A stretch of 64,000 bases of DNA from a virus: positions 1-64,000 of the IMG/VR virus record IMGVR_UViG_3300035694_000001. One strand, written 5' to 3'. A program made the translations under genes and the position numbers. How positions within the stretch are numbered: position 1 is the first letter of the stretch; each line of letters begins with the position of its first letter. The notes under the pieces are model-generated. The model was not told the origin of the DNA and made no database searches. It saw only the letters and a program-made list of their open reading frames with translations. Of the stretch, positions 1 through 64,000 are shown one piece after another.

Positions 1-609
1 CAACGGAGCGGCGGTCTTGGTGGCCTCATATGCCGCTTTCCTGGCCGCGCGATCAGCTTCTTCATTCATGATCCGCCGGACAACCTCGGCCTGACGCTCG
101 CTGAGTGGCTTCTGAGACCTGACCACATCGGCCATGCCAGAGATGAAATCGCTGGAATAGTCGCCGAGAAGGTTGTTTAGGTAGTTGGCAATATCCTGGT
201 TGCCCTCTTCGAGCCATGCAGCGAAGATCTTGGCCTTCCGGGATTCCTTCTGAGCTTGACGAGTTTCACGCTGCTTCGCTAGCCGGTCTTGATGAGCACG
301 CAGGGAGGCCACAGCCGACTCAAGCTCAAGCCGGGTTGCTGTGGTGCCCCAGCCGGCTCCGTGGTTCGCTCCGCCACACGCACAAGAACAATTAGGCCCC
401 GTGGCGCCCATGCATCGCGAATCGCAGCTTTCCGTGGTGGTCACAGCAGCTAGGCGGTCAACGATAATCGTGTGGCTGCAGCCACCTGGGCACATCACAC
501 ATTGCTGCTGGCTAGTGGCCTTTTCACCTAGGTCGACCCGGTACGGCCGGTCACAGGTGGCACAGCTTCCGAGGTAGAGGTTGGTGCTGGCGATGTACGT
601 GTCAATCAT
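1..609 (-). CDS. Cys-rich phage protein, partial (runs off window start)
   Basis: Translated by hand: AGGGAG RBS, then MIDTYIASTNLYLGSCATCDRPYR...CDSRCMGATGPNCSCACGGANHG..., open to position 1; not in the ORF track. Confidence 0.75.
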   Translation of the reverse strand, partial: MIDTYIASTNLYLGSCATCDRPYRVDLGEKATSQQQCVMCPGGCSHTIIVDRLAAVTTTESCDSRCMGATGPNCSCACGGANHGAGWGTTATRLELESAVASLRAHQDRLAKQRETRQAQKESRKAKIFAAWLEEGNQDIANYLNNLLGDYSSDFISGMADVVRSQKPLSERQAEVVRRIMNEEADRAARKAAYEATKTAAPL

Positions 610-647
610 GATGACTCCCTAGCTCGCTGCTGTGTGCCTGACACTTA

Positions 648-677
648 GTATATAGGATCCTAGTATCCCAGCGTTAC
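648..677 (-). promoter_or_regulatory. Leftward promoter of the repeated GTAAC-N-GGAT(G/A)C-TAGGAT-CC(G/T)ATATA family
   Basis: Minus strand GTAACGCTGGGATACTAGGATCCTATATAC upstream of the 609 start; similar motif at 7 other sites. Confidence 0.65.
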
Positions 678-695
678 CCCGGGAGGTTACGCCAT

Positions 696-1067
696 ATGGG
701 TGAACTGCTGCGGTCTGGGTGTAGTCCGATCTTCTGTAGCCCAGACGGGCCAGGCCAGCCGTTCGGTACTTGGTACTTGGCAATTTTCGATGCCATCCGG
801 CTGGTTGTTATTTTCGCAGCACTAGGTGTGGTGACGGCAACAGGCACAGCGTGGGCGCGCTCGGTATCGCACGGTGGCCAGCGAGATCGGTATCTAGCTC
901 TGGCTTTCTTCTCGGCGGTGGTCGCAGGCACTGAAGTTGAGAATATGGGTAACTACGCATCGTACCGTCTTGTATTGTCAACAATAGGGGTTGCTTTAGC
1001 TATCCGGGGTTTATGGAGGTTTCGCCATGAGCAGCCGTCTGAGCCGGAAGGTTTGATTGATGGATGA
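696..1067 (+). CDS. Membrane protein (about 3 TM segments)
   Basis: GGAGG RBS; hydrophobic segments. Confidence 0.65.
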   Translation: MGELLRSGCSPIFCSPDGPGQPFGTWYLAIFDAIRLVVIFAALGVVTATGTAWARSVSHGGQRDRYLALAFFSAVVAGTEVENMGNYASYRLVLSTIGVALAIRGLWRFRHEQPSEPEGLIDG

Positions 1068-1251
1068 CATGCGTTCGCTCGCTGAAGAGTTTATTAACGA
1101 GCTGCGAGAACTAGTGCAGCCGCCCAAACACAAGAAGCTGCGTGTTGGTCGGTTACTTGCTCTCGTTGCTGGTCTAGCCGTGGCGGCAGCAGTCGCTCTT
1201 GTTGCGCGGGAATGCCAGAAAGTGCCCAGCTTTGATCCCTTGGATGATTGA
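1057..1251 (+). CDS. Small membrane protein
   Basis: Overlapping start/stop with neighbours; one hydrophobic helix. Confidence 0.55.
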   Translation: MMDDMRSLAEEFINELRELVQPPKHKKLRVGRLLALVAGLAVAAAVALVARECQKVPSFDPLDD

Positions 1252-1550
1252 TGCCGGGCGGCTGGGCGGGCAGCGACCGCTCAGCGCGCCTACCGGCCAA
1301 CTGGCCCCAGCTATGTGCCCAGGTACGCCGGAGGGATGGTGACCTGTGTTGGTGGTGTGGCAAGGGCGGGGCGGTACCAGGCAAGAGCCAGGTAGACCAC
1401 AAACACAGAGGCGATGATCACCGCCTGAGCAACCTCGGCCTTATCCATACCACTCCATGCCATGCCCAGAAGTCCAGCGCAGAGGGCAACCAGGAACGGT
1501 GGCGGCATCGTATGGCACGGCCGGCGGAGAAGCATCCGGGATACCTGTAG
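1248..1550 (+). CDS. Packaging-associated HNH endonuclease (HK97 gp74-like)
   Basis: RLPANW...VRRRDGDLCWWC...VDH...DDH.LSNL...CHAQKS; lies just upstream of the terminase genes. Confidence 0.85.
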   Translation: MMPGGWAGSDRSARLPANWPQLCAQVRRRDGDLCWWCGKGGAVPGKSQVDHKHRGDDHRLSNLGLIHTTPCHAQKSSAEGNQERWRHRMARPAEKHPGYL

Positions 1551-1704
1551 CGCGCACTCGGATGGTGGGGAGTGGCAAGTAGAGCCCGTAGTAAGGCCCC
1601 TTGGTAGGTAGGCCAGCGAGCCGGCGACTTGGCCACCCAACGTGGGGATTCTCCACGGTTTCGTTACTGTGAATCGCAGCCGAAATTCATAGGGAATTGA
1701 TGGC

Positions 1705-1720
1705 CTGTCTAGCTTGACAG
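1705..1720. promoter_or_regulatory. 16-bp palindromic operator CTGTC-N-AGCT-N-GACAG
   Basis: CTGTCTAGCTTGACAG; same motif at 43463, 48197, 53572. Confidence 0.65.
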
Positions 1721-1902
1721 GTGATAGCCGGGGGTGTACCCTGCCGCGCCTTTACCCGGCACCGGGAGGTACTGCGCTTAGCTGCCCACGCGATCCACCG
1801 GGTAAATGATCTTGGGATCTGGTGGTAGGGTTCGCGAACAAGAAAGGCCCCAAGCCGGTGGCTGCCAGCCTGGGGCGTGTCAACCTGTAAGGGCAGGTCA
1901 AC

Positions 1903-2688
1903 ATGTCTGATCGTACATGCTCGGTAGTGGGTTGTTTTAGGCGCCAAGTGGCACACACGCGGTGTGACCCTCACTACCGCGAGGCGTTAGTTGCTGGCGA
2001 TGTAGTGCGCCTAGTTCCGCGATCTTCTTGCGCGGGGTGCCGTACGAAGCTACCCAATGGGGGCAGTCCCCAGCGTAAGTGGTGCTCTGTGGCTTGCTGT
2101 GAGCGTACGAAACGGCACGGCACAGGCATCTTGCCAGAGAAAACCTGTGAGTGGTGTGATAAGACTTTTATACACCGGATATCAACAACTCGGTATTGCA
2201 CTAAACAATGCGGCTGGCTGCATCGGTCAGCAAAAATGCCTAAGCAGCCCACTCCTGAACCTAGGATGTGCCCAGAGTGTGGCACAGTATTCACACCACG
2301 ACCTAATAAGGCAGCTAAGGCTAAATGGTGCTCCCAAGCTTGTGTGCAGCGGGACGTCAAGCGCCGGCATCGTGCGCGGCTAGTAGCGGCGACTGTTGAG
2401 CCCATCAACCCACAGCTCGTGTTTGAGCGCGATAACTGGATTTGCCAGCTTTGCGAGAGGCCGATTGACCAGGTAGCGAAAGCACCACACTCATGGTCAC
2501 GAAGCATAGACCATATCACACCCCTGTCTCAAGGCGGGGCACACACAGACAGCAATTTGCAGGCTGCCCATTTTCGTTGCAACCAGCTTAAAAGTAACTA
2601 CGAGGAGGCGATATGGCGGGACAGGGTAGGGCGCCTAAGCCTGTGCGTGCCCGGCGCAATGATACCGCTCGCCGAGATGCCGAGATGA
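1903..2688 (+). CDS. Free-standing HNH homing endonuclease with N-terminal Zn-ribbon repeats
   Basis: Multiple CxxC/CSxxC motifs; C-terminal RDNWICQLC...IDHITPLSQGGAHTDSNLQAAHFRCNQLK. Confidence 0.9.
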   Translation: MSDRTCSVVGCFRRQVAHTRCDPHYREALVAGDVVRLVPRSSCAGCRTKLPNGGSPQRKWCSVACCERTKRHGTGILPEKTCEWCDKTFIHRISTTRYCTKQCGWLHRSAKMPKQPTPEPRMCPECGTVFTPRPNKAAKAKWCSQACVQRDVKRRHRARLVAATVEPINPQLVFERDNWICQLCERPIDQVAKAPHSWSRSIDHITPLSQGGAHTDSNLQAAHFRCNQLKSNYEEAIWRDRVGRLSLCVPGAMIPLAEMPR

Positions 2689-3071
2689 CTGAGGTTGAGT
2701 ATGACGGTGAGTTACATGGGCCTGAATTGCCTGTAGGCGTTTTGCCCGATGGCGCGGATTGGCATCCCCAAACCAAAGCTTTGTGGGACTCGTTAAGAGA
2801 GATGCCGTTGCTTAAGAACGAGCCTTCTCTTGGATGGCAGTTTTTAATGGACACAATGCTTATGCATACCGTCATGTGGTCAAAGGGAAGATGGGAATTT
2901 GCATCAGAAGTAAGATTGCGTTTAGCGAAGTACGGAGCGACACCGGAAGATCGCATGCGGCTGAAGATCAAGGTTGCGACGCCGGCTGATGAAGCTAAGC
3001 GGCCAGCCGCAGCGGGACAGGGCTCAGTCTCGGATATCGCCAGCCGGCGAGCCCGGCTGTCGGGCTCCTAG
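2613..3071 (+). CDS. terS: Terminase small subunit
   Basis: MAGQGRAPKP start; W...W; ELRLR.AKYGATPEDRMRLKI-like actinophage TerS motif; upstream of terL. Confidence 0.85.
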   Translation: MAGQGRAPKPVRARRNDTARRDAEMTEVEYDGELHGPELPVGVLPDGADWHPQTKALWDSLREMPLLKNEPSLGWQFLMDTMLMHTVMWSKGRWEFASEVRLRLAKYGATPEDRMRLKIKVATPADEAKRPAAAGQGSVSDIASRRARLSGS

Positions 3072-3290
3072 GACCGTTCCGATGGCCCAGGCGGCGCGCT
3101 CAGAGCTAAAGCGGGATTGCCTGCACTCGGTCCACACGCCGTCCAGCCGCCAGCCCTCGGCAAGCTCAATCTCGCCGCGCTCGACGGCACGGAGGACGTG
3201 AGATCGCAGCATGGCTTCGATCACGGGCGGGTCATCGAGAACGCAGAGCGGCACGAGGCAGGCGAATCGCAGAGGTTCCAAGGTGGTCAT
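3024..3290 (-). CDS. Hypothetical protein (leftward insert between terS and terL)
   Basis: ORF in a chain of overlapping leftward ORFs. Confidence 0.45.
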   Translation of the reverse strand: MTTLEPLRFACLVPLCVLDDPPVIEAMLRSHVLRAVERGEIELAEGWRLDGVWTECRQSRFSSERAAWAIGTVLGARQPGSPAGDIRD

Positions 3291-3381
3291 CCCAGCGCCA
3301 CGGCCAGGTAGATGGCGGCCAGCAGCAAGAAGCTCAGGCCTACGAGCATGGCCCAGGCGTAGGCGAGGGCCCGCAGCCAGG

Positions 3382-3834
3382 TCATCGACGCTTGCCCAGC
3401 GGCGACGGCACGGCGTTCTCGGCGAAGTCGGGCAGGCTTACCCAGCGGTCGCCGGATGACCCAGCGAGCCACACAGAGCCCGCTGTGCCGTTCTCCGGCC
3501 CTCTGGTCTCCTGCACGGTCACCACTTCACGGCCCCAGGGGTTGCCGAGATCCCACTCCCAGATAGAGCCGACTGCAGGCATGGCGTAGCTCGTGGGTTC
3601 GCTCACGTCCGACACCGTAGGCCATTCCCAGCCGGCGACGTCGCGCAACCAAACGCGGTCTTCCGGGGTCAGTGCCTCTAGTGCGGCAATCTCAGCTTTG
3701 ACCTCGGCCACCTTAGTTTGTATTTCATCGATCTTGGTATTTACTCGGCGAGTATCGCATGCAACGGATACCCGACAGGTAATTACCAATATAATGATCC
3801 AGCCGGCTACAGCTACTACGATGTACCAGGTCAT
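3382..3834 (-). CDS. Membrane-anchored hypothetical protein
   Basis: AGGAG RBS; N-terminal TM segment then coiled coil. Confidence 0.6.
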   Translation of the reverse strand: MTWYIVVAVAGWIIILVITCRVSVACDTRRVNTKIDEIQTKVAEVKAEIAALEALTPEDRVWLRDVAGWEWPTVSDVSEPTSYAMPAVGSIWEWDLGNPWGREVVTVQETRGPENGTAGSVWLAGSSGDRWVSLPDFAENAVPSPLGKRR

Positions 3835-3866
3835 AAACAGTATTTTACTCCTAGCGAGGTGACGCC

Positions 3867-5528
3867 ATGCCGCGCCGCCTCGTGCAAGCTAAATACCATG
3901 ATCGTAATCGCAGCCTTGGATGGTTACTGCTGGCATGGATGGAGTATTTTACGGTCCACGGCCCAGGGGATGTTCAGGGCGACCCTGTACGGCACGGTGA
4001 CGAAGTATCGAGCTTTATCGTTGATTGCTACGCACTCGATGAAGTCGGTCGTCGACTATATGACTCGGCGTTTTTCTCGAGGCCGAAGGGTTGTGATAAG
4101 TCAGGGCTTGGTGGTCGAGAAGGGCTCACGGAAGCTCTGGCGCCTTGCAGGTTCGATGGCTTTGCCCTCGGCGGTGAGGTTTATCAAGATCCTTGGGGTT
4201 TAGGTTTTGTCTACGAGTATCAACCTGGTGAGCCGATGGGCCGGCCAGTCAAGGTTCCGTACATCCGCTGCATGGCTACTGAAGAAGGCCAGACCGGACT
4301 GGTGTACGACACGATATACTTTAACTTGACAGACGGGCCGTTATCTGAGGTAACGGGCATAGATCCGGGCCTCACTCGGGTACTTTTGCCAGGTGGTGGT
4401 GAGATTACTCCATCTACTGCCTCCTCGGCCGCAAAAGATGGCGGCAAAGAGACTTTCGTTATTTTCGATGAAACGCATCTGTACAACACACCTGACCTTC
4501 GGCGCATGTACTCGACGGTTACCCGGAATCTTCGCAAGCGCAAGCTGATTGCGGGCACCTGGTACCTCGAAACAACTACGATGTTCGCTCCTGGCGAGGA
4601 CTCGGTAGCCGAGGGGACTTATCGGCTGTCTGAGGCTATTGAGGCCGGCAAGACGCGGCGAGAGAGGTTGCTCGTTGATCACCGCTGGGGAGAATGCGAC
4701 AAGACCGAGAATGAAGCTGAGTTGCGAACCGCCATCGCTGAAGCTTATGGCGACGCAATGGCATGGAATGATCTTGACGGACTCGTTGATGAATTCTACG
4801 ATCCCCGAACCCACATCACAGATTCACGCCGCTATTTTCTCAACGCTGAGACTGAGACCTCTGATGCATGGGTAGCGGCTCGTGAGTGGGATCCGTGCGC
4901 TAATCCATTAGCGGTCCTTGCTGACGGCGACATGATTGCCCTCGGTTTCGATGGTTCGGTTAACGATGATGCTACCGCGCTTGTCGCGTGCCGAATTGAT
5001 GACGGTCATCTCACGCTGCTGGCCTGTGAGGAAAAACCACCAGATGCGGGGAAAGAGTGGCAAGTAGATCAGGTAGCTATAGACGCAGCAGTTGCCCAAG
5101 CTTTTGAAAAATATGAAGTAGTAGCCTTTTTCGCAGATCCTCCACATTGGCAGGATTATGTGGATAAATGGACAGCTGAGTTTTCGGGACAGCTTGAAGT
5201 AAGAGCCACACAAACACATCCTATCGAGTGGTGGACGAACCGCCCGGCAATTATGGTCAAGACCTTGGAACGCCTCCGTGAAGCGGTTGCGGCTCGACGG
5301 CTCACCCATGATGGCTCTACTATCTTTCGTCGGCACGTGCTCAACGCTCGGCGTCGGACGTCTCGCTCAGGCATCACGATTAGCAAAGAATACCCCAACT
5401 CGCCGAAAAAAATAGACTCGGCTATGGCCGCCACTCTTGCTTATGAGGCTCGTGCTGACGCAATCGCGGCCGGTGTGTTAACTCGGCGACAGAACAAGTC
5501 TCGATCCAAGAGATTGGTTCGGTTCTAG
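3867..5528 (+). CDS. terL: Terminase large subunit
   Basis: SRPKGCDKSG Walker A variant; FVIFDETHLY Walker B; LGFDGSVNDDATAL nuclease motif; KKIDSAMA. Confidence 0.97.
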   Translation: MPRRLVQAKYHDRNRSLGWLLLAWMEYFTVHGPGDVQGDPVRHGDEVSSFIVDCYALDEVGRRLYDSAFFSRPKGCDKSGLGGREGLTEALAPCRFDGFALGGEVYQDPWGLGFVYEYQPGEPMGRPVKVPYIRCMATEEGQTGLVYDTIYFNLTDGPLSEVTGIDPGLTRVLLPGGGEITPSTASSAAKDGGKETFVIFDETHLYNTPDLRRMYSTVTRNLRKRKLIAGTWYLETTTMFAPGEDSVAEGTYRLSEAIEAGKTRRERLLVDHRWGECDKTENEAELRTAIAEAYGDAMAWNDLDGLVDEFYDPRTHITDSRRYFLNAETETSDAWVAAREWDPCANPLAVLADGDMIALGFDGSVNDDATALVACRIDDGHLTLLACEEKPPDAGKEWQVDQVAIDAAVAQAFEKYEVVAFFADPPHWQDYVDKWTAEFSGQLEVRATQTHPIEWWTNRPAIMVKTLERLREAVAARRLTHDGSTIFRRHVLNARRRTSRSGITISKEYPNSPKKIDSAMAATLAYEARADAIAAGVLTRRQNKSRSKRLVRF

Positions 5529-5533
5529 GAGGC

Positions 5534-5839
5534 TTGATGATGCCTCAGCACGCACGCCTCGCATCAACTATTTCAGAACGCCTAGACCAAGTGGAGCTAG
5601 ATATGTCTGCGGTGCATGACGCAATTGCCCGGCTGTCCGACCGGCTGGATTTGGTAGAGCAGGCTGTAAAGGATCGGGAGCAGTCGCATGTTGATGCGAT
5701 CTCGGCTCAGGTCGATCGGGCTGACCAGATGCTTGCGCTTCTTCGTGACGAAAGTGCAGCTCAGTCCGCAGTGACAGAGCACCCGGCTGATGTTGAGTCG
5801 TCTGAGCCGACCTCGCACGATTCTGGGTTGCTGAGTTAA
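5534..5839 (+). CDS. Coiled-coil hypothetical protein
   Basis: AGGAGG RBS; heptad pattern. Confidence 0.6.
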   Translation: MMMPQHARLASTISERLDQVELDMSAVHDAIARLSDRLDLVEQAVKDREQSHVDAISAQVDRADQMLALLRDESAAQSAVTEHPADVESSEPTSHDSGLLS

Positions 5840-5970
5840 AACACACTCACTGCCCACAAGTACAGCTGGTAAGCCAGCCCCACAGGAATAGCAACAAGCA
5901 GTGGCACAACAAATACCAGGGCTACGCCTTTCTTAAACTCGCGCTCAGCGCGGTGCAATGAGTGTTTCAT
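5836..5970 (-). CDS. 44-aa membrane peptide, probably leaderless
   Basis: MKHSLHRAEREFKKGVALVFVVPLLVAIPVGLAYQLYLWAVSVF; directly after a degenerate copy of the leftward promoter (5976-6006). Confidence 0.5.
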   Translation of the reverse strand: MKHSLHRAEREFKKGVALVFVVPLLVAIPVGLAYQLYLWAVSVF

Positions 5971-6016
5971 ACTGGGTGTATCGCCTGCGAGCATCCCAAC
6001 GTTACAGGGGGTTGGT

Positions 6017-7468
6017 GTGCTCGATTACGCAGCTCAGCCGAATACCCCTGACTGGTGGCTCCTGCGTCTCGGGAAGAAGCTAGAAACCGACCGTCATAGG
6101 CTTGATGCGCTTGACGCTTATTGGCGGGGCAACCACCCGGTGCCGTTCGGTAATCAAAAAATGAGAGAGGCCTACCGCAAATTCCAGAAGCAAAGCAAGA
6201 CCAATTTCTGCAAGCTGGTAGCGGAGTCGGTAGTTGAGCGGCTCAAAGTGACGGGTTTCCGAACTGGCGGAGATGGGTCTGAGACGCTTGATAAGACGGC
6301 CTGGGGTTGGTGGCAAGCTAACCACCTAGACGCGGATAGTGGTTTAGTGCACCGTGCTGCTATTGTCATGAGTCGTGCGTATGTCATCGTTGGCCCGCAC
6401 CCAACACAAGAAGGTTTGCCGCTGGTAACGGGCGAAGATCCCCGGCAAGTTATACACGAGGCGGCCCCGGACAATCGTCGTCGCCGCCTAGCAGCGCTGA
6501 AGACATGGTGGGATGACATCACAGGGCGGCAGCTGGCTGTGCTGTACCTGCCGGATTCGATTTATTATTACCGTAGCGCGGAGAAGACAGCTGAGCCCGT
6601 AGAGGGTATTTTCCGATCAGCCGGTAAATGGGAAGTTGACGATTCCGAGGAAGAGACCGGCTCAGTTGATAACCCGCTTGGTGAAGTTCCGGTAGTTCCG
6701 TTTTTGAATTGCCCGGATCTAGGAGGTAACACCCTCGGCGAGTTCGAGGACGTTCTTCCTATTCAAGATCGCATTAACACAGAGGTGCTTGATCGCATGG
6801 TGATTAGCGCCATGCAGGCTTACCGGCAACGGTGGGCGATTGGTGTTGATCTCACAGATGAGAACGGCAACCCCACTGGCGGTTTTGATCCGGGTGCTGA
6901 TTTGCTGTGGAACGTCTCGGATGAAAATGCTAAATTCGGAGAATTTCAACCCGTTGACCTAGTTGGGGTGCTGAAAGCAGTAGAAGCGGATGTAATGCAC
7001 TTTGGTGCGATCACCCGGACTCCACCCCATTATCTGCTGGGCTCTATGGTGAACATCTCGGGTGATGCGTTGGCAGCGGCTGAGACAGGCTTGACCTCTA
7101 AGGTTATCGAACGATCACAAGAATTTGGCGAATCGTGGGAGTTGGTTTATCAGCTTGCTGGTCGAGTTATGGGAACTGAAGTTCCTGATGACTGTGAGGT
7201 CATTTGGGCTAATCCGCAGTTTAGAACGTTGACTGAGATGGCCGCAGCCAGTGTTCAGCTCATGACAGCCGGCGTGCCGTGGCGTACGCGCATGGCCGAG
7301 CTGGATTACACCCCTTCCCAGATCGAGCGCATGCAGAGCGAGAGGGCCTCAGACGCCCTCTTGTCGGCCGCCCTGGCGCCTCAGGTGCCTACTCCCTCTT
7401 CAGTGCCTGGGGCGCCGGGCGGCGCGGCGGCGCCCGCCTCGGCGGCAGCGCGTGCTTTGGGAGGCTGA
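6017..7468 (+). CDS. Portal protein (SPP1 gp6-like)
   Basis: YWRG.HP, NFCKLVAESVVERL, W.ANHLD, NPLGEVPVVPF, TRTPPHYLLG; follows terL. Confidence 0.95.
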   Translation: MLDYAAQPNTPDWWLLRLGKKLETDRHRLDALDAYWRGNHPVPFGNQKMREAYRKFQKQSKTNFCKLVAESVVERLKVTGFRTGGDGSETLDKTAWGWWQANHLDADSGLVHRAAIVMSRAYVIVGPHPTQEGLPLVTGEDPRQVIHEAAPDNRRRRLAALKTWWDDITGRQLAVLYLPDSIYYYRSAEKTAEPVEGIFRSAGKWEVDDSEEETGSVDNPLGEVPVVPFLNCPDLGGNTLGEFEDVLPIQDRINTEVLDRMVISAMQAYRQRWAIGVDLTDENGNPTGGFDPGADLLWNVSDENAKFGEFQPVDLVGVLKAVEADVMHFGAITRTPPHYLLGSMVNISGDALAAAETGLTSKVIERSQEFGESWELVYQLAGRVMGTEVPDDCEVIWANPQFRTLTEMAAASVQLMTAGVPWRTRMAELDYTPSQIERMQSERASDALLSAALAPQVPTPSSVPGAPGGAAAPASAAARALGG

Positions 7469-7471
7469 GCG

Positions 7472-8302
7472 GTGACGGCCCCTAGCCCACAAGCTCAAGC
7501 CAGCGCAGCCGCGATGTTGGCCGCCTACTTGGCTGCGACCTCGGTGCTGCGGGCCCGGCTGCTGGACTTCGTAGCCGCCAGCTACGCCGGGCAAGGTGAC
7601 TACCGCGACGCAGCCGCTGCCGCGTTCGTCGCACAGACGGTGCCGGCGGTGCAGGCCGCTCAGCAGACCATGGCCAGCCTCACGAGTGCCTACCTGGCGC
7701 ACATGATCGCATCAACGGCTGGTGGCAGCTCAGCGCCGATAGGTGTGTCTGCTGATGTGCTGAGCACTCTGCGTGGTGTCGATCCGGCTGAGGTCTATCG
7801 GCGGCCTTATGTGCAGGTGTGGACGGACCTAGCTCAGGGCAAGGACTTCCCTGCTGCTGTGGCGGCTGGCGGCCGGCGTGCTGCCAGCTTGGCGGCTACC
7901 GACCTGCAGATGGCCAAGACCAAAGCAGCTCAGGTGGTGATGCAACATGACGGACGCGTTACTGGTTATCGTCGCGTACTTGTTGGTGCGCATTCTTGCG
8001 CTCTTTGTGTCCTAGCTTCTACACGCTGGTACAGCCGGGGTGACTTATCTCCAATCCATCCCGCGTGTGATTGCGCGGTAGAACCATTATTCGGCGGCGC
8101 TCAGCCAGATGAAATACCGGCCGCTGAGTTGCACGCGATTGTTTCTCGGGATTTGGGGGCTAATTATGTGTCAGCTTCAGGTGCGCAAGGTCCGGTGAAC
8201 TACCGAGACATTGTGATTACTCATGATCACGGAGAATTAGGTCCGGTGCTAGGTGTGCGTGGCCAGCATTTTACGGGGCCTTCAGATATCCCAGGAGGGT
8301 AA
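7472..8302 (+). CDS. Head morphogenesis / MuF-like minor capsid protein
   Basis: GYRRVLVGAHSCALCVLASTR...PIHPACDCAVEP; follows portal. Confidence 0.85.
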   Translation: MTAPSPQAQASAAAMLAAYLAATSVLRARLLDFVAASYAGQGDYRDAAAAAFVAQTVPAVQAAQQTMASLTSAYLAHMIASTAGGSSAPIGVSADVLSTLRGVDPAEVYRRPYVQVWTDLAQGKDFPAAVAAGGRRAASLAATDLQMAKTKAAQVVMQHDGRVTGYRRVLVGAHSCALCVLASTRWYSRGDLSPIHPACDCAVEPLFGGAQPDEIPAAELHAIVSRDLGANYVSASGAQGPVNYRDIVITHDHGELGPVLGVRGQHFTGPSDIPGG

Positions 8303-8305
8303 GTA

Positions 8306-8551
8306 ATGGGTAATTACAACACGGCGCAACGAGTCGCATTGCTTAAACAAGGTAAAGCTTTGCCGCCCGTGGGGGATGGCCCACCACGATTCCCGATCGA
8401 TGACGGGTCAGATGTCGATAGTGCGATACATCTGGCCAAAACCAACGAAGAGCGAGCCCACATTTATAAGCAAGCTAAGCGGCTCGGCCAGCTGGGCAAG
8501 ATTCCGGCTAACTGGAAGCCTGACGGCACAATGCGAGGGGATGGGGCATGA
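8306..8551 (+). CDS. Small head-region protein (DUF6582-like domain)
   Basis: GKALP...RFPIDD..DV.SAI...HIYKQAKRLG...IP.NW. Confidence 0.6.
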   Translation: MGNYNTAQRVALLKQGKALPPVGDGPPRFPIDDGSDVDSAIHLAKTNEERAHIYKQAKRLGQLGKIPANWKPDGTMRGDGA

Positions 8552-8787
8552 CGGAGGCTGCCAAGCTGAATCGTTTGCAGATTATATGGCTTGATCGGAA
8601 CTACTACATTCGGAAACGACGCGAGAAGATTGTACGTTGGGTTGCTTGGCACCTTCCACATGAACTAGTGACGTGGTGTTATTTTCGGGTGGCGGCTCAC
8701 GCAACGGGTATGCAATACCCGACATCGAACGCTTGCGATGTTCTCATGATGGACGCTATCAAGCGGTGGGATACTGCGAAAAAGTGA
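8548..8787 (+). CDS. Hypothetical protein
   Basis: ATGA coupling to the upstream gene. Confidence 0.6.
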   Translation: MTEAAKLNRLQIIWLDRNYYIRKRREKIVRWVAWHLPHELVTWCYFRVAAHATGMQYPTSNACDVLMMDAIKRWDTAKK

Positions 8788-8871
8788 CTTCTCTGCAATT
8801 CGGCAGAGCTGCGTGACGGCCACGCTCAAGAGCCGGCATTGTCGACGGACATAAAACGGAGAGGTTGAATC

Positions 8872-9447
8872 ATGGCTGACGAAGACACCAACAATGACGC
8901 CGAGGGCGGGCAAGACCAGCAGGATCCGTTAATTGGTGGGCATGATAAGCAGGGGCCGGCCGACACCAGCCGCCAAGACCATGAGGAAGATGTCAAACAA
9001 GAAGCCGAGGATAAAGGTAAGACACTTTCTCAAGCCGAGGTAGACAAGATTGTCGCTGAGCGCGTCGCGCGAGAGCGTAAGAAGTTCGCAGATTACGAGG
9101 ATCTGAAGAAGAAAGCCTCGGAGTACGACAAGTTCCAAGATAGTCAGAAGACTGAGCTGCAGAAGAAAGAAGATCAGATAGCGGCTCAAGCTATCGAACT
9201 GCAGAAATACAAGGTATCTGAAATCCGGCAAGCTGCGGCGAAGGCTGCTGGGCTTGATTCTGATTTGGCTGAGTTCATTACTGCAGCCGATCCGGGAGAA
9301 GCGGAAGAGCAGGCAAAGAAACTAGCTGAGCGGTTCAAAGCTTCAGCGAAGCAGCCTGACTTCAAACAAGGCGCCCGGCAGACTCCTCCTCCGCAGCGTT
9401 CTCGGGATGAATTGCTGCGCAATTTGGCGGGTTTCAGCAAACAGTAA
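8872..9447 (+). CDS. Capsid scaffolding protein
   Basis: Acidic N-terminus; TLSQAEVDKIVAERVARERKKFADYEDLKKKA; upstream of MCP. Confidence 0.92.
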   Translation: MADEDTNNDAEGGQDQQDPLIGGHDKQGPADTSRQDHEEDVKQEAEDKGKTLSQAEVDKIVAERVARERKKFADYEDLKKKASEYDKFQDSQKTELQKKEDQIAAQAIELQKYKVSEIRQAAAKAAGLDSDLAEFITAADPGEAEEQAKKLAERFKASAKQPDFKQGARQTPPPQRSRDELLRNLAGFSKQ

Positions 9448-9496
9448 TCACAGGGCGTGCTAGCCCTGCCTTTCAGTGTAAGGAGATAGGGTCAGC

Positions 9497-10462
9497 ATGA
9501 CCACATACAATACCGGTATTAACCGAGGTAGCCCTCCGTACAGCACAGACCCGCTTGTTCCTGAGCCGTTGGCTGAGGACATCATCCAGATGCTGCCTCA
9601 GCAGTCGTCGGTTATGAGCATGGCACGGAATGTGCCGATGTCCACCCGGACTCAGCGGCTGCCCGTGCTAGATGTTCTTCCCCAGGCGTACTGGGTTTCC
9701 GGCGACAGCGGTTTGAAGCAGACGACATCAATGGTGTGGAAGAACGTCACACTGGTAGTTGAAGAGTTGGCTGCGCTGGTGCCAATCCCTGATGCGTACT
9801 TGGCAGATACCAACATTCCGTTGTGGGATGAAGTACGGCCGAGGTTGGTGGAAGCCCTGGGGCGTGCTGTTGACGGCGCGTGCCTCTTCGGCACTAACAA
9901 GCCGGCTACATGGCCTTCTGCCATCATCCCGGCGGCCATCGCGGCGGGCAACATCATCACGGACACAAGCCCGGACATCCCTGCTGCCGTGGCGTCGCTG
10001 GCTGAGCGCGTCGCACTGGACGGGTATACCAACATCAATGGTTGGATGATCCGGCCTGGATTTAAGTGGCGCCTGCTGCGCGTCCGTTCGAGCGGGTCTG
10101 GTGAGCCGATCTACATGCCGGATTTGCAGAACGGCAAGGGCGGAAGCCTGTATGGCTACCCACTGCAGGAAGTCAGTAATGGCTCCTGGGATCCGACTGT
10201 TGCTGATCTGCTGCTTGGTGACTGGTCAATGGCTATCATAGGCACTAGAAGCGATATCACCTTCAAAATGTTCGACCAGGGTGTAATCGTCGATGACACA
10301 GGCAAAGTTATTTATAACGCCGCTCAGCAAGATGGCCAGATTATGCGTGTCGTAATGCGTCTTGCGTTCGCGACAGCCAATCCGATCACCAACCTCAACA
10401 GCAACGACGCCACCCGCTACCCGTTCGGCGTGCTGTCTACAGGCTCGGCCTCGGCGAGCTGA
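9497..10462 (+). CDS. Major capsid protein (HK97 fold)
   Basis: LVPEPLAEDII, AYWVSGD..LKQT, LAALVPI, LYGYPL, LLGDWS, RVVMRLAF. Confidence 0.95.
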   Translation: MTTYNTGINRGSPPYSTDPLVPEPLAEDIIQMLPQQSSVMSMARNVPMSTRTQRLPVLDVLPQAYWVSGDSGLKQTTSMVWKNVTLVVEELAALVPIPDAYLADTNIPLWDEVRPRLVEALGRAVDGACLFGTNKPATWPSAIIPAAIAAGNIITDTSPDIPAAVASLAERVALDGYTNINGWMIRPGFKWRLLRVRSSGSGEPIYMPDLQNGKGGSLYGYPLQEVSNGSWDPTVADLLLGDWSMAIIGTRSDITFKMFDQGVIVDDTGKVIYNAAQQDGQIMRVVMRLAFATANPITNLNSNDATRYPFGVLSTGSASAS

Positions 10463-10554
10463 TCACGGAGTGTGATAGGCTGACAGAGTAAAGCCCCGGC
10501 AAGCGATTAGGCCCGCCTGCCGGGGCACGCCAAACCTGAGAGAGCAGGTCTAGC

Positions 10555-11244
10555 ATGGTTCAGGGTACACGAGTCTGCTATCCGTGCGGTATACCACTCG
10601 ATAACACAGATGTTCGGCGTAAATACTGCTCAGGTAGATGCAAAGAGTGGGCTCGTTTGCACCCTGGAATGAAACGGTACTCGACTGAAGATCGTAAATG
10701 CTTATATATAGGGTGTAGAAAATCACTTAACCATCGCAGAATAGATGTGTCGTTTTGTGATCAGCTATGCTATGCGCGATTTATCTTTGGTCGCCCGGCA
10801 GTTCCTTTGTCATTGGTTTGTGAGTGCAGTACAGTGTTTACGCCCTGTAATTTGCGTCAGCATTTTTGCTCCAAGCCATGCAGTCAGCGTGCGGCGGGCC
10901 GCAAATGGCGAGCCAAAAACCCTGTGTACGTTCGACAGGTGCAGCATTTTCGCCGACTACAGATTACAAGCCATCCAGATAGTGTGAAGGTAACTTATCG
11001 AGACTGGCAAAAGCTTTGCCGCCGGTACCGTGGGTGCTGTGCTTATTGTGGAAAAGCCACGCCATCTCCACACATGGATCATGTAGTGCCTATCAACAAA
11101 GGTGGGCGGCATGGCATAGGTAACATCCTGCCCGCGTGCTTGAAATGCAATATCTCGAAACATGATAAACTATTGGTGGTGTGGCGGCATGCGCATTTTG
11201 TTTATGGTGCATTTGTGGTTACCCCAGCACTGCGCTGGGGCTGA
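10555..11244 (+). CDS. Free-standing HNH homing endonuclease with Zn-ribbon repeats
   Basis: CAYCG...MDHVVPINKGGRHGIGNILPACLKCNISK. Confidence 0.9.
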   Translation: MVQGTRVCYPCGIPLDNTDVRRKYCSGRCKEWARLHPGMKRYSTEDRKCLYIGCRKSLNHRRIDVSFCDQLCYARFIFGRPAVPLSLVCECSTVFTPCNLRQHFCSKPCSQRAAGRKWRAKNPVYVRQVQHFRRLQITSHPDSVKVTYRDWQKLCRRYRGCCAYCGKATPSPHMDHVVPINKGGRHGIGNILPACLKCNISKHDKLLVVWRHAHFVYGAFVVTPALRWG

Positions 11245-12211
11245 GACAACCGCAGCCGCGTTTGCTAAGAAGCTGATCGATGATGGCCATCATGTCACGA
11301 TTCAACTCTCTATGCCGCATCCGATGTACGTTACAGGTCCTTACATGCATGAAGGTTCGGCAGTTTACCCGTATGTAGATCAGGCTGACCCGCTGCGATG
11401 GTTAGCGGCACCGGAAGGCAAGCCTGATTTGATAGTCACGTACTTGATGAATACACTGCGGGCCTCGATACTCGGTAAGATGCATGGCATCCCGGTAATA
11501 ACGCTTATGCACAATGATCACATGAAGAGCAGGCATGATCTGAAGCATGGCACGGATCTGGTAGTTTACAATACCGAGTGGATGAAAAAAGCTGTCGAGG
11601 ACTGGTATCGGGACTACCTCGGCGAACCGCCGCGCGGTATTGTCATTCGGCCACCCATCTTCCCAGCCCAGTACCGGGTAACCCCGCCTACCACAGCTAA
11701 AGGGCGTGTTACCCTAATTAATTTGTTTGAAGACAAAGGTTCCGAGATTTTTTATGCGCTGGCTGAGCGTTTCCCGCGCTTGAAGTTCCTTGGTGTTTGC
11801 GGGGCCTACGGCAAACAAGATGTACGGAAAATGCCCAACGTCGAGATTATCCCGCATGTAGCCGCTCACCACATGACCACCCAGGTCTACGCCCGGACGC
11901 GTGTGCTGCTCATGCCCTCGGTCTACGAGAGCTACGGCCGTGCCGGCGTCGAGGCAGCGTGTTCCGGCATCCCGACCATCGCTACGCCAACGCCGGGTCT
12001 GCGGGAAGCGCTGGGCGACGGCGGTGTGTTTGCTGAAGCCAATGACTTCAACGCATGGACAGCTGCGCTGGCGGTCCTCACGACGGCGAAGGGCTGGCTT
12101 GCCGCCTCAACGAGAGCGAAGCAGATACCCACTCGTCTCACGACTGAGGCTGACCTAGAGCGGTGGGCTGGGGCAGCACAACGAACGGCCCGCATGCCGG
12201 TCTTGACCTAG
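11189..12211 (+). CDS. Glycosyltransferase family 4 (GT-B)
   Basis: MRILFMVH..LP.H.AGAE; LLMPSVYESYGRAGVEAACSGIPTIATPTPGLREALG. Confidence 0.9.
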   Translation: MRILFMVHLWLPQHCAGAETTAAAFAKKLIDDGHHVTIQLSMPHPMYVTGPYMHEGSAVYPYVDQADPLRWLAAPEGKPDLIVTYLMNTLRASILGKMHGIPVITLMHNDHMKSRHDLKHGTDLVVYNTEWMKKAVEDWYRDYLGEPPRGIVIRPPIFPAQYRVTPPTTAKGRVTLINLFEDKGSEIFYALAERFPRLKFLGVCGAYGKQDVRKMPNVEIIPHVAAHHMTTQVYARTRVLLMPSVYESYGRAGVEAACSGIPTIATPTPGLREALGDGGVFAEANDFNAWTAALAVLTTAKGWLAASTRAKQIPTRLTTEADLERWAGAAQRTARMPVLT

Positions 12212-12220
12212 GAGGTTGCA

Positions 12221-12841
12221 ATGTCACTACCTCCGCTGATCGCACCAACAGATGTGGTCGCCCGGCTACCTTCCACCTATGTGATTGAGAATGCACGAGC
12301 TATAGCGCTTATTGCTGATGCCTCAGCGACTGCTCGGCGTATCTCCAAACAAGATTTCACAGTAAATCAGTCTACTGTAGGTATTCGCCCGGTCGGCTAC
12401 AGGCTTATTCTTCCGCAACGGCCAGTTATCTCAGTGGATAGTATTGCTATCAGATTGCCTAACAGTTCTTCATTGGTGACTATTCCCGGCTGGTACTGGG
12501 ATGGGTCGGATGAAGTATGGCTCACTGACGGCGGCTCGATTATCAACTTGGCTGAAGAAGTGCTGTTCGCTTTGCAGTGGCAGAGCCCAATGTGCTTTAC
12601 CACGTACACGCACGGGTATACAAGCATCCCTGATGATATCGTTGGGGTTGTGTGCTCGATGGTAATTCGTATTCTTACCGCCCCTGGCCTTGGCGGTGTG
12701 ATCTCAGAAACTGTGGGTGAGTACTCGTATCGCCTCTCGGATGCAGCGGCTCAGGGTACTATGGGTGTGACTGATGCCGAGAAGAAGATCCTAGAGTCTT
12801 ACCTGCCACGTCGGACATCAACCGCTGAATTGAGAGGGTAG
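12221..12841 (+). CDS. Head-to-tail adaptor
   Basis: DVVARL...ALIADASA.AR; YTHGY..IPDDIVGVVCSMVIR; SETVGEYSY. Confidence 0.85.
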   Translation: MSLPPLIAPTDVVARLPSTYVIENARAIALIADASATARRISKQDFTVNQSTVGIRPVGYRLILPQRPVISVDSIAIRLPNSSSLVTIPGWYWDGSDEVWLTDGGSIINLAEEVLFALQWQSPMCFTTYTHGYTSIPDDIVGVVCSMVIRILTAPGLGGVISETVGEYSYRLSDAAAQGTMGVTDAEKKILESYLPRRTSTAELRG

Positions 12842-12844
12842 AGA

Positions 12845-13066
12845 ATGAAGAGTGCCGAGATCAAGGGTTATCGGGAGCTGAGCGAAGATGATATTGAGTT
12901 GGTTAACCTGATCAAAGACGCTGAGATTCAAGTAGCTAAGGTATGGCGGGTAATCGAAAACAGAAGCGTTAGCGACCGACGTTGGGTGGCTATCGCTAAG
13001 ACACATTTTCAGGATGGTTTCATGGCATTGGTGCGTTCGGTTACGAAACCTGAGGATGTGTTCTAG
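12845..13066 (+). CDS. acb2: Acb2/Tad1-family cyclic-nucleotide sponge (anti-CBASS)
   Basis: IKGYRELS..DI.LVN.IK ... RWVAIAKTHFQDGFMALVRSVTKP..F matches the Acb2 N- and C-terminal signatures. Confidence 0.8.
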   Translation: MKSAEIKGYRELSEDDIELVNLIKDAEIQVAKVWRVIENRSVSDRRWVAIAKTHFQDGFMALVRSVTKPEDVF

Positions 13067-13074
13067 GGGGTCTG

Positions 13075-13413
13075 ATGTTCTTTGCTCACCCTCAAACAGT
13101 GCGGGTAAATCATCGTGAGATTGACCGTAACGGAGATTACGTGGTCACAGATTCGTATGATTTGCCCGGATGCGCGATAAGCTTGGCAAGCAAGACCCGT
13201 GCTTACGAAACAGAGACGCCCGACAGAGACACCGTGCGGGCGCAAACTATATTGTTCGCGCCCAGCGGCTCGGATATTCGTACCAATGACACAGTTACTT
13301 TGTTAACGGACAACACCACCTGGCATGTGTGGGGTTTGCCGACTGGATTTCAGAGCCCGTTTACAGGGTGGGCTCCTGGGATGCAGGTGCCGCTGCGGCT
13401 GTACGAGGGCTAG
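13075..13413 (+). CDS. Head-to-tail stopper
   Basis: DRNGD...PGCA...LFAPSGSDI..ND.V...W.V.G.P...SPFTGW.PG. Confidence 0.85.
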   Translation: MFFAHPQTVRVNHREIDRNGDYVVTDSYDLPGCAISLASKTRAYETETPDRDTVRAQTILFAPSGSDIRTNDTVTLLTDNTTWHVWGLPTGFQSPFTGWAPGMQVPLRLYEG

Positions 13414-13861
13414 ACCGCCGCACGAGGGTCCACGTCAGGCCGGCGGCCAGCAAGCCTGCCGTCAGTGCGGCCACGATGTTCACAGATGCCACGCTGATAG
13501 CCACAAGAACCAAGAACACCACCCAGGCCCAGCCCACCACACGAAGTATTCTAGTGGCCCACAAGGGGCCCGGCGTGCGCCTGGTGACGCGTTGCTGGGT
13601 ATTTTCCCTTCTGGTAGCGAGACGTTCTTTCCGTGCTACAGCCCGTTGGTGCCTTGCCTCTGAGGCTGCTACTCGGCGTTCTCGCGCTTCCTGCCGCGCC
13701 GCACGCTCACGTTCGAGCTTGCCAGGGTCAGCAATCTGCTCCAGCAACTTTGTCTGAGCCTGCAGCTCTCGGAGTTGAGATTTGGCGACGCGTTGTTTCT
13801 TCGAGCTGCCGTGCACGAGCCCGCCGGTGCCGAGCATGAGCGTGCCTCTGATGAGTCCCAT
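13361..13861 (-). CDS. Membrane protein (leftward moron)
   Basis: Own promoter (13899-13930) and GGAAGG RBS; two C-terminal TM segments. Confidence 0.6.
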   Translation of the reverse strand: MGLIRGTLMLGTGGLVHGSSKKQRVAKSQLRELQAQTKLLEQIADPGKLERERAARQEARERRVAASEARHQRAVARKERLATRRENTQQRVTRRTPGPLWATRILRVVGWAWVVFLVLVAISVASVNIVAALTAGLLAAGLTWTLVRRSSPRTAAAAPASQEPTL

Positions 13862-13898
13862 CGGTCTGCCTTCCTACTTTGTTGATGTGCTTGTGGCC

Positions 13899-13930
13899 GG
13901 TGTATCGGATCCTAGCTACTGAGTGTTACA
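13899..13930 (-). promoter_or_regulatory. Leftward promoter (repeated family)
   Basis: Minus strand TGTAACACTCAGTAGCTAGGATCCGATACACC. Confidence 0.65.
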
Positions 13931-13940
13931 GGGGGTTGAT

Positions 13941-14279
13941 GTGGGATTCTCGCGTGTCTCGATCAGCTACCCCGGCCTGGGTGACTACATGCGCACCTCG
14001 GAGGCGCTTCGTGTGGCGCTGCGGGCCCATGCCGAGGTAGGAGTGAGGTTCGCTAAGTCCATTGCTCCGGTAGGTCCGTCACGAGACAAGCACCGTACCG
14101 AGTTCCGCGACAGCATCCATTCCGAGGCGGATAAGGGGCTAGACGGCCGGTCTGCTGCGCGCATCGTGGCATCGCCGATCTGGCCGGAAGTCGGCCGTAA
14201 GCACATGCGTCCATACGCGGGCTCACACACTCTACGTCGGACAGCCCAGTATCTCAACGCGCCGAAACGGAGCGCCTAG
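13941..14279 (+). CDS. Neck/tail completion protein (HK97 gp10-like)
   Basis: AKSIAPVG...FRDSIH...WPEVG...HTLRR; position among neck genes. Confidence 0.75.
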   Translation: MGFSRVSISYPGLGDYMRTSEALRVALRAHAEVGVRFAKSIAPVGPSRDKHRTEFRDSIHSEADKGLDGRSAARIVASPIWPEVGRKHMRPYAGSHTLRRTAQYLNAPKRSA

Positions 14280-14687
14280 ATGGGCCTTAATCTACCTCCT
14301 TTCGCCGACGCTGAAGAGGTCGCCTATGTGCTGCTTAGTACCGTAGGTAACGTAGTTAAAGGCACTCCGACTAACATCGTTACACCGGTTATTGTCATTC
14401 GCCGCATCGGCGGCCACAGCGACTATGTAACGGACTTTCCGGAGATCCATGTTTCGGCTATCGGAGATACTCGGATGCAGTCCTCGCGGTTGCAGATACT
14501 GTGCCAGCAACAGATAGAAAACTCTTTCGCTACTGAGGTGACGCTACCTGATAACTCGGTAGTGCTGATCGACGGCACAACAACTCTCACTAGTGGGCAT
14601 ATTGAGGCATACGAAAACGTGGATCTTCGTGAAGTTTCTGCTATATATCAGATACGGATGCGCCGGCCAATCATAGCCGCGCACTAG
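14280..14687 (+). CDS. Tail terminator
   Basis: PFADAE...IRRIGG..DYVTD; immediately before the major tail gene. Confidence 0.8.
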   Translation: MGLNLPPFADAEEVAYVLLSTVGNVVKGTPTNIVTPVIVIRRIGGHSDYVTDFPEIHVSAIGDTRMQSSRLQILCQQQIENSFATEVTLPDNSVVLIDGTTTLTSGHIEAYENVDLREVSAIYQIRMRRPIIAAH

Positions 14688-14700
14688 GAGGAAAGCAGCT

Positions 14701-15384
14701 GTGGCCGACTACACCAGTATTGCTCATCGTCAAGCAACCCTCATTCGGAAAGCGTTGGAAGGCTCGGTATTCATTGCGCCTTACACGGCGGCGGCTATCA
14801 CAAGTATCACGACAGGCGCCTCTCAAGATATTGCACCGTTGCCTGCCGGGTATGTCGACGTTGGAATGATTGATAAGAAGGCTGCGCCTACGTGGGGCAG
14901 CAAGGTGACATCACAGGAAGTGATGGCCTGGGGCGATGTTTATGCCGCACGACGTGATATCACGAAGATTGACGGCAGCCTCAAATTCACCATGCTTGAA
15001 ACGAACCGGACTTCCCTGCAGCTGTACATGGGTCAAGACCTCACCGGTGTAGCACTGGCGCCGACTACTCGTGAATTGGTCATCAACCAGGCCGCCCGGC
15101 CTTCGCCGATCCCTTACCGCGTGTTAGGTATCACTCAGGACGGCACAGGCGCGAACGCCATCTACGTCGGTCGATTCTACCCACGCGCGTTCGTCACAGA
15201 TATTGGTGATCAGAAGTGGGATGATGATGCCGAGGCCCTGGTCTGGGACGTGACCCTCACTCCTCAGAATGACATCACGGTTGGCGGTCCTGGCGGCTCA
15301 CCGGTCGTGCATTACTTCGGCGGGCCAGGATGGCTCGCACTTCTTGCTGCTACAGGCTTCAATGCCAACCCTGGTGGCAGCTGA
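14701..15384 (+). CDS. Major tail protein
   Basis: LIRKALEGSVFIAP, LPAGYVDVG, LKFTMLETN, FGGPGW. Confidence 0.9.
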   Translation: MADYTSIAHRQATLIRKALEGSVFIAPYTAAAITSITTGASQDIAPLPAGYVDVGMIDKKAAPTWGSKVTSQEVMAWGDVYAARRDITKIDGSLKFTMLETNRTSLQLYMGQDLTGVALAPTTRELVINQAARPSPIPYRVLGITQDGTGANAIYVGRFYPRAFVTDIGDQKWDDDAEALVWDVTLTPQNDITVGGPGGSPVVHYFGGPGWLALLAATGFNANPGGS

Positions 15385-15459
15385 TGATACACTCTCAGTA
15401 AGGACCCCGGCAGCTGTTGGTAGCAGCTCCGGGGCGTGGTCGACCGGTAAGGGGTCAAC

Positions 15460-16200
15460 ATGCTTGAGTGTACACGGTTAGTCTGCGAAAATTGCAGTAT
15501 TCAGTTTCTACGGCCGTCTAAAGATGGCCCTGTTCCTCGATGGTGTTTGTCTTGTCGTGCTGAACGTGCACGAATCAGACAACAAAAGTGGCAGCGAGCA
15601 AAAGCAGCTGAGCTAGCGGCACAAGCAATGCCTAAGATCGACATTTGCGCAGAGTGTGGGGTTAGTTTCTTTCGTCCGTGCTCTAATGGGGTTCGGCGAC
15701 GATGCGATTCTTGCCGGGCAGATCATAATAAAACCAGGCACAAGCTATATCAACCGAACCCCGATCGGTCACCTAAGCCGTGCGAGCTTTGTTTTATATC
15801 AATAATTCCTCAACCTGTTGGGCCCGTAGCTAGATGGTGCCGTCCGTGCGCTGTTATTGTGCAACGGCAACAACGAAATGCTTGGTTGAAAGCTCGCCCG
15901 GAACTGCAACGGGTTCAGTGGCAAGCACATAAGCAACGACGTCGAGCTGCGAAGCGGACTACTGAAGTTGAGCGGTTTAGCGTAGCTGAGATTTATGCAC
16001 GTGATAAGTGGCGTTGTGGGATTTGCTGCAAATTCGTAGATCGTGATTTGAAATACCCAGATCCGCAATCGCCATCGTTGGATCATGTCGTCCCATTGGC
16101 ACGCGGTGGGGCGCACACTCGCGCTAATGTCCAGCTTGCTCACTTACGCTGCAATTGTCTAAAACAAGATCGGATAACTGGTGGCCGCCTACAAACTTGA
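15460..16200 (+). CDS. Free-standing HNH homing endonuclease with Zn-ribbon repeats
   Basis: RDKWRCGIC...SLDHVVPLARGGAHTRANVQLAHLRCNCLK. Confidence 0.9.
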   Translation: MLECTRLVCENCSIQFLRPSKDGPVPRWCLSCRAERARIRQQKWQRAKAAELAAQAMPKIDICAECGVSFFRPCSNGVRRRCDSCRADHNKTRHKLYQPNPDRSPKPCELCFISIIPQPVGPVARWCRPCAVIVQRQQRNAWLKARPELQRVQWQAHKQRRRAAKRTTEVERFSVAEIYARDKWRCGICCKFVDRDLKYPDPQSPSLDHVVPLARGGAHTRANVQLAHLRCNCLKQDRITGGRLQT

Positions 16201-16495
16201 GCGTTATCGCAAAGAAGCAGAGATCTCGCCTTTTGAGCTGGAAATCGAAGAGGGCCGAGTTATCTCTATCCCGGCGCCCGATGGCGATACGGTTCTAGAT
16301 TTAGCTGAGATTCCGCTCCAAGAGCCCCGGCGCATGCTTCGATTACTCCTCGGTGACCAATACGAGGAAGTGATCGGCATCGTCGGCAAGGACCCGTCAG
16401 GAGTGTTGCCGGCGCTCACGGCTGATATGCTCAAGCACTTCAAAATCGGGCAGTTGATGAATGCACCGGGGGGATCAAGGGCGTTGCCACGCTGA
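16181..16495 (+). CDS. Tail assembly chaperone (G)
   Basis: Between major tail and tape measure; ends near slippery GGGGGGA. Confidence 0.85.
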   Translation: MAAYKLERYRKEAEISPFELEIEEGRVISIPAPDGDTVLDLAEIPLQEPRRMLRLLLGDQYEEVIGIVGKDPSGVLPALTADMLKHFKIGQLMNAPGGSRALPR

Positions 16496-16929
16496 TAGAA
16501 AAGCATGGCAATGCCATAGAGTATGACCTTCGGCATGAGCTGAGTATTGATCTGCGGGATTATATCCTTGGTGAGCGCCCTTGGGCTCAGCTGCACAGAT
16601 TCTTAGAACGCCTCCCCCGGCATTCTCACTTCCATGCTTCGGTGATGGCGGATGGCGATTCGGTAGCTGAGATGCTGCGCCGGTCCGGCGGAAAGGATAG
16701 TAGGTCGTTTGGTCTTGTCGGCTGGACATATGAGCGTGAATTACTGACGCTTATCGTGGATGTACTAAATCAGCTGCACGCAACGATCGTGCAGGCTAAC
16801 TCAACAGATGGTAAAAGACCGGCAGTCGAGATGCTGAAACGACCGGTTACGGCTCTTAACAAAATTGAAGCTCAGCAAACAGCACGAGATCACCAAGAGC
16901 GTGTTGCAAAGTTCCTGCCTAGGGGGTGA
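16468..16929 (+). CDS. Tail assembly chaperone GT extension via programmed -1 frameshift at GGGGGGA (16468-16474)
   Basis: The -1 frame is open from the slippery site: GIKGVATLIEKHGNAIEYDLRHELSIDLRDYILGERPWAQLHRFLERLPRHSHFHASVMADGD... to 16929. Confidence 0.85.
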   Translation, partial: GGIKGVATLIEKHGNAIEYDLRHELSIDLRDYILGERPWAQLHRFLERLPRHSHFHASVMADGDSVAEMLRRSGGKDSRSFGLVGWTYERELLTLIVDVLNQLHATIVQANSTDGKRPAVEMLKRPVTALNKIEAQQTARDHQERVAKFLPRG

Positions 16930-16938
16930 GCTAAAGAT

Positions 16939-19900
16939 ATGCCAGACTACAATGTAGGTTCGGCATATCTTTGAAGTAGCTCTCTGTGCTTCCCGATATG
17001 TCGACGTTCGGGGCCAAGGTTAGGGAGGAGTTAGCTAAAGATAATTTTGATGTCGCGGTCACGATCAAGCCGGATACATCAGGCACAGGTAGTGCTGCCA
17101 CTGCAGGTGCCGAGTATGGTGACGCATTCGGTCAGGCGGCCCGCAAGGGCATTGAGGCAGCGCTTAAGGATCTTCCTAACCCATCTATCGACGCGGATAG
17201 TTCGCCGGCTGAGCGCAAGATAGCTGAGCTGCGGACTGAGCTGGAAGATCTCAAAGACAAGAAAATTGGCGTTGATATCACCGCCGATGAAGTGCTGGCC
17301 AAAGTTGCCGAGATCAAGGCAGCTCTCGAAGACATGGCCAAGGACAAAAAGGTAGACATCGCAGTCCGAACGGATGCGGCAGCTGCCTTCGCCGACCTGG
17401 CAGCCGTGAGCGCCGAGGCTGACGCGCTTGATGGCAAAGATGTTCGGTTGAAGGTTACCGATGATGGCTCGGCCAGCAGCACAAAGAACGATATCAATGC
17501 TTTGATGACTGCGGGCATTGCCCTTGGTCCTGCCATCATTCCAGTAGCTGCCGCTGTTGCGGCCGCGTTAGCCGGCATCGGTACCGGCGCCGTTCTCGGT
17601 GCTGCGGCTTTTGGTACCGTGCTGCTGGCTACCCACGGAATTAGCACAGCTGTCACTGACCTCACGACTGCTCAGCAGCAGCAGGGACAGAATGCAACAC
17701 AACTCGCCGCTCAGCAACTCTCTGCCGCTAATAGCGTTTCATCCGCTCAGGATGGCGTGCGTAATGCCATTACTGGTGTGGAAGACGCGGAGCGCTCGGC
17801 GGCTATTGCTAATCAGCAAGCGGCTGAGCAAGTAGCAAATGCTGAGCGGTCAAAGCAAGACGCGATTACTTCTGCGGGAATCGCTATTCAAGGCGCTTTA
17901 CAGTCTGAGAGCAGCGCAGAGCAAGCCCTCGGAAACGCAGAGCAACAAGAGCAAGTAGCACAAGAATCTCTCACTCTGGCCCGGCAGTCTGCGCAACGCC
18001 AAATAGAATCGCTCACACTGGCTGTCGAGGATGGTGCGCTAGCTGAGCGCCAGGCTCAGCTGAACATTCAATCAGCCAAGCAAGCTCTTGATACTGCCCT
18101 CGCTAACCCAACCGCCACAATACTGCAGCGGCAGCAGGCACAACTCACCTATGACCAAGCCGTTCAGCAGCTCACGGACGTTCAGGCCCGCAATGCGAAT
18201 AACGCACAGGATAAAGCCGCTGCGGACGCTGCTGGGGTCAATGGCTCCCAGCAGGTACAGGCTGCGCAACGAGGCGTTGTCTCGGCTACTCAGGCGGTAG
18301 GCAACGCGCAAACGGCCTTGGCCACGGCGCAGCAAAATGTTGATCAAGCTCGGGCCAAGGGTGCTGAGCAGATCATGGTGGCACAGCAGGCCTTGACCGA
18401 CGCCGAGGCGAAGCAGGCGGAGACTGCACGGGCTGGGGCTGAGAGCGTTACCAAAGCGCAAGAGGCTGAGGTATCAGCTAACCGGGCACTGGCCGGCGCG
18501 CTGGCGCAGCAGGCGGCTCAGCAGGCCACGGTATCTAGCTCGGCGCAGAAGCTCGCCCAGGACATGGCTAACCTCTCGCCGGCTGGCCAGCAGTTCGTGT
18601 ATTTTGTGCATGACTCCCTTGAGCCGAAGGTCAAGGAGTTGCAGGCGACGGCCCAGCAGGGTTTATTGCCTGGGGTTGAAGCGGGTCTGCAAGCTATGTT
18701 TCCGGTATTCCCTGAGATCAATGGTCTCATCGGCACGGTATCGACCTCCATAGGAGACATGGCGCGCCGAGCGGGACAGGCGCTTAATGATCCGTTCTGG
18801 CATGGGTTCATCGCGTTCATCAATGGCGAAGCAGGGCCGAGTTTTAAGATCTTCGGCTCGGTCCTCGGCAATTTTGCTCAAGGTGGCGCGGCTATCCTTG
18901 AAGCATTTAAGCCGGTGTGGGACCAGATGGGCGCTGGGGTACTGGGCCTATCCCAAAGGTTCGCTGATTTCAGCAAGAACATGGGCCAAAATACACAGTT
19001 CCAAGCTTTCTTGGCCTATGTGAAAGAAGAAGGCCCCAAGGTTGTTGCATTCCTAGGTGATCTCATTACAGCGTTTGTGCACCTAGGACAATCCCTCGGC
19101 CCGGTAGGCGGAATTGTCCTCACAGTAGTGGATTCTTTCGTCAAGTTCATTGCATGGATTCCTACCCCGGTGCTTGGGCCGTTGGTCACTGCTTTGTATC
19201 TCGCGTACTTGGCTTACTCGGCTCTCAAAATTATCGAGAATGTCAATACGTTTATCAAAGATAATACGTTGATCACGAAAGCTAGCGAAGCGGCTCAGCT
19301 AGCATGGAACACAGCCGGCGCAGCTGGCGCGTACGTGATGGGGGCTATTCGAGATAGCACCCTCCTTGCTACCGTGGCGACTTACGCGCAGAGTGCCGCG
19401 TCGGGAATTGCTACGGCCGCTCAGTGGCTGTGGAATGCAGCCATGGATGCTAACCCCATTGGGGTTGTGATCCTTGCGTTGGCGGCCCTCGTTGTTGGAG
19501 TGGTCTACTGCTATACCCACTTCCAAACATTCCGAGATATTGTTGTTGATGTTTGGACAGTGATTAAAGACATCATAGAGGCGGTGTGGAATTATACTAT
19601 TCGCGTTATCTTTGACGAGATAAATGCGGGTTTGCGCATCCTCGATGACGCGTGGAATGTGTTTCTTGGCGTTGTCCGGCTGGTTTGGGACGGCATCAAG
19701 GTTGTGTTCGATGCACTAACTGGTAACTGGCAGGGCGTTGTTAACGCTTTCAATGACGGCATGAACACTCTGCAAACCATCTGGAACCGGCTTGTTGACA
19801 TCGCGAAAACTCCAGTTAATTTCGTTATTGACACCGTCTACAATCACGGCATCGTGCCCGTGTGGAACGGGATTGCCGGGGTCTTCGGGCTAGGCACCCT

Positions 19901-20885
19901 GCCGCCGGCAGCTCTGCTGGCCGAGGGTGGCGTGCTCCCAGGCTATGCCCCTGGTCGCGACACTGTGCCGGCCATCCTCTCAGCTGGAGAGGGTGTGCTT
20001 GTACCTGAGGCAGTGCGCGGGCTAGGCGCTGATTTCGTGCACACGGCAAACTCACACTTCTCAGGAGGACGAGCAAACTCACGAGGAGTCACGCACTTTG
20101 CCGGCGGTGGCATCGTCGGCACTCTTGCCAGCATTGTGGCTGACCCTGTGGGATCGATCAAGAGTTTGTTCAGCAATGTTACGAGTGCGGTTATTCCGGG
20201 CTCTGGTTTGCTGCACCAAGCTTTGGTGGACATCCCAGGCAAGATCATTGATGCGATAACAGCCAAGGCCAAGAATCTCGTTACCTCGATCGGCTCGGCA
20301 TTCAGCGCTGCTTTCACCGGAAGCCCAGACCTGGCAGGATGGATTGCACAAGCGATCAGCCTTACCGGGGTTCCTGGGTCCTGGGCTGGGCCGCTGAGTG
20401 TGCTTATCGGTCGAGAATCTGGCGGTAACCCGAACGCTATCAACCTCTGGGACAGTAACGCAGCGGCAGGGCACCCATCGCAAGGGTTGATGCAGACCAT
20501 TCCGGGCACATTCATGGCCTACCACCAAGCCGGCACGAGCTTTAACATTCTTGATCCTATCGCGAACATTGCGGCAGGTATCAATTACATCAAAGCTCGG
20601 TACGGTGACATTTTCCATGTGCAGCAAGCCAATCCGAACCTACCCCCGCAAGGGTACGACTCGGGAGGCTGGCTGCCGCCTGGTATCACCATGGCATACA
20701 ACGGGACAGGCGCGGCCGAAAGAATTTTGACTGCACCGCAGTATCAAGCACTCTCAACGGCAGCGCAAGGCAGTGGACAGCAACCTATCAATGTCAATGT
20801 GTACCCACGGGCTGAGCACTCCGAGGCGGACATTGCTGACATGGTGGAACGCCGGCTTTCTTTTGCTTTGCGGGCCGTGACGTGA
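16939..20885 (+). CDS. Tape measure protein with C-terminal lytic transglycosylase; N-terminus interrupted by an 11-nt gap (continuous ORF 16986-20885)
   Basis: Ala/Gln-rich helical protein; [15 protein letters not shown]; [28 protein letters not shown] (SLT). Upstream mini-[14 protein letters not shown] supplies the expected N-terminus. Confidence 0.93.
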
Positions 20886-20904
20886 GGGAAGGTGGGATTT
20901 AAGC

Positions 20905-21831
20905 GTGACGTTTCCTATCTTCCCCACAGTCACTCTCGATGGGCAGACGTGGTTGTTTCGAGTGGAGGGTGGCCCCCTGCCTCTCGACGCTAACGGCGTG
21001 GAGTGGATCTTAACCAAGTTCGATGGCTGGGGCGGCCGGCCAGCCCCACGCACCGCGCGCACTGACCGGCAGGGCCACTCGGGGTCTTTCCGCTCAGCGG
21101 CCTACACAAGCCCGCGCATCATGAACCTAGAGGTTGTGGCCACCGCGCCCAGCGTCGCGGCCATGCGAGCGGCTGAGACTGCTATGGCCGCCATCTGCTC
21201 TGACGGAGCGAAGCTCTACGAGATGGCGGTCTCTGAATCCGGCTCTGCCCTCTCGGTCTTCATTGAGCTGGACGACGCAACACTGACCACGCCGCGTCTG
21301 TGGAATCAATCCGTGTTCAGCTTGCGTGTCGCTGCCCCGGATCCCCGCAAACATGATTCATCGTGGCAGAGCCCCATCGGTAACCTGGGAGTCGCGCCGA
21401 CCGGCGGCGCAGCGTTCGCCACTCCTGGTTTGGTTTTCTCGTCGTACGTCGACTACGGCACGCCCGGTGTGCCCTCGGCAGTGACAGTACATAACGCGGG
21501 CACCACGGTTGCGCATCCGTTGTTTGTTGTCGCTGGCCCAGTGGCGACAAACTGGCAGATAGCTGACATCACTAATGGAACCATCATTACGTACACTAAG
21601 GCGCTGGGGCCGACTGACGTCGTAACCATTAACAGTGATGACTTTGTGGCTCAAGGCTTCCCGGGGCATGGAGTGTACCTCAATACCACTAACAACCAGC
21701 GCTCCTCACTGCTAACCCCCGGCGGCTGGCCGTATGTGCTGCCTGGCCAATCAGTTACCTACAATTTGCGATCAACCGCATACTCACCGGCAGCTTCCAT
21801 GACGGTAAATCTTAGATCGGCATGGAACTGA
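20905..21831 (+). CDS. Distal tail protein (Dit-like)
   Basis: D.NGVEW.LT..DGWGG.P, APDPRK, HNAGT...P...V.GP; follows tape measure. Confidence 0.85.
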   Translation: MTFPIFPTVTLDGQTWLFRVEGGPLPLDANGVEWILTKFDGWGGRPAPRTARTDRQGHSGSFRSAAYTSPRIMNLEVVATAPSVAAMRAAETAMAAICSDGAKLYEMAVSESGSALSVFIELDDATLTTPRLWNQSVFSLRVAAPDPRKHDSSWQSPIGNLGVAPTGGAAFATPGLVFSSYVDYGTPGVPSAVTVHNAGTTVAHPLFVVAGPVATNWQIADITNGTIITYTKALGPTDVVTINSDDFVAQGFPGHGVYLNTTNNQRSSLLTPGGWPYVLPGQSVTYNLRSTAYSPAASMTVNLRSAWN

Positions 21832-22226
21832 TGAGGCCCCACAGGCATCCTGCGAATATCGCACTGCATGACCGGAAGAGCCGAGTAGATGCGGCAGTCG
21901 GGCGATTCGTGGTGTACTTCGGTTCATTAAAGTTCATCACACAGCAGACATTGATAATCATTCTATGGATCGCAGCTAATATACTCGGCATCATTCGCCA
22001 CTGGGATCCTTATCCCTTCATCCTTTTGAACCTTGTCTTTTCTACTCAGGCAGCGTACGCAGCCCCGTTAGTGTTGATGGGTCAGAATAGGTCAGCTGAG
22101 CATGACCGGCTCCGTGCGGAAGAATCGTTTGCCACCACGAACAAGACGCTAATGGAGCTAAGTCAACTCCGAGCTGAGCATGCCGAGTTCCGGGCCGAGT
22201 TGACGGCTCTCCTGAAGGGAAACTAG
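21822..22226 (+). CDS. DUF1003-family membrane protein
   Basis: WDPYPFILLNLVFSTQAAYAAPLVLMGQNR. Confidence 0.85.
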   Translation: MELMRPHRHPANIALHDRKSRVDAAVGRFVVYFGSLKFITQQTLIIILWIAANILGIIRHWDPYPFILLNLVFSTQAAYAAPLVLMGQNRSAEHDRLRAEESFATTNKTLMELSQLRAEHAEFRAELTALLKGN

Positions 22227-23413
22227 TGGCTAATATCTCACCGCATCAACAGCCGGGGTATGTCGATAAAGACACCACCAATAACAACGGTGATACCGCT
22301 CAGGCGTTCCGCTACGCGGCAGGGGCTCTTGCCCAACCAGCTCCCCTTCAAACTTTCCAGTGGGCATCCGGTATCTTTCCTGGTGACTCGAACGCAGCCG
22401 TCATTACCGACTACCAAACCACCCAAGCGAGCCCCTCGGCTAACATGACAGTGCTCGTGCAACCTGGCCAGCTCATCGTTAACCGCTCTTCCGGTGGCCC
22501 CTATATCGGCACAAGCAACGCGGCCTTTTCTGTCACAATCCCAGCCTCGAATACCAATCCGCGCATTGACTATGTGATTATGCGTGTGCGTGACCTCGGC
22601 ATTGACGGAGTCAGTCTGGCCGTGCGGACCTATGACGCGGTCGTGCTATCTGGGACGCCCGGCGGCAGCCCAGCTGAGCCGGTTGGCCAGCTCACCGACG
22701 GAGATATCGTCCTTGCTGCTATCACGGTGCGCGCGAACACCACAAGCATCCTTAACTCAGACATCTCTGATCGACGTCTCTTCGTGGCGGCTCAGGGCGG
22801 CATTTACCCGATGTCGGCGAACGATACTCGGGTAGGCGCCTACCCTGGGCAAGTCCGATACAACATGAATACTGGTAACTACGAGGGATGGAATGGTTTA
22901 GCTTGGGTGATCATCGCATCCCCAGCTGTGTGGTCCTCGTGGTCGCCGACGCTGCATTATAACGGTGCTGGTGGCATCGGAGCTGGGACGGTCAACCTCG
23001 GTACCGGCGGTACCGTTGTCGGGCGTTACATGCAGCAAGGCAAATTACTCAACATTGCTTACACCTTCACCTGGGGATCTACCGGGTTTAGTGCGGGGGC
23101 CGGCCCAATCAACTGCTTGCTGCCACCCGGATACACTTCGCGAAACCTCGGCGAAACGCATGTGCCGTGTATGTGGTACTCCGGCTCGGTTACCAAGACC
23201 GTGTGGTCTGGCTTGGCTTACATCGGGCCGAACAGTAACGGCCTTAGCCCTCGTTTCCCAATCGGGCCTGGCAATCCAAGCATCTGGGAACTAGCGACTC
23301 AAGGCTATGGCGGAGTGACCGGCGTAGGCACGGGCACGCCGAATATAGCGGGCGCATTCAGTGATGGGCCAGCAGCAGTGCTGTCCATCATGGGAGCAAT
23401 CGAAATCCAGTAG
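22226..23413 (+). CDS. Minor tail protein
   Basis: NMTVLVQPGQ, NPRIDYVIMRVRD, LAAITVRAN...ISDRR; W.SWSPTL...GRYMQ.GK. Confidence 0.8.
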   Translation: MANISPHQQPGYVDKDTTNNNGDTAQAFRYAAGALAQPAPLQTFQWASGIFPGDSNAAVITDYQTTQASPSANMTVLVQPGQLIVNRSSGGPYIGTSNAAFSVTIPASNTNPRIDYVIMRVRDLGIDGVSLAVRTYDAVVLSGTPGGSPAEPVGQLTDGDIVLAAITVRANTTSILNSDISDRRLFVAAQGGIYPMSANDTRVGAYPGQVRYNMNTGNYEGWNGLAWVIIASPAVWSSWSPTLHYNGAGGIGAGTVNLGTGGTVVGRYMQQGKLLNIAYTFTWGSTGFSAGAGPINCLLPPGYTSRNLGETHVPCMWYSGSVTKTVWSGLAYIGPNSNGLSPRFPIGPGNPSIWELATQGYGGVTGVGTGTPNIAGAFSDGPAAVLSIMGAIEIQ

Positions 23414-23465
23414 TTTTGACTACCCTGTGTTATACCAGCGAAGGTCGTTGTAGTACACTTAGATC

Positions 23466-24227
23466 ATGACCAGAGCTAATAGCGACTTCTACACCTGCTT
23501 GAGCTGCGGAACCAGTCGAACTGGTGACGAGATGAGATACCCTGGTAAAACAAAGGGCATGCCACGGATGGTATGCCAAGTTTGTTGTCTAGCACGCCCT
23601 GATCAAGCATGGTGTAATGGGCATCGAACATTCCATCTTAAAAATCAGTTTCACACAAATAGAAAACGACCTGAGGGTGTCACCGAATCATGTAAAATTG
23701 TGTTGACGATTCATCAGTACAATTATCGTCATGGATACCAGTCTGATATTAGACTTCGCACTTGTATGATCTGCAAGGAGAACAAACATCCTTGTTCGTT
23801 TCGCGGCGGGATAAACAAGCGGTACATATGCACGATTTGCTCAGAGGGCCATCCTGGAAAATCTTGGTGTGTTGGGTGTGAAGATTGGGGTCCTTTAGAT
23901 TGGTTTGAAATAAGTTCCCGGCGTAATCCTATGTCATGGTGTGCTTTGTGTTGGGCTCTTCGCACACACAACACAGATCTAAAAACTGTACTAGCTCGGC
24001 AAGGATCTGTAAAACCTGACTGCGCCGTTTGTAGCCTAAACGACCGGCGTTGTCTTTGTGTAGATCACGATCATCGTTGTTGTCCCGGAGATCGATCATG
24101 TGGAAAATGTGTGCGAGGTTTATTATGTCGAACTTGCAATCGCATCGAGGGTTTGTTAGGAACCACATCTAAAGCAACTCGTATGCTGGCCTACATGACC
24201 AAGGCGGATGGTGCCTTTGGTGTATAG
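23466..24227 (+). CDS. Endonuclease VII-type homing endonuclease
   Basis: CAVC...LCVDHDHRCC....SCGKCVRGLLCRTCN; AT-richer than flanks. Confidence 0.85.
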   Translation: MTRANSDFYTCLSCGTSRTGDEMRYPGKTKGMPRMVCQVCCLARPDQAWCNGHRTFHLKNQFHTNRKRPEGVTESCKIVLTIHQYNYRHGYQSDIRLRTCMICKENKHPCSFRGGINKRYICTICSEGHPGKSWCVGCEDWGPLDWFEISSRRNPMSWCALCWALRTHNTDLKTVLARQGSVKPDCAVCSLNDRRCLCVDHDHRCCPGDRSCGKCVRGLLCRTCNRIEGLLGTTSKATRMLAYMTKADGAFGV

Positions 24228-24239
24228 AAACGAGGAATA

Positions 24240-24866
24240 ATGAGCTTCCAGTGGTACCGTCAGGCACCTGTCCACGCTTGGAACCAAGAAATCAAGTTCA
24301 CCGCAGATACGATCAAGGCAACACTACACACAAGCACGTACACCCCATTGCCTGATACCCATGCTTACGTATCCGACCTCAGTAATGAACTGACGACAGC
24401 CAACGGATATACAGTCGGTGGGCTCACGCTGGCCAGCTGCACATGTGCCTACACGGCTGCTAACTCCTGGTCGACTGCTTGGGCTGCGTCGACTGCTTAT
24501 GCGCTGGATTTCGTCATCCGGCCGTCGTCTGGTAATGGGTTTCTGTACCGATGCGCGGTTGCTGGCACGTCGGGCGCCTCGGCCCCTACTTTCCCCACGG
24601 TGGTAGGTACCACGGTCACAGACGGCGGGGTGACCTGGGAATGTGTGGGCTCAGGTGTTGTCGTCTTCAACGCCACATCTCCGAGCTGGGCTACGGCCAC
24701 GTTCGGCCCTTGCAGGTACTTGGTTCTTAGCGATAGGACTCCTGGCACCGCTGCGACGCAGCCGTTGATCGGCTACTTCAACTTCGGTTCAGACAAGACC
24801 GGCCAAGGCGGTGCATTCACTTACAACTTCAATGCACAAGGCATTGCTATGATTTTCGTTCCGTAA
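24240..24866 (+). CDS. Virion structural protein with inserted carbohydrate-binding-like module
   Basis: DTIKATLHTSTYTP...NGYTVGG; insert WAASTAYA...YRC..AGTSG...PTFPT..G.TVTDG.VTW. Confidence 0.7.
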   Translation: MSFQWYRQAPVHAWNQEIKFTADTIKATLHTSTYTPLPDTHAYVSDLSNELTTANGYTVGGLTLASCTCAYTAANSWSTAWAASTAYALDFVIRPSSGNGFLYRCAVAGTSGASAPTFPTVVGTTVTDGGVTWECVGSGVVVFNATSPSWATATFGPCRYLVLSDRTPGTAATQPLIGYFNFGSDKTGQGGAFTYNFNAQGIAMIFVP

Positions 24867-24894
24867 GATGTTTCATTGATGGAAGGAGCCGTGC

Positions 24895-27800
24895 GTGGCT
24901 ACACGGCTCTACTTCAATAACACAGCGGCACCCTACACTCCAACCACTATCCGGGGCACGTGGAGCCTCACTACGGGTGCAGTTACTAAGTTGCTGGGTG
25001 CAGCTCACGATAGCGGGGCGCCTGCCACAGTCGCTGTTGCTGAAACTAATAGTTCCACTACATATAACGTGCTGTGGGGGCGATGGATTTCCGCGCCGGC
25101 AGCAGTTAGCGGAAATCTCTCTGGTGTTGTCTCTTGGGCTGTTGGTGTTAAAGAGTCAAGCCTTAGTGCGCTCGATGTCCTCCGCGTGCACATCTATGTT
25201 ACTACGGGAAGTAGTGATACTCCGCGCGGCACACTGCTAGCTAACTACACCGATACTGTCAGATTCACCACCACCGCTGCCGGTATTTCATCGCTTGACG
25301 TAGCGATCAGCACAGTAGCTGTAACGGCCGGAGACCGCGTTGTTGTCGAGATCGGCTACGAAGCACAAAATAGCTCGACATCTTCATTTACCGGAACGAT
25401 GAACTACGGCGGTAACCAGTTCTTCCGGGACTTGGTTGCCGCCCAATCTTCTGGCAGCCATGGTACCGATCCCACCACAGGCTTTGGTTGGGTGCAGTTT
25501 TCTGACCCTAATAGCGTGCTGGTCGCGGCGCCGACGTCGAGCGCCAACAAGTGCCCTAACCCAGCGGCGAAGACCTACCAGGACTTCTGGTCAACCGTAT
25601 CGGGAACCACCGTCACGCAGCCCGCCGAGACTGGATTCAGTCGTACCACGGGACTGCATATTGTCATGGGCACGGTTGCGTCGCCGACCGATCCGAACAT
25701 CCAACCAGGAATAGCGCCTGCCTCTGCCGGGGAAACCTGGTCATCATACGTTGAGATCAAAGGATCACTCACCTCTCCTGACACCACAACGTGCTGGCTT
25801 AACTTCTTAGACGCTAGAGGCAACTTTCTTACGCCTAACCCGTCGCAGACTATTACGCCGACAAATACTGCGCAGACGGTTATTTTCAACGGATATACAG
25901 CTCCGACTAACGCAGCATCAGTCGGAATATCTGTTGAAGGCACCATGTCAACAGGTGACACGATGGACGTCACTTGTGTTCGATACGATATTGCCGCTTC
26001 CCTCTCGGCATACGCAGATGGCGACAGCACGGGATGGTCTTGGGATAATGCTCTAACTGACGGCGATTCACCGTCACGCCAAAACAACACACCTACCAGT
26101 ATTGCAGGAGATACTTCAAGCGGGCAGCGTTTTAGCGGCCCTACTGGTGCTAACGCTATCGGTGTTGTCACTACAGGAGACACGCCAGCTGCGCACCGCG
26201 CGGCGGGGCCGTCCGGGCTCGGCCCTAATGTGGCGCCTGCCGGCGACTCCCCAGCCGCGCAGCGCAGCGCGGGGCCTGACGGTGGTCTAGCTCTAGGGGT
26301 ATCCCTGACGGATAGCCCCTCAGCGGCTCGCCAGGCCGGCCCTGACGGACTCATGGCCATCGGGGTATCCCTGACGGACAGCCCCTCGGCGCAGCGCTTC
26401 TCTGGGCCCGATGGCGCGGCCGGCGTAGGTGTCACGTTCGGACCTGACACCCCAGGTGCCCAGCGCAGCGGCGGCCCCGATGGCACGGCTGCCATCGATC
26501 TCAGCAGCACGGCTCCGCCCTCGGGGCTGCGCAGTGCTGGGCCTAACGGATCCCTGGCCTTGGGCGTCACCACCACGGACACGCCCTCAGCGGGCCGGTA
26601 CGCCGGCCCTGTGGGCTCCGTATTCGCTGATGTGGGCGGAAGCGTCAGCCTCACCGATACCCCCTCGGCGCGGCGTGTTGCAGGACCGGACGGCGCGCTG
26701 GTGCTGAGCATCGTGCTCGTAGGGGATTCACCCAGCGCCGCACGGTTTGCGGGCCCTGACGGCGTGTTGGCCATTGGTTTCGTACTTACTGACACCCCCT
26801 CGGCCGAGCGCGATGGCGGCCCAGACGGCGTGGTTATCGCGATTCTCAGTGACTCGCCGAGCGGGCTGCGCTTCTATGGGCCTGACGGAGCGATGGGGAT
26901 AGATCTCCCCATTACGGCGGATACACCCTCGGCGCCCCGTTGCGCCGGCCCTGTCGGGCTTGTGGGTATCGGCATCGGGGCCGATGTCATTGCGGGCACG
27001 GCCGCCCCTTCAGGATCTCGCTATGGTGGCCCGCTGGGTGAAGTACTGCTGGCGATGTTGCCCAGCCGACCGCCTTATACCCCCTCGGCACCCACAGTGG
27101 CGCCCAGTTACACACTATGGGTGGCCGATACTTGTACTGGCCGGATGCTGTGGGAGCTGCCGGCGGAAACGCTCAGCTGGAATAACAAGCTCAATGATGT
27201 GGGCACGATAACAACATCACTCTCTGTTGAGAGCATCTGGGATGCCCTTTCTGACCAGGACGAGCGAGATCCTCGGATCATGCTTAGAGAGATCCTCAGC
27301 GGTCCTTGGCGATTCTCGTTGGTGCTGAAGTGGGGCAATAACGCAGTTTGGGCAGGGCCTTATCTCACGATGTCTCGGCCGACCCCTCAACATGTTGTCC
27401 TCAACGGTGCCGAGATAGCTAAGATTTTCTCTAAGCGCGCACTTATTAAACCAGGGGCTATCTCAGCAGTAGATCCGACTGCTGATACGTCGTTTGGTCC
27501 GGGCGCAACGAAATCACATGTGGCGGCAGCCTTGGTGAGTCAGGCGCTAACCGGCACAGGTAATAGTCTACCTATCACTGTCACAGATCCGGGCGGCTCA
27601 GGCACCGATGCCCGAGTTTACTACGGATATGACTTGGCATACTACTGGGATCAATTAGTGGCATTAATGGCCGAGGTAGACGGCCCAGAAATCCGGTTTG
27701 ATCCGCAAATTACGCCAGGCTCTGACGGAGATTACGTGTCCTGGGTAATGCAGGTCGGCACCCCTTATCTTGGACGCGATGCAACAACGTGGGTGTTTGA

Positions 27801-28272
27801 TTCGGATGTTACGTCAATTGTGGGCATGGATGCGGATAGTTCTTCCATGGCTATGGGAGTGTGGTCTTCAGGCACAGGCCAGTCTCGGGATAAACTCATC
27901 GCTCATTCAACAGACACAAGTCTGTTGAATCTTGGGTGGCCGATGCTGGAATCTGTAGATAACACGCATACATCAGAAATATGGTACCCGATCCTAGCGG
28001 CGCACAATGCCGGGGCACTTGATGCTTACAAGCAGCCTGTGGTGTCTTTTAACGTAATGGTGGCTGCTGATTCCGACCCCATGGCCGGCACGTACCGGGT
28101 AGGACAGGATTTCTCAGTAGACGTGCACGGTGACCCCATTATCCCAGATGGGTTCTATACCCGCCGTATCGCGGCTATCAACGGCACAGAGAAACCCTGG
28201 GTGACTATCACAGATGTTGGCCCTGTCCCGTTGGCGGCTATCGGTCCACTCACAACTTTAGGCGGTCCGTAG
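24895..28272 (+). CDS. Large minor tail protein: beta-rich N-domains, 14 repeats of about 22 aa, C-terminal baseplate-hub-like domain
   Basis: C-terminal YTLWVAD..TG..LWELP...SW...LND.GT, VWAGP, DGPEIRFDP, GWP.LE. Confidence 0.8.
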   Translation: MATRLYFNNTAAPYTPTTIRGTWSLTTGAVTKLLGAAHDSGAPATVAVAETNSSTTYNVLWGRWISAPAAVSGNLSGVVSWAVGVKESSLSALDVLRVHIYVTTGSSDTPRGTLLANYTDTVRFTTTAAGISSLDVAISTVAVTAGDRVVVEIGYEAQNSSTSSFTGTMNYGGNQFFRDLVAAQSSGSHGTDPTTGFGWVQFSDPNSVLVAAPTSSANKCPNPAAKTYQDFWSTVSGTTVTQPAETGFSRTTGLHIVMGTVASPTDPNIQPGIAPASAGETWSSYVEIKGSLTSPDTTTCWLNFLDARGNFLTPNPSQTITPTNTAQTVIFNGYTAPTNAASVGISVEGTMSTGDTMDVTCVRYDIAASLSAYADGDSTGWSWDNALTDGDSPSRQNNTPTSIAGDTSSGQRFSGPTGANAIGVVTTGDTPAAHRAAGPSGLGPNVAPAGDSPAAQRSAGPDGGLALGVSLTDSPSAARQAGPDGLMAIGVSLTDSPSAQRFSGPDGAAGVGVTFGPDTPGAQRSGGPDGTAAIDLSSTAPPSGLRSAGPNGSLALGVTTTDTPSAGRYAGPVGSVFADVGGSVSLTDTPSARRVAGPDGALVLSIVLVGDSPSAARFAGPDGVLAIGFVLTDTPSAERDGGPDGVVIAILSDSPSGLRFYGPDGAMGIDLPITADTPSAPRCAGPVGLVGIGIGADVIAGTAAPSGSRYGGPLGEVLLAMLPSRPPYTPSAPTVAPSYTLWVADTCTGRMLWELPAETLSWNNKLNDVGTITTSLSVESIWDALSDQDERDPRIMLREILSGPWRFSLVLKWGNNAVWAGPYLTMSRPTPQHVVLNGAEIAKIFSKRALIKPGAISAVDPTADTSFGPGATKSHVAAALVSQALTGTGNSLPITVTDPGGSGTDARVYYGYDLAYYWDQLVALMAEVDGPEIRFDPQITPGSDGDYVSWVMQVGTPYLGRDATTWVFDSDVTSIVGMDADSSSMAMGVWSSGTGQSRDKLIAHSTDTSLLNLGWPMLESVDNTHTSEIWYPILAAHNAGALDAYKQPVVSFNVMVAADSDPMAGTYRVGQDFSVDVHGDPIIPDGFYTRRIAAINGTEKPWVTITDVGPVPLAAIGPLTTLGGP
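26104..27045 (+). repeat. Coding tandem repeat, about 14 copies of (T/G)D(T/S)PSAxRxAGPDGxxxIGxxx
   Basis: Read directly from the translation; e.g. GGGGTATCCCTGACGGA occurs twice. Confidence 0.9.
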
Positions 28273-28273
28273 A

Positions 28274-29074
28274 ATGCCAGTCACTCCTACGCCTACAGGT
28301 CTTTTGCAGACAATAGCCGCTATGCAGCGTCAACTCGCTGAAATAACCCGCAACGCTGGCCGACCTACCGACCAGATGCGAGACAATAATGATAATGTTG
28401 TGCACATGGTGCCGGGCACCTCTTATCCGGTTTTAGGTGCCCGGAATCAGGATGTGTCGGTTGTCCTCGCTAATGGTGCAGCAGCCATCGGTGACGGTCA
28501 GGGACGAGACCCTCGCCCTATCACAGCATCAACATTCTACGGACCGGTTCAGGGCGATACAACGGGAGTGCATCACGGGGATGTAGGTACGTCTACCGAG
28601 GCTCATCATCATTATGGCGACGTCACAGGTAATACTTTCGGATTTCACTATGGACCGGTAGGCGATGGCGTCACGCAATACCAAATTAACGCACTAAATG
28701 TGTTCTCAACAGGATTTTTCGGCAACGTCGGCACACCAGGCCAAAACTGGCAGCTGTGCGGCACGGTTATTGCTCCCTCGGAACGTCGGCTTAAAGAGGA
28801 TTTTCGAGAATTCTCTGCTGGTGAGCTGGTAGACGCGGTGCCTTCTTACCGCTGGCGGTGGCGTCGTCGGCTCAAAGATGACGAACATGAGCATGCCGGC
28901 CCGATGATCGATGACTTGGCCAAGCACGCTCCTTGGTTAGTGCGGGGCTCCGACACGCGCGGGTATGCCGTACAAGATCTCCTCGGTGTCTTGTGGGCGG
29001 CTCTCCGAGAGGAAAGAGGCAAGACGGCCGAGTTAGAGCGTCGAGTTTCTCAGCTGGAGAAAATTGCCAATTAG
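28274..29074 (+). CDS. Tail fibre/spike with C-terminal S74 intramolecular chaperone
   Basis: Gly-rich GDVTG/GPVG repeats, then PSERRLKEDF...Y.W.W...H.GPM..DL...P.LV and a coiled coil. Confidence 0.8.
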   Translation: MPVTPTPTGLLQTIAAMQRQLAEITRNAGRPTDQMRDNNDNVVHMVPGTSYPVLGARNQDVSVVLANGAAAIGDGQGRDPRPITASTFYGPVQGDTTGVHHGDVGTSTEAHHHYGDVTGNTFGFHYGPVGDGVTQYQINALNVFSTGFFGNVGTPGQNWQLCGTVIAPSERRLKEDFREFSAGELVDAVPSYRWRWRRRLKDDEHEHAGPMIDDLAKHAPWLVRGSDTRGYAVQDLLGVLWAALREERGKTAELERRVSQLEKIAN

Positions 29075-29085
29075 GGGGCCGCCCC

Positions 29086-29340
29086 GTGGGGTTAAGCACT
29101 CTCCTTAATTTTTTCAGTAAGTACGGGCTAGCTGGGGTATTCATCGCGATACTGCTCTTTGCGGTGGGTGTGATGTACCTGCAGCTTATGCAGAATCTTA
29201 AAGATGCTAATGCCCGCGCGGATAGATTCGAGGCTGAGGTCAAGTCACTCAACGATGAGATACAAAAATACCTTGCACTTGGCATCGCTGCACGAACGGT
29301 CATGGGTGAGGCAGCTAACGAGATGAGAAAACTTCAATGA
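29086..29340 (+). CDS. Membrane protein (holin-like/lysis accessory)
   Basis: GTG start; one TM segment plus coiled coil; lysis region. Confidence 0.6.
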   Translation: MGLSTLLNFFSKYGLAGVFIAILLFAVGVMYLQLMQNLKDANARADRFEAEVKSLNDEIQKYLALGIAARTVMGEAANEMRKLQ

Positions 29341-29513
29341 CTATGCCGCCACAAGGAGAGTACAACGCAGGAATCCATGCTCAAGAGCAGACTATTGAGA
29401 TATCGCTGCAGACTCGGCGGAAACTAGCTGAGTTGATGGATCAAATAGACGAAACTGTCGCAGCTCTGCGCCTTGAGGTGGAGCAGGCGAAAATCCGTAG
29501 GGGTGAGATATGA
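29337..29513 (+). CDS. Small coiled-coil protein
   Basis: ATGA coupling at both ends; MTMPPQGEYNAG... Confidence 0.55.
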   Translation: MTMPPQGEYNAGIHAQEQTIEISLQTRRKLAELMDQIDETVAALRLEVEQAKIRRGEI

Positions 29514-29986
29514 CAGTGCCACAAGATCCGCATATTGCCCAGACTCCTGCCGCGATGAGTGATGTAGACAATGCTCTTGCTGCACGTATGGAGAGTCTGC
29601 GGAAAACGCTTGCCGAGTTGACACCTGAGGTCACTAAGCTGCAAAACGAGCAGAAGTCAACCTGGGCTTGGCTCAAAAGCGGGGCGGGGTTCATTGCCTT
29701 CGATATCATCATCACAGTAGCCGGAATCATTTACGGGTACAACTTGCACACAATCGAGCACCAGAATGATGCGCTTCTTAGCCAGTTGCAGGCTCAGCAG
29801 GCCCGGCTAGGAACGAGCATTCATGAGACGTGCAACCTCTACGGCACGTTCATCAATTTCTACAGTCCTGCCGCCGCTGCCAGATTCGCCAGTGGCCCAG
29901 CTCGGTACGACCAGCTCTATATCGTGCTGCAGCACAGCGCGGACAACTTGCAGTGCGGTATCAAGCACGTAGTTCCTGGGACGTGA
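29510..29986 (+). CDS. Membrane protein, lysis region
   Basis: Central TM segment flanked by coiled coils. Confidence 0.65.
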   Translation: MTVPQDPHIAQTPAAMSDVDNALAARMESLRKTLAELTPEVTKLQNEQKSTWAWLKSGAGFIAFDIIITVAGIIYGYNLHTIEHQNDALLSQLQAQQARLGTSIHETCNLYGTFINFYSPAAAARFASGPARYDQLYIVLQHSADNLQCGIKHVVPGT

Positions 29987-29993
29987 GGCGGTC

Positions 29994-30071
29994 ATGATTA
30001 AGAAGCTCATCAAATGGGTTGCCGAGTGGAAAATCATCAAGAAGCTGTTTGGGGGCTCTAAGGAGCAGTAA
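29994..30071 (+). CDS. 25-aa cationic amphipathic peptide
   Basis: MIKKLIKWVAEWKIIKKLFGGSKEQ; GAGGCGG RBS; TAATG coupling to the lysin. Confidence 0.6.
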   Translation: MIKKLIKWVAEWKIIKKLFGGSKEQ

Positions 30072-31120
30072 TGATTATTTTCGGGGCTGATGTGCACCCG
30101 GTTTTTCAGGCAGGTTTGCCTATCGAGGCCCTCCCCTCGGTGGGCATAGAATTTTTAAGTGTCAAAGTATCTCAGGGCACTAGCTCGGTGTACCTAGATC
30201 AGGGTGCTCTGGGGTTTCTCCAACGAGGAGTGGCGGCCGGCATGCTGTGCGTCGGCTACCACTGGTTAGAGCCTGGCAACGAGGGTGCTCAGGCCTCCGT
30301 ATTCGCTGCTGCACTTCAGCGAGCGGGTAACCTGCCCGGTGTGAGTGATGTAGAGGACATCACTCCGGCTCGTGTTCCTACTTTGAATATCAGCGGTATT
30401 CGGGCTTTCCACAATGCTTGTACGCAGCGAGGCGCGCGAGTGCCGTTCATGTACCTGCCTCATTGGTACTGGCAAGCCATTGGATCTCCTGATTTAACCG
30501 GGCTGCCCCAGCTTTGGGCATCGAGCTATCCGACCAACCGGACTGGTACCCCTCAGCAGCTCTACCCGCTGGTGGATGACGCGCGCTGGGCATCCTATGG
30601 CGGGCAGTCTGTTGGCCCCCTGCAGTTCGCCAGCAGTGGCATTCTGGCTGGCTATCAGCCTGTGGATGTCAACGCCTACCAAGGCAGTCGAGCACAGCTC
30701 GCTAAGGCCCTCGGCCTCCACACACGATATAAGGAGCGGCCTGAGATGATCAAGTTACCGAGCACGTCAACTCCTGCTGACCCGAAAACATCGCCACTAG
30801 CCTGGCCACAACGGAACTTCGATGTTCCATGGAATGTGGTAGGCGGCTGGGAAGGCGACGCGGCCTTCAGCTTCGGTGTTCAGGACTGGAATAGTGGCCG
30901 CTCAGATGCAGTACGTGGGCTCCTACTGCTGGCCAGCTGGATGATGCCGGGCGGCAAACTTATTCCAGTAGATCCTATTTTCACTGTTTCCGGCGGAGGC
31001 CAGGCACTCACCGCGCACACCCTCACCAAGGAGTACCCGGCGCCGGCTGGCTGCGTCGGAGTCACGCTGAATTACGCGGCTCCGAATGAGGCCTATGTCG
31101 CTATCGGGCGTTCAGGCTAG
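30071..31120 (+). CDS. Endolysin, GH25 muramidase
   Basis: FGADV...FQ, VKVSQG, GYHWL, DVE, LWASSY, W..YGG....LQF.S, VDVNAYQG. Confidence 0.88.
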   Translation: MIIFGADVHPVFQAGLPIEALPSVGIEFLSVKVSQGTSSVYLDQGALGFLQRGVAAGMLCVGYHWLEPGNEGAQASVFAAALQRAGNLPGVSDVEDITPARVPTLNISGIRAFHNACTQRGARVPFMYLPHWYWQAIGSPDLTGLPQLWASSYPTNRTGTPQQLYPLVDDARWASYGGQSVGPLQFASSGILAGYQPVDVNAYQGSRAQLAKALGLHTRYKERPEMIKLPSTSTPADPKTSPLAWPQRNFDVPWNVVGGWEGDAAFSFGVQDWNSGRSDAVRGLLLLASWMMPGGKLIPVDPIFTVSGGGQALTAHTLTKEYPAPAGCVGVTLNYAAPNEAYVAIGRSG

Positions 31121-31126
31121 GCCGGC

Positions 31127-31525
31127 GTGCGGCTCCCTCGGCTGCTGCACAACGTGCTGCTCACGGGGCACATCATCGCAGCGGCCGGCTGGTTTGCGTT
31201 GGTAGCGGTGCAGCTCGTGGCGCCGAGGGACGATGTCAGGATCTACCTGGTCCCCTCGGCCGCTACAGCGTTGGCTACTGGGCTTGTGCTCGCTCTGGCC
31301 AGTCAGATAGGTCTAGGCCGGCACTGGTGGGTGCTGGCCAAGCTCCTGGGCTCTGCGCTCGTGGGCGGTCTTGGCGTGGCCTCGCTGGCGGGATACCAGA
31401 TCCCAGATGCCGCCTATGGCGGGCTGCTGGGCCTCTGGGCCCTCGTGTGGCTCTCCGTCGCGCGGCCCTGGGGCAAGACCCCTTATGGACGGGAGATGGC
31501 GCGTCGTGGCCGGCATGGAAGGTAG
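31127..31525 (+). CDS. Membrane protein (DUF2269-like)
   Basis: LLTGHII...GW...GLGRHWWVLAKL...LSVARPWG. Confidence 0.65.
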   Translation: MRLPRLLHNVLLTGHIIAAAGWFALVAVQLVAPRDDVRIYLVPSAATALATGLVLALASQIGLGRHWWVLAKLLGSALVGGLGVASLAGYQIPDAAYGGLLGLWALVWLSVARPWGKTPYGREMARRGRHGR

Positions 31526-31882
31526 GGGTCCGGGGCGAGGATGATCAAAGAAGCAGCCAACCAGCCACGAGAAGTCTCACCTTCTCTGCTGCCCTCACCC
31601 CGGCTCTTAGGGACTACCCCTCCCGTATCTCTGGCTGTTGAGCCCTACCTGCTGTGTATTCTAGCCGATCTCTACTCCGCCTTCTGGGTTCTGCACACAC
31701 TTACCTCCTTCTCTCGTCGGAAGTTTTAATGCAGGCAAGGCGCTCTTGCGGATCTGAGTGCGAACGCCATGTACCGCCGCACTCAGACTGATCATGATCA
31801 CTTGGTGCGTCTGCATATGCATCAAGATCTTCTTGATCAGTTTTCCCAAATAACCCTCCGAACATTTTATACCGCCTCCTTT

Positions 31883-32074
31883 CTAGGAAATATTTTTGTT
31901 TACTGCCATTTCTCGTTTTTCGATTCGGTCGCACGTAGCGCACATTCGCACTTTATCCGCGCCGAGGTTGCATGGCCACCAATCTCCCATATTGTCATGA
32001 AGGCACCAGTGTCCGTGCGTCATCAGATAACGCAGGGCCCGCATCATATTCTCAATTGCTAATCTGACTGTCAT
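31883..32074 (-). CDS. Small Cys/His protein
   Basis: ATGA coupling with the PadR gene. Confidence 0.5.
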   Translation of the reverse strand: MTVRLAIENMMRALRYLMTHGHWCLHDNMGDWWPCNLGADKVRMCATCDRIEKREMAVNKNIS

Positions 32075-32391
32075 TTAGGGTTCTTCTCTCCTGGTGGTCG
32101 TAATTGGTTACTTACCTCGGATAAAATGTGCCGCGCGGTCTGCCGTCCCTCGGCAGTGAGTTGGTAGTACGAGCGAACGGGGCGCCCGGCTGTGGCCGGA
32201 TCGATAGCTTCTCGCTCACAAACTACCCAACCGTTTTCTTCGAGCCTTCGCAACAAGGGGTAGAGAACCCCAGTGTGTTGACCGACAGTTCGCATTAACT
32301 CAAATCCGTACCGTGGCGCACAGTCGTTGTCCAGCAGAGCCCGCAGCACTTTGAGGGTCTGCAGGCTCAGCCGGGCATCTTTGTCGATCAT
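32071..32391 (-). CDS. PadR-family transcriptional regulator
   Basis: YGFELMR....TGVLYPLLRRLEENGWV...GRPVRSYYQLTAEG. Confidence 0.92.
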   Translation of the reverse strand: MIDKDARLSLQTLKVLRALLDNDCAPRYGFELMRTVGQHTGVLYPLLRRLEENGWVVCEREAIDPATAGRPVRSYYQLTAEGRQTARHILSEVSNQLRPPGEKNPK

Positions 32392-32909
32392 GAGGCTAGC
32401 TGCTTCAACGCACGGCGCTCAGCCTCGGTCGTGCCTCCGGCGATCCCGGATGTGAGACCCGTGCTGCAGGCCCAGCTCAGGCACTCGGCCTTCACAGGGC
32501 ACCGCCGGCAGATAGCTTTAGCCCGCTGCAGCTGTCCTGCCTCGGCCGCAGTGAACACGTCGCCTAGCGGGAAGAAGATCTCAGGGTCTGCGTCACGGCA
32601 CGCGGCGCGGTGCCGCCAATCCTTCGTTACCATCGTGTTCACCTTCTTTCGGGCTCGACATATTGGACAGTTCTTGGCTTTCCCTCGCTGCTTGAAGGCC
32701 CGTTCCCGATAGCGGTCACCCTCCCAGGTTCGAGCGAGCTTCCACGTGATGCCCTCGGCCGCCACCACTTCCAGCAGCCTGGCCCCTCGACCCTTCGCGT
32801 GTGCGGCTAGCCGGGCTTCGAGATTTGTAGTAAATCCGAGATAATGCTTGGCATGCTTGTAAGGTTTACTAAAATGCAATAAATAAATGATGCCGGTTAA
32901 ATTACGCAT
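32388..32909 (-). CDS. whiB: GIY-YIG-like nuclease fused in frame to a WhiB-family regulator (WhiB part 32388-32633)
   Basis: IYLLHF..PYKHAKHYLGFT.NLEARL..H..G.GARL; then WRHRAACR..DPEIFFP...AKAICRRCPVKAECL...GIAGGTTEAER. Confidence 0.85.
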   Translation of the reverse strand: MRNLTGIIYLLHFSKPYKHAKHYLGFTTNLEARLAAHAKGRGARLLEVVAAEGITWKLARTWEGDRYRERAFKQRGKAKNCPICRARKKVNTMVTKDWRHRAACRDADPEIFFPLGDVFTAAEAGQLQRAKAICRRCPVKAECLSWACSTGLTSGIAGGTTEAERRALKQLAS

Positions 32910-32911
32910 TT

Positions 32912-33376
32912 CTAAACCCCATTTATCCGCGCGAATGGCCCCCATGTAGCTAAAACAAACACATCATAGGCTCTCGCCGCTATTACAGGATCTTTGAACA
33001 CCCCAATGTGAACATTTTTACCGTTCACTTTAGCTTGAGACTTCCAACCCATGCGGAACGGATATACACCACGATATGTGTTTGTATGGTTACGGTTGAC
33101 ACTATTTTGACTTCGCGAAGCACATCTAAGATTATGCCGCTGGTTATTTAAGCCGTCGCCATCTTCATGGTCTACTTCTTCTGGTGGTTCGCCCATTAAC
33201 TGTCGGTGCATGTAGAGTGTTTTACGACGCCCGTCTTCTTGAGTTATCCATCGTGCGGCATACGCGCCGTGTCCGCAGCTGCGTGGTACGTACGTCCAAC
33301 GGTGCCGGGATAGTTCAGGTAAATCTTCTTCGTCTACCTGCACCACATGACCTGCTGATATGGCTAATTCAGTCAT
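32912..33376 (-). CDS. HNH-AP2 homing endonuclease
   Basis: LYMHRQLM...VDHEDGDGLNNQRHNLR; YRGV...W......GK..HIG.F.....AARAYD. Confidence 0.9.
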   Translation of the reverse strand: MTELAISAGHVVQVDEEDLPELSRHRWTYVPRSCGHGAYAARWITQEDGRRKTLYMHRQLMGEPPEEVDHEDGDGLNNQRHNLRCASRSQNSVNRNHTNTYRGVYPFRMGWKSQAKVNGKNVHIGVFKDPVIAARAYDVFVLATWGPFARINGV

Positions 33377-33451
33377 AATCACTCGTCCTCGATTCCATGC
33401 CACTAGACTATCTAGGTTCCTAGCATCCGTCAACCCTTTTAAGGAGGCCCA

Positions 33452-34465
33452 GTGCCTGCGACCCCCCGCCGTCACGTGGAAAATCTGATTGTGCCGGGTA
33501 TGCGCCTCGGCCGCCGGCCGCATGACCCTGACCGGCCAACCTTGAAGTTATCTCGGCTCTTGACCGGTGTGACGCCGGCACACCCAGCCACGGTGGATCA
33601 CTTCAGCCTCGTACCAGTGCAGAGCTGGGGTGTGTTGGGTAATGATCAGTACGGAGATTGCGGGCCCGCTGATGTCGTGCACGATCGGATGCTAGTTTCC
33701 AAGTACTTGGGGAACGTCAGTTCTACCCTTGGCACGGCTGACGCCCTCGACCTCTACAAGCGGTCCGGCAACCCGAATTTTCCCGTCGATGATAACGGCG
33801 TGGTCATGGCCGACATGCTCAGCGAGGTCCACACAACCGGCGTCGGACCCCCTGATGCGAACAAGAACCGCACGCGGTGCGTCGCCTACGCCTCGGTCAA
33901 CGTGGCTGACCTCGATGAGGTCAGAGCCGCTATCGCTATCTTCGGCTCAGTCTCCACGGGCGCCGACCTCTCCCAGGCTCAGCAGGCTCAGACCACGGCC
34001 GGCGGCCCCTGGGACTATGACGGCAGCTCCCCTGATTGGGGCGGCCATGCCTTCCTCTCGGGCTTCTACACGGGCGACACGACGGCTGGCCGCCCGGACG
34101 TCGGAGGTTTGACGTGGGGATTCCCCATCGGCATCACTGACAAATTCTGGGCACAGCAGGCTCAGGAAGCTTGGGTAGTGATCTGGCCAGAGCATCTGGC
34201 AAATAAGTCTTTCCTCACCGGAGTTGACCAGACTTTCCTGGCCGCCGACTACAAAGACCTCACCGGCCGAGAGCTGCCCGTGAGCCCGATCCCTCTGCCT
34301 ACTCCTGGCCCGGCGCCTGCTGCCGCCGTGGTCACCTCGGCTGAGCTAGCAGCCAACCAGCAGCTCGCCACCATGGCACATGCCTTCATCCGGTACGCAC
34401 ACAGCGGCCTCGCCGGGCAGATGGCTGATGAGCTGGCTCGGTGGCTTGGCGCCTGGGGGCTGTGA
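33452..34465 (+). CDS. Papain-like cysteine peptidase (possible second lysis or virion enzyme)
   Basis: LGNDQYGDCGPA (Cys), WGGHA (His), TWG; AAGGAGG RBS. Confidence 0.7.
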   Translation: MPATPRRHVENLIVPGMRLGRRPHDPDRPTLKLSRLLTGVTPAHPATVDHFSLVPVQSWGVLGNDQYGDCGPADVVHDRMLVSKYLGNVSSTLGTADALDLYKRSGNPNFPVDDNGVVMADMLSEVHTTGVGPPDANKNRTRCVAYASVNVADLDEVRAAIAIFGSVSTGADLSQAQQAQTTAGGPWDYDGSSPDWGGHAFLSGFYTGDTTAGRPDVGGLTWGFPIGITDKFWAQQAQEAWVVIWPEHLANKSFLTGVDQTFLAADYKDLTGRELPVSPIPLPTPGPAPAAAVVTSAELAANQQLATMAHAFIRYAHSGLAGQMADELARWLGAWGL

Positions 34466-34821
34466 TGACCGAGCCCAGGGCGATTTCCCTCGGATCACTG
34501 CTCAGTGACTTGGCAAACGTTCCCGCAAATGTCTCGGAAGTACTCCGAGATGTCAGAAAAATCCTACGAAATCAGGAGATACAAATGGCTCTTGCTGATG
34601 ACCAGCGTGCGGCCCTTGACGACCTCAAGGCCGAGGATGGCGTGATCGTGACGGCTCTGGATGACTTGGCCACCAAGGCATCGCAGACCGGCTCCGTCTC
34701 GGATGCTGACGTTCAGGCCGCGATTGATGGTATCCGGGGCGAGATCAACCGCGTGCACGCAGCCGTAGTCAAGGATGATCCGGGCGCTGTCCCCGCGCCG
34801 CCAGCTCCGGCAGGGCCGTAG
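34465..34821 (+). CDS. Coiled-coil protein (strong internal start at 34585)
   Basis: AGGAG before MALADDQ; ends PAPPAPAGP. Confidence 0.6.
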   Translation: MTEPRAISLGSLLSDLANVPANVSEVLRDVRKILRNQEIQMALADDQRAALDDLKAEDGVIVTALDDLATKASQTGSVSDADVQAAIDGIRGEINRVHAAVVKDDPGAVPAPPAPAGP

Positions 34822-34874
34822 GCAAAATCCGGGGGCTGAGCCAACGCGAAAGCCCAGCCCCCGGACTCCTTACC
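34798..34874 (+). repeat. Direct repeat copy 1 (gene end plus terminator hairpin)
   Basis: 41 bp identical to 36443-36483; hairpin CCGGGGGCTG...CAGCCCCCGG. Confidence 0.9.
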
Positions 34875-35040
34875 GCTCAGGGTCTCCTTCCTGCCACGAT
34901 GACAGCACTGTGATCTGCCTACCATGGCCTTTCAGGCTATGTGATCGCAAAGGTCGGCCATCGAACGCTGATCGGCCGTGTGGTGCGTCGTCCTCTCCGT
35001 TGTCATCTTTCTTGTCGGGAAGCAGCCCAAAGCACGCCAT
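34870..35040 (-). CDS. Small hypothetical protein (56 aa)
   Basis: AGGAGG RBS; MACFGLLPDKKDD... Confidence 0.5.
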   Translation of the reverse strand: MACFGLLPDKKDDNGEDDAPHGRSAFDGRPLRSHSLKGHGRQITVLSSWQEGDPER

Positions 35041-35067
35041 ACAACCTCCTAGTTGTCGAATAAAACG

Positions 35068-35128
35068 TAGGCCGCCTGGGACTCGAACCCAGAAAAGGCG
35101 GATGCTCTACCAATTGAGCTAACGGCCC
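35068..35128 (-). tRNA. tRNA-Lys(UUU)-like gene lacking the 3' anticodon strand and variable loop (pseudo-tRNA)
   Basis: GGGCCGT TA GCTC AATTGGTA GAGC A TCCGC CTTTT | CTGGG TTCGAGT CCCAG GCGGCCT A; acceptor, D and T arms intact. Confidence 0.8.
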
Positions 35129-35133
35129 TACTC

Positions 35134-35328
35134 TCAGCAGTGAACTTGCCAGTCGGATAGTTCTGCCCCTTCCGGCGAGATATCACCTCCTCCATCCGGG
35201 TCTTGCGCGATGAGTTCCATGAGCTTGGCTAGCTCAGCCACATCGCGAGTGTCTGCGTCTACAGGCACCTCAAAATCGTGATACGAGATCCACGTAGCGG
35301 TGACTCTGATCTTCTTGGTTTCTGGCAC
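35134..35328 (-). CDS. Hypothetical protein
   Basis: GGGAGG RBS. Confidence 0.55.
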   Translation of the reverse strand: MPETKKIRVTATWISYHDFEVPVDADTRDVAELAKLMELIAQDPDGGGDISPEGAELSDWQVHC

Positions 35329-35493
35329 TTAGCCTCCCTGCATGATGTTAACCACAATGGTCAAGCCGAGGGTGATAACGATAGCAGCTCCTAGCGTGAT
35401 GAACGCGGTCACGGCACCTGTAGTAATCACACCTCCTACTGTGACCGCAACGATTGCGGCCAGTAGAGTGAAGATGACAGGCATTGAAAGCTC

Positions 35494-36015
35494 CTAATTA
35501 TCGCTGTACGTACCGACTGGAAGGTGGGTACCTGTGGCGCGTTCGACCAAGTCGGCGAACGCAGATTCTCGTGAGCTAAACTCATAGTGCCCACTCATTA
35601 AATCCCAGTTAAGTACGCCAATCGGTGAATCGTCGCAACAGATTACGCAATGTGTGGAAAACCTGTCGGTGTTCATGTCTGCGCTGTGCTGTGTGATAGC
35701 GAACGCGCATGCGTATACACCTGAGCCGCCCGGCCTAAAGCTGATGACTTCAAGCACCTGAAAGTTATTGATCAGCGCGGGCACGCTAGTTCGGAACTGC
35801 GTCTCACTGCGTCGGTTGAAGCGCACCACGTCTGACATCGGAGCCTCCTCGATTTTTGGTAGCCGGGGGCTGTGGTATCTAATACACCAGTCCTCAGCTT
35901 CTACATCTCCGCCTGGGTGTGGCCGCTCGCAGTACATTTGCTGACCCATGATGGCTTCTTTCAAAGAATAGGTTGGGGAGGTTGAGTGCCTCCCCAGACG
36001 ACTTATTTGGGGCAA
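35494..36015 (-). CDS. Hypothetical protein (start uncertain)
   Basis: ORF in the leftward operon. Confidence 0.5.
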   Translation of the reverse strand: MPQISRLGRHSTSPTYSLKEAIMGQQMYCERPHPGGDVEAEDWCIRYHSPRLPKIEEAPMSDVVRFNRRSETQFRTSVPALINNFQVLEVISFRPGGSGVYACAFAITQHSADMNTDRFSTHCVICCDDSPIGVLNWDLMSGHYEFSSRESAFADLVERATGTHLPVGTYSDN

Positions 36016-36290
36016 GGCAAATCAGGGTCGGGCACCTGATTGCCGGGCACTACCGAACGGCCGCAGCGGAAACAAGTTGCCTCCGGCTCAGCGTTGATAG
36101 CCTCTAGCGCACTTTCCAGAGTGGAGAACGGTGATCCGGGCACAGCCCCAGTGGGCATGCCGTCAGTGACCCGCTCGACCACGTACAAACCCCAAACCTC
36201 AACGAGTTTGCAGCTACGGATGAAGGCGAACCGTGAACTACCGCCAACGCTCTTGTTCCACTTGATGGCGTTGCGAGTCTTGGCAGACAT
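36003..36290 (-). CDS. Hypothetical protein
   Basis: GGGAGG RBS; first gene after the promoter at 36336-36376. Confidence 0.6.
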   Translation of the reverse strand: MSAKTRNAIKWNKSVGGSSRFAFIRSCKLVEVWGLYVVERVTDGMPTGAVPGSPFSTLESALEAINAEPEATCFRCGRSVVPGNQVPDPDLPCPK

Positions 36291-36335
36291 GGTGACCTCC
36301 CGGTCTGGGGAAGCCCCGGCGGGGCCTCTGTAACT

Positions 36336-36376
36336 GGTATATCGGATCCTAGCATCCTAGTGTTACACCTGACAAG
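36336..36376 (-). promoter_or_regulatory. SigA/HrdB-type leftward promoter TTGTCA-18-TAGGAT
   Basis: Minus strand TTGTCAGGTGTAACACTAGGATGCTAGGATCCGATATACC. Confidence 0.75.
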
Positions 36377-36388
36377 CAGGAGGCCTAG

Positions 36389-36466
36389 ATGTCTGAGCAC
36401 GGCCAGCACGAGAAGCTAGAAGCAGTCGTGTCCGCACCAGCACCGCCAGCTCCGGCAGGGCCGTAG
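36389..36466 (+). pseudogene. 25-aa chimeric mini-ORF (holin-like N-terminus plus end of the 34465-34821 gene)
   Basis: MSEHGQHEKLE resembles holin MTDHGQHEKVE; ends PAPPAPAGP; AGGAGG RBS. Confidence 0.7.
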
Positions 36467-36520
36467 GCAAAATCCGGGGGCTGGGCTTTCGCGTTGGCCC
36501 AGCCCCCGGGCTTTCTTACC
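36443..36520 (+). repeat. Direct repeat copy 2; terminator with inverted loop
   Basis: Loop GGGCTTTCGCGTTGGC is the reverse complement of the copy-1 loop GCCAACGCGAAAGCCC. Confidence 0.9.
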
Positions 36521-36744
36521 TAGTTCCCAGAATCTGTTACTGCTCCACGGGTGCCGTGAATTACTAGCGGGTCGCGTGCATCAATCTCGCTACCTGAGAT
36601 AACTCGCCAGTCGAGCCAAGGCTGTGCGTTAGCTAGCTCTCGGACAGCCTCAAACGCGCTATCTCGATTAACAGTACCTCGAATGCGTCGCTCCCAGGGC
36701 GTACATACATTCGGGTTACGTGACTGCACGTAGTACCTGGCCAT
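36520..36744 (-). CDS. Hypothetical protein
   Basis: AGGAGAG RBS; own promoter. Confidence 0.65.
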   Translation of the reverse strand: MARYYVQSRNPNVCTPWERRIRGTVNRDSAFEAVRELANAQPWLDWRVISGSEIDARDPLVIHGTRGAVTDSGN

Positions 36745-36787
36745 AACGCTCTCCTAGATTCTGATGGTCTGTGCTGCTCTCGTACCC

Positions 36788-36827
36788 GGTATATCGGATC
36801 CTAGCATCCAAACGTTACACACGTCAA
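36788..36827 (-). promoter_or_regulatory. Leftward promoter TTGACG-18-TAGGAT
   Basis: Minus strand TTGACGTGTGTAACGTTTGGATGCTAGGATCCGATATACC. Confidence 0.75.
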
Positions 36828-36837
36828 GGAGACCTCG

Positions 36838-37125
36838 GTGACCGATCATGGCCAGCATGAGAAGGTAGAGGTTTCTGGGTCGCCGGCAGCTGGAGGTAAC
36901 CCATACACCAAGGCTTGGGCCATCGGCACCGCTGACCGCGCGTTGAAGAGCTTTGCCGCCACGCTGATAGTCCTGCTCGGAGGGGGTACAACGGCCCTCA
37001 ACATCGACTGGCAGGCTGCCCTGGGCTCGGCGGCAGGGGCTACGCTGCTTTCCCTCCTCTTTTCGGCTGCTTCGGCGCCGCTCGGCGAGTCAGGCACCAC
37101 GTCTTTGCTGCCTGGTGGCCGGTAA
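36838..37125 (+). CDS. Holin (r1t-like)
   Basis: W...TADRALKSFAATL...IDWQAALG.A.GATLLSLL.S.AS. Confidence 0.85.
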   Translation: MTDHGQHEKVEVSGSPAAGGNPYTKAWAIGTADRALKSFAATLIVLLGGGTTALNIDWQAALGSAAGATLLSLLFSAASAPLGESGTTSLLPGGR

Positions 37126-37148
37126 GCGCCACATGCTAGAATCCGAGC

Positions 37149-37451
37149 ATGACGAAACCCTTACTTACGCACACGAGCGCCGAGGTGGCGCGGGTGTTTA
37201 TCCAAGCACCTGATAAAGAATACTATGGCGTGGAGATTTGCCACTGCTCTGGCATCGCCCCCGGCACGGTGTACCCCATGCTTGACGAGTGGGGTTCGCG
37301 CGGTTGGCTGACCAACCGGCAGGAATCCCAGGCCGACGCGCGCCAACGCAAGGCCCAGGGACCGCTGCGCCGATACTGGAAACTCACCCCAGAAGGGCGT
37401 ACCGAGTTAACCAACTACGTGCATCGTTGGGATTCCCGTGCAGCTCGGTAA
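37149..37451 (+). CDS. PadR-family transcriptional regulator
   Basis: YGVEI...SGIAPGTVYPML......GWL...RRYWKLTPEG. Confidence 0.88.
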   Translation: MTKPLLTHTSAEVARVFIQAPDKEYYGVEICHCSGIAPGTVYPMLDEWGSRGWLTNRQESQADARQRKAQGPLRRYWKLTPEGRTELTNYVHRWDSRAAR

Positions 37452-38007
37452 AGCTCTGGGGTTTGCTCTCGTTGTCACGCTCACTGCGTGCGGCTCAGCC
37501 CATCCCCACTCCCCGATAACTTTGCCCCTGGCCTCGACATCGGTTTCTGATAAACCATGTCACGCCCGGCATGTCAACGAAGCCGATCCGCAAGCCTGGC
37601 TGCCTGATGCCTCGTGCACACCGGGGGCCACCAATCCGGCCGTCACCCTCGGCCAGCTGTGCCCTGTGGCGCACACGAAGCAGTGGCGACCGCCGGCCCG
37701 CTACACAAGCAAGCTCAAAGCCGCCCAGCTGGCTACCAAGTATGACTACGTGGACAGCACGGGAACACACCCCATGACCGCAGTTGGCACTGAAGAAGAC
37801 CATCTCATTTCGCTAGAATTGGGCGGCTCCCCGACTTCAGTTTTGAATCTATGGCCAGAACCGCACGCATCTCTGAATGAGAAAGACAAGGTGGAGAGCG
37901 CCGCGCACGCGGCCATCTGCACAGGCCGGCTCACCCTCCCCCAGGCTCAGCAGGGCATAGCCGCTAACTGGATCGAGTTAGGCAAACGCCTCAACGTGAA
38001 ATACTGA
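37438..38007 (+). CDS. Lipoprotein with HNH-like domain
   Basis: Lipobox LTAC; LPD..CTPGATNP; EEDHLISLELGGSP....NLWPEP...KDKVE. Confidence 0.7.
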   Translation: MQLGKALGFALVVTLTACGSAHPHSPITLPLASTSVSDKPCHARHVNEADPQAWLPDASCTPGATNPAVTLGQLCPVAHTKQWRPPARYTSKLKAAQLATKYDYVDSTGTHPMTAVGTEEDHLISLELGGSPTSVLNLWPEPHASLNEKDKVESAAHAAICTGRLTLPQAQQGIAANWIELGKRLNVKY

Positions 38008-38127
38008 GCACTCAGTGTAACTAGCTCTGTGACAACGGGTGAGTAGATCTTCCCTTATGGATGACAGCTCTAAAAACCCGTGGCACACTAAATCCATGAT
38101 GCACGTGCATATGGGCGTTGAGATCGG

Positions 38128-38316
38128 ATGATGGCACTCGTGCTGCAGCTCACCGACACGCAGGGCTGGGAGCATGTAGTGACTGACGAAACGATGCAGC
38201 TCGGCCGGCACACCGGCCACTACGTCACCCTCTGCGGAGCCACCGTGGAAGCGGCGAGCATGGCGGCCCCGCCAGGGCGACCATGCTCCGCGTGCCGGGC
38301 GTCTCCGCTGCGGTAA
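38128..38316 (+). CDS. Small Zn-finger protein
   Basis: EHVVTDE....G...G.Y..LCG..V..ASM..PPG.PC..C. Confidence 0.6.
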   Translation: MMALVLQLTDTQGWEHVVTDETMQLGRHTGHYVTLCGATVEAASMAAPPGRPCSACRASPLR

Positions 38317-38431
38317 CATGAAGAAGTGCTGCGCGGCTACGCAGCACAGTTCCTCTCTCGGCCAGCTAAGCCGGCTCAGCACCTTCGGGTGTTGGGCCGG
38401 CTTTTCGTGCGTCTGGGATACTCTCTGGCCG

Positions 38432-38737
38432 ATGAAGCACCGTACCTACCGGCGCCGAGGGTGGCTGGTCTGCCCCTCCCTCGGCATGCCCACCACAGGC
38501 CTCAGCAACGTACGTGAGTGCGAGAACTGCGGGGCGCAGGTCTTGACCGCTGTAGGCAGCTGCACGGCCCTGGTGGATGCCGGCACGCTCGATCCGCAGT
38601 GCCTCGACTGCTGGCTTGACGCTGGAGGCAAACCACTGGGCATGCACCCGAATGTAGAGGCCGAGCTTGATGCCCTCGGCCTCTTAGCCCAAGGCAGGCA
38701 GCGCCTTAGTGAGATCAACACGAAACTAGAAGAGTAG
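38432..38737 (+). CDS. Hypothetical Cys protein
   Basis: MKHRTYRR...CENC...CLDC. Confidence 0.45.
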   Translation: MKHRTYRRRGWLVCPSLGMPTTGLSNVRECENCGAQVLTAVGSCTALVDAGTLDPQCLDCWLDAGGKPLGMHPNVEAELDALGLLAQGRQRLSEINTKLEE

Positions 38738-39031
38738 CTAGGGCAGCACTCGGGTATCAGTGCGATCAATACCATACTCCCACGCATCCGACCAGTCATC
38801 AGGGCAGTGCCTGCAGGCGGGGTTGCTGCATACCCAGCCGTCCGCAGTGCGTTCCCAAGTTGCAGAAGCGCCGTGGAAGTACTTAGTGCCGATTGGCGGC
38901 TCAGGCGGAAGAGTAGTGTAATCACGATGCCAAGCTTTATTGGCAATTTCTAAAAGAAGGTTTTTCAGCCGCTGGGCCTCTTTAGCCCAGTACTCGGCTT
39001 CTTCTCGGTAAAAATCTTCGTTGCTTGTCAT
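38738..39031 (-). CDS. Hypothetical protein
   Basis: MTSNEDFY... coupled to the DUF3307 gene. Confidence 0.55.
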   Translation of the reverse strand: MTSNEDFYREEAEYWAKEAQRLKNLLLEIANKAWHRDYTTLPPEPPIGTKYFHGASATWERTADGWVCSNPACRHCPDDWSDAWEYGIDRTDTRVLP

Positions 39032-39486
39032 AGCACCACCATCACGATAGTAGTTACGAAAATCCAAAACCAGTGCCACGATTGATCGAGCGCGTAGGCG
39101 CCCGTGCCAAGGGTAGAGTTATCGTCTTTGTTAAGGCGAGGTTGACCGAGGTGGTAGAACTTGTCTTTACCTAGGCGCTCACAAAATCTCGCCAATGTGA
39201 AACGTCTGTCAGCCCAGTAATGACTAGCGGCGGATACCAGCAGGCCGAGGGCGATACCCTCAGGGTTGAGCGGTAGCCGGAAGATGAACATCAAAGCGAG
39301 AACAAATACAAGCAACGTAGCTGTGTAGCTCGCTACGTGAGCCGCACATGCTCGCCGGCCTGGCCAGCCCGGTAGGCCCTTGTTGCGTGCCTGAGCGTCT
39401 GTCTGCACCCAGTGGTCAGCAACGGTGTGCGCAACCAGCAGACCAAATCCTAGAAGCCCGGCAGCTTCGATAACGTCGGTTGCCAT
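39028..39486 (-). CDS. DUF3307-family membrane protein
   Basis: AHTVADHWVQT..QA..K, HVASY, SHYWADRR, LDQSWH. Confidence 0.85.
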   Translation of the reverse strand: MATDVIEAAGLLGFGLLVAHTVADHWVQTDAQARNKGLPGWPGRRACAAHVASYTATLLVFVLALMFIFRLPLNPEGIALGLLVSAASHYWADRRFTLARFCERLGKDKFYHLGQPRLNKDDNSTLGTGAYALDQSWHWFWIFVTTIVMVVL

Positions 39487-39628
39487 GGTGCTCCTCTCAC
39501 CTCCTTAATCCAGCCAAGTAAAACCCGGCTCAGCTCGGTTTGCCAAACTTCTGGGAGATCTTCGATTGAAGTGTCGCCGGCAAGTATGTCCAAGTACTGG
39601 TCATCTGCGTTGATGTTGGATAAGTTCG

Positions 39629-40123
39629 TCATACTCTCGTATCGTCTACAGGCTCCCCAGCGTTACGCATAATCTCTTCCAACCCCCGGATAGCTCGACT
39701 ACAAGCAGCTGCCTGAGCTTCCGCCACGCCCTTGCTTATTGAGCCGCTTGCTGCCCGATGAAAACAATCACGATTGCTTCGTAGTGTCGTCAAAATTCCA
39801 CGCCACACACCAAGGTCTGCTGTAGTAGCTAGACGTTGTTTGTAGGGCTCTTCCGATGTTTCGCCACGGTAGACAGTAGCCGCGTCAAGCACCACTTCAG
39901 CAATCTCTGCGTACTCGGTGCCTTGCCGCGCGAATCGTGGTCTATCTGAGCCATCTCCGTCATTCCAGCTTTGGAGTCGTGCGGCAGCTACCTTAACCAC
40001 TTCTGGCGTGCCAGCCATCACCTCGGCCAGCAAATCAACGAAACGATCGGCGTTGAAAAACTCGTTTTCAACGAGATAAGTAAGAAGTTTCTTCGCTTCG
40101 ATTCGGCGTACCGGGTTTAGCAT
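39629..40123 (-). CDS. Hypothetical protein
   Basis: Coupled leftward ORF. Confidence 0.55.
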   Translation of the reverse strand: MLNPVRRIEAKKLLTYLVENEFFNADRFVDLLAEVMAGTPEVVKVAAARLQSWNDGDGSDRPRFARQGTEYAEIAEVVLDAATVYRGETSEEPYKQRLATTADLGVWRGILTTLRSNRDCFHRAASGSISKGVAEAQAAACSRAIRGLEEIMRNAGEPVDDTRV

Positions 40124-40489
40124 CTAGTCTTCTCCGTCTCCTTTGTGTCCCTTGCACATGTCTTTGCACTCCCCGCACTCGGGGCATGGGCCTGGGCACT
40201 CCTTGACGCACCGGCCGCACTGGTTGCAGGTGCGGTGTCCTTGATCCCAGCAGATGCCGCAGATCCGACACCACCCAGGGCAGCACGGTGCGCCGTCTTG
40301 GTGGCTGGCCGGCACGCGGTCTTGACCCTCGGCCGTGGCGCGCCTGCAGCGGCCGTGCAGGGCCCCAGGAGGTACCCGGTGCCAGCAGCCCCGGCACTTC
40401 GGCCACTCGTTGATCCGGCCGCTCTTGCCGCCGAGCTGTCCGGTCGGCGCGCCGCCAATTGGCGGGGGCTTACGACGGAAGGGCCACAT
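40124..40489 (-). CDS. Cys-rich protein with MWPF N-terminus
   Basis: 15 Cys in CxxC clusters. Confidence 0.6.
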   Translation of the reverse strand: MWPFRRKPPPIGGAPTGQLGGKSGRINEWPKCRGCWHRVPPGALHGRCRRATAEGQDRVPASHQDGAPCCPGWCRICGICWDQGHRTCNQCGRCVKECPGPCPECGECKDMCKGHKGDGED

Positions 40490-40643
40490 GACTAACCTTC
40501 GTCAAATTCGACAATAACAGCCCTATTGTCATCATCAAACTTGACATAATCCAGTTCTTCGTCATCGATGCTCTTTACCGGGTGGTCACCGTACTTCGTT
40601 ACAAGCTCAGACAGTTGGTTGATTACCTCGGAAGCGTACATGA

Positions 40644-40853
40644 TCAGACCCCGGCATTCCTCGGCTGCGACTGTGGCGACAATGAGCTCACAGTCTCCCA
40701 AACCTCTTTGACCCGCACCGGGTGTCCGGTGTCGCGCACATGCTCATCACATTCACTGAAATCTTTAGGTGCCCAATCGCACCCCTCGGTGAGACATTTA
40801 GCGGTAGTGAGCGTACGGTTCTTTGTTTTATTGACGATGATGTGCTTTTCCAT
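40644..40853 (-). CDS. Small Zn-binding protein
   Basis: GAGGA RBS; C...C.W...H...TGH. Confidence 0.55.
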   Translation of the reverse strand: MEKHIIVNKTKNRTLTTAKCLTEGCDWAPKDFSECDEHVRDTGHPVRVKEVWETVSSLSPQSQPRNAGV

Positions 40854-41692
40854 GTTTTAGTCCTCATATCTTTTGTTAGTGATGTGTACCCCGTGTCTAC
40901 TTCATCCACACTATTTCCCCCACTTGTTGATAATTACTGCTGCGATGATTGCGGCGAGACCAGCCCAGCCTACTGCAATGAACATAAACTCAATGAAGCG
41001 AGCATTGATCACTCAGCCCACAACCATTCGGACACCACAGCAACGATTCGCTCAACCTCCTCTGGCAGTGGCTTGGCCCATCCACCAGGGGTCGAGATCA
41101 CATCAGCATCTAGCAGTTTGCCGCGCAGAATCAAACGAGCTTTGGCTCGTGCTTCCTCAACGGAACCAGCTGTCTCGCTGCTCATAGCCTGTGGCTCATA
41201 CGGAATCCAAAGGGTCCGGGCAGACTGAGATAGCAACGGTGCAGGAACGAGCGGTGCCGGGTAGACCGGCGATAGCGGTGCCCTGAGAAGAGCAGGTGCA
41301 CCAAGAAATAGATGATACCGAGGATGATCAGCATGTGGAGCATGGCAGCTTAGACCTTTCTCTCTCAAAATCGGATGCGTGAGCACTGCATAAAGGAACA
41401 TCGTAGATGATTTCGCCTGCCTCGATTGGCCGGGTAGTAACAGCCAGATCGAGGCATCGGCCCATACCGCGCCAGCGATGGGCGCATTGCCCGTTAACCA
41501 GAGACTGCATCAATTCCTGCTTCCTGGCCTCCACCAACAGCCCGGCACCGCGTCTACCTGCGTGTCATTCCGGTCAAGATGATCCTGTGACACTGGCGCC
41601 TCAGTCACCCCCCGATCGTTAAACTCATCTTTCTTTTCCCAATCACGGGTCTCTCCGAATCCAAACATTATTGCAGTCCTTTCTAGGCTCTA

Positions 41693-41956
41693 TCAGAGCC
41701 AACCAAACCTATCGGTTTTAGGGTCATAGTGCTCTGTGTCTGGCTCATCTACAGGCCAGCTGGACTTACCTTCTATGCCAGTAACGCTGCAGTGCTCTTC
41801 TCCATCTGGGATGTTTGTGGCGCTCACTTCGGCGTAGTGCTGAGTGCAGAGGTAGATGGGTCGGCTGTTGGAATGCGGGTTGTAAAGTTTGGTGCCCGGC
41901 TGGTCACAGGGTAAAGCGCACGGGCCGAAGATCGTAAACAGCAACCAAGCCCACAT
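41693..41956 (-). CDS. Hypothetical protein
   Basis: GGGAG RBS. Confidence 0.5.
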   Translation of the reverse strand: MWAWLLFTIFGPCALPCDQPGTKLYNPHSNSRPIYLCTQHYAEVSATNIPDGEEHCSVTGIEGKSSWPVDEPDTEHYDPKTDRFGWL

Positions 41957-42167
41957 GATAGCTCCCTTCAGGAGTTGCGGATGGCGTCGGCGAGGTCAAG
42001 CATGGCATGTGCCTTAGCCGCTTCAACACGCAAATGGTAAGATGTGCCATGGCTGAATAAACCCATACTGGCGAGTAGCTCTTGAGCTTTCAGCCCATCG
42101 GCCGAGGGCGGCGCCAGCTCGTTGGCCGAGGAATCTACGATTGGCATGTCAGGCATTGCATGTCTCC

Positions 42168-42458
42168 TTAATCCCAGCCCGGCATGCCGGGCTCTGCGTA
42201 GTGATGCGGGCCTGAGCACAGCAACCCAGACATCCCGTGCTCACAAGTTGGGTACAACAGATCAAAAGTAACCGGGTGGCGCTCAGGGTCAACGGTGGGC
42301 TGCTTTTCGCTCCAATCCCACATAGCGCAGTAAGTCTTGCGCTCCCAGAAAGCAGCGGCGTTCGCATCGATCTCAGCATCGGTGCCTGTGAAGACTGCTT
42401 TGTAGGACCGACGTTGATCGCAAATATGAACTTCGAGCACTACCCGCTGCGCCTTCAC
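42168..42458 (-). CDS. Hypothetical protein
   Basis: AAGGAG RBS before GTG; YPTCEHGMS..LC.GP.HY. Confidence 0.6.
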   Translation of the reverse strand: MKAQRVVLEVHICDQRRSYKAVFTGTDAEIDANAAAFWERKTYCAMWDWSEKQPTVDPERHPVTFDLLYPTCEHGMSGLLCSGPHHYAEPGMPGWD

Positions 42459-42483
42459 GGCTACTCCTTGTCTAGTCATAATT

Positions 42484-42680
42484 GGGGCCGCGTCGGTGGC
42501 ACTGCTTACCAGTCCTGCCAGTTCCTTTTAATTCCGATATTTATTTCGCGCGGCCCACTGTTTAGTTTTGGTTTGGGGTGTCGCGTCGGTGGCCTGCTAT
42601 GCCAGCCTGTGTTCCGGGTTATCCGATATTCCCGGCTGAGTGTCGGTTATTCGCGCGACTCAACTATTTAGTTTTGGTTT
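42484..42680. ncRNA. Tandem pair of related structured non-coding elements (about 91 and 106 nt)
   Basis: Both units: closing stem, GCGTCGGTGGC..CTGCT..CCAG.CCTG..GTTCC..TCCGATATT..TTCGCGCG..TTTAGTTTTGGTTT; closing stems covary. Confidence 0.6.
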
Positions 42681-42942
42681 ACACAGGGGTGTAGGCCCTG
42701 TCGTTAACTATGGTGACGCCGTGCTCATCGCACTTTGTGCAGATGTCTGGATCACTATAGGCTAGCGTCGTATCACAGCCGAGGCAGGCCTTGCGAGCTA
42801 CACGCCCAGTATGGGAGTCGTAAGGTGTTCCACAATTCCGACAAAACCACGGGCCGTAGAGAGCCGAGTCAGGAGGGCGGTGCAATCCCGCCGCGCAGCA
42901 CGGTGACTCTTGATCGGAGTATTCTGGCATTTCGATCAACAT
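42679..42942 (-). CDS. Cys-rich hypothetical protein
   Basis: GAGGGAG RBS; several CxxC motifs. Confidence 0.55.
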   Translation of the reverse strand: MLIEMPEYSDQESPCCAAGLHRPPDSALYGPWFCRNCGTPYDSHTGRVARKACLGCDTTLAYSDPDICTKCDEHGVTIVNDRAYTPV

Positions 42943-42983
42943 CTTTGACGCTCCCTCGGTAGCTCTTGTGCTGCTGTCGACCT

Positions 42984-43023
42984 GTATATAGGAATCTAGC
43001 ATCCTAGCGTTACAGCTGTCAAG
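42984..43023 (-). promoter_or_regulatory. Leftward promoter TTGACA-18-TAGATT overlapping an operator variant
   Basis: Minus strand TTGACAGCTGTAACGCTAGGATGCTAGATTCCTATATAC. Confidence 0.75.
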
Positions 43024-43041
43024 CCCGGCAGGCTAGATTTT

Positions 43042-43257
43042 TTACAGCCTTACGAGCGGAGTGTGCAGCGAACGGTTGCGGCACCGCCCGCATTTCAGGA
43101 CGAGCCCGGCGTCCGTCGAGGACTGCACGTGCTGGCCGGTCCGATCATTGCAACGCCGGCAGGTGGCGGCTACATACTGCCCGATTTTGTAAGTACCTGA
43201 GTCAAAAAATCTAGGGGTGCCGGGCACAGTATTTTCAGTGATAATGATTTCTGGCAT
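43042..43257 (-). CDS. Small Zn-ribbon protein
   Basis: CRRC...CGRC; GGAGG RBS. Confidence 0.6.
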   Translation of the reverse strand: MPEIIITENTVPGTPRFFDSGTYKIGQYVAATCRRCNDRTGQHVQSSTDAGLVLKCGRCRNRSLHTPLVRL

Positions 43258-43260
43258 TTC

Positions 43261-43401
43261 TCAGCCCTCCTTGGCGAGGATCTCGGCGCACTCCGGTTGT
43301 TCGATCAGCTTGCGGGCCCATGTGGCAGCTTCTTTGTCCTTGCCGCAATTTTTGAAGGCGATTGCCTTGGCGAGCGAGCGGTTGATCTCCTGCCGGTCCA
43401 T
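43261..43401 (-). CDS. Small hypothetical protein (46 aa)
   Basis: AGGAGG RBS; MDRQEINRSLAKAIAFKNCGK... Confidence 0.6.
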   Translation of the reverse strand: MDRQEINRSLAKAIAFKNCGKDKEAATWARKLIEQPECAEILAKEG

Positions 43402-43430
43402 GTGGGGCCTCCTGGCCTCGGCGACTGCTT

Positions 43431-43478
43431 GCTATATAGGAACCTAGCAACCTTCGGCCAACCTGTCAAGCTCGACAG
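43431..43478 (-). promoter_or_regulatory. Leftward promoter TTGACA-17-TAGGTT with 16-bp operator over the -35
   Basis: CTGTCAAGCTCGACAG at 43463-43478. Confidence 0.75.
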
Positions 43479-43543
43479 TCTCAGAACATGGAAGAGGGCG
43501 GCACCCCCGCGTCTGGGCACCGCCCTCTAGGCCTCCGAGCTAC

Positions 43544-43945
43544 TTACGCGGCGAGGTGGGCCAGCAGCTCAGGATTCTGCATCCGCCACGCCGAGATGGC
43601 TACCTCAGGTAGCCGACCGCGCTTGGCCAGCGCGTGGCCGTTCGCCTCGGCGTAGGCCCGGACTTCCTGTCGCTGCTCCTTCGTCAGACCTGAGCCGCCA
43701 GCCTCAACGGCAGCCGGGGCACTGGCGGGCTTGTTAGCCGAGCCCTTCGGCCGGCCGCGCTTGACCGCCCCAGCCGCCTTCCGGCCCTTCTCGAAGTAGA
43801 CGCCGAGAGCGTCTCGCAGCTCACCATGCTCAGCCTCGGTGAGGTCGATCTCGATAGCCGAGCCATCGAAGCTCAGCGTCACGCCGTGTGCGTCGGGGGC
43901 ATCGCTTAGGTCACTCAGGATGTCTACGGTTACCTTCTGCGCCAT
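43544..43945 (-). CDS. lsr2: Lsr2-family nucleoid-associated protein
   Basis: MAQKVTV..L.DL...V.LSFDG...EIDLT......LR.AL..Y...GRK; VRAYA..NG.....RGRLP. Confidence 0.92.
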   Translation of the reverse strand: MAQKVTVDILSDLSDAPDAHGVTLSFDGSAIEIDLTEAEHGELRDALGVYFEKGRKAAGAVKRGRPKGSANKPASAPAAVEAGGSGLTKEQRQEVRAYAEANGHALAKRGRLPEVAISAWRMQNPELLAHLAA

Positions 43946-44238
43946 GGGTGTTTGTCTCCTTTGTGAGTCGGATTTTTCTGATAAAGCCGTTGATACACCT
44001 AATAATATATTCTTGTCAACTCGCAAGGCGGCCCGCGCGGTGTCTAGTTTCTTGCTCGGCCTCTGGGTTTCCTTAGCCGCTATCGCGTTTCTGCTGGCAG
44101 GGACCTTGACGCTAGGCTTCTTGGGCCTAGCGCTAGCCCTTGGCCTCGCTGCCGCCGGTCGGGTGATCTGGCGGCGAAGCTGGTAGCCTAGCTGTACCGA
44201 TCCCTACGAGGCCGGTGCGGTGCCTGACAACACCAGAC

Positions 44239-44283
44239 AGAGCAGGGCCCCTAGGTACTCCGACCTGGGGGCCCTGCTCTTTG
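44239..44283. terminator. Intrinsic terminator hairpin
   Basis: AGAGCAGGGCCCC...GGGGCCCTGCTCTTT between convergent genes. Confidence 0.7.
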
Positions 44284-44288
44284 CTGTC

Positions 44289-44594
44289 TTACTCTCTCTC
44301 AGGCAGAGCTACCGGTCCTTCCTCAGGCAGGTGCGCCTTGCGCCATGCCTGATTTTTCGTCTTGCCGACCGCTGCGCCGACGCGCGCCCAGACATCTGAA
44401 TTTTGTGGTCGGTACTCCTGGTAGAGCCCGTGGTAAAGAGCCCTCAGCAGATACGGTGCTCGGGCTACAAGCTCTTCCAGGTTCGTCACAGCTTTGATCA
44501 AATCAGTTTCTCGATCATCACCTAACTCCCCTAGCACCTCACGCAGTGCATCGCTCTCCACGACGCCGTACGACACCACGTCTGGTCTGTCCAC
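44289..44594 (-). CDS. Small HTH protein divergent from the spd/traB operon (candidate repressor)
   Basis: C-terminal W.RVG.AVG.TK.QAW.K HTH-like segment. Confidence 0.55.
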   Translation of the reverse strand: MDRPDVVSYGVVESDALREVLGELGDDRETDLIKAVTNLEELVARAPYLLRALYHGLYQEYRPQNSDVWARVGAAVGKTKNQAWRKAHLPEEGPVALPERE

Positions 44595-44655
44595 TCGGTG
44601 CTTCTCCTATCTCCTGCAGGTTTGCATGGTCAGGGGCCCCAGTATGGCCTATCTA

Positions 44656-44685
44656 GTTGCAATTTCGCAACCGAAACTCTAGGCT
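44656..44685 (+). promoter_or_regulatory. Promoter TTGCAA-17-TAGGCT of the transfer operon, overlapped by inverted repeat GTTGC-N6-GCAAC
   Basis: Read directly from the sequence. Confidence 0.6.
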
Positions 44686-44816
44686 GTCGAGCACGGCGCC
44701 CTAGGGGGTGCCCGGCCAGTCGTCGGCCACGACAGGCCAGCCGCCTGGGATGTGCTCAGTCCCCGACCATCCCAGGCGGCGCCACCACAGGGGACAGGTA
44801 GGCAGGGCTGGTCTGG

Positions 44817-45707
44817 ATGACCACCGATCTCACGGCGTTGCAGCTCACCCGGCAAAAGGTCAATACCGGCATCTGGATTTGTGCTGCCCTAACCATGACT
44901 GCTTCGGCGATTTCGGGCGTTACGGCTTTTGTCTACCTGCAAAAAGACGGCTGGGGCATTGCTTCTGGGGCCATGACTGCCCTTGCGGTTGATGTCGCGC
45001 TGTGGGTGGCCTTGACCGGTGACCGGTTGATGGAAGCTATCGGCATCCCTTCTGGCCCCTGGGCTCGGGTAGTGCGCTGGGGCACGGCCGCGATGTCGGT
45101 CACCCTCAACATCACAGCGGCGGCCGTGGCCAACATCCCGGTTACGCTCAAAGTCCCACTGATCATCCTGCACGCCTTCGTACCGCTGATCATGGTGTCG
45201 CTGGCCGAGCTGCGCGGCGAGTATGCACAGCAGCTGGCGCCCGTCGAACGCGCGGCTCTCGCAGAGATAGAGGCCCAGGAGCGAGCTGCTGATACCCCGA
45301 TCGTTGCGCCATCCGAGCGAATCTCGGCTACTAGCGACCAGCTCGAAGCTCTGGGGCCGGCACTCGAAAGATCACAACGTCCGTTGGATCTAGGGCCCGC
45401 AGTTCCAACGGTAACGCCGTTTGCTTATAGGTCTGAGCACGTCGACAACCAATTTGCTCGCCCACGCTCTGACCAGCGGAAACACACTCGATCTTCTCGA
45501 GGACAACGCCCTGACCTGCGGGTTTCCACGCCGACTGGCCAGCCGGCTGTGCGCCGCTCGAACGTGCGAGATGCCGCGTTCGCCTGGCTCGACGCTCACC
45601 ACAGCCCCGACACCACCGCACGGAAGCTCGCCGAGGCCCTCAACGGATCCGAACACACCTGCAAAAAGTTGCTCGGCGAATGGCGCCGGCAGAAGGCGGC
45701 ATCATGA
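44817..45707 (+). CDS. Spd/DUF2637-like multi-TM spread protein with C-terminal HTH
   Basis: 4 TM segments (ALAVDVAL...R..RW.T..MSV.LN...LHA..PL.MV.LAE), low-complexity linker, TARKLAEAL.GSE..CKKLL. Confidence 0.7.
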   Translation: MTTDLTALQLTRQKVNTGIWICAALTMTASAISGVTAFVYLQKDGWGIASGAMTALAVDVALWVALTGDRLMEAIGIPSGPWARVVRWGTAAMSVTLNITAAAVANIPVTLKVPLIILHAFVPLIMVSLAELRGEYAQQLAPVERAALAEIEAQERAADTPIVAPSERISATSDQLEALGPALERSQRPLDLGPAVPTVTPFAYRSEHVDNQFARPRSDQRKHTRSSRGQRPDLRVSTPTGQPAVRRSNVRDAAFAWLDAHHSPDTTARKLAEALNGSEHTCKKLLGEWRRQKAAS

Positions 45708-47800
45708 CAATCACAGATATTCGACAGTTTCCTGAGGATCGTGCCCCCTGGTGGCGACGGTGGTTTGACCGCCAGCAGCCAGAAGCTCAGTACGGCGACG
45801 TAGTGAGCACTGAGGTAATCAAATGGGAAGGCTCGCCGGAGGAAGAGCCGAAGGGTTGGGCCTGGGTAGAAAAGCACGCGGTAAGCCTGCCGGACAAGCG
45901 GGCGGTCAAAGCCAAGCTCAAGCACGCGGCATCCAAAATGCCTGGCATCCTCGCCAAGCACATACTCGTTACGATTCCTAGAGGTATGTGGGCTGAGGTG
46001 GTTCAACCCACCTGGCGCGGCGCCGGCAAGTGCATGACGGCATATCACCACTGGGTTACCGCGATCCATCTCGATGAAGCGCAGAAAGTAGCTGAAGGAC
46101 CCCTCAAAGCTCGCACGTTGAAAGATCGACACAGCAGCCATGGGTACCGCATCTGGGCCTCGATCATCGCTGTGCTGTCGGCTGCCGGCGGCATGACGTA
46201 CCTCTACTACACCCAGCTCAACTACTTCTTTGCTGTCCTTATTGCCCTGGTTTGCATCCTCGATCTGATCGGCCGAGCCGGGCAGGAGAAGAAAGAAGAG
46301 TTTGTGCCGATCTACCGGGAGCCTCTCCGAGAGGGGATGCCCTACAAGCAGCTCACCGCGTCGATACAAAGCGCCTTCAACGAAATCATCGGGGTAGACG
46401 GCAACGGACACCCGTTGGTGCGAGTGGATGGCATCTGCTCATATGACTTCGATCGTGAAGAGTGGCGGCAGAATCTCTCCACTTTCCAAGAGATCAAAGA
46501 AGAGCATGTGCGGACACTGGAGCGGTCTATTGGCGCGGCACTTCGCTCGGTTCGCATCCTTGAAGTACCAGCCGTTGCCACTCGGCGGATTTTGAGCATC
46601 AAAAATGGGGATCCGTTCGTTGATGTTCCTGTGGCGCCTTGGCTACCAACCAAGTCGCAGAATATCGCAGATGGGCTTCTCCTTGGTAAGTCCCAGACTC
46701 CGATGCCGTACCGGGTGCATTTCGCCGGTGTGCATGTTGGTGTAGTCGGTGGCTCTGGTAGCGGTAAGAGCGAGGGCACTATTAGTGCGATTATCGAAGG
46801 AATACTCTCTTGCTATAATGCTGTGCCGGTTGGTATTGACCTTACTGAGGGGCCAATTTTCCCGATTTATGGTGACTGCATTCAGCGAGTCGCTTACACC
46901 CCGGAAGATGCGGACACACTTCTTGACTGGCTGCTTGCCGAGATCAAAGAACGTGCCAAGATTCTGGGCGATATCGCGCGCAGCAGTGACCCTAACGATA
47001 AGGGCCGCGAATGGAATGTTCACCTTGCTGCGAAGTACAACAAGCCCAGTGTCCATCTCATTGTGGACGAATCCCCACAGGCGATGAAATTTAATGGGCA
47101 GCCGAAGGGTACCATCAACCTTGCCGCTAAGCTGGAAGTAATCGCACGTACGGGCAGCAAGCATTGGGTGACCTTGGTTCTCGCCTCCCAGAAGACCGGC
47201 AAGTCCGATGCCGGCAGCACTGGTATTTCTTCACAGATCATGACTTGGCTCGTCGGCCCTTGCACCCAAGATGATGCTAATGAGATCTTCTCACCAGAGT
47301 TGCGGCGGGCCGGTTGGGCGCCGAACCTGCTTAAACCCGCCGTTCGGAACATCTCGAAGAATGATGCCGGGCGTGTTTATGTGAGCGCCGCTGGCTTTGG
47401 CCCTGACATTTGCATTAGCTGGACGCCTATGCCAGAACCAGAAATCAAACGTCGGCGAGACCAGCGGCTGATTGATGGGTTGCCTCGCATTACCAGCGGG
47501 GTTGGTTTCCCTGGGGACAGCAATACCGTAGAAGGCAAAGTAGTGCCGAATACCCTTTCAGCCTTGGCCGCCGCGCTCGATGATATTGAGCCCCCGGACG
47601 GCAAGCTGCCCAGCGCCATGGCTGCTGAATGGATCACTGAGCACAGCAATCAGGAAGTCGACGCCACGGAGCTGGCCAAGCAGCTGCGCGCCGAGCTGGG
47701 TGACCTCGCGCCGAGGGCCAAGAGCATGCGCAACAAGCTGCGAGGCAACTGCTCTTGCTACCTCGCAACCGACATCAACGACGCCATGGAGGCGCTATGA
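45704..47800 (+). CDS. traB: TraB-like FtsK/SpoIIIE conjugative DNA translocase
   Basis: N-terminal TM pair; HVGVVGGSGSGKS Walker A; HLIVDE Walker B; ARTGSK..VTLVLASQK; C-terminal wHTH-like region. Confidence 0.8.
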   Translation: MTITDIRQFPEDRAPWWRRWFDRQQPEAQYGDVVSTEVIKWEGSPEEEPKGWAWVEKHAVSLPDKRAVKAKLKHAASKMPGILAKHILVTIPRGMWAEVVQPTWRGAGKCMTAYHHWVTAIHLDEAQKVAEGPLKARTLKDRHSSHGYRIWASIIAVLSAAGGMTYLYYTQLNYFFAVLIALVCILDLIGRAGQEKKEEFVPIYREPLREGMPYKQLTASIQSAFNEIIGVDGNGHPLVRVDGICSYDFDREEWRQNLSTFQEIKEEHVRTLERSIGAALRSVRILEVPAVATRRILSIKNGDPFVDVPVAPWLPTKSQNIADGLLLGKSQTPMPYRVHFAGVHVGVVGGSGSGKSEGTISAIIEGILSCYNAVPVGIDLTEGPIFPIYGDCIQRVAYTPEDADTLLDWLLAEIKERAKILGDIARSSDPNDKGREWNVHLAAKYNKPSVHLIVDESPQAMKFNGQPKGTINLAAKLEVIARTGSKHWVTLVLASQKTGKSDAGSTGISSQIMTWLVGPCTQDDANEIFSPELRRAGWAPNLLKPAVRNISKNDAGRVYVSAAGFGPDICISWTPMPEPEIKRRRDQRLIDGLPRITSGVGFPGDSNTVEGKVVPNTLSALAAALDDIEPPDGKLPSAMAAEWITEHSNQEVDATELAKQLRAELGDLAPRAKSMRNKLRGNCSCYLATDINDAMEAL

Positions 47801-47897
47801 GAACCACAACGTCCGGCTCAACGGACGAACCCCTAGGGCTCAACCTTCAACGCTTGTTGAACCCCCCTGTTGAAGGCCTGGCGGGCTCTAAGACTCC

Positions 47898-48027
47898 TGG
47901 GGTTGTCCGGGTATCCGTGCAGGGGTCGAGGGGCCCCAGGGGTCATCAGCAGGGGTACTCAGCAGGAGGGGTCAAGGGGTCATGCACGTCTGGGTAGGGG
48001 TCTTGCTGTTCTTGGGGGCATGGGGTC
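47898..48027. repeat. clt-like cluster of AGGGGTC (minus strand GACCCCT) direct repeats
   Basis: Exact copies at 47921, 47938, 47967, 47975, 47996; variants at 47898, 47929, 47951, 48021; immediately 3' of traB. Confidence 0.6.
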
Positions 48028-48188
48028 TTCACATCTGGAACAAACCCTATGTGACCTGCTCACACTGTGGAGGGTCAAAGCGTGAGTACGCCGCAGACGG
48101 GGTGCACTTCAGCGAGGAGGAGTGCTTCTGGTGCTACGAGAACGGCTACCGCTACCGCTGGGAGTTGAGGTGGTTGACCCTCTTCTAA
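47982..48188 (+). CDS. Small membrane-anchored Zn-finger protein
   Basis: TM segment then PYVTCSHCGGS...CFWC..NGYR.RW. Confidence 0.65.
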   Translation: MHVWVGVLLFLGAWGLHIWNKPYVTCSHCGGSKREYAADGVHFSEEECFWCYENGYRYRWELRWLTLF

Positions 48189-48196
48189 ATGACCCC

Positions 48197-48235
48197 CTGT
48201 CGAGCTTGACAGGTGCCTAGGTGTCCGGCTACGTT
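48197..48235 (+). promoter_or_regulatory. Rightward promoter TTGACA-18-TACGTT with 16-bp operator
   Basis: CTGTCGAGCTTGACAG at 48197-48212. Confidence 0.7.
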
Positions 48236-48252
48236 GTTACTAGGTTCCTAGT

Positions 48253-48564
48253 ATGTTGAAGATCGGAGAAGCCATGAAGCTCAGAATGCCCGTTATCGCC
48301 TATGCGGTAGCTCGTACCGGGGCGCGTCGAGTGATCACTGCCTTGGGGGCCTTGGGCCTCAACGTCCGGGATAGCTTCGTGGGCCTCGGCAGCAACGTCC
48401 GGCCCTGGAAGCGCGCGGCCATGTGGATCTGCCTTGCCCTGAACTTGGTGCTTGCTTTTGCGCTCGCAACGCGCGGCAACGTCGTGAGCTTCATGGCCTT
48501 GCTCGGCTGCTGCACCGCTCTTAACTACCTCGACAGCACGATGCCCAGAAAGGTTAGGCCATGA
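48253..48564 (+). CDS. Membrane protein
   Basis: Two TM segments. Confidence 0.55.
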   Translation: MLKIGEAMKLRMPVIAYAVARTGARRVITALGALGLNVRDSFVGLGSNVRPWKRAAMWICLALNLVLAFALATRGNVVSFMALLGCCTALNYLDSTMPRKVRP

Positions 48565-48866
48565 CAACCATCGTCGATGCCCGCTACCACGAGGTGCACT
48601 GGTCGGGCGCCCTGGGTGATGCTCCTATCACCACTAAGCTCTATGGCAGCGCCCAGTTCCGCCCTTTCAAAATCAATGTCCGATACCGTGCGACTGCGGG
48701 TAAATGGGAGGCTGAGTGCGCCGAGGTGGCGGGGCCTCAGGTGAAGAAAGATGGAACCCAAGGCAAGAATTGGATCACCTCTGAGTACTGGTTTGACCTT
48801 TCTGAGGATGTCCCTCAGTGGATAACTGATATCGCAGCTACTTACCTTCCTAGGATTAAACCATGA
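48561..48866 (+). CDS. Hypothetical protein
   Basis: Coupled ORF. Confidence 0.6.
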   Translation: MTTIVDARYHEVHWSGALGDAPITTKLYGSAQFRPFKINVRYRATAGKWEAECAEVAGPQVKKDGTQGKNWITSEYWFDLSEDVPQWITDIAATYLPRIKP

Positions 48867-49096
48867 GCAGAATCGTCCGAGTGATCGTGCACCATGTACT
48901 AGAGGTCGATGTTGACCGCCTGATTGATGATTGCGAGATAGGCGAGAATCTCGACGTCGACACTGACACACTAAGCGACGGCCTAGCAGCGGATCACGTT
49001 GCCGGATTCTTCGACCCAGACTGCTGCATTCCCCGATGGGCGCGTGATGGTGTGCGTGTGATGACCAGCGATGCCCAGGAGGTAGAAGATGTCTGA
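48863..49096 (+). CDS. Acidic hypothetical protein
   Basis: Coupled ORF. Confidence 0.55.
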   Translation: MSRIVRVIVHHVLEVDVDRLIDDCEIGENLDVDTDTLSDGLAADHVAGFFDPDCCIPRWARDGVRVMTSDAQEVEDV

Positions 49097-49319
49097 CAAG
49101 GTTCGCAGCATCATGCAGGTAGTCAATTCCCGCGACCAGCAAGCTGTGATTGTTGTGGAGCGTGATCTCGCTTCAGGAATTATTACGCTAACTTCTACCG
49201 AAGTGTCAGATATGCGGGTGTACACGGAAATATCCACGCTGTCTGAGACGAATTACGAAGAGACGCGTAGCCCATGGGTAACTGACTTCAACGAGGCGAA
49301 GGTGCCAAGTGATGTCTGA
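49089..49319 (+). CDS. Hypothetical protein
   Basis: AGGAGG RBS. Confidence 0.55.
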   Translation: MSDKVRSIMQVVNSRDQQAVIVVERDLASGIITLTSTEVSDMRVYTEISTLSETNYEETRSPWVTDFNEAKVPSDV

Positions 49320-49599
49320 CGCCATCACGTACCCAGCCCCTGAAAAGGACGAGACCGGCGCCGAGTACTGGGAGCGGGTACGGCAGCTTGGCCTTCCTTT
49401 CCCTTGGGAAGCCGATCGATCACTGCCGCCGGGCGAAGTTAAGGTAATTGAGGAGTGGGCTAACAAAGATTCTTCTACCGGCAACTATTGGCCCTGCGAC
49501 GAAGCAGCAGTAAAGCGCACTGCCGCCAAGGTGGCGAGCTGCACAGTCATGCGGCGGATTCGTTGGGAATCGGCTGGTCCTTGGGAAGAGGTGAGCTGA
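49309..49599 (+). CDS. Hypothetical protein
   Basis: Coupled ORF. Confidence 0.55.
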   Translation: MMSDAITYPAPEKDETGAEYWERVRQLGLPFPWEADRSLPPGEVKVIEEWANKDSSTGNYWPCDEAAVKRTAAKVASCTVMRRIRWESAGPWEEVS

Positions 49600-49602
49600 G
49601 CC

Positions 49603-49809
49603 ATGGGATTTTGGACTGGCGATTATGGACGAGCAGATCAGTACGTTAATGGAGCCGCTGCACAGAATGGGCACTATAGCGTAGATACGCACGTTGCTCG
49701 GCAATGCCAAGACAGTGATAATAAGAATCAACGAAAGGATCGTGTCACATCAGCAGTGCACGACGCGGTACAGAAAACTTCAGGGCTTTTAGACTGGTTG
49801 AGTAAATAA
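49603..49809 (+). CDS. Hypothetical protein
   Basis: GAGGTG RBS. Confidence 0.55.
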   Translation: MGFWTGDYGRADQYVNGAAAQNGHYSVDTHVARQCQDSDNKNQRKDRVTSAVHDAVQKTSGLLDWLSK

Positions 49810-50789
49810 TGATGGGTCACGGGCACGGCTCCTTCGGCCTCTTCGCTGGCCTCGCTGTCGGAGATGCTCTGTCCTTGCCGCCGGCTGCCGTGATAACCCT
49901 TGGCCTTGCTAGCGCAGGAGCCGGGTTGCTGCCCGATATCGACTGCAAGGGGTCCACGGCCGCTACCGCTTTCGGCCCGTTCTCTCAGTTTGCGCACTAC
50001 GGTGCCATCGAGCTGCACAATGTCGTCTCAGCCTCGATCAGCACTGACCGGCATGAGCACGGCGCGCACCGGGGCTTAACCCACTGGTGGCCTTTCTGGG
50101 TGGTGTGCGGTGGCGCTGTGTGGGCTCTGTGCACGATCAACCAGTGGGTTGTGATGGCGGTGCTGGCCCTGCTGTTCGCGCTCGCAGCGCGGGGCCTCAC
50201 TATCCCCGATCTGCCAGCCGAGACGCAGGGTCGTTTCAACAACTCTCCCCGCCACCACATGATGATGAAACTCGCCTACGGCCTGCTCAATCTCAACCCC
50301 TTTACCTTCATCATGCGGCGCGGCCGGAAACACGTAGCCAAGACGCGGCGCCTCGGCTGGGCACGGTTGGGTTTCCGGTTTGGCGTCGGCAAGGTCTTGA
50401 CCGCAGCGGCGGCCAGCGCACTGGCTTACGGACTCGTAGCGGCCGGCGTCGCAGCCACCATCGGTCCGTGGCTCGGGCTCATTGTTGGCCTGGGGATGGC
50501 GTTGCATTGGTTCGGTGATTGCCCGACGCATATGGGTGTTCCTGGTATTAAACTTCATCAAGTGTGGAAGCTTCCGTTTTGGGCTTCATTCTATGCCGGC
50601 GGTCCGTTCGAGATCATGGCCATCTGGTTCAGCCTCGGGTGGCTCAATATCGTGTTGATTCCCGGACTACTCAGCCACGCACATGAGATGACCGTGTTGA
50701 TTTGGGCAACTTCTGCACTCGCAGTACTGATAGTCCTTGCTATCATTGTTGAAGCAACTAGTGTCGTTAAACGAAAGAGGTACGTATAA
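49809..50789 (+). CDS. YdjM-like membrane metal-dependent hydrolase
   Basis: MMGHGH, LLPDID, HRGLTHW, LHWFGD.PT..GVP; multiple TM segments. Confidence 0.85.
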   Translation: MMGHGHGSFGLFAGLAVGDALSLPPAAVITLGLASAGAGLLPDIDCKGSTAATAFGPFSQFAHYGAIELHNVVSASISTDRHEHGAHRGLTHWWPFWVVCGGAVWALCTINQWVVMAVLALLFALAARGLTIPDLPAETQGRFNNSPRHHMMMKLAYGLLNLNPFTFIMRRGRKHVAKTRRLGWARLGFRFGVGKVLTAAAASALAYGLVAAGVAATIGPWLGLIVGLGMALHWFGDCPTHMGVPGIKLHQVWKLPFWASFYAGGPFEIMAIWFSLGWLNIVLIPGLLSHAHEMTVLIWATSALAVLIVLAIIVEATSVVKRKRYV

Positions 50790-50790
50790 A

Positions 50791-50976
50791 ATGTCACACT
50801 ACACAAGTAATGCTCAAGGGTTCTTCGTAGGCCTGGGTATGAGAAACACAGCCACCACATTGTGTGGCCTTGTTCTTGACGAAGTAAAAGATTACGGTTC
50901 GCCGTCCGGCGGCCAGCACGCAACATGCCCGGAATGTCGACGTCGCAATGGCGAAGACCGCACCCGGTTATTCTAG
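50791..50976 (+). CDS. Small Zn-finger protein
   Basis: TLCG...TCPEC. Confidence 0.5.
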   Translation: MSHYTSNAQGFFVGLGMRNTATTLCGLVLDEVKDYGSPSGGQHATCPECRRRNGEDRTRLF

Positions 50977-50991
50977 AAGAGGAGAAAGTAA

Positions 50992-51468
50992 TTGAACCTA
51001 GATCGGTTTAGACCGCCGCAAGACGCGGTGTCGGCTGTGCCGCTCACCATGGTGGTAAACGGTGAGCAATACGTGCTGGCCTCGGCGGGGCAGCAACGAA
51101 GCGGCGAGCTGTCCCCTCAGGACAATACGCTGCAACACCATGGGGTTATCGCCTATAACGGTGAGCCGCACATCATGACGCCGAACGGGATTGCACCCTA
51201 CCGGCCAGTCTCTCCCTACTCGCCCGACCCTGGGCAAGTGCCGAGGTGGATCAAACACCCGTATGGCAAGGGGCTGGGCATCTTCGCCGGCGCGGCCATC
51301 CTTGGTGTGTTTCTGCTCTGTCTCGGTATTGCCTTGTACGCGTTGGTGAACGTTGTCATCGCGCACGCTTTCGCCATCGGTCTCACCATCGTGGCGGTCT
51401 TCCTCGGCGGCCTGATGTTGCTGGGCGCACTTACGAAATCACGGCACGGCTATGCTTCGAGGAGATGA
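50992..51468 (+). CDS. Membrane protein
   Basis: GAGGAG RBS; two C-terminal TM segments. Confidence 0.6.
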   Translation: MNLDRFRPPQDAVSAVPLTMVVNGEQYVLASAGQQRSGELSPQDNTLQHHGVIAYNGEPHIMTPNGIAPYRPVSPYSPDPGQVPRWIKHPYGKGLGIFAGAAILGVFLLCLGIALYALVNVVIAHAFAIGLTIVAVFLGGLMLLGALTKSRHGYASRR

Positions 51469-51474
51469 TAAATA

Positions 51475-51627
51475 ATGTGGCCATTCAGTCCAGTACGCGA
51501 AGAGCGATGCCCAGGTACCTGGGGTCATCGTACTTTATTTGGCACATGGCGTTGCGATACATGCGGCGGAATAGTAGAACCAGAGAAATCAGAATCTGAT
51601 AGCTATCCCGCTTGGAGGCTTTTTTAA
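51475..51627 (+). CDS. 50-aa MWPF-start Zn-binding protein
   Basis: MWPFSPVREERCPGTWGH...WRCDTCGG. Confidence 0.55.
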   Translation: MWPFSPVREERCPGTWGHRTLFGTWRCDTCGGIVEPEKSESDSYPAWRLF

Positions 51628-51628
51628 C

Positions 51629-52720
51629 ATGGAACGCTTGCCTGATACCCGAGTATTTGAGAACGTCACTATCACACCAAACGGGAAAACAGCGGCTGTG
51701 CTCGAAGGCCGTTGGGATGACATCTATATCACGTTGATCAATATCCGCGATGATGGTGTTCTCGTGCCTCATGCGCAGCGTCCGGTCGACCTCAAAGACG
51801 GTCGGATTCGAGTGCATATAGATCTCGTGCCGGCAGTGGCTACACCATCCTCGCGCGTGATTCCGGTCAAGCCACAACGCAAAACTAAGATCCCTCTGCC
51901 TTCTCGCGCGGCCCTGCAAGCTACCGGCCTAGGCCTCGTTGCGGCTACAGGCGCAGCAGCTGTGACCGGACTCGTCTGGGTAGCCATCACAGTCGTACCC
52001 GCTGTGATCTCGTTCATCGCCACGTGGGCCTTGCCCGCCTTGGTGCTAAGCGTCATCGCCCTTGGCCTCGGCGCGGCCATGGAGACCAGTCATCGCCGAG
52101 CGGCTGTGCACGAAGAAGAGCCGAGTATCTACCCGCCTGGGTATTCGCCGGCTGAACCTACTACTCCGAGTCGCTGGCGGTGGGGCACGAAAACGGAATC
52201 AGTCAAACACCACTGGCTCACTGGAAAACCGGTTGAAACGGAAGAAGCAGCTGCAGAAGCTAAAGCTGAGGCGAAGGACGTAGAACGGGAGCAGCGACGA
52301 ATTAAGGCCGAGACAGCACCCCGGCACCATTGGTTCAGCGGTAAACCAATCGAAGATGAAGAAGCTAAGGCCGAAGCGAAGGATGTAGAACGTGAATTGC
52401 GGCATTGGTGGGGCGGATTAACCAAAGAAGGAAAGATCGCCCAGCAGCAAGAGCAGTTTGCTCGGTTAGACCCCAGGGCTCAGCAGTGGGTGCAAGATTT
52501 GCGTGATCCGGCAAGTAAGCAGGCCAAAGGCACTTATGATGATAGCGCGGGTCGTTACTGTGCGGTAGGTCTAGAGACGCATCTGCATCGCCGAATGACT
52601 CATCAGCAGATGCGTCGAGCGTTCGGACCCAACTTTGTCTATGATGTCGAGAAATACAATGATTCCACTAACGCGACATTTGAAGATGTCGCCGATTTCA
52701 TCGTCCGGGAACTAAGCTAA
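51629..52720 (+). CDS. Membrane protein with internal repeats and a C-terminal domain paralogous to 55495-55860
   Basis: 2 TM segments; HHW..GKP.E..E..AEAKDVERE twice. Confidence 0.7.
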   Translation: MERLPDTRVFENVTITPNGKTAAVLEGRWDDIYITLINIRDDGVLVPHAQRPVDLKDGRIRVHIDLVPAVATPSSRVIPVKPQRKTKIPLPSRAALQATGLGLVAATGAAAVTGLVWVAITVVPAVISFIATWALPALVLSVIALGLGAAMETSHRRAAVHEEEPSIYPPGYSPAEPTTPSRWRWGTKTESVKHHWLTGKPVETEEAAAEAKAEAKDVEREQRRIKAETAPRHHWFSGKPIEDEEAKAEAKDVERELRHWWGGLTKEGKIAQQQEQFARLDPRAQQWVQDLRDPASKQAKGTYDDSAGRYCAVGLETHLHRRMTHQQMRRAFGPNFVYDVEKYNDSTNATFEDVADFIVRELS

Positions 52721-52729
52721 GGAGAAACG

Positions 52730-53152
52730 ATGAAAGACATAGGACGTGCCATCTTTCTTATCATAGTGCTCTGGTTAGGGTGCCAGGCAATTGGATACAT
52801 GGGCAGTCACGGCATGATCGGCCCGGCTCCAGTCCCAGCATCCGACAGCACGAGCGAGCCAAATTGTTTTGCTGTCCCAGCTGACGGCCAGTCACACCCC
52901 TGCAATATCCCAGACGCGCCGGTCACAAAATGGACCGTCACGGATCACGGTGCCTACCACGCGGACGGTAATTGCTGGTCTCTGGGCATGACGCTGCCGC
53001 CGGCTCCCGGCATGGATGGTGGTGCGTTCACGCGCATGTGCGTGCCGAGGTCGGATTATGACGCACACCCCGTTGGGTCTACCTACATCATTGGTGGCCC
53101 AGGTACGGGTCTCTCCGGCGGCACAGCCAGCCGGATAACGGACGGTGGCTGA
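52730..53152 (+). CDS. Exported/membrane-anchored protein
   Basis: AAGGAG RBS; N-terminal hydrophobic segment. Confidence 0.65.
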   Translation: MKDIGRAIFLIIVLWLGCQAIGYMGSHGMIGPAPVPASDSTSEPNCFAVPADGQSHPCNIPDAPVTKWTVTDHGAYHADGNCWSLGMTLPPAPGMDGGAFTRMCVPRSDYDAHPVGSTYIIGGPGTGLSGGTASRITDGG

Positions 53153-53153
53153 A

Positions 53154-53324
53154 ATGTGGCCCTTTACACCACTCGGCGGAGATGACTCAACATCTAGGTA
53201 CTATCATCGGGCCCCCGGAAACAGCGCAACAACTTATTGCGGCATCCGCATAACTGGTGCGGTGCCGTGCGGACCGCCACCCTGGGGCACAGATGCCTGC
53301 CCTGTCTGTGAGGCGAACCGATGA
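53154..53324 (+). CDS. 56-aa MWPF-start Zn-binding protein
   Basis: MWPFTPLGG...YH...TYCG...CPVC. Confidence 0.55.
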   Translation: MWPFTPLGGDDSTSRYYHRAPGNSATTYCGIRITGAVPCGPPPWGTDACPVCEANR

Positions 53325-53527
53325 GCCTCTTCGAGCCTCAGCCTGCAACTCTGAGCCCTGACCCGCGAAAAGTGGCTATCGCTGAGCTGCGAGCTTTAGC
53401 CACATACCTACGGCAGCGTGCAGCGCAGGCAGTCAGTGTGCCTACCTCTGTGGCCTTCCAAATCAGTGCTGACCGCGCTGAAGAGCGCGCCGAGGCACTA
53501 GAGCAAGGTGCCCAACTCCACATCTAG
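53321..53527 (+). CDS. Hypothetical protein
   Basis: ATGA coupling. Confidence 0.55.
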   Translation: MSLFEPQPATLSPDPRKVAIAELRALATYLRQRAAQAVSVPTSVAFQISADRAEERAEALEQGAQLHI

Positions 53528-53549
53528 CCCTCACCCGTTCGGAGTATTG

Positions 53550-53587
53550 CTGTCTAGCTAGGCAGGCACTACTGTCGAGCTAGACAG
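53550..53587. promoter_or_regulatory. Two tandem operator copies (CTGTCTAGCTAGGCAG, CTGTCGAGCTAGACAG)
   Basis: Intergenic; match the 16-bp palindrome. Confidence 0.65.
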
Positions 53588-53745
53588 GTTGAAAGAAACA
53601 AAATCCGAGGAGTCGGAATGAACGCGCAGGACTACGACAGGCAAATGATTGAGAGGCTTCGAGAAGAGGCCGACGACAGCGGCCATTGTCAGGAATTCCG
53701 TAACCAGTGCCGGACTGAGGCTGACAAGCTCGAAGGAGAACTGCA

Positions 53746-54012
53746 ATGACCACCACAGAGCCCCGTCGCCGGTCCCACAAGATCTGGCACTTGATCCGCA
53801 AAGATGACTACGGTTATGGCACCCACACTGAGTTTGTGATCGTTGCCGAGACTGAGCAGGCCGCGCGCTTCGCTGCGAGCGACACCGCACGGCAGTCAGA
53901 CCGGCATGTGTGGCTTGACCCGCGTATCTCGCACGTCGAGCTGCTGGGCAAAACCGATGCCGGTGCCTACGATAAGCCGACCGTGATTGTAGCGGTTTAT
54001 CGTGGCGAGTGA
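53746..54012 (+). CDS. Hypothetical protein
   Basis: AAGGAG RBS; FVIVAETEQAAR. Confidence 0.6.
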   Translation: MTTTEPRRRSHKIWHLIRKDDYGYGTHTEFVIVAETEQAARFAASDTARQSDRHVWLDPRISHVELLGKTDAGAYDKPTVIVAVYRGE

Positions 54013-54338
54013 TGTGCACAGTCTTGAGCCCGGCCATTACCGAGTTCTGCATAATGGCCGGCTCATAGGCATTATCAATGTGCAAGGGATTTGGTCGGAT
54101 GGCTGCGATCTCCGAGATTTGCTTAAAAAGCGTGAAATTAAAAAGGGCGACATACTCGAATACAAGGCGGTGAAGCTGTGACTGACGCCGAGCGGCTGCG
54201 AGAAATCAATACCACAATAAGTGAAGGCCTAGCTGTCTTGTTGTCGGAGACAGAAATTATCTGGCTTATTCAGAGAGTCGAGCAGCTCGAAAAAGAAAAT
54301 CAGAGCTTGCGAGACGCGCTAGATGTGTGGAGTAAAAA

Positions 54339-54917
54339 ATGACGGATGCTGGCAGCTTAGCACTGAGAGGGTGCACGGGGTGCTGCCGAAACCTTCCACT
54401 AACCGCGTTTAGTAAGCACGCTAATAAGCGAGATGGTTTGCAGCCTCGGTGCAAATCTTGTGTGAAAGAATACTATGACACTTTCGTGCCCGCAGATGTG
54501 CTAACTAGTACTAAGAAATGCACCACATGCAAACAATATCGACCTAAAAAAGATTTTAGTCCACATAAAGGCAGGCGCGACGGGCTGCAGTCTATATGTT
54601 GCGTCTGTAGACGAGATCAAGAAAACTTGCGGCGCCGAAACGGCAAGGCTCACATAACTTGGATCAAAACTAAATATGGACTCAGTCTGCAAGCGTATGA
54701 ACTATTAGTTCAGCAGCAACAAGGAGTGTGCGCTATATGCGGGCAGCTTTGTGTTTTAGGTCGATTATGTGTTGATCATAACCACACCACGCACAAAGTT
54801 AGGGGACTTCTCTGTAATTCGTGCAACACAGGATTAGGTTATTTCAAAGATAATCCCCAACTGCTAGAAGCTGCTGCACAGTATTTACACAACTCCGCTT
54901 TGCCAGTTGGCTTTTAG
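54339..54917 (+). CDS. Endonuclease VII-type homing endonuclease
   Basis: Two C..C...RDGLQ..C repeats; KYGLS...Y......Q.GVCAIC...VDHNH....VRGLLCNSCN.GLG. Confidence 0.9.
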   Translation: MTDAGSLALRGCTGCCRNLPLTAFSKHANKRDGLQPRCKSCVKEYYDTFVPADVLTSTKKCTTCKQYRPKKDFSPHKGRRDGLQSICCVCRRDQENLRRRNGKAHITWIKTKYGLSLQAYELLVQQQQGVCAICGQLCVLGRLCVDHNHTTHKVRGLLCNSCNTGLGYFKDNPQLLEAAAQYLHNSALPVGF

Positions 54918-55231
54918 GAAAGGAGATAGTGATGTGCGATCACGCGGCGCGTGGCACGGAGTTGATAGTCGCCATGGAACAAGTGACCAAGGAGTTTGAA
55001 AATGACCCGCTGGATGCCGACTACCAGTATGATTTGGAACGTGAGCGCCATGCGAATGGTTAAACGCGGACGGCCCGATTACGCAGCCGAGCGGGATACA
55101 CATGCGAGCACAGCGGTCCTGAATTTGCAAGCCGGTGATAGCTCAGCCGCTACTGCGGCGGCCTTGCTGGCTCTCGAAGCCCAGTTCGGTCGAATCGCTG
55201 ATGCGCAGCTAGCGAAAGAAGATCACATCTG

Positions 55232-55498
55232 ATGCCCGAACGTCCAGCCGCTGAGTTGGCGCACCTGGCGGATATGGCTAGGAGGCTCAGCACATCGCTC
55301 GTGTACTACCAACATGCGCTGATTGCGGCCAGGCAAGCTGGGGCTACCTGGCCTCAGATGGCCGAGGTGCTTGGAACGTCCGAGGGTGGCGTGCGGTGGC
55401 GCCATAAGGCAGCTAGGGACGGTGGAGAGGTGCATCTGCGTCTCTGGCCGGCCAACGAACCTCAGATACCGGCTCCACGAAGTGAGGAGATGTCATGA
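55232..55498 (+). CDS. Small HTH protein
   Basis: ARQAGATWPQMAEVLGTS...VR.R. Confidence 0.7.
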   Translation: MPERPAAELAHLADMARRLSTSLVYYQHALIAARQAGATWPQMAEVLGTSEGGVRWRHKAARDGGEVHLRLWPANEPQIPAPRSEEMS

Positions 55499-55860
55499 AC
55501 GAGACCATCAAAGAAGAGTGGAAGAAGAATCTCAAATCTGGAAAGTTTGCCCAAGGCAGCGGGCAGCTTCGCGCATGGAGCGAAGAGGATAACTGTTGGA
55601 AGTATTGCTGCCTCGGCGTGCTGTGTGAGATGTCCGGGCTTGGTGAGTGGGTAGAAGTAGTAGTGGACGACGAAGAGCGTTACTCTACTTATTACCTTAA
55701 CAACAAATATTACTTGCCCTGTGAGGTGGCCGAGTGGGCTGGTATCGATCCCAGTAACGATGAAGACACAGACGTACAACAGCGTTTAGGAACTGCGAAT
55801 GACGAAGGCAATACTTTTACCGTGATAGCCGATCAAATCGGCACGACTTGGGATTTGTGA
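55495..55860 (+). CDS. Conserved phage protein
   Basis: W...LKSGKF.QG.G.L...YCCLGVLCE...NDEG.TF..IAD.I. Confidence 0.7.
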   Translation: MNETIKEEWKKNLKSGKFAQGSGQLRAWSEEDNCWKYCCLGVLCEMSGLGEWVEVVVDDEERYSTYYLNNKYYLPCEVAEWAGIDPSNDEDTDVQQRLGTANDEGNTFTVIADQIGTTWDL

Positions 55861-56528
55861 TAATATGCCTGAGTCACTGAGTGCTTGCAGCATCAAACTG
55901 TGCTTGTCGTGCGAGCTGGTGTTCAATGAAATTACGGCTGGTATCACACTTGTTTTAGCTCCACTTCCTAATGTAGTGATGCAAGGTGCCCACAAACACC
56001 TTAAAGTGCATAAAGGAGATAATACTAATACCCCTTTCCCTCGGTGCAAACGTAATGGTCGAGGGTGGAATGGCCCAAATTTTGTGCCCACGAAGCAACT
56101 TGTAAATTGCCGCCGTTGTTTGGTTTGTGATGACTAGCCGGCTGCTAATCACTGGCTCACGATGGTGAGCCTCAGAAGCAAGGCATCCCAGTATCACCTT
56201 TTGAGAAACGGAGTTGAAGAGCAATGACGTTAGCTGAGCTAGGTTACCGGCTGGAAGCAAGGATGCCGGGATGGATGACTTCGGTGCGGTGTCTCACTTT
56301 TATTGTTGCGGCTATGATTCTTCTGGTGCAGGGGCTTTGAGGCATGGCAACTATGCGTGTACCCCTACACATCCTTGGCGCTGTGCACCCGAGGCCTGGC
56401 ATTGGGTGGGAGTGGACCTGCAACTACAAAGAGTGCAACGGTCATGGATTTAGGATAGACCGAGAGAAAAGCTACGCTGCTATCAGCACGCACTGGCGAG
56501 AGCGGCACAGAGCTTTGGACGATAGGCG

Positions 56529-56999
56529 ATGATTTATGTGGATGATGTCGGCATACCGGCGAAGGTGTGGAATAAGCGTACGGGCCGTTATGTCGAATCG
56601 CGTTGGTTCCACTTGATCTCAGACCAGATCGACACAGCCGAGCTACATGCATTCGCCGCGCGCCTCGGCTTGCACCGCTCCTACTTCCAAGAAGGATCCG
56701 ATCTCAGCGGTCAGGTTCTAGAACCTTGGCATGATCATTATGACGTGACGGTTGGTAAGCGCAAGCAAGCTCTTGGTCTTGGTGCCCAATCGGTCTCCTG
56801 GCACGAACTGGCCGAGATCACAACCGCTAAGGGAGAGGAATGTCACGCGCGCCATAGCGTCGATCTGAGCGGCTATCTGTGCCCCGCGTGTGTGCACCTT
56901 CTTGGAGAGCACGAGCACAGTTTTGAGCCCGCCCCTCAACCGAGTTATGAAGTTTGGGCTTGTCAACACCCGACATGCGACTGTGTGATGGAGCGATGA
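56529..56999 (+). CDS. DUF4031-family protein
   Basis: IYVDD...W.HL.SD....ELHAFAARLGL.R.YFQ...HYDVT..KR..AL.LGA. Confidence 0.85.
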   Translation: MIYVDDVGIPAKVWNKRTGRYVESRWFHLISDQIDTAELHAFAARLGLHRSYFQEGSDLSGQVLEPWHDHYDVTVGKRKQALGLGAQSVSWHELAEITTAKGEECHARHSVDLSGYLCPACVHLLGEHEHSFEPAPQPSYEVWACQHPTCDCVMER

Positions 57000-57256
57000 T
57001 GATGAAACAACCTATTACCGTGGGCGGTATTTACTTACACTATAAGGGTGATCGTTACATTGTCTTGTACGCCGCGCAAGACTCGGAAAACTCGGATAAC
57101 CGTGGATACCTAGTGATTTACATGTCGCTTGATGGCCCGCAAACGGGGCAAATCAATGTGAGGAGTTTATCTGAGTTTAGAGAAGACGTCGAGATGCCCG
57201 GAGGCGGTAAAACACCTAGATTTAAATACCTACGGACAGCACCAAGGGACCGCTGA
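56996..57256 (+). CDS. DUF1653-family protein
   Basis: GIYLHYKG..Y.VL..A..SE.....VIY..L......VR...EF......RF. Confidence 0.85.
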   Translation: MMMKQPITVGGIYLHYKGDRYIVLYAAQDSENSDNRGYLVIYMSLDGPQTGQINVRSLSEFREDVEMPGGGKTPRFKYLRTAPRDR

Positions 57257-57729
57257 TGACTACGCTACAAGAAGCTCAAACTTGGCTCGGTGAGCAGTTG
57301 CGAGATAAGGGCACCACATGCCCATGTTGCGGCCAGATGGCCAAGGTTTACAAGCGCAAACTCAACGCCAACATGGCGCGCTCGTTGCTAGTCGGCTACC
57401 GGGAGGCTGGGCTAGATTGGTTCCACGCCCCCTCGGTTGTTAAAGATCGAGGCGAGATGGCCAAGCTGCGGTACTGGAAGCTGGTAGAGGAAGAGCAGGC
57501 ACTGCGGCCGGATGGTGGCCGAGCGGGCTGCTGGCGGGTCACCTCGGCTGGGCAGATGTTTGCCCTCGGTCAGACAGTGGTCCCTGCACACGCGCTGGTC
57601 TATGACAGCCGGCTAGTTCGGCTGGACGAGTCGAGCGGCAAGATCAGTATCTATGATGCCTTGGGTGCTAAATTCAACTACCAGGAGCTGATGCGTGCCA
57701 AATTGCCGGCGTTTACTGTGGGTACGTAG
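57256..57729 (+). CDS. Hypothetical protein with Zn ribbon
   Basis: TCPCCGQMAKVYKRKLN; KLRYWKLVE. Confidence 0.65.
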   Translation: MTTLQEAQTWLGEQLRDKGTTCPCCGQMAKVYKRKLNANMARSLLVGYREAGLDWFHAPSVVKDRGEMAKLRYWKLVEEEQALRPDGGRAGCWRVTSAGQMFALGQTVVPAHALVYDSRLVRLDESSGKISIYDALGAKFNYQELMRAKLPAFTVGT

Positions 57730-57813
57730 CTCCCAGGAAACTCCCAGCTAACGAACACAACCCCCCTCAGCGATACAGCGTCTACAGGATGCACATCAAC
57801 ATGAGGAGGAGTT

Positions 57814-58065
57814 TTGATCAGAACACTTGCCGCGACGCTAGCGGTTGGCGCCTTGACGCTGGCTGGCGCGGCACCGGCCTTGGCTGACACGGCCGCGACG
57901 CAGGCTAGCGCTGCGCAGCCTTACCGTGGGGATTTCTGCGACAACGAGCGCAACCAGTGGGCCCCACAGTGCCGTAGCCACGACAGCTGGCGCTGGAACA
58001 GGCAACACAACCGCTGGGACCACTGGCGCTTCAACGACCGTGACCGTCGTTGGCACCAGAGGTAA
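57814..58065 (+). CDS. Secreted small Trp/Arg-rich protein
   Basis: Signal peptide ...AAPALA; GAGGAGG RBS. Confidence 0.65.
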   Translation: MIRTLAATLAVGALTLAGAAPALADTAATQASAAQPYRGDFCDNERNQWAPQCRSHDSWRWNRQHNRWDHWRFNDRDRRWHQR

Positions 58066-58078
58066 GATCTTCAGCATA

Positions 58079-58122
58079 GAAAAGCGGGGCCTCTGAACTA
58101 CCTACCAGGGGCCCCGCTTCTT
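58079..58122. terminator. Bidirectional terminator
   Basis: AAAAGCGGGGCC...GGCCCCGCTTCTT. Confidence 0.7.
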
Positions 58123-58281
58123 GTGTCTAGCTGCAGGCGAGGACGTCGCCGGTCTCCCGGCAGCTCGGCGGGTTGGGGCAAAAACCTGGGGTGCTGCCGC
58201 ACGCGAGAGCTGGCACCTCGGCACTGAAAAGCAGCACGAGCACAAAGACGCCGGACGCAGCGGTGATCATGGTACGTGATC

Positions 58282-58953
58282 CTACGGGGTAGAGGTCGGC
58301 GGTGGCGCGGTTTTCTTGGTCTTCCTGGGGCCTGTGGCCTTCGCCTTGGGCGCGGCGGCGCTGCCCTGAGGTTTGGCCCCTGGGTGCCGCCAGCATTTCT
58401 CTCCGGCCGTGCCTACCGGGTTGTTGCACGGGGTGCCATCATCCGTGGGAGCCCCGCACTTGTGGCCTCCGCTGCCCTTGGGAGGGTTGCCGGCGGCGCG
58501 CGGCTTCCGGGGCGTCTTCGGAGGCTTAGCTGGCGGGTTGGGGTCACCGAAGAACCACGCTGTGCCGGCGGAGATCCCCTCGGCGACGAAGAACATCTCA
58601 GCAGCCGCACTCCAGCTCGCAAACTCCACAGCAGCGGCCGTGAGCACCGTAGCCGCCACAACGACCGTGAAGAAGCCGAAGAGCATGCCTCGGCGCGGCG
58701 GCCGGCGCCGTACCCGGCGAGCTTGGGGCCTAGCCCCAACGTTGAAGACGCCAGCGCGCCGGCCTATTCGAGAAGACGGGCGGCGCGGCGGCGCTGTGTG
58801 CACAGCTACGAGCGGTCGCTTCGGCCGTGCCTGCCGGGCTGCCCGACGTGCCCGGATGTTGTCGCTGATGTGCTGGCCCAGCTTCGGCCTCGGTACTTCG
58901 CCCGTAAATCCTACGGGCGGGGGCGGTGCAGCTTGTTTCGACGCCTTAGCCAT
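58282..58953 (-). CDS. Basic membrane protein with C-terminal C3H Zn finger
   Basis: 2 TM segments; CGAPT.DG.PC.NPV.....CWRH. Confidence 0.6.
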   Translation of the reverse strand: MAKASKQAAPPPPVGFTGEVPRPKLGQHISDNIRARRAARQARPKRPLVAVHTAPPRRPSSRIGRRAGVFNVGARPQARRVRRRPPRRGMLFGFFTVVVAATVLTAAAVEFASWSAAAEMFFVAEGISAGTAWFFGDPNPPAKPPKTPRKPRAAGNPPKGSGGHKCGAPTDDGTPCNNPVGTAGEKCWRHPGAKPQGSAAAPKAKATGPRKTKKTAPPPTSTP

Positions 58954-59144
58954 GGTTTCCGTCCTGACACTGCGGGTTGGTGTCCGGTTACTATGGATCA
59001 CCTGTGTTTGATGTGTTACACGTCTGTGAGCTGCGTAAAGGCCAGCAATAGCCGGGCCATGCTAGCCTCCCTCCACCCGGACACTGTGTAAGGTGTCAGG
59101 GTACCAGTTGCGGTTTCGCAATCACAACGGAGCAAGGGAGGATC

Positions 59145-59657
59145 GTGTCCGTAGACCCGCGTCAGCTTGTTGAGCTGCTGTGTGTCGACATGAGCGAGAC
59201 CGAGCGAGCCAAACAGCTGGGAGTAGCTCGGTCCTCGTACTACGGCGCGCTAGAGCGACTCATCCGAGATGGGATCTTGAAAAGCCGCACGATGTTGGCC
59301 GGGGGGATGACCTGCACAGGCGCGCATCCGCGATCTAAAAATTCACCCACCAGGCACGCTCCGGTGCTGCATGTGTCGTGGCTGGCAGGACTCGGCCGCT
59401 GGTCAGTGCAAGGTGCGTTGCTCGACGCATGGGACAAGGAATCCAAAAGTGAAGCTGTGGTTATTATTCGGTGGGCAGGTAAAACATTGGACATTTATTC
59501 ATTTGTTGTGGTGCCCCCGACGCGATGGTCTACGAAAGATACTAATCGATACATTGGCAGCCGCTGGTTACTGACCAGAACAGCTCTCGAAGAATTAACG
59601 ATCGCTATTGCTAGGGTGCTCGACGCTGAGGCTGTGCTTATACCGGAGGGCTGGTGA
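59145..59657 (+). CDS. HTH-containing protein
   Basis: MSETERAKQLGVARSSYY..L.RL...G; GGGAGG RBS. Confidence 0.6.
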   Translation: MSVDPRQLVELLCVDMSETERAKQLGVARSSYYGALERLIRDGILKSRTMLAGGMTCTGAHPRSKNSPTRHAPVLHVSWLAGLGRWSVQGALLDAWDKESKSEAVVIIRWAGKTLDIYSFVVVPPTRWSTKDTNRYIGSRWLLTRTALEELTIAIARVLDAEAVLIPEGW

Positions 59658-59758
59658 TGTACCGGGTTTTTAAGTATTGCGTGGGGCTATCTATTGTCGC
59701 TGTTTTACTAATTGTTTTTCTCATCATTGCGGTAGGAATCTAGACTAGGAGGATTAGT

Positions 59759-60097
59759 ATGTCCGATTCATCGAATCTACTAGACTTCATCTCTGACGAA
59801 CCGCCGGCTCAGATCGACATCATCGAGCTGGCCGTGCAAGCACTGGCCGAGGCGATGGCGTGGCGGGTAGACCCACTGAACATCCCCGCGCCGACTGCTG
59901 ACATGACCCAGCGTGCGACGGATATTGTCTCGGCGGTGACCGACCTGGGCGGCCGGAAGTTCGTTGTGCTTGTGTGCGGCTCTGAGGCAGACGCCAAGCG
60001 CCTCGCCGTGGCATGCGGTAAGAACGGTGACCACATCGGCGAGGCGCTGCGCGTGCTTGATCTGCTGGCCGAGACGGAAGAGGCCCTGCCTAACTAG
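59759..60097 (+). CDS. Hypothetical protein
   Basis: AGGAGG RBS. Confidence 0.65.
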   Translation: MSDSSNLLDFISDEPPAQIDIIELAVQALAEAMAWRVDPLNIPAPTADMTQRATDIVSAVTDLGGRKFVVLVCGSEADAKRLAVACGKNGDHIGEALRVLDLLAETEEALPN

Positions 60098-60265
60098 CAG
60101 ACAGGGCCTCTATGCAAAATAGGGGTTACTGACCGCCGGCAAGAAAATAGCCCGAATTCATGGCAAGAAAACCAAGGGAGCCAGCAAGGAAAGTGACCAG
60201 GATAATTCTGGTGAGCAGGGGTATCGAACGCAGTCCATCTTCAAGCCACTGCAAAAAATCTTCCA

Positions 60266-60763
60266 TTACTTTACCGCCTTGGTCATGTCGGCTTCCTGGT
60301 AAGTAAGTGGCTTAAGAATTTTACCATCGGCTCGTGCGATGCATGAGCCATCTAGCAAAATTTTCGTCATATTCGACCGATGCACCTCTCTAAAAGCAGT
60401 ATCTGTGTTTATTTCTGGTCGCGCGGCAGCTCCCACAATCACGTACATCAAATCGGCTGATTCTTTGGCCATAGGCTTGGCATCGCCTGTGTCTACGAAA
60501 TGCTGCAAGGCTTCGCACCACTCGGTATATTCTTCTTCAGCGAGCTTCCAGCGAAGCTCAGCCCACTCTTCAAGAGGTAAATGATCCCCGCCGGTTGCTT
60601 CACTCCACTCTTGTAACATCCCCGTATAGCTGGGCCGCAGAGCCTCGTAGGCGGTGAGGATCTCGGCTAGTGCAAAAGCTGCAGCCCCTGGGTGGTCGTA
60701 TAATTTGCCTGCATGGCGGTCGAGGATCTCTAGTAGCTCAGCTGGTACGTCTTCAATCTTCAT
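60266..60763 (-). CDS. MazG-like nucleotide pyrophosphohydrolase
   Basis: LR.KL..EEY.E...AKE.ADL.YV..G......AF.EVHRSNMTK.......DGKILKP..Y. Confidence 0.85.
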   Translation of the reverse strand: MKIEDVPAELLEILDRHAGKLYDHPGAAAFALAEILTAYEALRPSYTGMLQEWSEATGGDHLPLEEWAELRWKLAEEEYTEWCEALQHFVDTGDAKPMAKESADLMYVIVGAAARPEINTDTAFREVHRSNMTKILLDGSCIARADGKILKPLTYQEADMTKAVK

Positions 60764-60945
60764 GTCGCGATGGTCCTTTCCGGGCACATATGCCCCTCGG
60801 TTGCTTCGATGTGATGGCAAGTTGCGCATCGGATCCACAGACCGCATTCAACACATTGCCGAAAATAGCTGGCGCCGACCATGTGGATCCACGTCATGTT
60901 TTCCGCTCGGCAATTGTAACAGTACCGTTTCTCGGAGGCTAGCAT

Positions 60946-61527
60946 TTATTCAGCTCCTAGGTGCGCGAGAGATCGAGCGAGATTTTTACGTGCCTGCTGG
61001 CCGATGGTCTTCGGAGGGTAACCGAAGTGAGCAGTCAAGGCAGCTGTGCCGAGCCCTCGGCAATACCGCAAATAAATATACTCCCGTTGCCTGTCAGTTA
61101 GCTCGGCCATTGCATGCGCTATCTCTCCGTAGTGATAAGCGGTTTCGATCCCTTCAAGATTTGTCAGCATCTCTACCCAGATAATATCCGAGGCTTTGCC
61201 GGTAAACTCGCTTGTGTGGTCATCCGAGTAGGCTTCGATCTTTTCCCACGGGTCGCCGGATAGCTCAGTTTTCCTTGCATCTCGACACTGTGCCGTCCAG
61301 TGTCGAATCATCACACGCATACGATCTGACGCGTTGCGCAAAAGCCAATAATCTAGTGTGACACCCCTTCGGTCATCGTAGGTCTTGGTAGCCTGCCATA
61401 GCGCAATCCACGCTTCTTGTGCAAGATCATCTGATCTGTCTGGGAACTGCAGAGTCATACGAGAGGCCATCCGGCGCAATTTGGGTCGGTACTGTAATAG
61501 TAACTCCCGTTCTTCCGTTATGTTCAT
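60946..61527 (-). CDS. Phage sigma-70 (ECF-like) factor
   Basis: DDLAQEAWIALWQA..TYD (region 2); L.DRQREYIYLRY..G (region 4). Confidence 0.85.
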   Translation of the reverse strand: MNITEERELLLQYRPKLRRMASRMTLQFPDRSDDLAQEAWIALWQATKTYDDRRGVTLDYWLLRNASDRMRVMIRHWTAQCRDARKTELSGDPWEKIEAYSDDHTSEFTGKASDIIWVEMLTNLEGIETAYHYGEIAHAMAELTDRQREYIYLRYCRGLGTAALTAHFGYPPKTIGQQARKNLARSLAHLGAE

Positions 61528-61945
61528 AACTTCTTCCTAATTGTTCGCATAGTTGTCGAGCAGGCGGGTTAATGAGATACCAAAAAATACGCAAGCCTAC
61601 ATCCGGGTTGTCTCGAACGCGTCTACCAAGGAACTGGTTACACTCCCCACATAGCAGTCCCCGAAGTAAGTCCGTTTTATGATCATGATCATTAGCGAGT
61701 CGTTTAGTTGCGCCGGTGGCCAGCCGACAGATCCAACACAGGCCATTTTGGAATGCGTACAATAAGTCGTAAAAATCTGTGTCCGTGTCGTACACTTTGG
61801 CGGTCATCGCCCGGTGCGCTGCTTCTTTGCGTCGCTTGACCTCAGGCCGCCAGCAGGTAGCGCAGCGCGGCCCAGGGTGTGGAGCCGGGCGTTTTTGATG
61901 TTTGATGTCTTCCCCCGCATTTTTGCAGGGCTTGAGTTTCTTCAC
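61427..61945 (-). CDS. Endonuclease VII (Holliday junction resolvase-like)
   Basis: Y..L..FQ.G.CWIC...G..KRL..DHDH....RGLLC..CN. Confidence 0.85.
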   Translation of the reverse strand: MKKLKPCKNAGEDIKHQKRPAPHPGPRCATCWRPEVKRRKEAAHRAMTAKVYDTDTDFYDLLYAFQNGLCWICRLATGATKRLANDHDHKTDLLRGLLCGECNQFLGRRVRDNPDVGLRIFWYLINPPARQLCEQLGRSYEHNGRTGVTITVPTQIAPDGLSYDSAVPRQIR

Positions 61946-62017
61946 GGGCTAAGTCCGATCTACTCCAGTAGCGCCGAGGTCCCAGCGAGGCGACCTCGGC
62001 GCTACGCATCGGGCTAT

Positions 62018-63145
62018 CTACTGCTGCGGCTGCCAGCCTTGGGGCGGAGCACCCTGCTGGTTACCCCAGGGGTTCGCCGGATCGGGCGCAGACGGCTGGT
62101 ACCCCTGCTGGGCTTGGCCGTTGGCAGCAGTCGGCGGCCCTTGTGGGGGGCCCTGCTGAGGCTGAGTCCATGGGGCTTGGCTGGTAGGCGGTGGGCCAGC
62201 CTGCTGCGGAGGCCCTTGCTGCCAGCCCTGGGCGGCCGGTGGCGCCTGCTGAGCCCACGGGGCTTGGCCGTTAGGCAGTCCCTGGGCAGGAGGAGGCCCT
62301 TGCTGCCAGCCCTGACCCTGAGCGGCCGGCGCTTGCGCCGTCTGATACGGGTTGCCCTGCTGCGGCGGAGGGCCTTGCTGCCATGGGGTCTGGCTTTGCT
62401 GAGGCGGTGCCGTCTGTGCTGGAGGGCCCTGCTGCGGCGCTCCGTTGGTTTGCTGAGGCGGCCCTGCAAAGAAAGAATCATTGCGGCTGCCTGCAGGCGG
62501 CGGGACGTACCGGGCGGTATAGGTGAACGCCGGCATTCCTTTCTGACCATTCTGCTGAGTAGTCTGCCGAGAACCTGTGCGGGTCACCCACAGCTGGCCG
62601 CCGATCCTCAGCCGGATCTCACCTGTGTTCGCCGCACGCATAGCCTCGGTGACAGCCTTGGTGACATCCTTAGATTGAGGCAGCCAAATTGACCGCATAC
62701 CGGTGTCCTCAGGGTCATTCGGCATTCGTTCATTAGTTTGCAGCGTCACGACCTTAATCATGATCGGTCGGTCACTATTCGGCCAAAACATCGGCTGCTT
62801 GGTCTTCTGATCGGTTTGCTGCCGTTCGCCGAGGCCAACGATTTCGCCGCCTCGCTCGTAGCCAATGCAAGAATCGTCACCAAACGACATGTATTTACCG
62901 CCAGTGCTGCTGGTGAAAAACTCATCATCGCCGTCTTCGTTAGCCGAGCTTGGCTGCGGCGCAGGCGGAGCTTGAGGCGTTTGCTGCCACGGCTGGCCCT
63001 GCCCCTGAGCGGGCGGCCCCGCCTGGGGCGGAGGGCCTTGCTGGGGAGGCGCTGGCTGCCAGCCCTGGTTTGGCGGTGGCCCCTGAGGCGGTCCTTGCTG
63101 CCATCCCTGAGGCGGGGCCCCTTGCTGCCACGGTGCTTGAGTCAT
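62018..63145 (-). CDS. Probable ssDNA-binding/recombination protein with Q/P/G-rich disordered tails
   Basis: Core GGEI....RQQTD.....P.FW.....P....VVTLQT.......D.G.R..W...L..GG.L.V.......Y.A.Y.PP. Confidence 0.55.
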   Translation of the reverse strand: MTQAPWQQGAPPQGWQQGPPQGPPPNQGWQPAPPQQGPPPQAGPPAQGQGQPWQQTPQAPPAPQPSSANEDGDDEFFTSSTGGKYMSFGDDSCIGYERGGEIVGLGERQQTDQKTKQPMFWPNSDRPIMIKVVTLQTNERMPNDPEDTGMRSIWLPQSKDVTKAVTEAMRAANTGEIRLRIGGQLWVTRTGSRQTTQQNGQKGMPAFTYTARYVPPPAGSRNDSFFAGPPQQTNGAPQQGPPAQTAPPQQSQTPWQQGPPPQQGNPYQTAQAPAAQGQGWQQGPPPAQGLPNGQAPWAQQAPPAAQGWQQGPPQQAGPPPTSQAPWTQPQQGPPQGPPTAANGQAQQGYQPSAPDPANPWGNQQGAPPQGWQPQQ

Positions 63146-63170
63146 TGTATTAGTTTCCCTTCTCTGTTAT

Positions 63171-64000
63171 TTAGTGAGTCGGAGTGAGTTGCTGGAAAGT
63201 GGCGAGCTTGGCATTCGCCGCATCAAGGATATGGCCGACCCAACTCTCTGGGCCGTACGTGTTCGTCCACTGCTGATAGATCGCCCAGAGGCGGTCTTGT
63301 CCCGGAGCCTCACTGATCGCTTTCATGACCCCGTCATATGTCATATCTACGATGCCAGGCTGCTGGCCCCAAGGAGCCGGAGCGTTATTTTGCTGCGGTT
63401 GTGGGTCTTGCATTGCAGGCTGGGGCTGTGCTCCATCGCGATTACGCATCGCGTGCTGCGCCTTCACACATTCTACGATCATTGATGCGAGAGGCTCCCG
63501 GTGCTTGCGCAGCGAGGCTTCATCAATCCCAGGGCTGATCAGCCTCAGCATTGGCTGTAGCTGCTCTTTCTTTGAGAGAGTGGCCAACTCTTCCACCATC
63601 TCTGTGTAGAACACCTCAGGATCGATACCGGCCCCGGTCCGAGCGATAAGATCTTGGATGTACTCGGCCGGCGGGGTGTTCTTGCTGGACCCCTTCGGTG
63701 CGGGGGGTTGCGGGCCTGGCGGCACGCCCTGAGGCGGGGCCTCAGCTGCCGGATACTGCGGCGGCTGAGATGCCGGGCCGTGAGCCACCGTGCCTGGCGG
63801 GACGCCTGGAGGCAGCTGCTGGCCGACCACCGCAGCGGCTTGGGTGTTCATCTGAGCTACCTGCTCAGGGCCGATCGGTTGGCCAGACTGAATCTGCTGG
63901 TTGATGACTTCCTTGATCTGAGCTGCGTTGCCGTTTTGAGGCAATACAGCTTGCGCGGCAACCCACTCAAGCGGGGGGCAGCCCTGCTCGGCGGTGTGCA
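63171..64000 (-). CDS. C-terminal part of a Q/P-rich protein (start lies beyond window)
   Basis: Frame open to the window end. Confidence 0.6.
   Translation of the reverse strand, partial: HTAEQGCPPLEWVAAQAVLPQNGNAAQIKEVINQQIQSGQPIGPEQVAQMNTQAAAVVGQQLPPGVPPGTVAHGPASQPPQYPAAEAPPQGVPPGPQPPAPKGSSKNTPPAEYIQDLIARTGAGIDPEVFYTEMVEELATLSKKEQLQPMLRLISPGIDEASLRKHREPLASMIVECVKAQHAMRNRDGAQPQPAMQDPQPQQNNAPAPWGQQPGIVDMTYDGVMKAISEAPGQDRLWAIYQQWTNTYGPESWVGHILDAANAKLATFQQLTPTH

Follow-up and report, generated by a model that had tools for sequence, protein, structure and literature searches.

Does a tailed phage carry, as part of its own genome, the means to pass its DNA from hypha to hypha outside the virion? 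The question arises from a block of genes at positions 44,289 to 48,188 of the analysed stretch (the window, 64,000 nucleotides), which a sequence-only reading had described as a conjugation module resident in a virion-encoding phage. The phage genome is a complete virus record of 95.8 kb (~96 kb) with a 100% completeness rating, and the lineage is that of a virulent-looking actinomycete siphovirus. The virus is known from a metagenome, and its host is presumed to be a mycelial actinomycete.

In agreement with that reading, which had located copies at 43463 and 48197, the block is flanked by the phage's own 16-bp operator. This phage-wide operator/promoter element (CTGTCnAGCTnGACAG, 16-18 bp), which overlaps a TTGACA box, lies at 43461-43478 on the minus strand and, as a perfect reverse complement (100% complementary), at 48197-48214 on the plus strand. 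The TTGACA boxes point outward, with leftward transcription from the first copy and rightward transcription from the second, in both cases away from the block. Further copies are present at 1705, 53550 and 53572; the copy at 43016 is weak. The left neighbour of the block is a gene for an Lsr2-like nucleoid-associated protein (43544-43945, minus strand; Pfam Lsr2 5.6e-13, Lsr2_DNA-bd; phrog_1223 1.5e-17).

A search for the block in related phages recovered it in synteny in three contigs (L001, L004 and L006), all with the operator following the cassette. The Lsr2-like gene adjoins the cassette in L004 and L006 too, the gene order from Lsr2 to a YdjM-like gene is the same in contigs with an ATPase identity of 51-73%, and the portal protein on the contig of L004 is 76% identical to that of this phage. 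These observations speak against a separately integrated AICE, a plasmid fragment or an assembly mis-join, as do the GC content, which is that of the surrounding genome, and the lack of any integrase or att-like feature at the block. In a further relative, L005, the ATPase family does adjoin an integrase, as a passenger might, but this element, too, is a phage: it encodes capsid and terminase. A foreign or artefactual origin is thus largely refuted and very improbable, and the data support the block as a native phage part, neither separately acquired nor co-assembled.

The gene at 45704-47800 (plus strand) encodes a TraB-like FtsK-fold dsDNA translocase of 698 aa, its start being the conserved MTITD at 45704 and not position 45680. 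The protein comprises an N-terminal domain, a membrane anchor (one long hydrophobic segment, residues 167-194), a linker domain, a motor with Walker A and B motifs (GGSGSGKS and HLIVDE) and a C-terminal helix/strand domain, which bears out its earlier description as a membrane-anchored FtsK-type ATPase. The best Foldseek matches are dsDNA-bound FtsK motor domains (E ~1e-12), followed by the conjugation coupling protein TcpA and then by EccC/EssC. By family profile, the best and only notable NCBIfam match is plasmid_TraB (8e-7; 28 bits, where the cut-off is 800). Pfam FtsK_SpoIIIE also scores far below its curated cut-off, and FtsK_gamma gave no match. Assignments as canonical FtsK, EccC or NCBIfam TraB were rejected, and the match to E. 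coli FtsK covers the motor only. Folded on its own, the C-terminal domain yielded a poor model that matched no known fold, so that it is called a putative winged helix from secondary structure and alignment.

The comparison with TraB on one side and FtsK and EccC on the other, which had been proposed as a check, gave a divided answer. The ATPase profile aligns with both pIJ101 Tra and E. coli FtsK over the motor only (E 1e-10 to 1e-11), and neither is closer. In a quick tree, the ATPase groups with three plasmid proteins and with FtsK-like proteins of Streptomyces BE phages, apart from E. coli FtsK, and in tblastn every phage and plasmid match comes from Streptomyces or Kitasatospora. The family profile aligns with the three Streptomyces/Kitasatospora plasmid ATPases at hhalign E-values of 4e-42, 1.5e-37 and 7e-35, over ~500 columns that start at the membrane segment and reach the C-terminus. 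In two of the three plasmids, the ATPase gene is preceded by a divergent GntR regulator and a membrane protein of the DUF2637 type; the Kitasatospora plasmid has this context in full together with a Zn-binding protein, the DUF2637 match in the S. violaceus plasmid is sub-threshold, and the genes upstream of the ATPase in the S. olivoreticuli plasmid are unannotated. A search of the three plasmids for capsid or portal gave no match. Their proteins are unstudied and named by context only, and are here taken as candidate transfer genes. The alignments support the view that the nearest identifiable relatives of the phage ATPase are ATPases of tra-like operons of Streptomycetaceae plasmids.

Directly 3' of the ATPase gene lie the direct repeats that had been likened to clt. 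Five exact and three near copies (one mismatch each) of AGGGGTC, all co-oriented, are found within 107 bp (47921-48027, plus strand), and the array enters the start of the next gene. The whole 95.8-kb genome contains 16 exact copies, both strands summed, and elsewhere no 150-bp window exceeds one exact copy on either strand. The ATPase stop is also directly followed by a convergent cluster of TCAAC/GTTGA pentamers (47810-47880), with five copies at 47818-47873; the densest 110-bp windows genome-wide start at 47761 and 47771 and hold six copies, a number attained by 0.02% of windows, and L001 has six copies at the equivalent place. The position of the AGGGGTC array is constant in L001, L006 and L004, while its motif drifts (AGGGGTC, GGGGTAC/T, GAGTACTC) and varies in step with the C-terminal segment of the ATPase, a correspondence that spans only three motif classes. 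Arrays of 7-8-mers likewise follow the plasmid ATPase genes (CCGGAAC x4, CCGTCCG x3 and CCTGTTCC x6), the ATPase gene of a temperate phage relative (CCGGCACA x5) and that of a 94-kb phage contig (CGGGACA x10-11).

This pattern bears on two other explanations. The ATPase may act on a host process, be it host takeover, the exclusion of incoming DNA or plasmids or a disturbance of division, and the repeats may be an unrelated site, such as a regulator array that serves the downstream gene and promoter, or iterons. As the array extends over the start of the Zn-ribbon gene, with the promoter/operator 170 bp away, it could serve another DNA-binding protein, and the cassette has two more candidates for DNA binding in the 4-TM/HTH protein and the product of the small divergent gene. 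The PHROGs category of phage FtsK/SpoIIIE-like proteins, 'moron, auxiliary metabolic gene and host takeover', points the same way. The recurrence of post-ATPase arrays in plasmids and phages with different neighbour genes, the change of the motif with the ATPase C-terminus and the distance of 15-30 kb between the array and the replication genes make this explanation rather unlikely. Chromosomal FtsK/SpoIIIE clears DNA from closing septa, and pump and array could similarly carry phage DNA across sporulation septa or hold it there, with genomes trapped in spores in a carrier state. The shared FtsK fold and the logic of sequence-directed loading would suit such a function, and Streptomyces phage papers draw a link between host development and the FtsK-like and WhiB-like genes of phages (PMC13587820). 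However, AGGGGTC outside the array shows no strand skew (4 copies on the plus and 7 on the minus strand), unlike KOPS-type guidance, and the nearest relatives belong to tra-like operons of plasmids and not to division loci, which leaves a role in segregation improbable.

On the left of the cassette, a small gene of 101 aa (44289-44594, minus strand) is divergent from the plus-strand genes and is a candidate cassette regulator. An inverted repeat of 18 bp with a 6-nt loop (44239-44280, 94% complementary) just 3' of it is likely its terminator. The gene is kept in L004 (34% identity) and L006 (66%) and gave no match in Pfam, PHROG or NCBIfam. Of the divergent HTH gene that had been described here, the ORF itself is present; the HTH label, which comes only from an Atlas lead to HTH_23 clusters (0.82-0.86), and the repressor label, which comes only from topology, are putative. 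An assignment as a GntR-type TraR/KorA was rejected.

The promoter with an inverted repeat was recovered: a promoter-like site on the plus strand (44656-44685) consists, by sequence reading, of the palindrome GTTGCAATTTCGCAAC (44656-44671) over a -35-like TTGCAA and, after 17 nt, TAGGCT. Between this site and the 4-TM gene, the leader contains a hairpin (44740-44780, plus strand) with perfect 13-bp stems (44740-44752 and 44768-44780) and a 15-nt loop. At the equivalent positions, L004 has another palindrome, ahead of GAAACTGTAGTAT, and a hairpin of different sequence.

The next gene (44817-45707, plus strand), the stop of which overlaps the ATPase start (ATGA), encodes a membrane protein with about four TM helices (hydropathy, with hydrophobic stretches at residues 21-39, 47-66 and 99-134), a variable linker and, at the C-terminus, an HTH-like segment that is conserved. 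It matches phrog_25954 (4.6e-9), and its 45 homologue clusters are all metagenomic. Of the earlier description as a Spd-like 4-TM protein with a C-terminal HTH, the membrane topology stands; the HTH corresponds to a weak, below cut-off likeness to KfrA_N (8 of 19 homologues, best E 3.6e-4). The one pointer to Spd likeness beyond topology is an Atlas lead to DUF2637, and profile comparison with pIJ101 SpdB and DUF2637 proteins gave no match. At the other end of the cassette, the small TM-Zn-finger gene of the earlier description (47982-48188, plus strand) encodes 68 aa, which are hydrophobic at the N-terminus and contain two CxxC pairs as a Zn-ribbon (CxxC...CxxC). It is kept in L001, L004, L005 and L006; the protein matches Pfam GRXCR1-2_C below cut-off (9.7e-5) and has no detectable homology to RRQRL proteins.

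If the cassette transfers DNA, it could do so from a stable plasmid state, a literal version of the two transmission routes that the sequence-only reading proposed: a circular plasmid prophage of the pZL12 kind would be conjugated by the TraB-like pump from a stable donor to recipient hyphae. The anatomy of the cassette fits, and the record ends share a 127-bp overlap, as a genome that is circular or terminally redundant might. However, 127 bp is a common assembler k-mer length, so that the overlap is uninformative on a plasmid state, and a domain search of the 100%-complete record found no tyrosine integrase, serine recombinase/resolvase, ParA (CbiA) or ParB. DNA polymerase, primase, helicase and exonuclease are all phage-encoded, as in lytic actinophages. 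Such a dual life is therefore unlikely.

We give about an even chance to the block being a native TraB-clt-type DNA-translocation cassette for virion-independent spread of phage DNA. From the observed fold, homology, anatomy, repeat statistics and conservation we infer the following course. The membrane-anchored ATPase, presumably hexameric, would dock with its C-terminal domain on the co-oriented heptamer array just 3' of its own gene, and its motor would drive the phage DNA, as a duplex, through a pore in the membrane or septum. Its partners at the membrane may be the 4-TM/HTH protein, to which it is translationally coupled, and the small Zn-ribbon membrane protein; expression may be restrained by the small divergent gene together with the promoter and its palindrome. 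Replicating phage DNA would in this way be passed across hyphal cross-walls or to touching hyphae during infection. A virion-independent route is plausible and, as integrase and partition genes were not found and the phage has its own replication genes, would more likely consist in infection-time spread than in mating from a stable donor. If true, phage DNA moves between hyphal compartments without virus particles.

Among phages, tblastn matched only the 'FtsK-like DNA translocase' of BE phages (56 records, all Streptomyces), for which we know of no published function. Jay2Jay gp111 (lytic cluster BE) resembles the present protein as an FtsK-like ATPase of a large lytic-looking phage in the same broad tree group, but the identity is ~25% over the C-terminal 42% of the protein, the neighbour genes differ, and no array was found downstream at a threshold of at least four copies of a 7-8-mer. 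Chromosomal FtsK/SpoIIIE (KOPS/SRS) shares the motor fold, the membrane anchor and C-terminal sequence-directed loading, whereas its KOPS-type motif is skewed along the genome and the phage motif is clustered at one locus. Closer are the ATPases of NZ_CP129916.1, NZ_CP115453.1 and NZ_CP107912.1, which are alike from the membrane segment to the C-terminus and have a repeat array after the gene, with an upstream membrane protein gene in two and an ATPase-adjoining small Zn-binding protein gene in one. They differ in sequence (~22-25% identity) and in their GntR and DUF2637-type genes (two plasmids, one sub-threshold) and RRQRL gene (one), none of which is detectable in the phage.

The TraB-clt systems of pSVH1 and pIJ101 likewise use one membrane-associated ATPase of the FtsK type that recognises DNA through a C-terminal domain, gene-proximal short direct repeats, a 4-TM partner gene and a divergent regulator gene; the clt regions contain direct repeats of 8 bp, which the C-terminus of TraB recognises, and intramycelial spreading, too, is driven by TraB together with Spd proteins (PMC4447253). 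The phage differs in having 7-mer repeats, a regulator that is not of the GntR type and a partner without detectable likeness to SpdB, and its ATPase resembles pIJ101 Tra in the motor only (E 2.7e-10). The carrier of TraB-clt is a plasmid or AICE, whereas here it is a phage. For this, pZL12/phage ZL12 is a published precedent, described as a ~90-kb virion-encoding element with a tra locus for conjugal transfer, made up of a major tra gene and adjacent genes (Zhong et al. 2010, J Bacteriol 192:3747). Compared by this description only, pZL12 replicates as a plasmid with ParA/ParB, whereas the search of the present genome yielded neither partition genes nor an integrase.

The block at 44.3-48.2 kb contains every feature that the sequence-only reading had listed for it. 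A small divergent ORF of 101 aa (44289-44594, minus strand) is followed on the plus strand by the gene of a membrane protein with ~4 TM helices by hydropathy (44817-45707), the ATPase gene and the gene of a 68-aa Zn-ribbon protein with a CxxC...CxxC pattern (47982-48188). An alignment of 14 homologues places the true start of the ATPase at 45704 (MTITD, plus strand), and its ATG therefore overlaps the stop codon of the 4-TM gene. In a promoter-like site, the palindrome GTTGCAATTTCGCAAC (44656-44671) overlaps a -35-like TTGCAA that lies 17 nt before TAGGCT; a leader hairpin with perfect 13-bp stems comes next (44740-44780). The 4-TM/ATPase operon of L004, a related phage locus, likewise has a strong leader hairpin of other sequence (~9075-9115); the promoter palindromes of the two are unlike, while the GAAACTnTAG -10 region is retained. 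This pattern of hairpin and promoter suggests a conserved regulatory structure. A scan for consensus promoters and terminators was uninformative on GC-rich actinophage DNA.

The cassette is bordered by a 16-bp near-palindromic element, CTGTCnAGCTnGACAG, which occurs at 1705-1720, 43016-43031, 43463-43478, 48197-48212, 53550-53565 and 53572-53587, overlaps TTGACA boxes at several gene-block borders, and is also present 3' of the cassette in the related phage loci L001, L004 and L006. A phage regulator probably uses this element as its operator. As the two flanking copies (43463 and 48197) face outward, the cassette lies between two phage transcription units and has its own promoter.

Genomic context was seen for five relatives' loci. 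The module was to be sought in related phages, and the block is indeed syntenic in L001, L004 and L006, with the same order of Lsr2, small gene, 4-TM gene, ATPase, Zn-ribbon gene and, later, a YdjM-like gene. The ATPases of these loci are 73% (L001), 61% (L006) and 51% (L004) identical to that of the window. Between the window and the contig of L004, identity is 76% for the portal, 51% for the ATPase and 44% for the 4-TM protein. The synteny together with the conserved portal indicates that the cassette has been inherited with the phage, and its divergence outpaces that of the virion genes by far. A separately integrated AICE or a mis-join was rejected on these grounds. GC content (56.5%) is uniform through the locus; that the block is an artefact or a passenger element we regard as very improbable. 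A nucleotide search with 44000-48400 gave zero matches in 50,697 phage records. The YdjM-family gene, which encodes a membrane hydrolase-like protein of 326 aa (49809-50789; Pfam 1.8e-12), lies downstream of the cassette and is 58-79% identical in the three related loci.

The ATPase carries the motor motifs GGSGSGKS (Walker A) and HLIVDE (Walker B) and has the RecA-like motor and FtsK alpha/beta fold of the FtsK/SpoIIIE-HerA superfamily. Family models recognize it at low scores: Pfam FtsK_SpoIIIE (PF01580) matches with 18.3 bits (E 1.7e-3), below the gathering threshold of 24 bits, as is also the case for the plasmid relatives, and the PHROG FtsK/SpoIIIE-like family matches at 2e-9. AlphaFold, run on 14 homologues, gave a model of good quality for the motor (residues 220-500) and for the C-terminal domain (620-706). 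The top Foldseek matches are FtsK motors bound to dsDNA (6t8b, 6t8g and 2iut; E ~1e-12, TM 0.55-0.61 on target), followed by the conjugation coupling protein TcpA and then by EccC/EssC; the comparison with EccC rests on NCBIfam and Foldseek ranks. A family-conserved hydrophobic segment (167-194) within long modelled helices (141-200) provides a membrane association of the TraB type at the N-terminus. When the whole protein is modelled, residues 620-706 reach a block-mean pLDDT of ~71-92 and show an order of helices and strands compatible with a winged helix; folded alone, the domain gave a poor model (pLDDT 60) with zero meaningful fold matches. It can be aligned to the C-terminal ends of the related plasmid proteins.

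An exhaustive profile-free search with the ATPase returned 209 cluster representatives with E <=0.001. No viral loci were recovered with single distant representatives as queries, and no relative was found in the bacterial genome contigs scanned with the ATPase and with alignment A1. With a 41-sequence profile of the family, hhalign aligned ~500 columns, from the membrane segment to the last residues, with a 701-aa protein of a 61.5-kb S. olivoreticuli plasmid (E 4e-42), a 'DNA translocase FtsK' of a 53-kb Kitasatospora plasmid (E 1.5e-37) and a 792-aa protein of an 85-kb S. violaceus plasmid (E 7e-35). The experimentally proven pIJ101 Tra (E 2.7e-10) and E. coli FtsK (E 1.2e-11) aligned in the motor only. 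A quick maximum-likelihood tree unites the window ATPase and its phage relatives in a well-supported clade, nested in a larger group with the three plasmid proteins and the FtsK-like protein of a BE phage, apart from E. coli FtsK; the deep branching of this tree is not to be relied on, since pIJ101 Tra and E. coli FtsK, both on long branches, group together. The best NCBIfam match is the equivalog model plasmid_TraB (NF041214; 27.9 bits, E 8e-7, with a cut-off of 800 bits), which pIJ101 Tra itself does not match. The model hence spans part of TraB diversity, and the failure of the ATPase to reach the cut-off tells little. The ATPase is a membrane-anchored protein with an FtsK fold that belongs to a mobile-element clade, and its named relatives are found in plasmid tra-like operons. 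Its earlier identification as TraB receives partial support, from the plasmid relatives between membrane segment and C-terminus, and none from the NCBIfam cut-off or beyond the motor of pIJ101 Tra.

The membrane partners of the ATPase are conserved and translationally coupled. For the 4-TM protein, 45 homologue clusters were found, all metagenomic and several on contigs of 86-102 kb, with conservation in the membrane part and the last 45 residues and a variable linker between them. The protein had been described as Spd-like. It agrees with SpdB2/DUF2637 proteins by analogy, in its topology of ~4 TM helices and in gene position: Pfam DUF2637 (PF10935) had no match in 19 homologues, and hhalign gave probabilities <1% against the Kitasatospora DUF2637 protein, the S. 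olivoreticuli neighbour and pIJ101 SpdB. An Atlas feature search placed it near DUF2637 clusters (0.89-0.90), which we take as a lead only, and its C-terminus gives a sub-threshold KfrA_N-like signal. The Zn-ribbon protein shares only the CxxC spacing with the plasmid RRQRL protein, and both labels, Spd-like and RRQRL-like, were rejected as statements of homology. For the small divergent gene, proposed by analogy as a repressor, a role as regulator agrees with where it lies and with the palindromic promoter. The 101-aa protein matches neither GntR, the family to which a TraR/KorA repressor of a kil-kor system belongs, nor another family, and HTH_23, to which the Atlas weakly points, is a lead only. 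'Spd-like' and 'repressor' accordingly describe position and topology, not homology.

The plasmid operons give the corresponding arrangement. In the S. violaceus and Kitasatospora plasmids a divergent GntR regulator, small ORFs and a DUF2637-type membrane protein precede the ATPase; the DUF2637 match is sub-threshold in the S. violaceus plasmid, and in the Kitasatospora plasmid the RRQRL zinc-binding protein is encoded between the DUF2637-type protein and the ATPase. The genes 5' of the ATPase are unannotated in S. olivoreticuli. None of the three plasmids has a capsid or portal match. Just 3' of the S. violaceus tra-like operon (NZ_CP107912.1; ~11871-12858 of locus L008), WhiB, GGDEF-domain and Lsr2 proteins are encoded, the last of which parallels the Lsr2 gene that neighbours the cassette in the phage.

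Between 120 and 230 bp past the ATPase stop, a candidate clt array (47921-48027, 107 bp, plus strand) contains five exact and three one-mismatch copies of AGGGGTC in the same orientation. With both strands counted, the genome contains 16 exact copies, and elsewhere any 150-bp window holds at most one per strand; a KOPS-like skew of the word was rejected from whole-genome motif counts. The cluster of short direct repeats near the ATPase gene corresponds to the sequence part of the clt definition, with 7-mers here and 8-bp repeats in clt. Arrays are found at the same position in L001, L006 and L004, where they overlap the beginning of the Zn-ribbon gene, and their word varies: AGGGGTC in the window and L001, GGGGTAC/T interspersed with AGGGGTC in L006, and GAGTACTC / GGTACTC in L004. 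The array directly 3' of the ATPase gene is statistically exceptional, conserved in position and variable in motif. Motif and C-terminal segment of the ATPase appear to change in step: the segment is almost the same in L001 as in the window, is altered in L006 and has an insertion in L004; with only three motif classes this covariation is suggestive and not proof. Between the ATPase stop and the heptamers lies a convergent TCAAC/GTTGA cluster (47810-47880), which falls in the genome's densest 110-bp window for that word and recurs in L001 (3156-3219); the word is unchanged in relatives with a differing heptamer. A further cassette protein may bind there.

The succession of ATPase gene and array reaches beyond the lineage of the window. 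The three plasmid ATPase genes are followed by CCGGAAC (four copies), CCGTCCG (three) and CCTGTTCC (six). A temperate phage with a tyrosine integrase, HK97 capsid and terminase (IMGVR_UViG_3300049001_000029, 69 kb; 3628-8082) has five copies of CCGGCACA 370-440 bp 3' of an ATPase gene of the same clade (35% identity), ~1.5 kb from the integrase gene. On a 94-kb contig that encodes a portal (IMGVR_UViG_3300025898_000004; 9446-9650), a distant FtsK-like gene with 26% identity in the motor is followed by CGGGACA(C), in 10-11 copies, some in each orientation. No array was found, at a threshold of at least four copies of a 7-8-mer, downstream of the FtsK-like gene of the lytic cluster BE phage Jay2Jay. 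A host-directed role of the ATPase, with the repeats unrelated to it, we consider unlikely beside the arrays behind the phage and plasmid genes.

The full IMG/VR record, whose first 64 kb make up the window, comprises 95,770 bp with a CheckV completeness of 100%. Bases 1-127 recur exactly at 95644-95770. This is most likely an assembler k-mer shared by the two ends of an assembly that is circular or circularly permuted, and not a biological terminal repeat; 127 bp is a usual overlap length and indicates a circular or terminally redundant assembly, nothing further. The left arm encodes a siphovirus virion (large terminase TerL, portal, protease, major capsid, a 1,299-aa tape measure) and an endolysin; genes for a DNA polymerase, primase/polymerase, helicase, exonuclease, methyltransferases and a topoisomerase lie in the right third. 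The nearest cultured relative is Streptomyces phage Samy (terminase 63%, portal 41%), followed by Gordonia phages of 90-100 kb. Judged by its Lsr2 gene, the virus is an actinophage. With tblastn, the ATPase matched 56 of 50,697 phage and 7 of 72,556 plasmid records, all from Streptomyces/Kitasatospora, the best clue to the host at hand.

The genome is without detectable genes for lysogeny or plasmid maintenance. Neither tyrosine integrase (Phage_integrase) nor serine Recombinase/Resolvase domains were found in the whole record, and likewise neither ParB (ParB_N) nor CbiA-type ParA, with control genomes positive. Of the combination that marks an AICE (integrase with att sites, and Rep, beside transfer genes) the integrase was thus not detected, and of the pZL12-type combination the virion genes are present and ParA/ParB were not detected. 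Mating from a plasmid prophage in the manner of pZL12 would call for a stable donor state, and none is evident; we give it little credence and favour spread during infection. Here, the C-terminal domain of the ATPase would load the pump onto the array, and the pump would move phage dsDNA across membranes or cross-walls. That replicating phage DNA spreads in this way between compartments or touching hyphae during infection has, in our estimate, an even chance of being correct. Pumping of phage DNA into spores could employ the same FtsK/SpoIIIE-type motor, whose named relatives lie in tra-like operons, and has only a small probability. The more specific proposal, which we put forward tentatively and at somewhat less than even chance, is that a virulent phage of mycelial actinomycetes pushes its replicating genome through hyphal cross-walls or between touching hyphae by a plasmid-derived TraB-clt pump with a rapidly co-evolving docking site, and thereby takes many compartments before lysis. 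If true, this would give a bacterial virus a path from cell to cell that needs no virions. Should the function hold, views of infection spread, burst size and plaque formation in multicellular bacteria would change, and phage-mediated DNA movement would gain a route that escapes virion-based assays. The pairs of array and C-terminus would then offer naturally occurring variants of specificity with which DNA reading by FtsK-type pumps could be studied.

For the transfer of dsDNA between hyphae, Streptomyces plasmids need one FtsK-like protein and a locus of short repeats. According to the published model, clt regions contain direct 8-bp repeats recognized by the C-terminus of the cognate TraB, and TraB and Spd proteins also drive spreading in the recipient mycelium (PMC4447253). 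On the basis of SpdB2 homologues found in phiC31 and VWB, it has been speculated that phage DNA might spread within the mycelium (PMC4447253). This idea now gains concrete parts, in the form of a pump, a candidate array for its docking and two membrane partners that are conserved, in a phage that gives no indication of living as a plasmid or lysogen. The Streptomyces plasmid-phage pZL12 is known to conjugate as well as to form virions. 'FtsK-like DNA translocase' is a routine annotation in many Streptomyces phages, and a full-text literature search found no paper on a TraB-clt pair in phages other than pZL12. TraB proteins reside on conjugative plasmids or AICEs, whereas the carrier here is a complete tailed-phage genome. 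With these precedents already known, what is new is the plasmid-type pump with its candidate docking array in a virulent-looking phage lineage, together with natural variants of its specificity.
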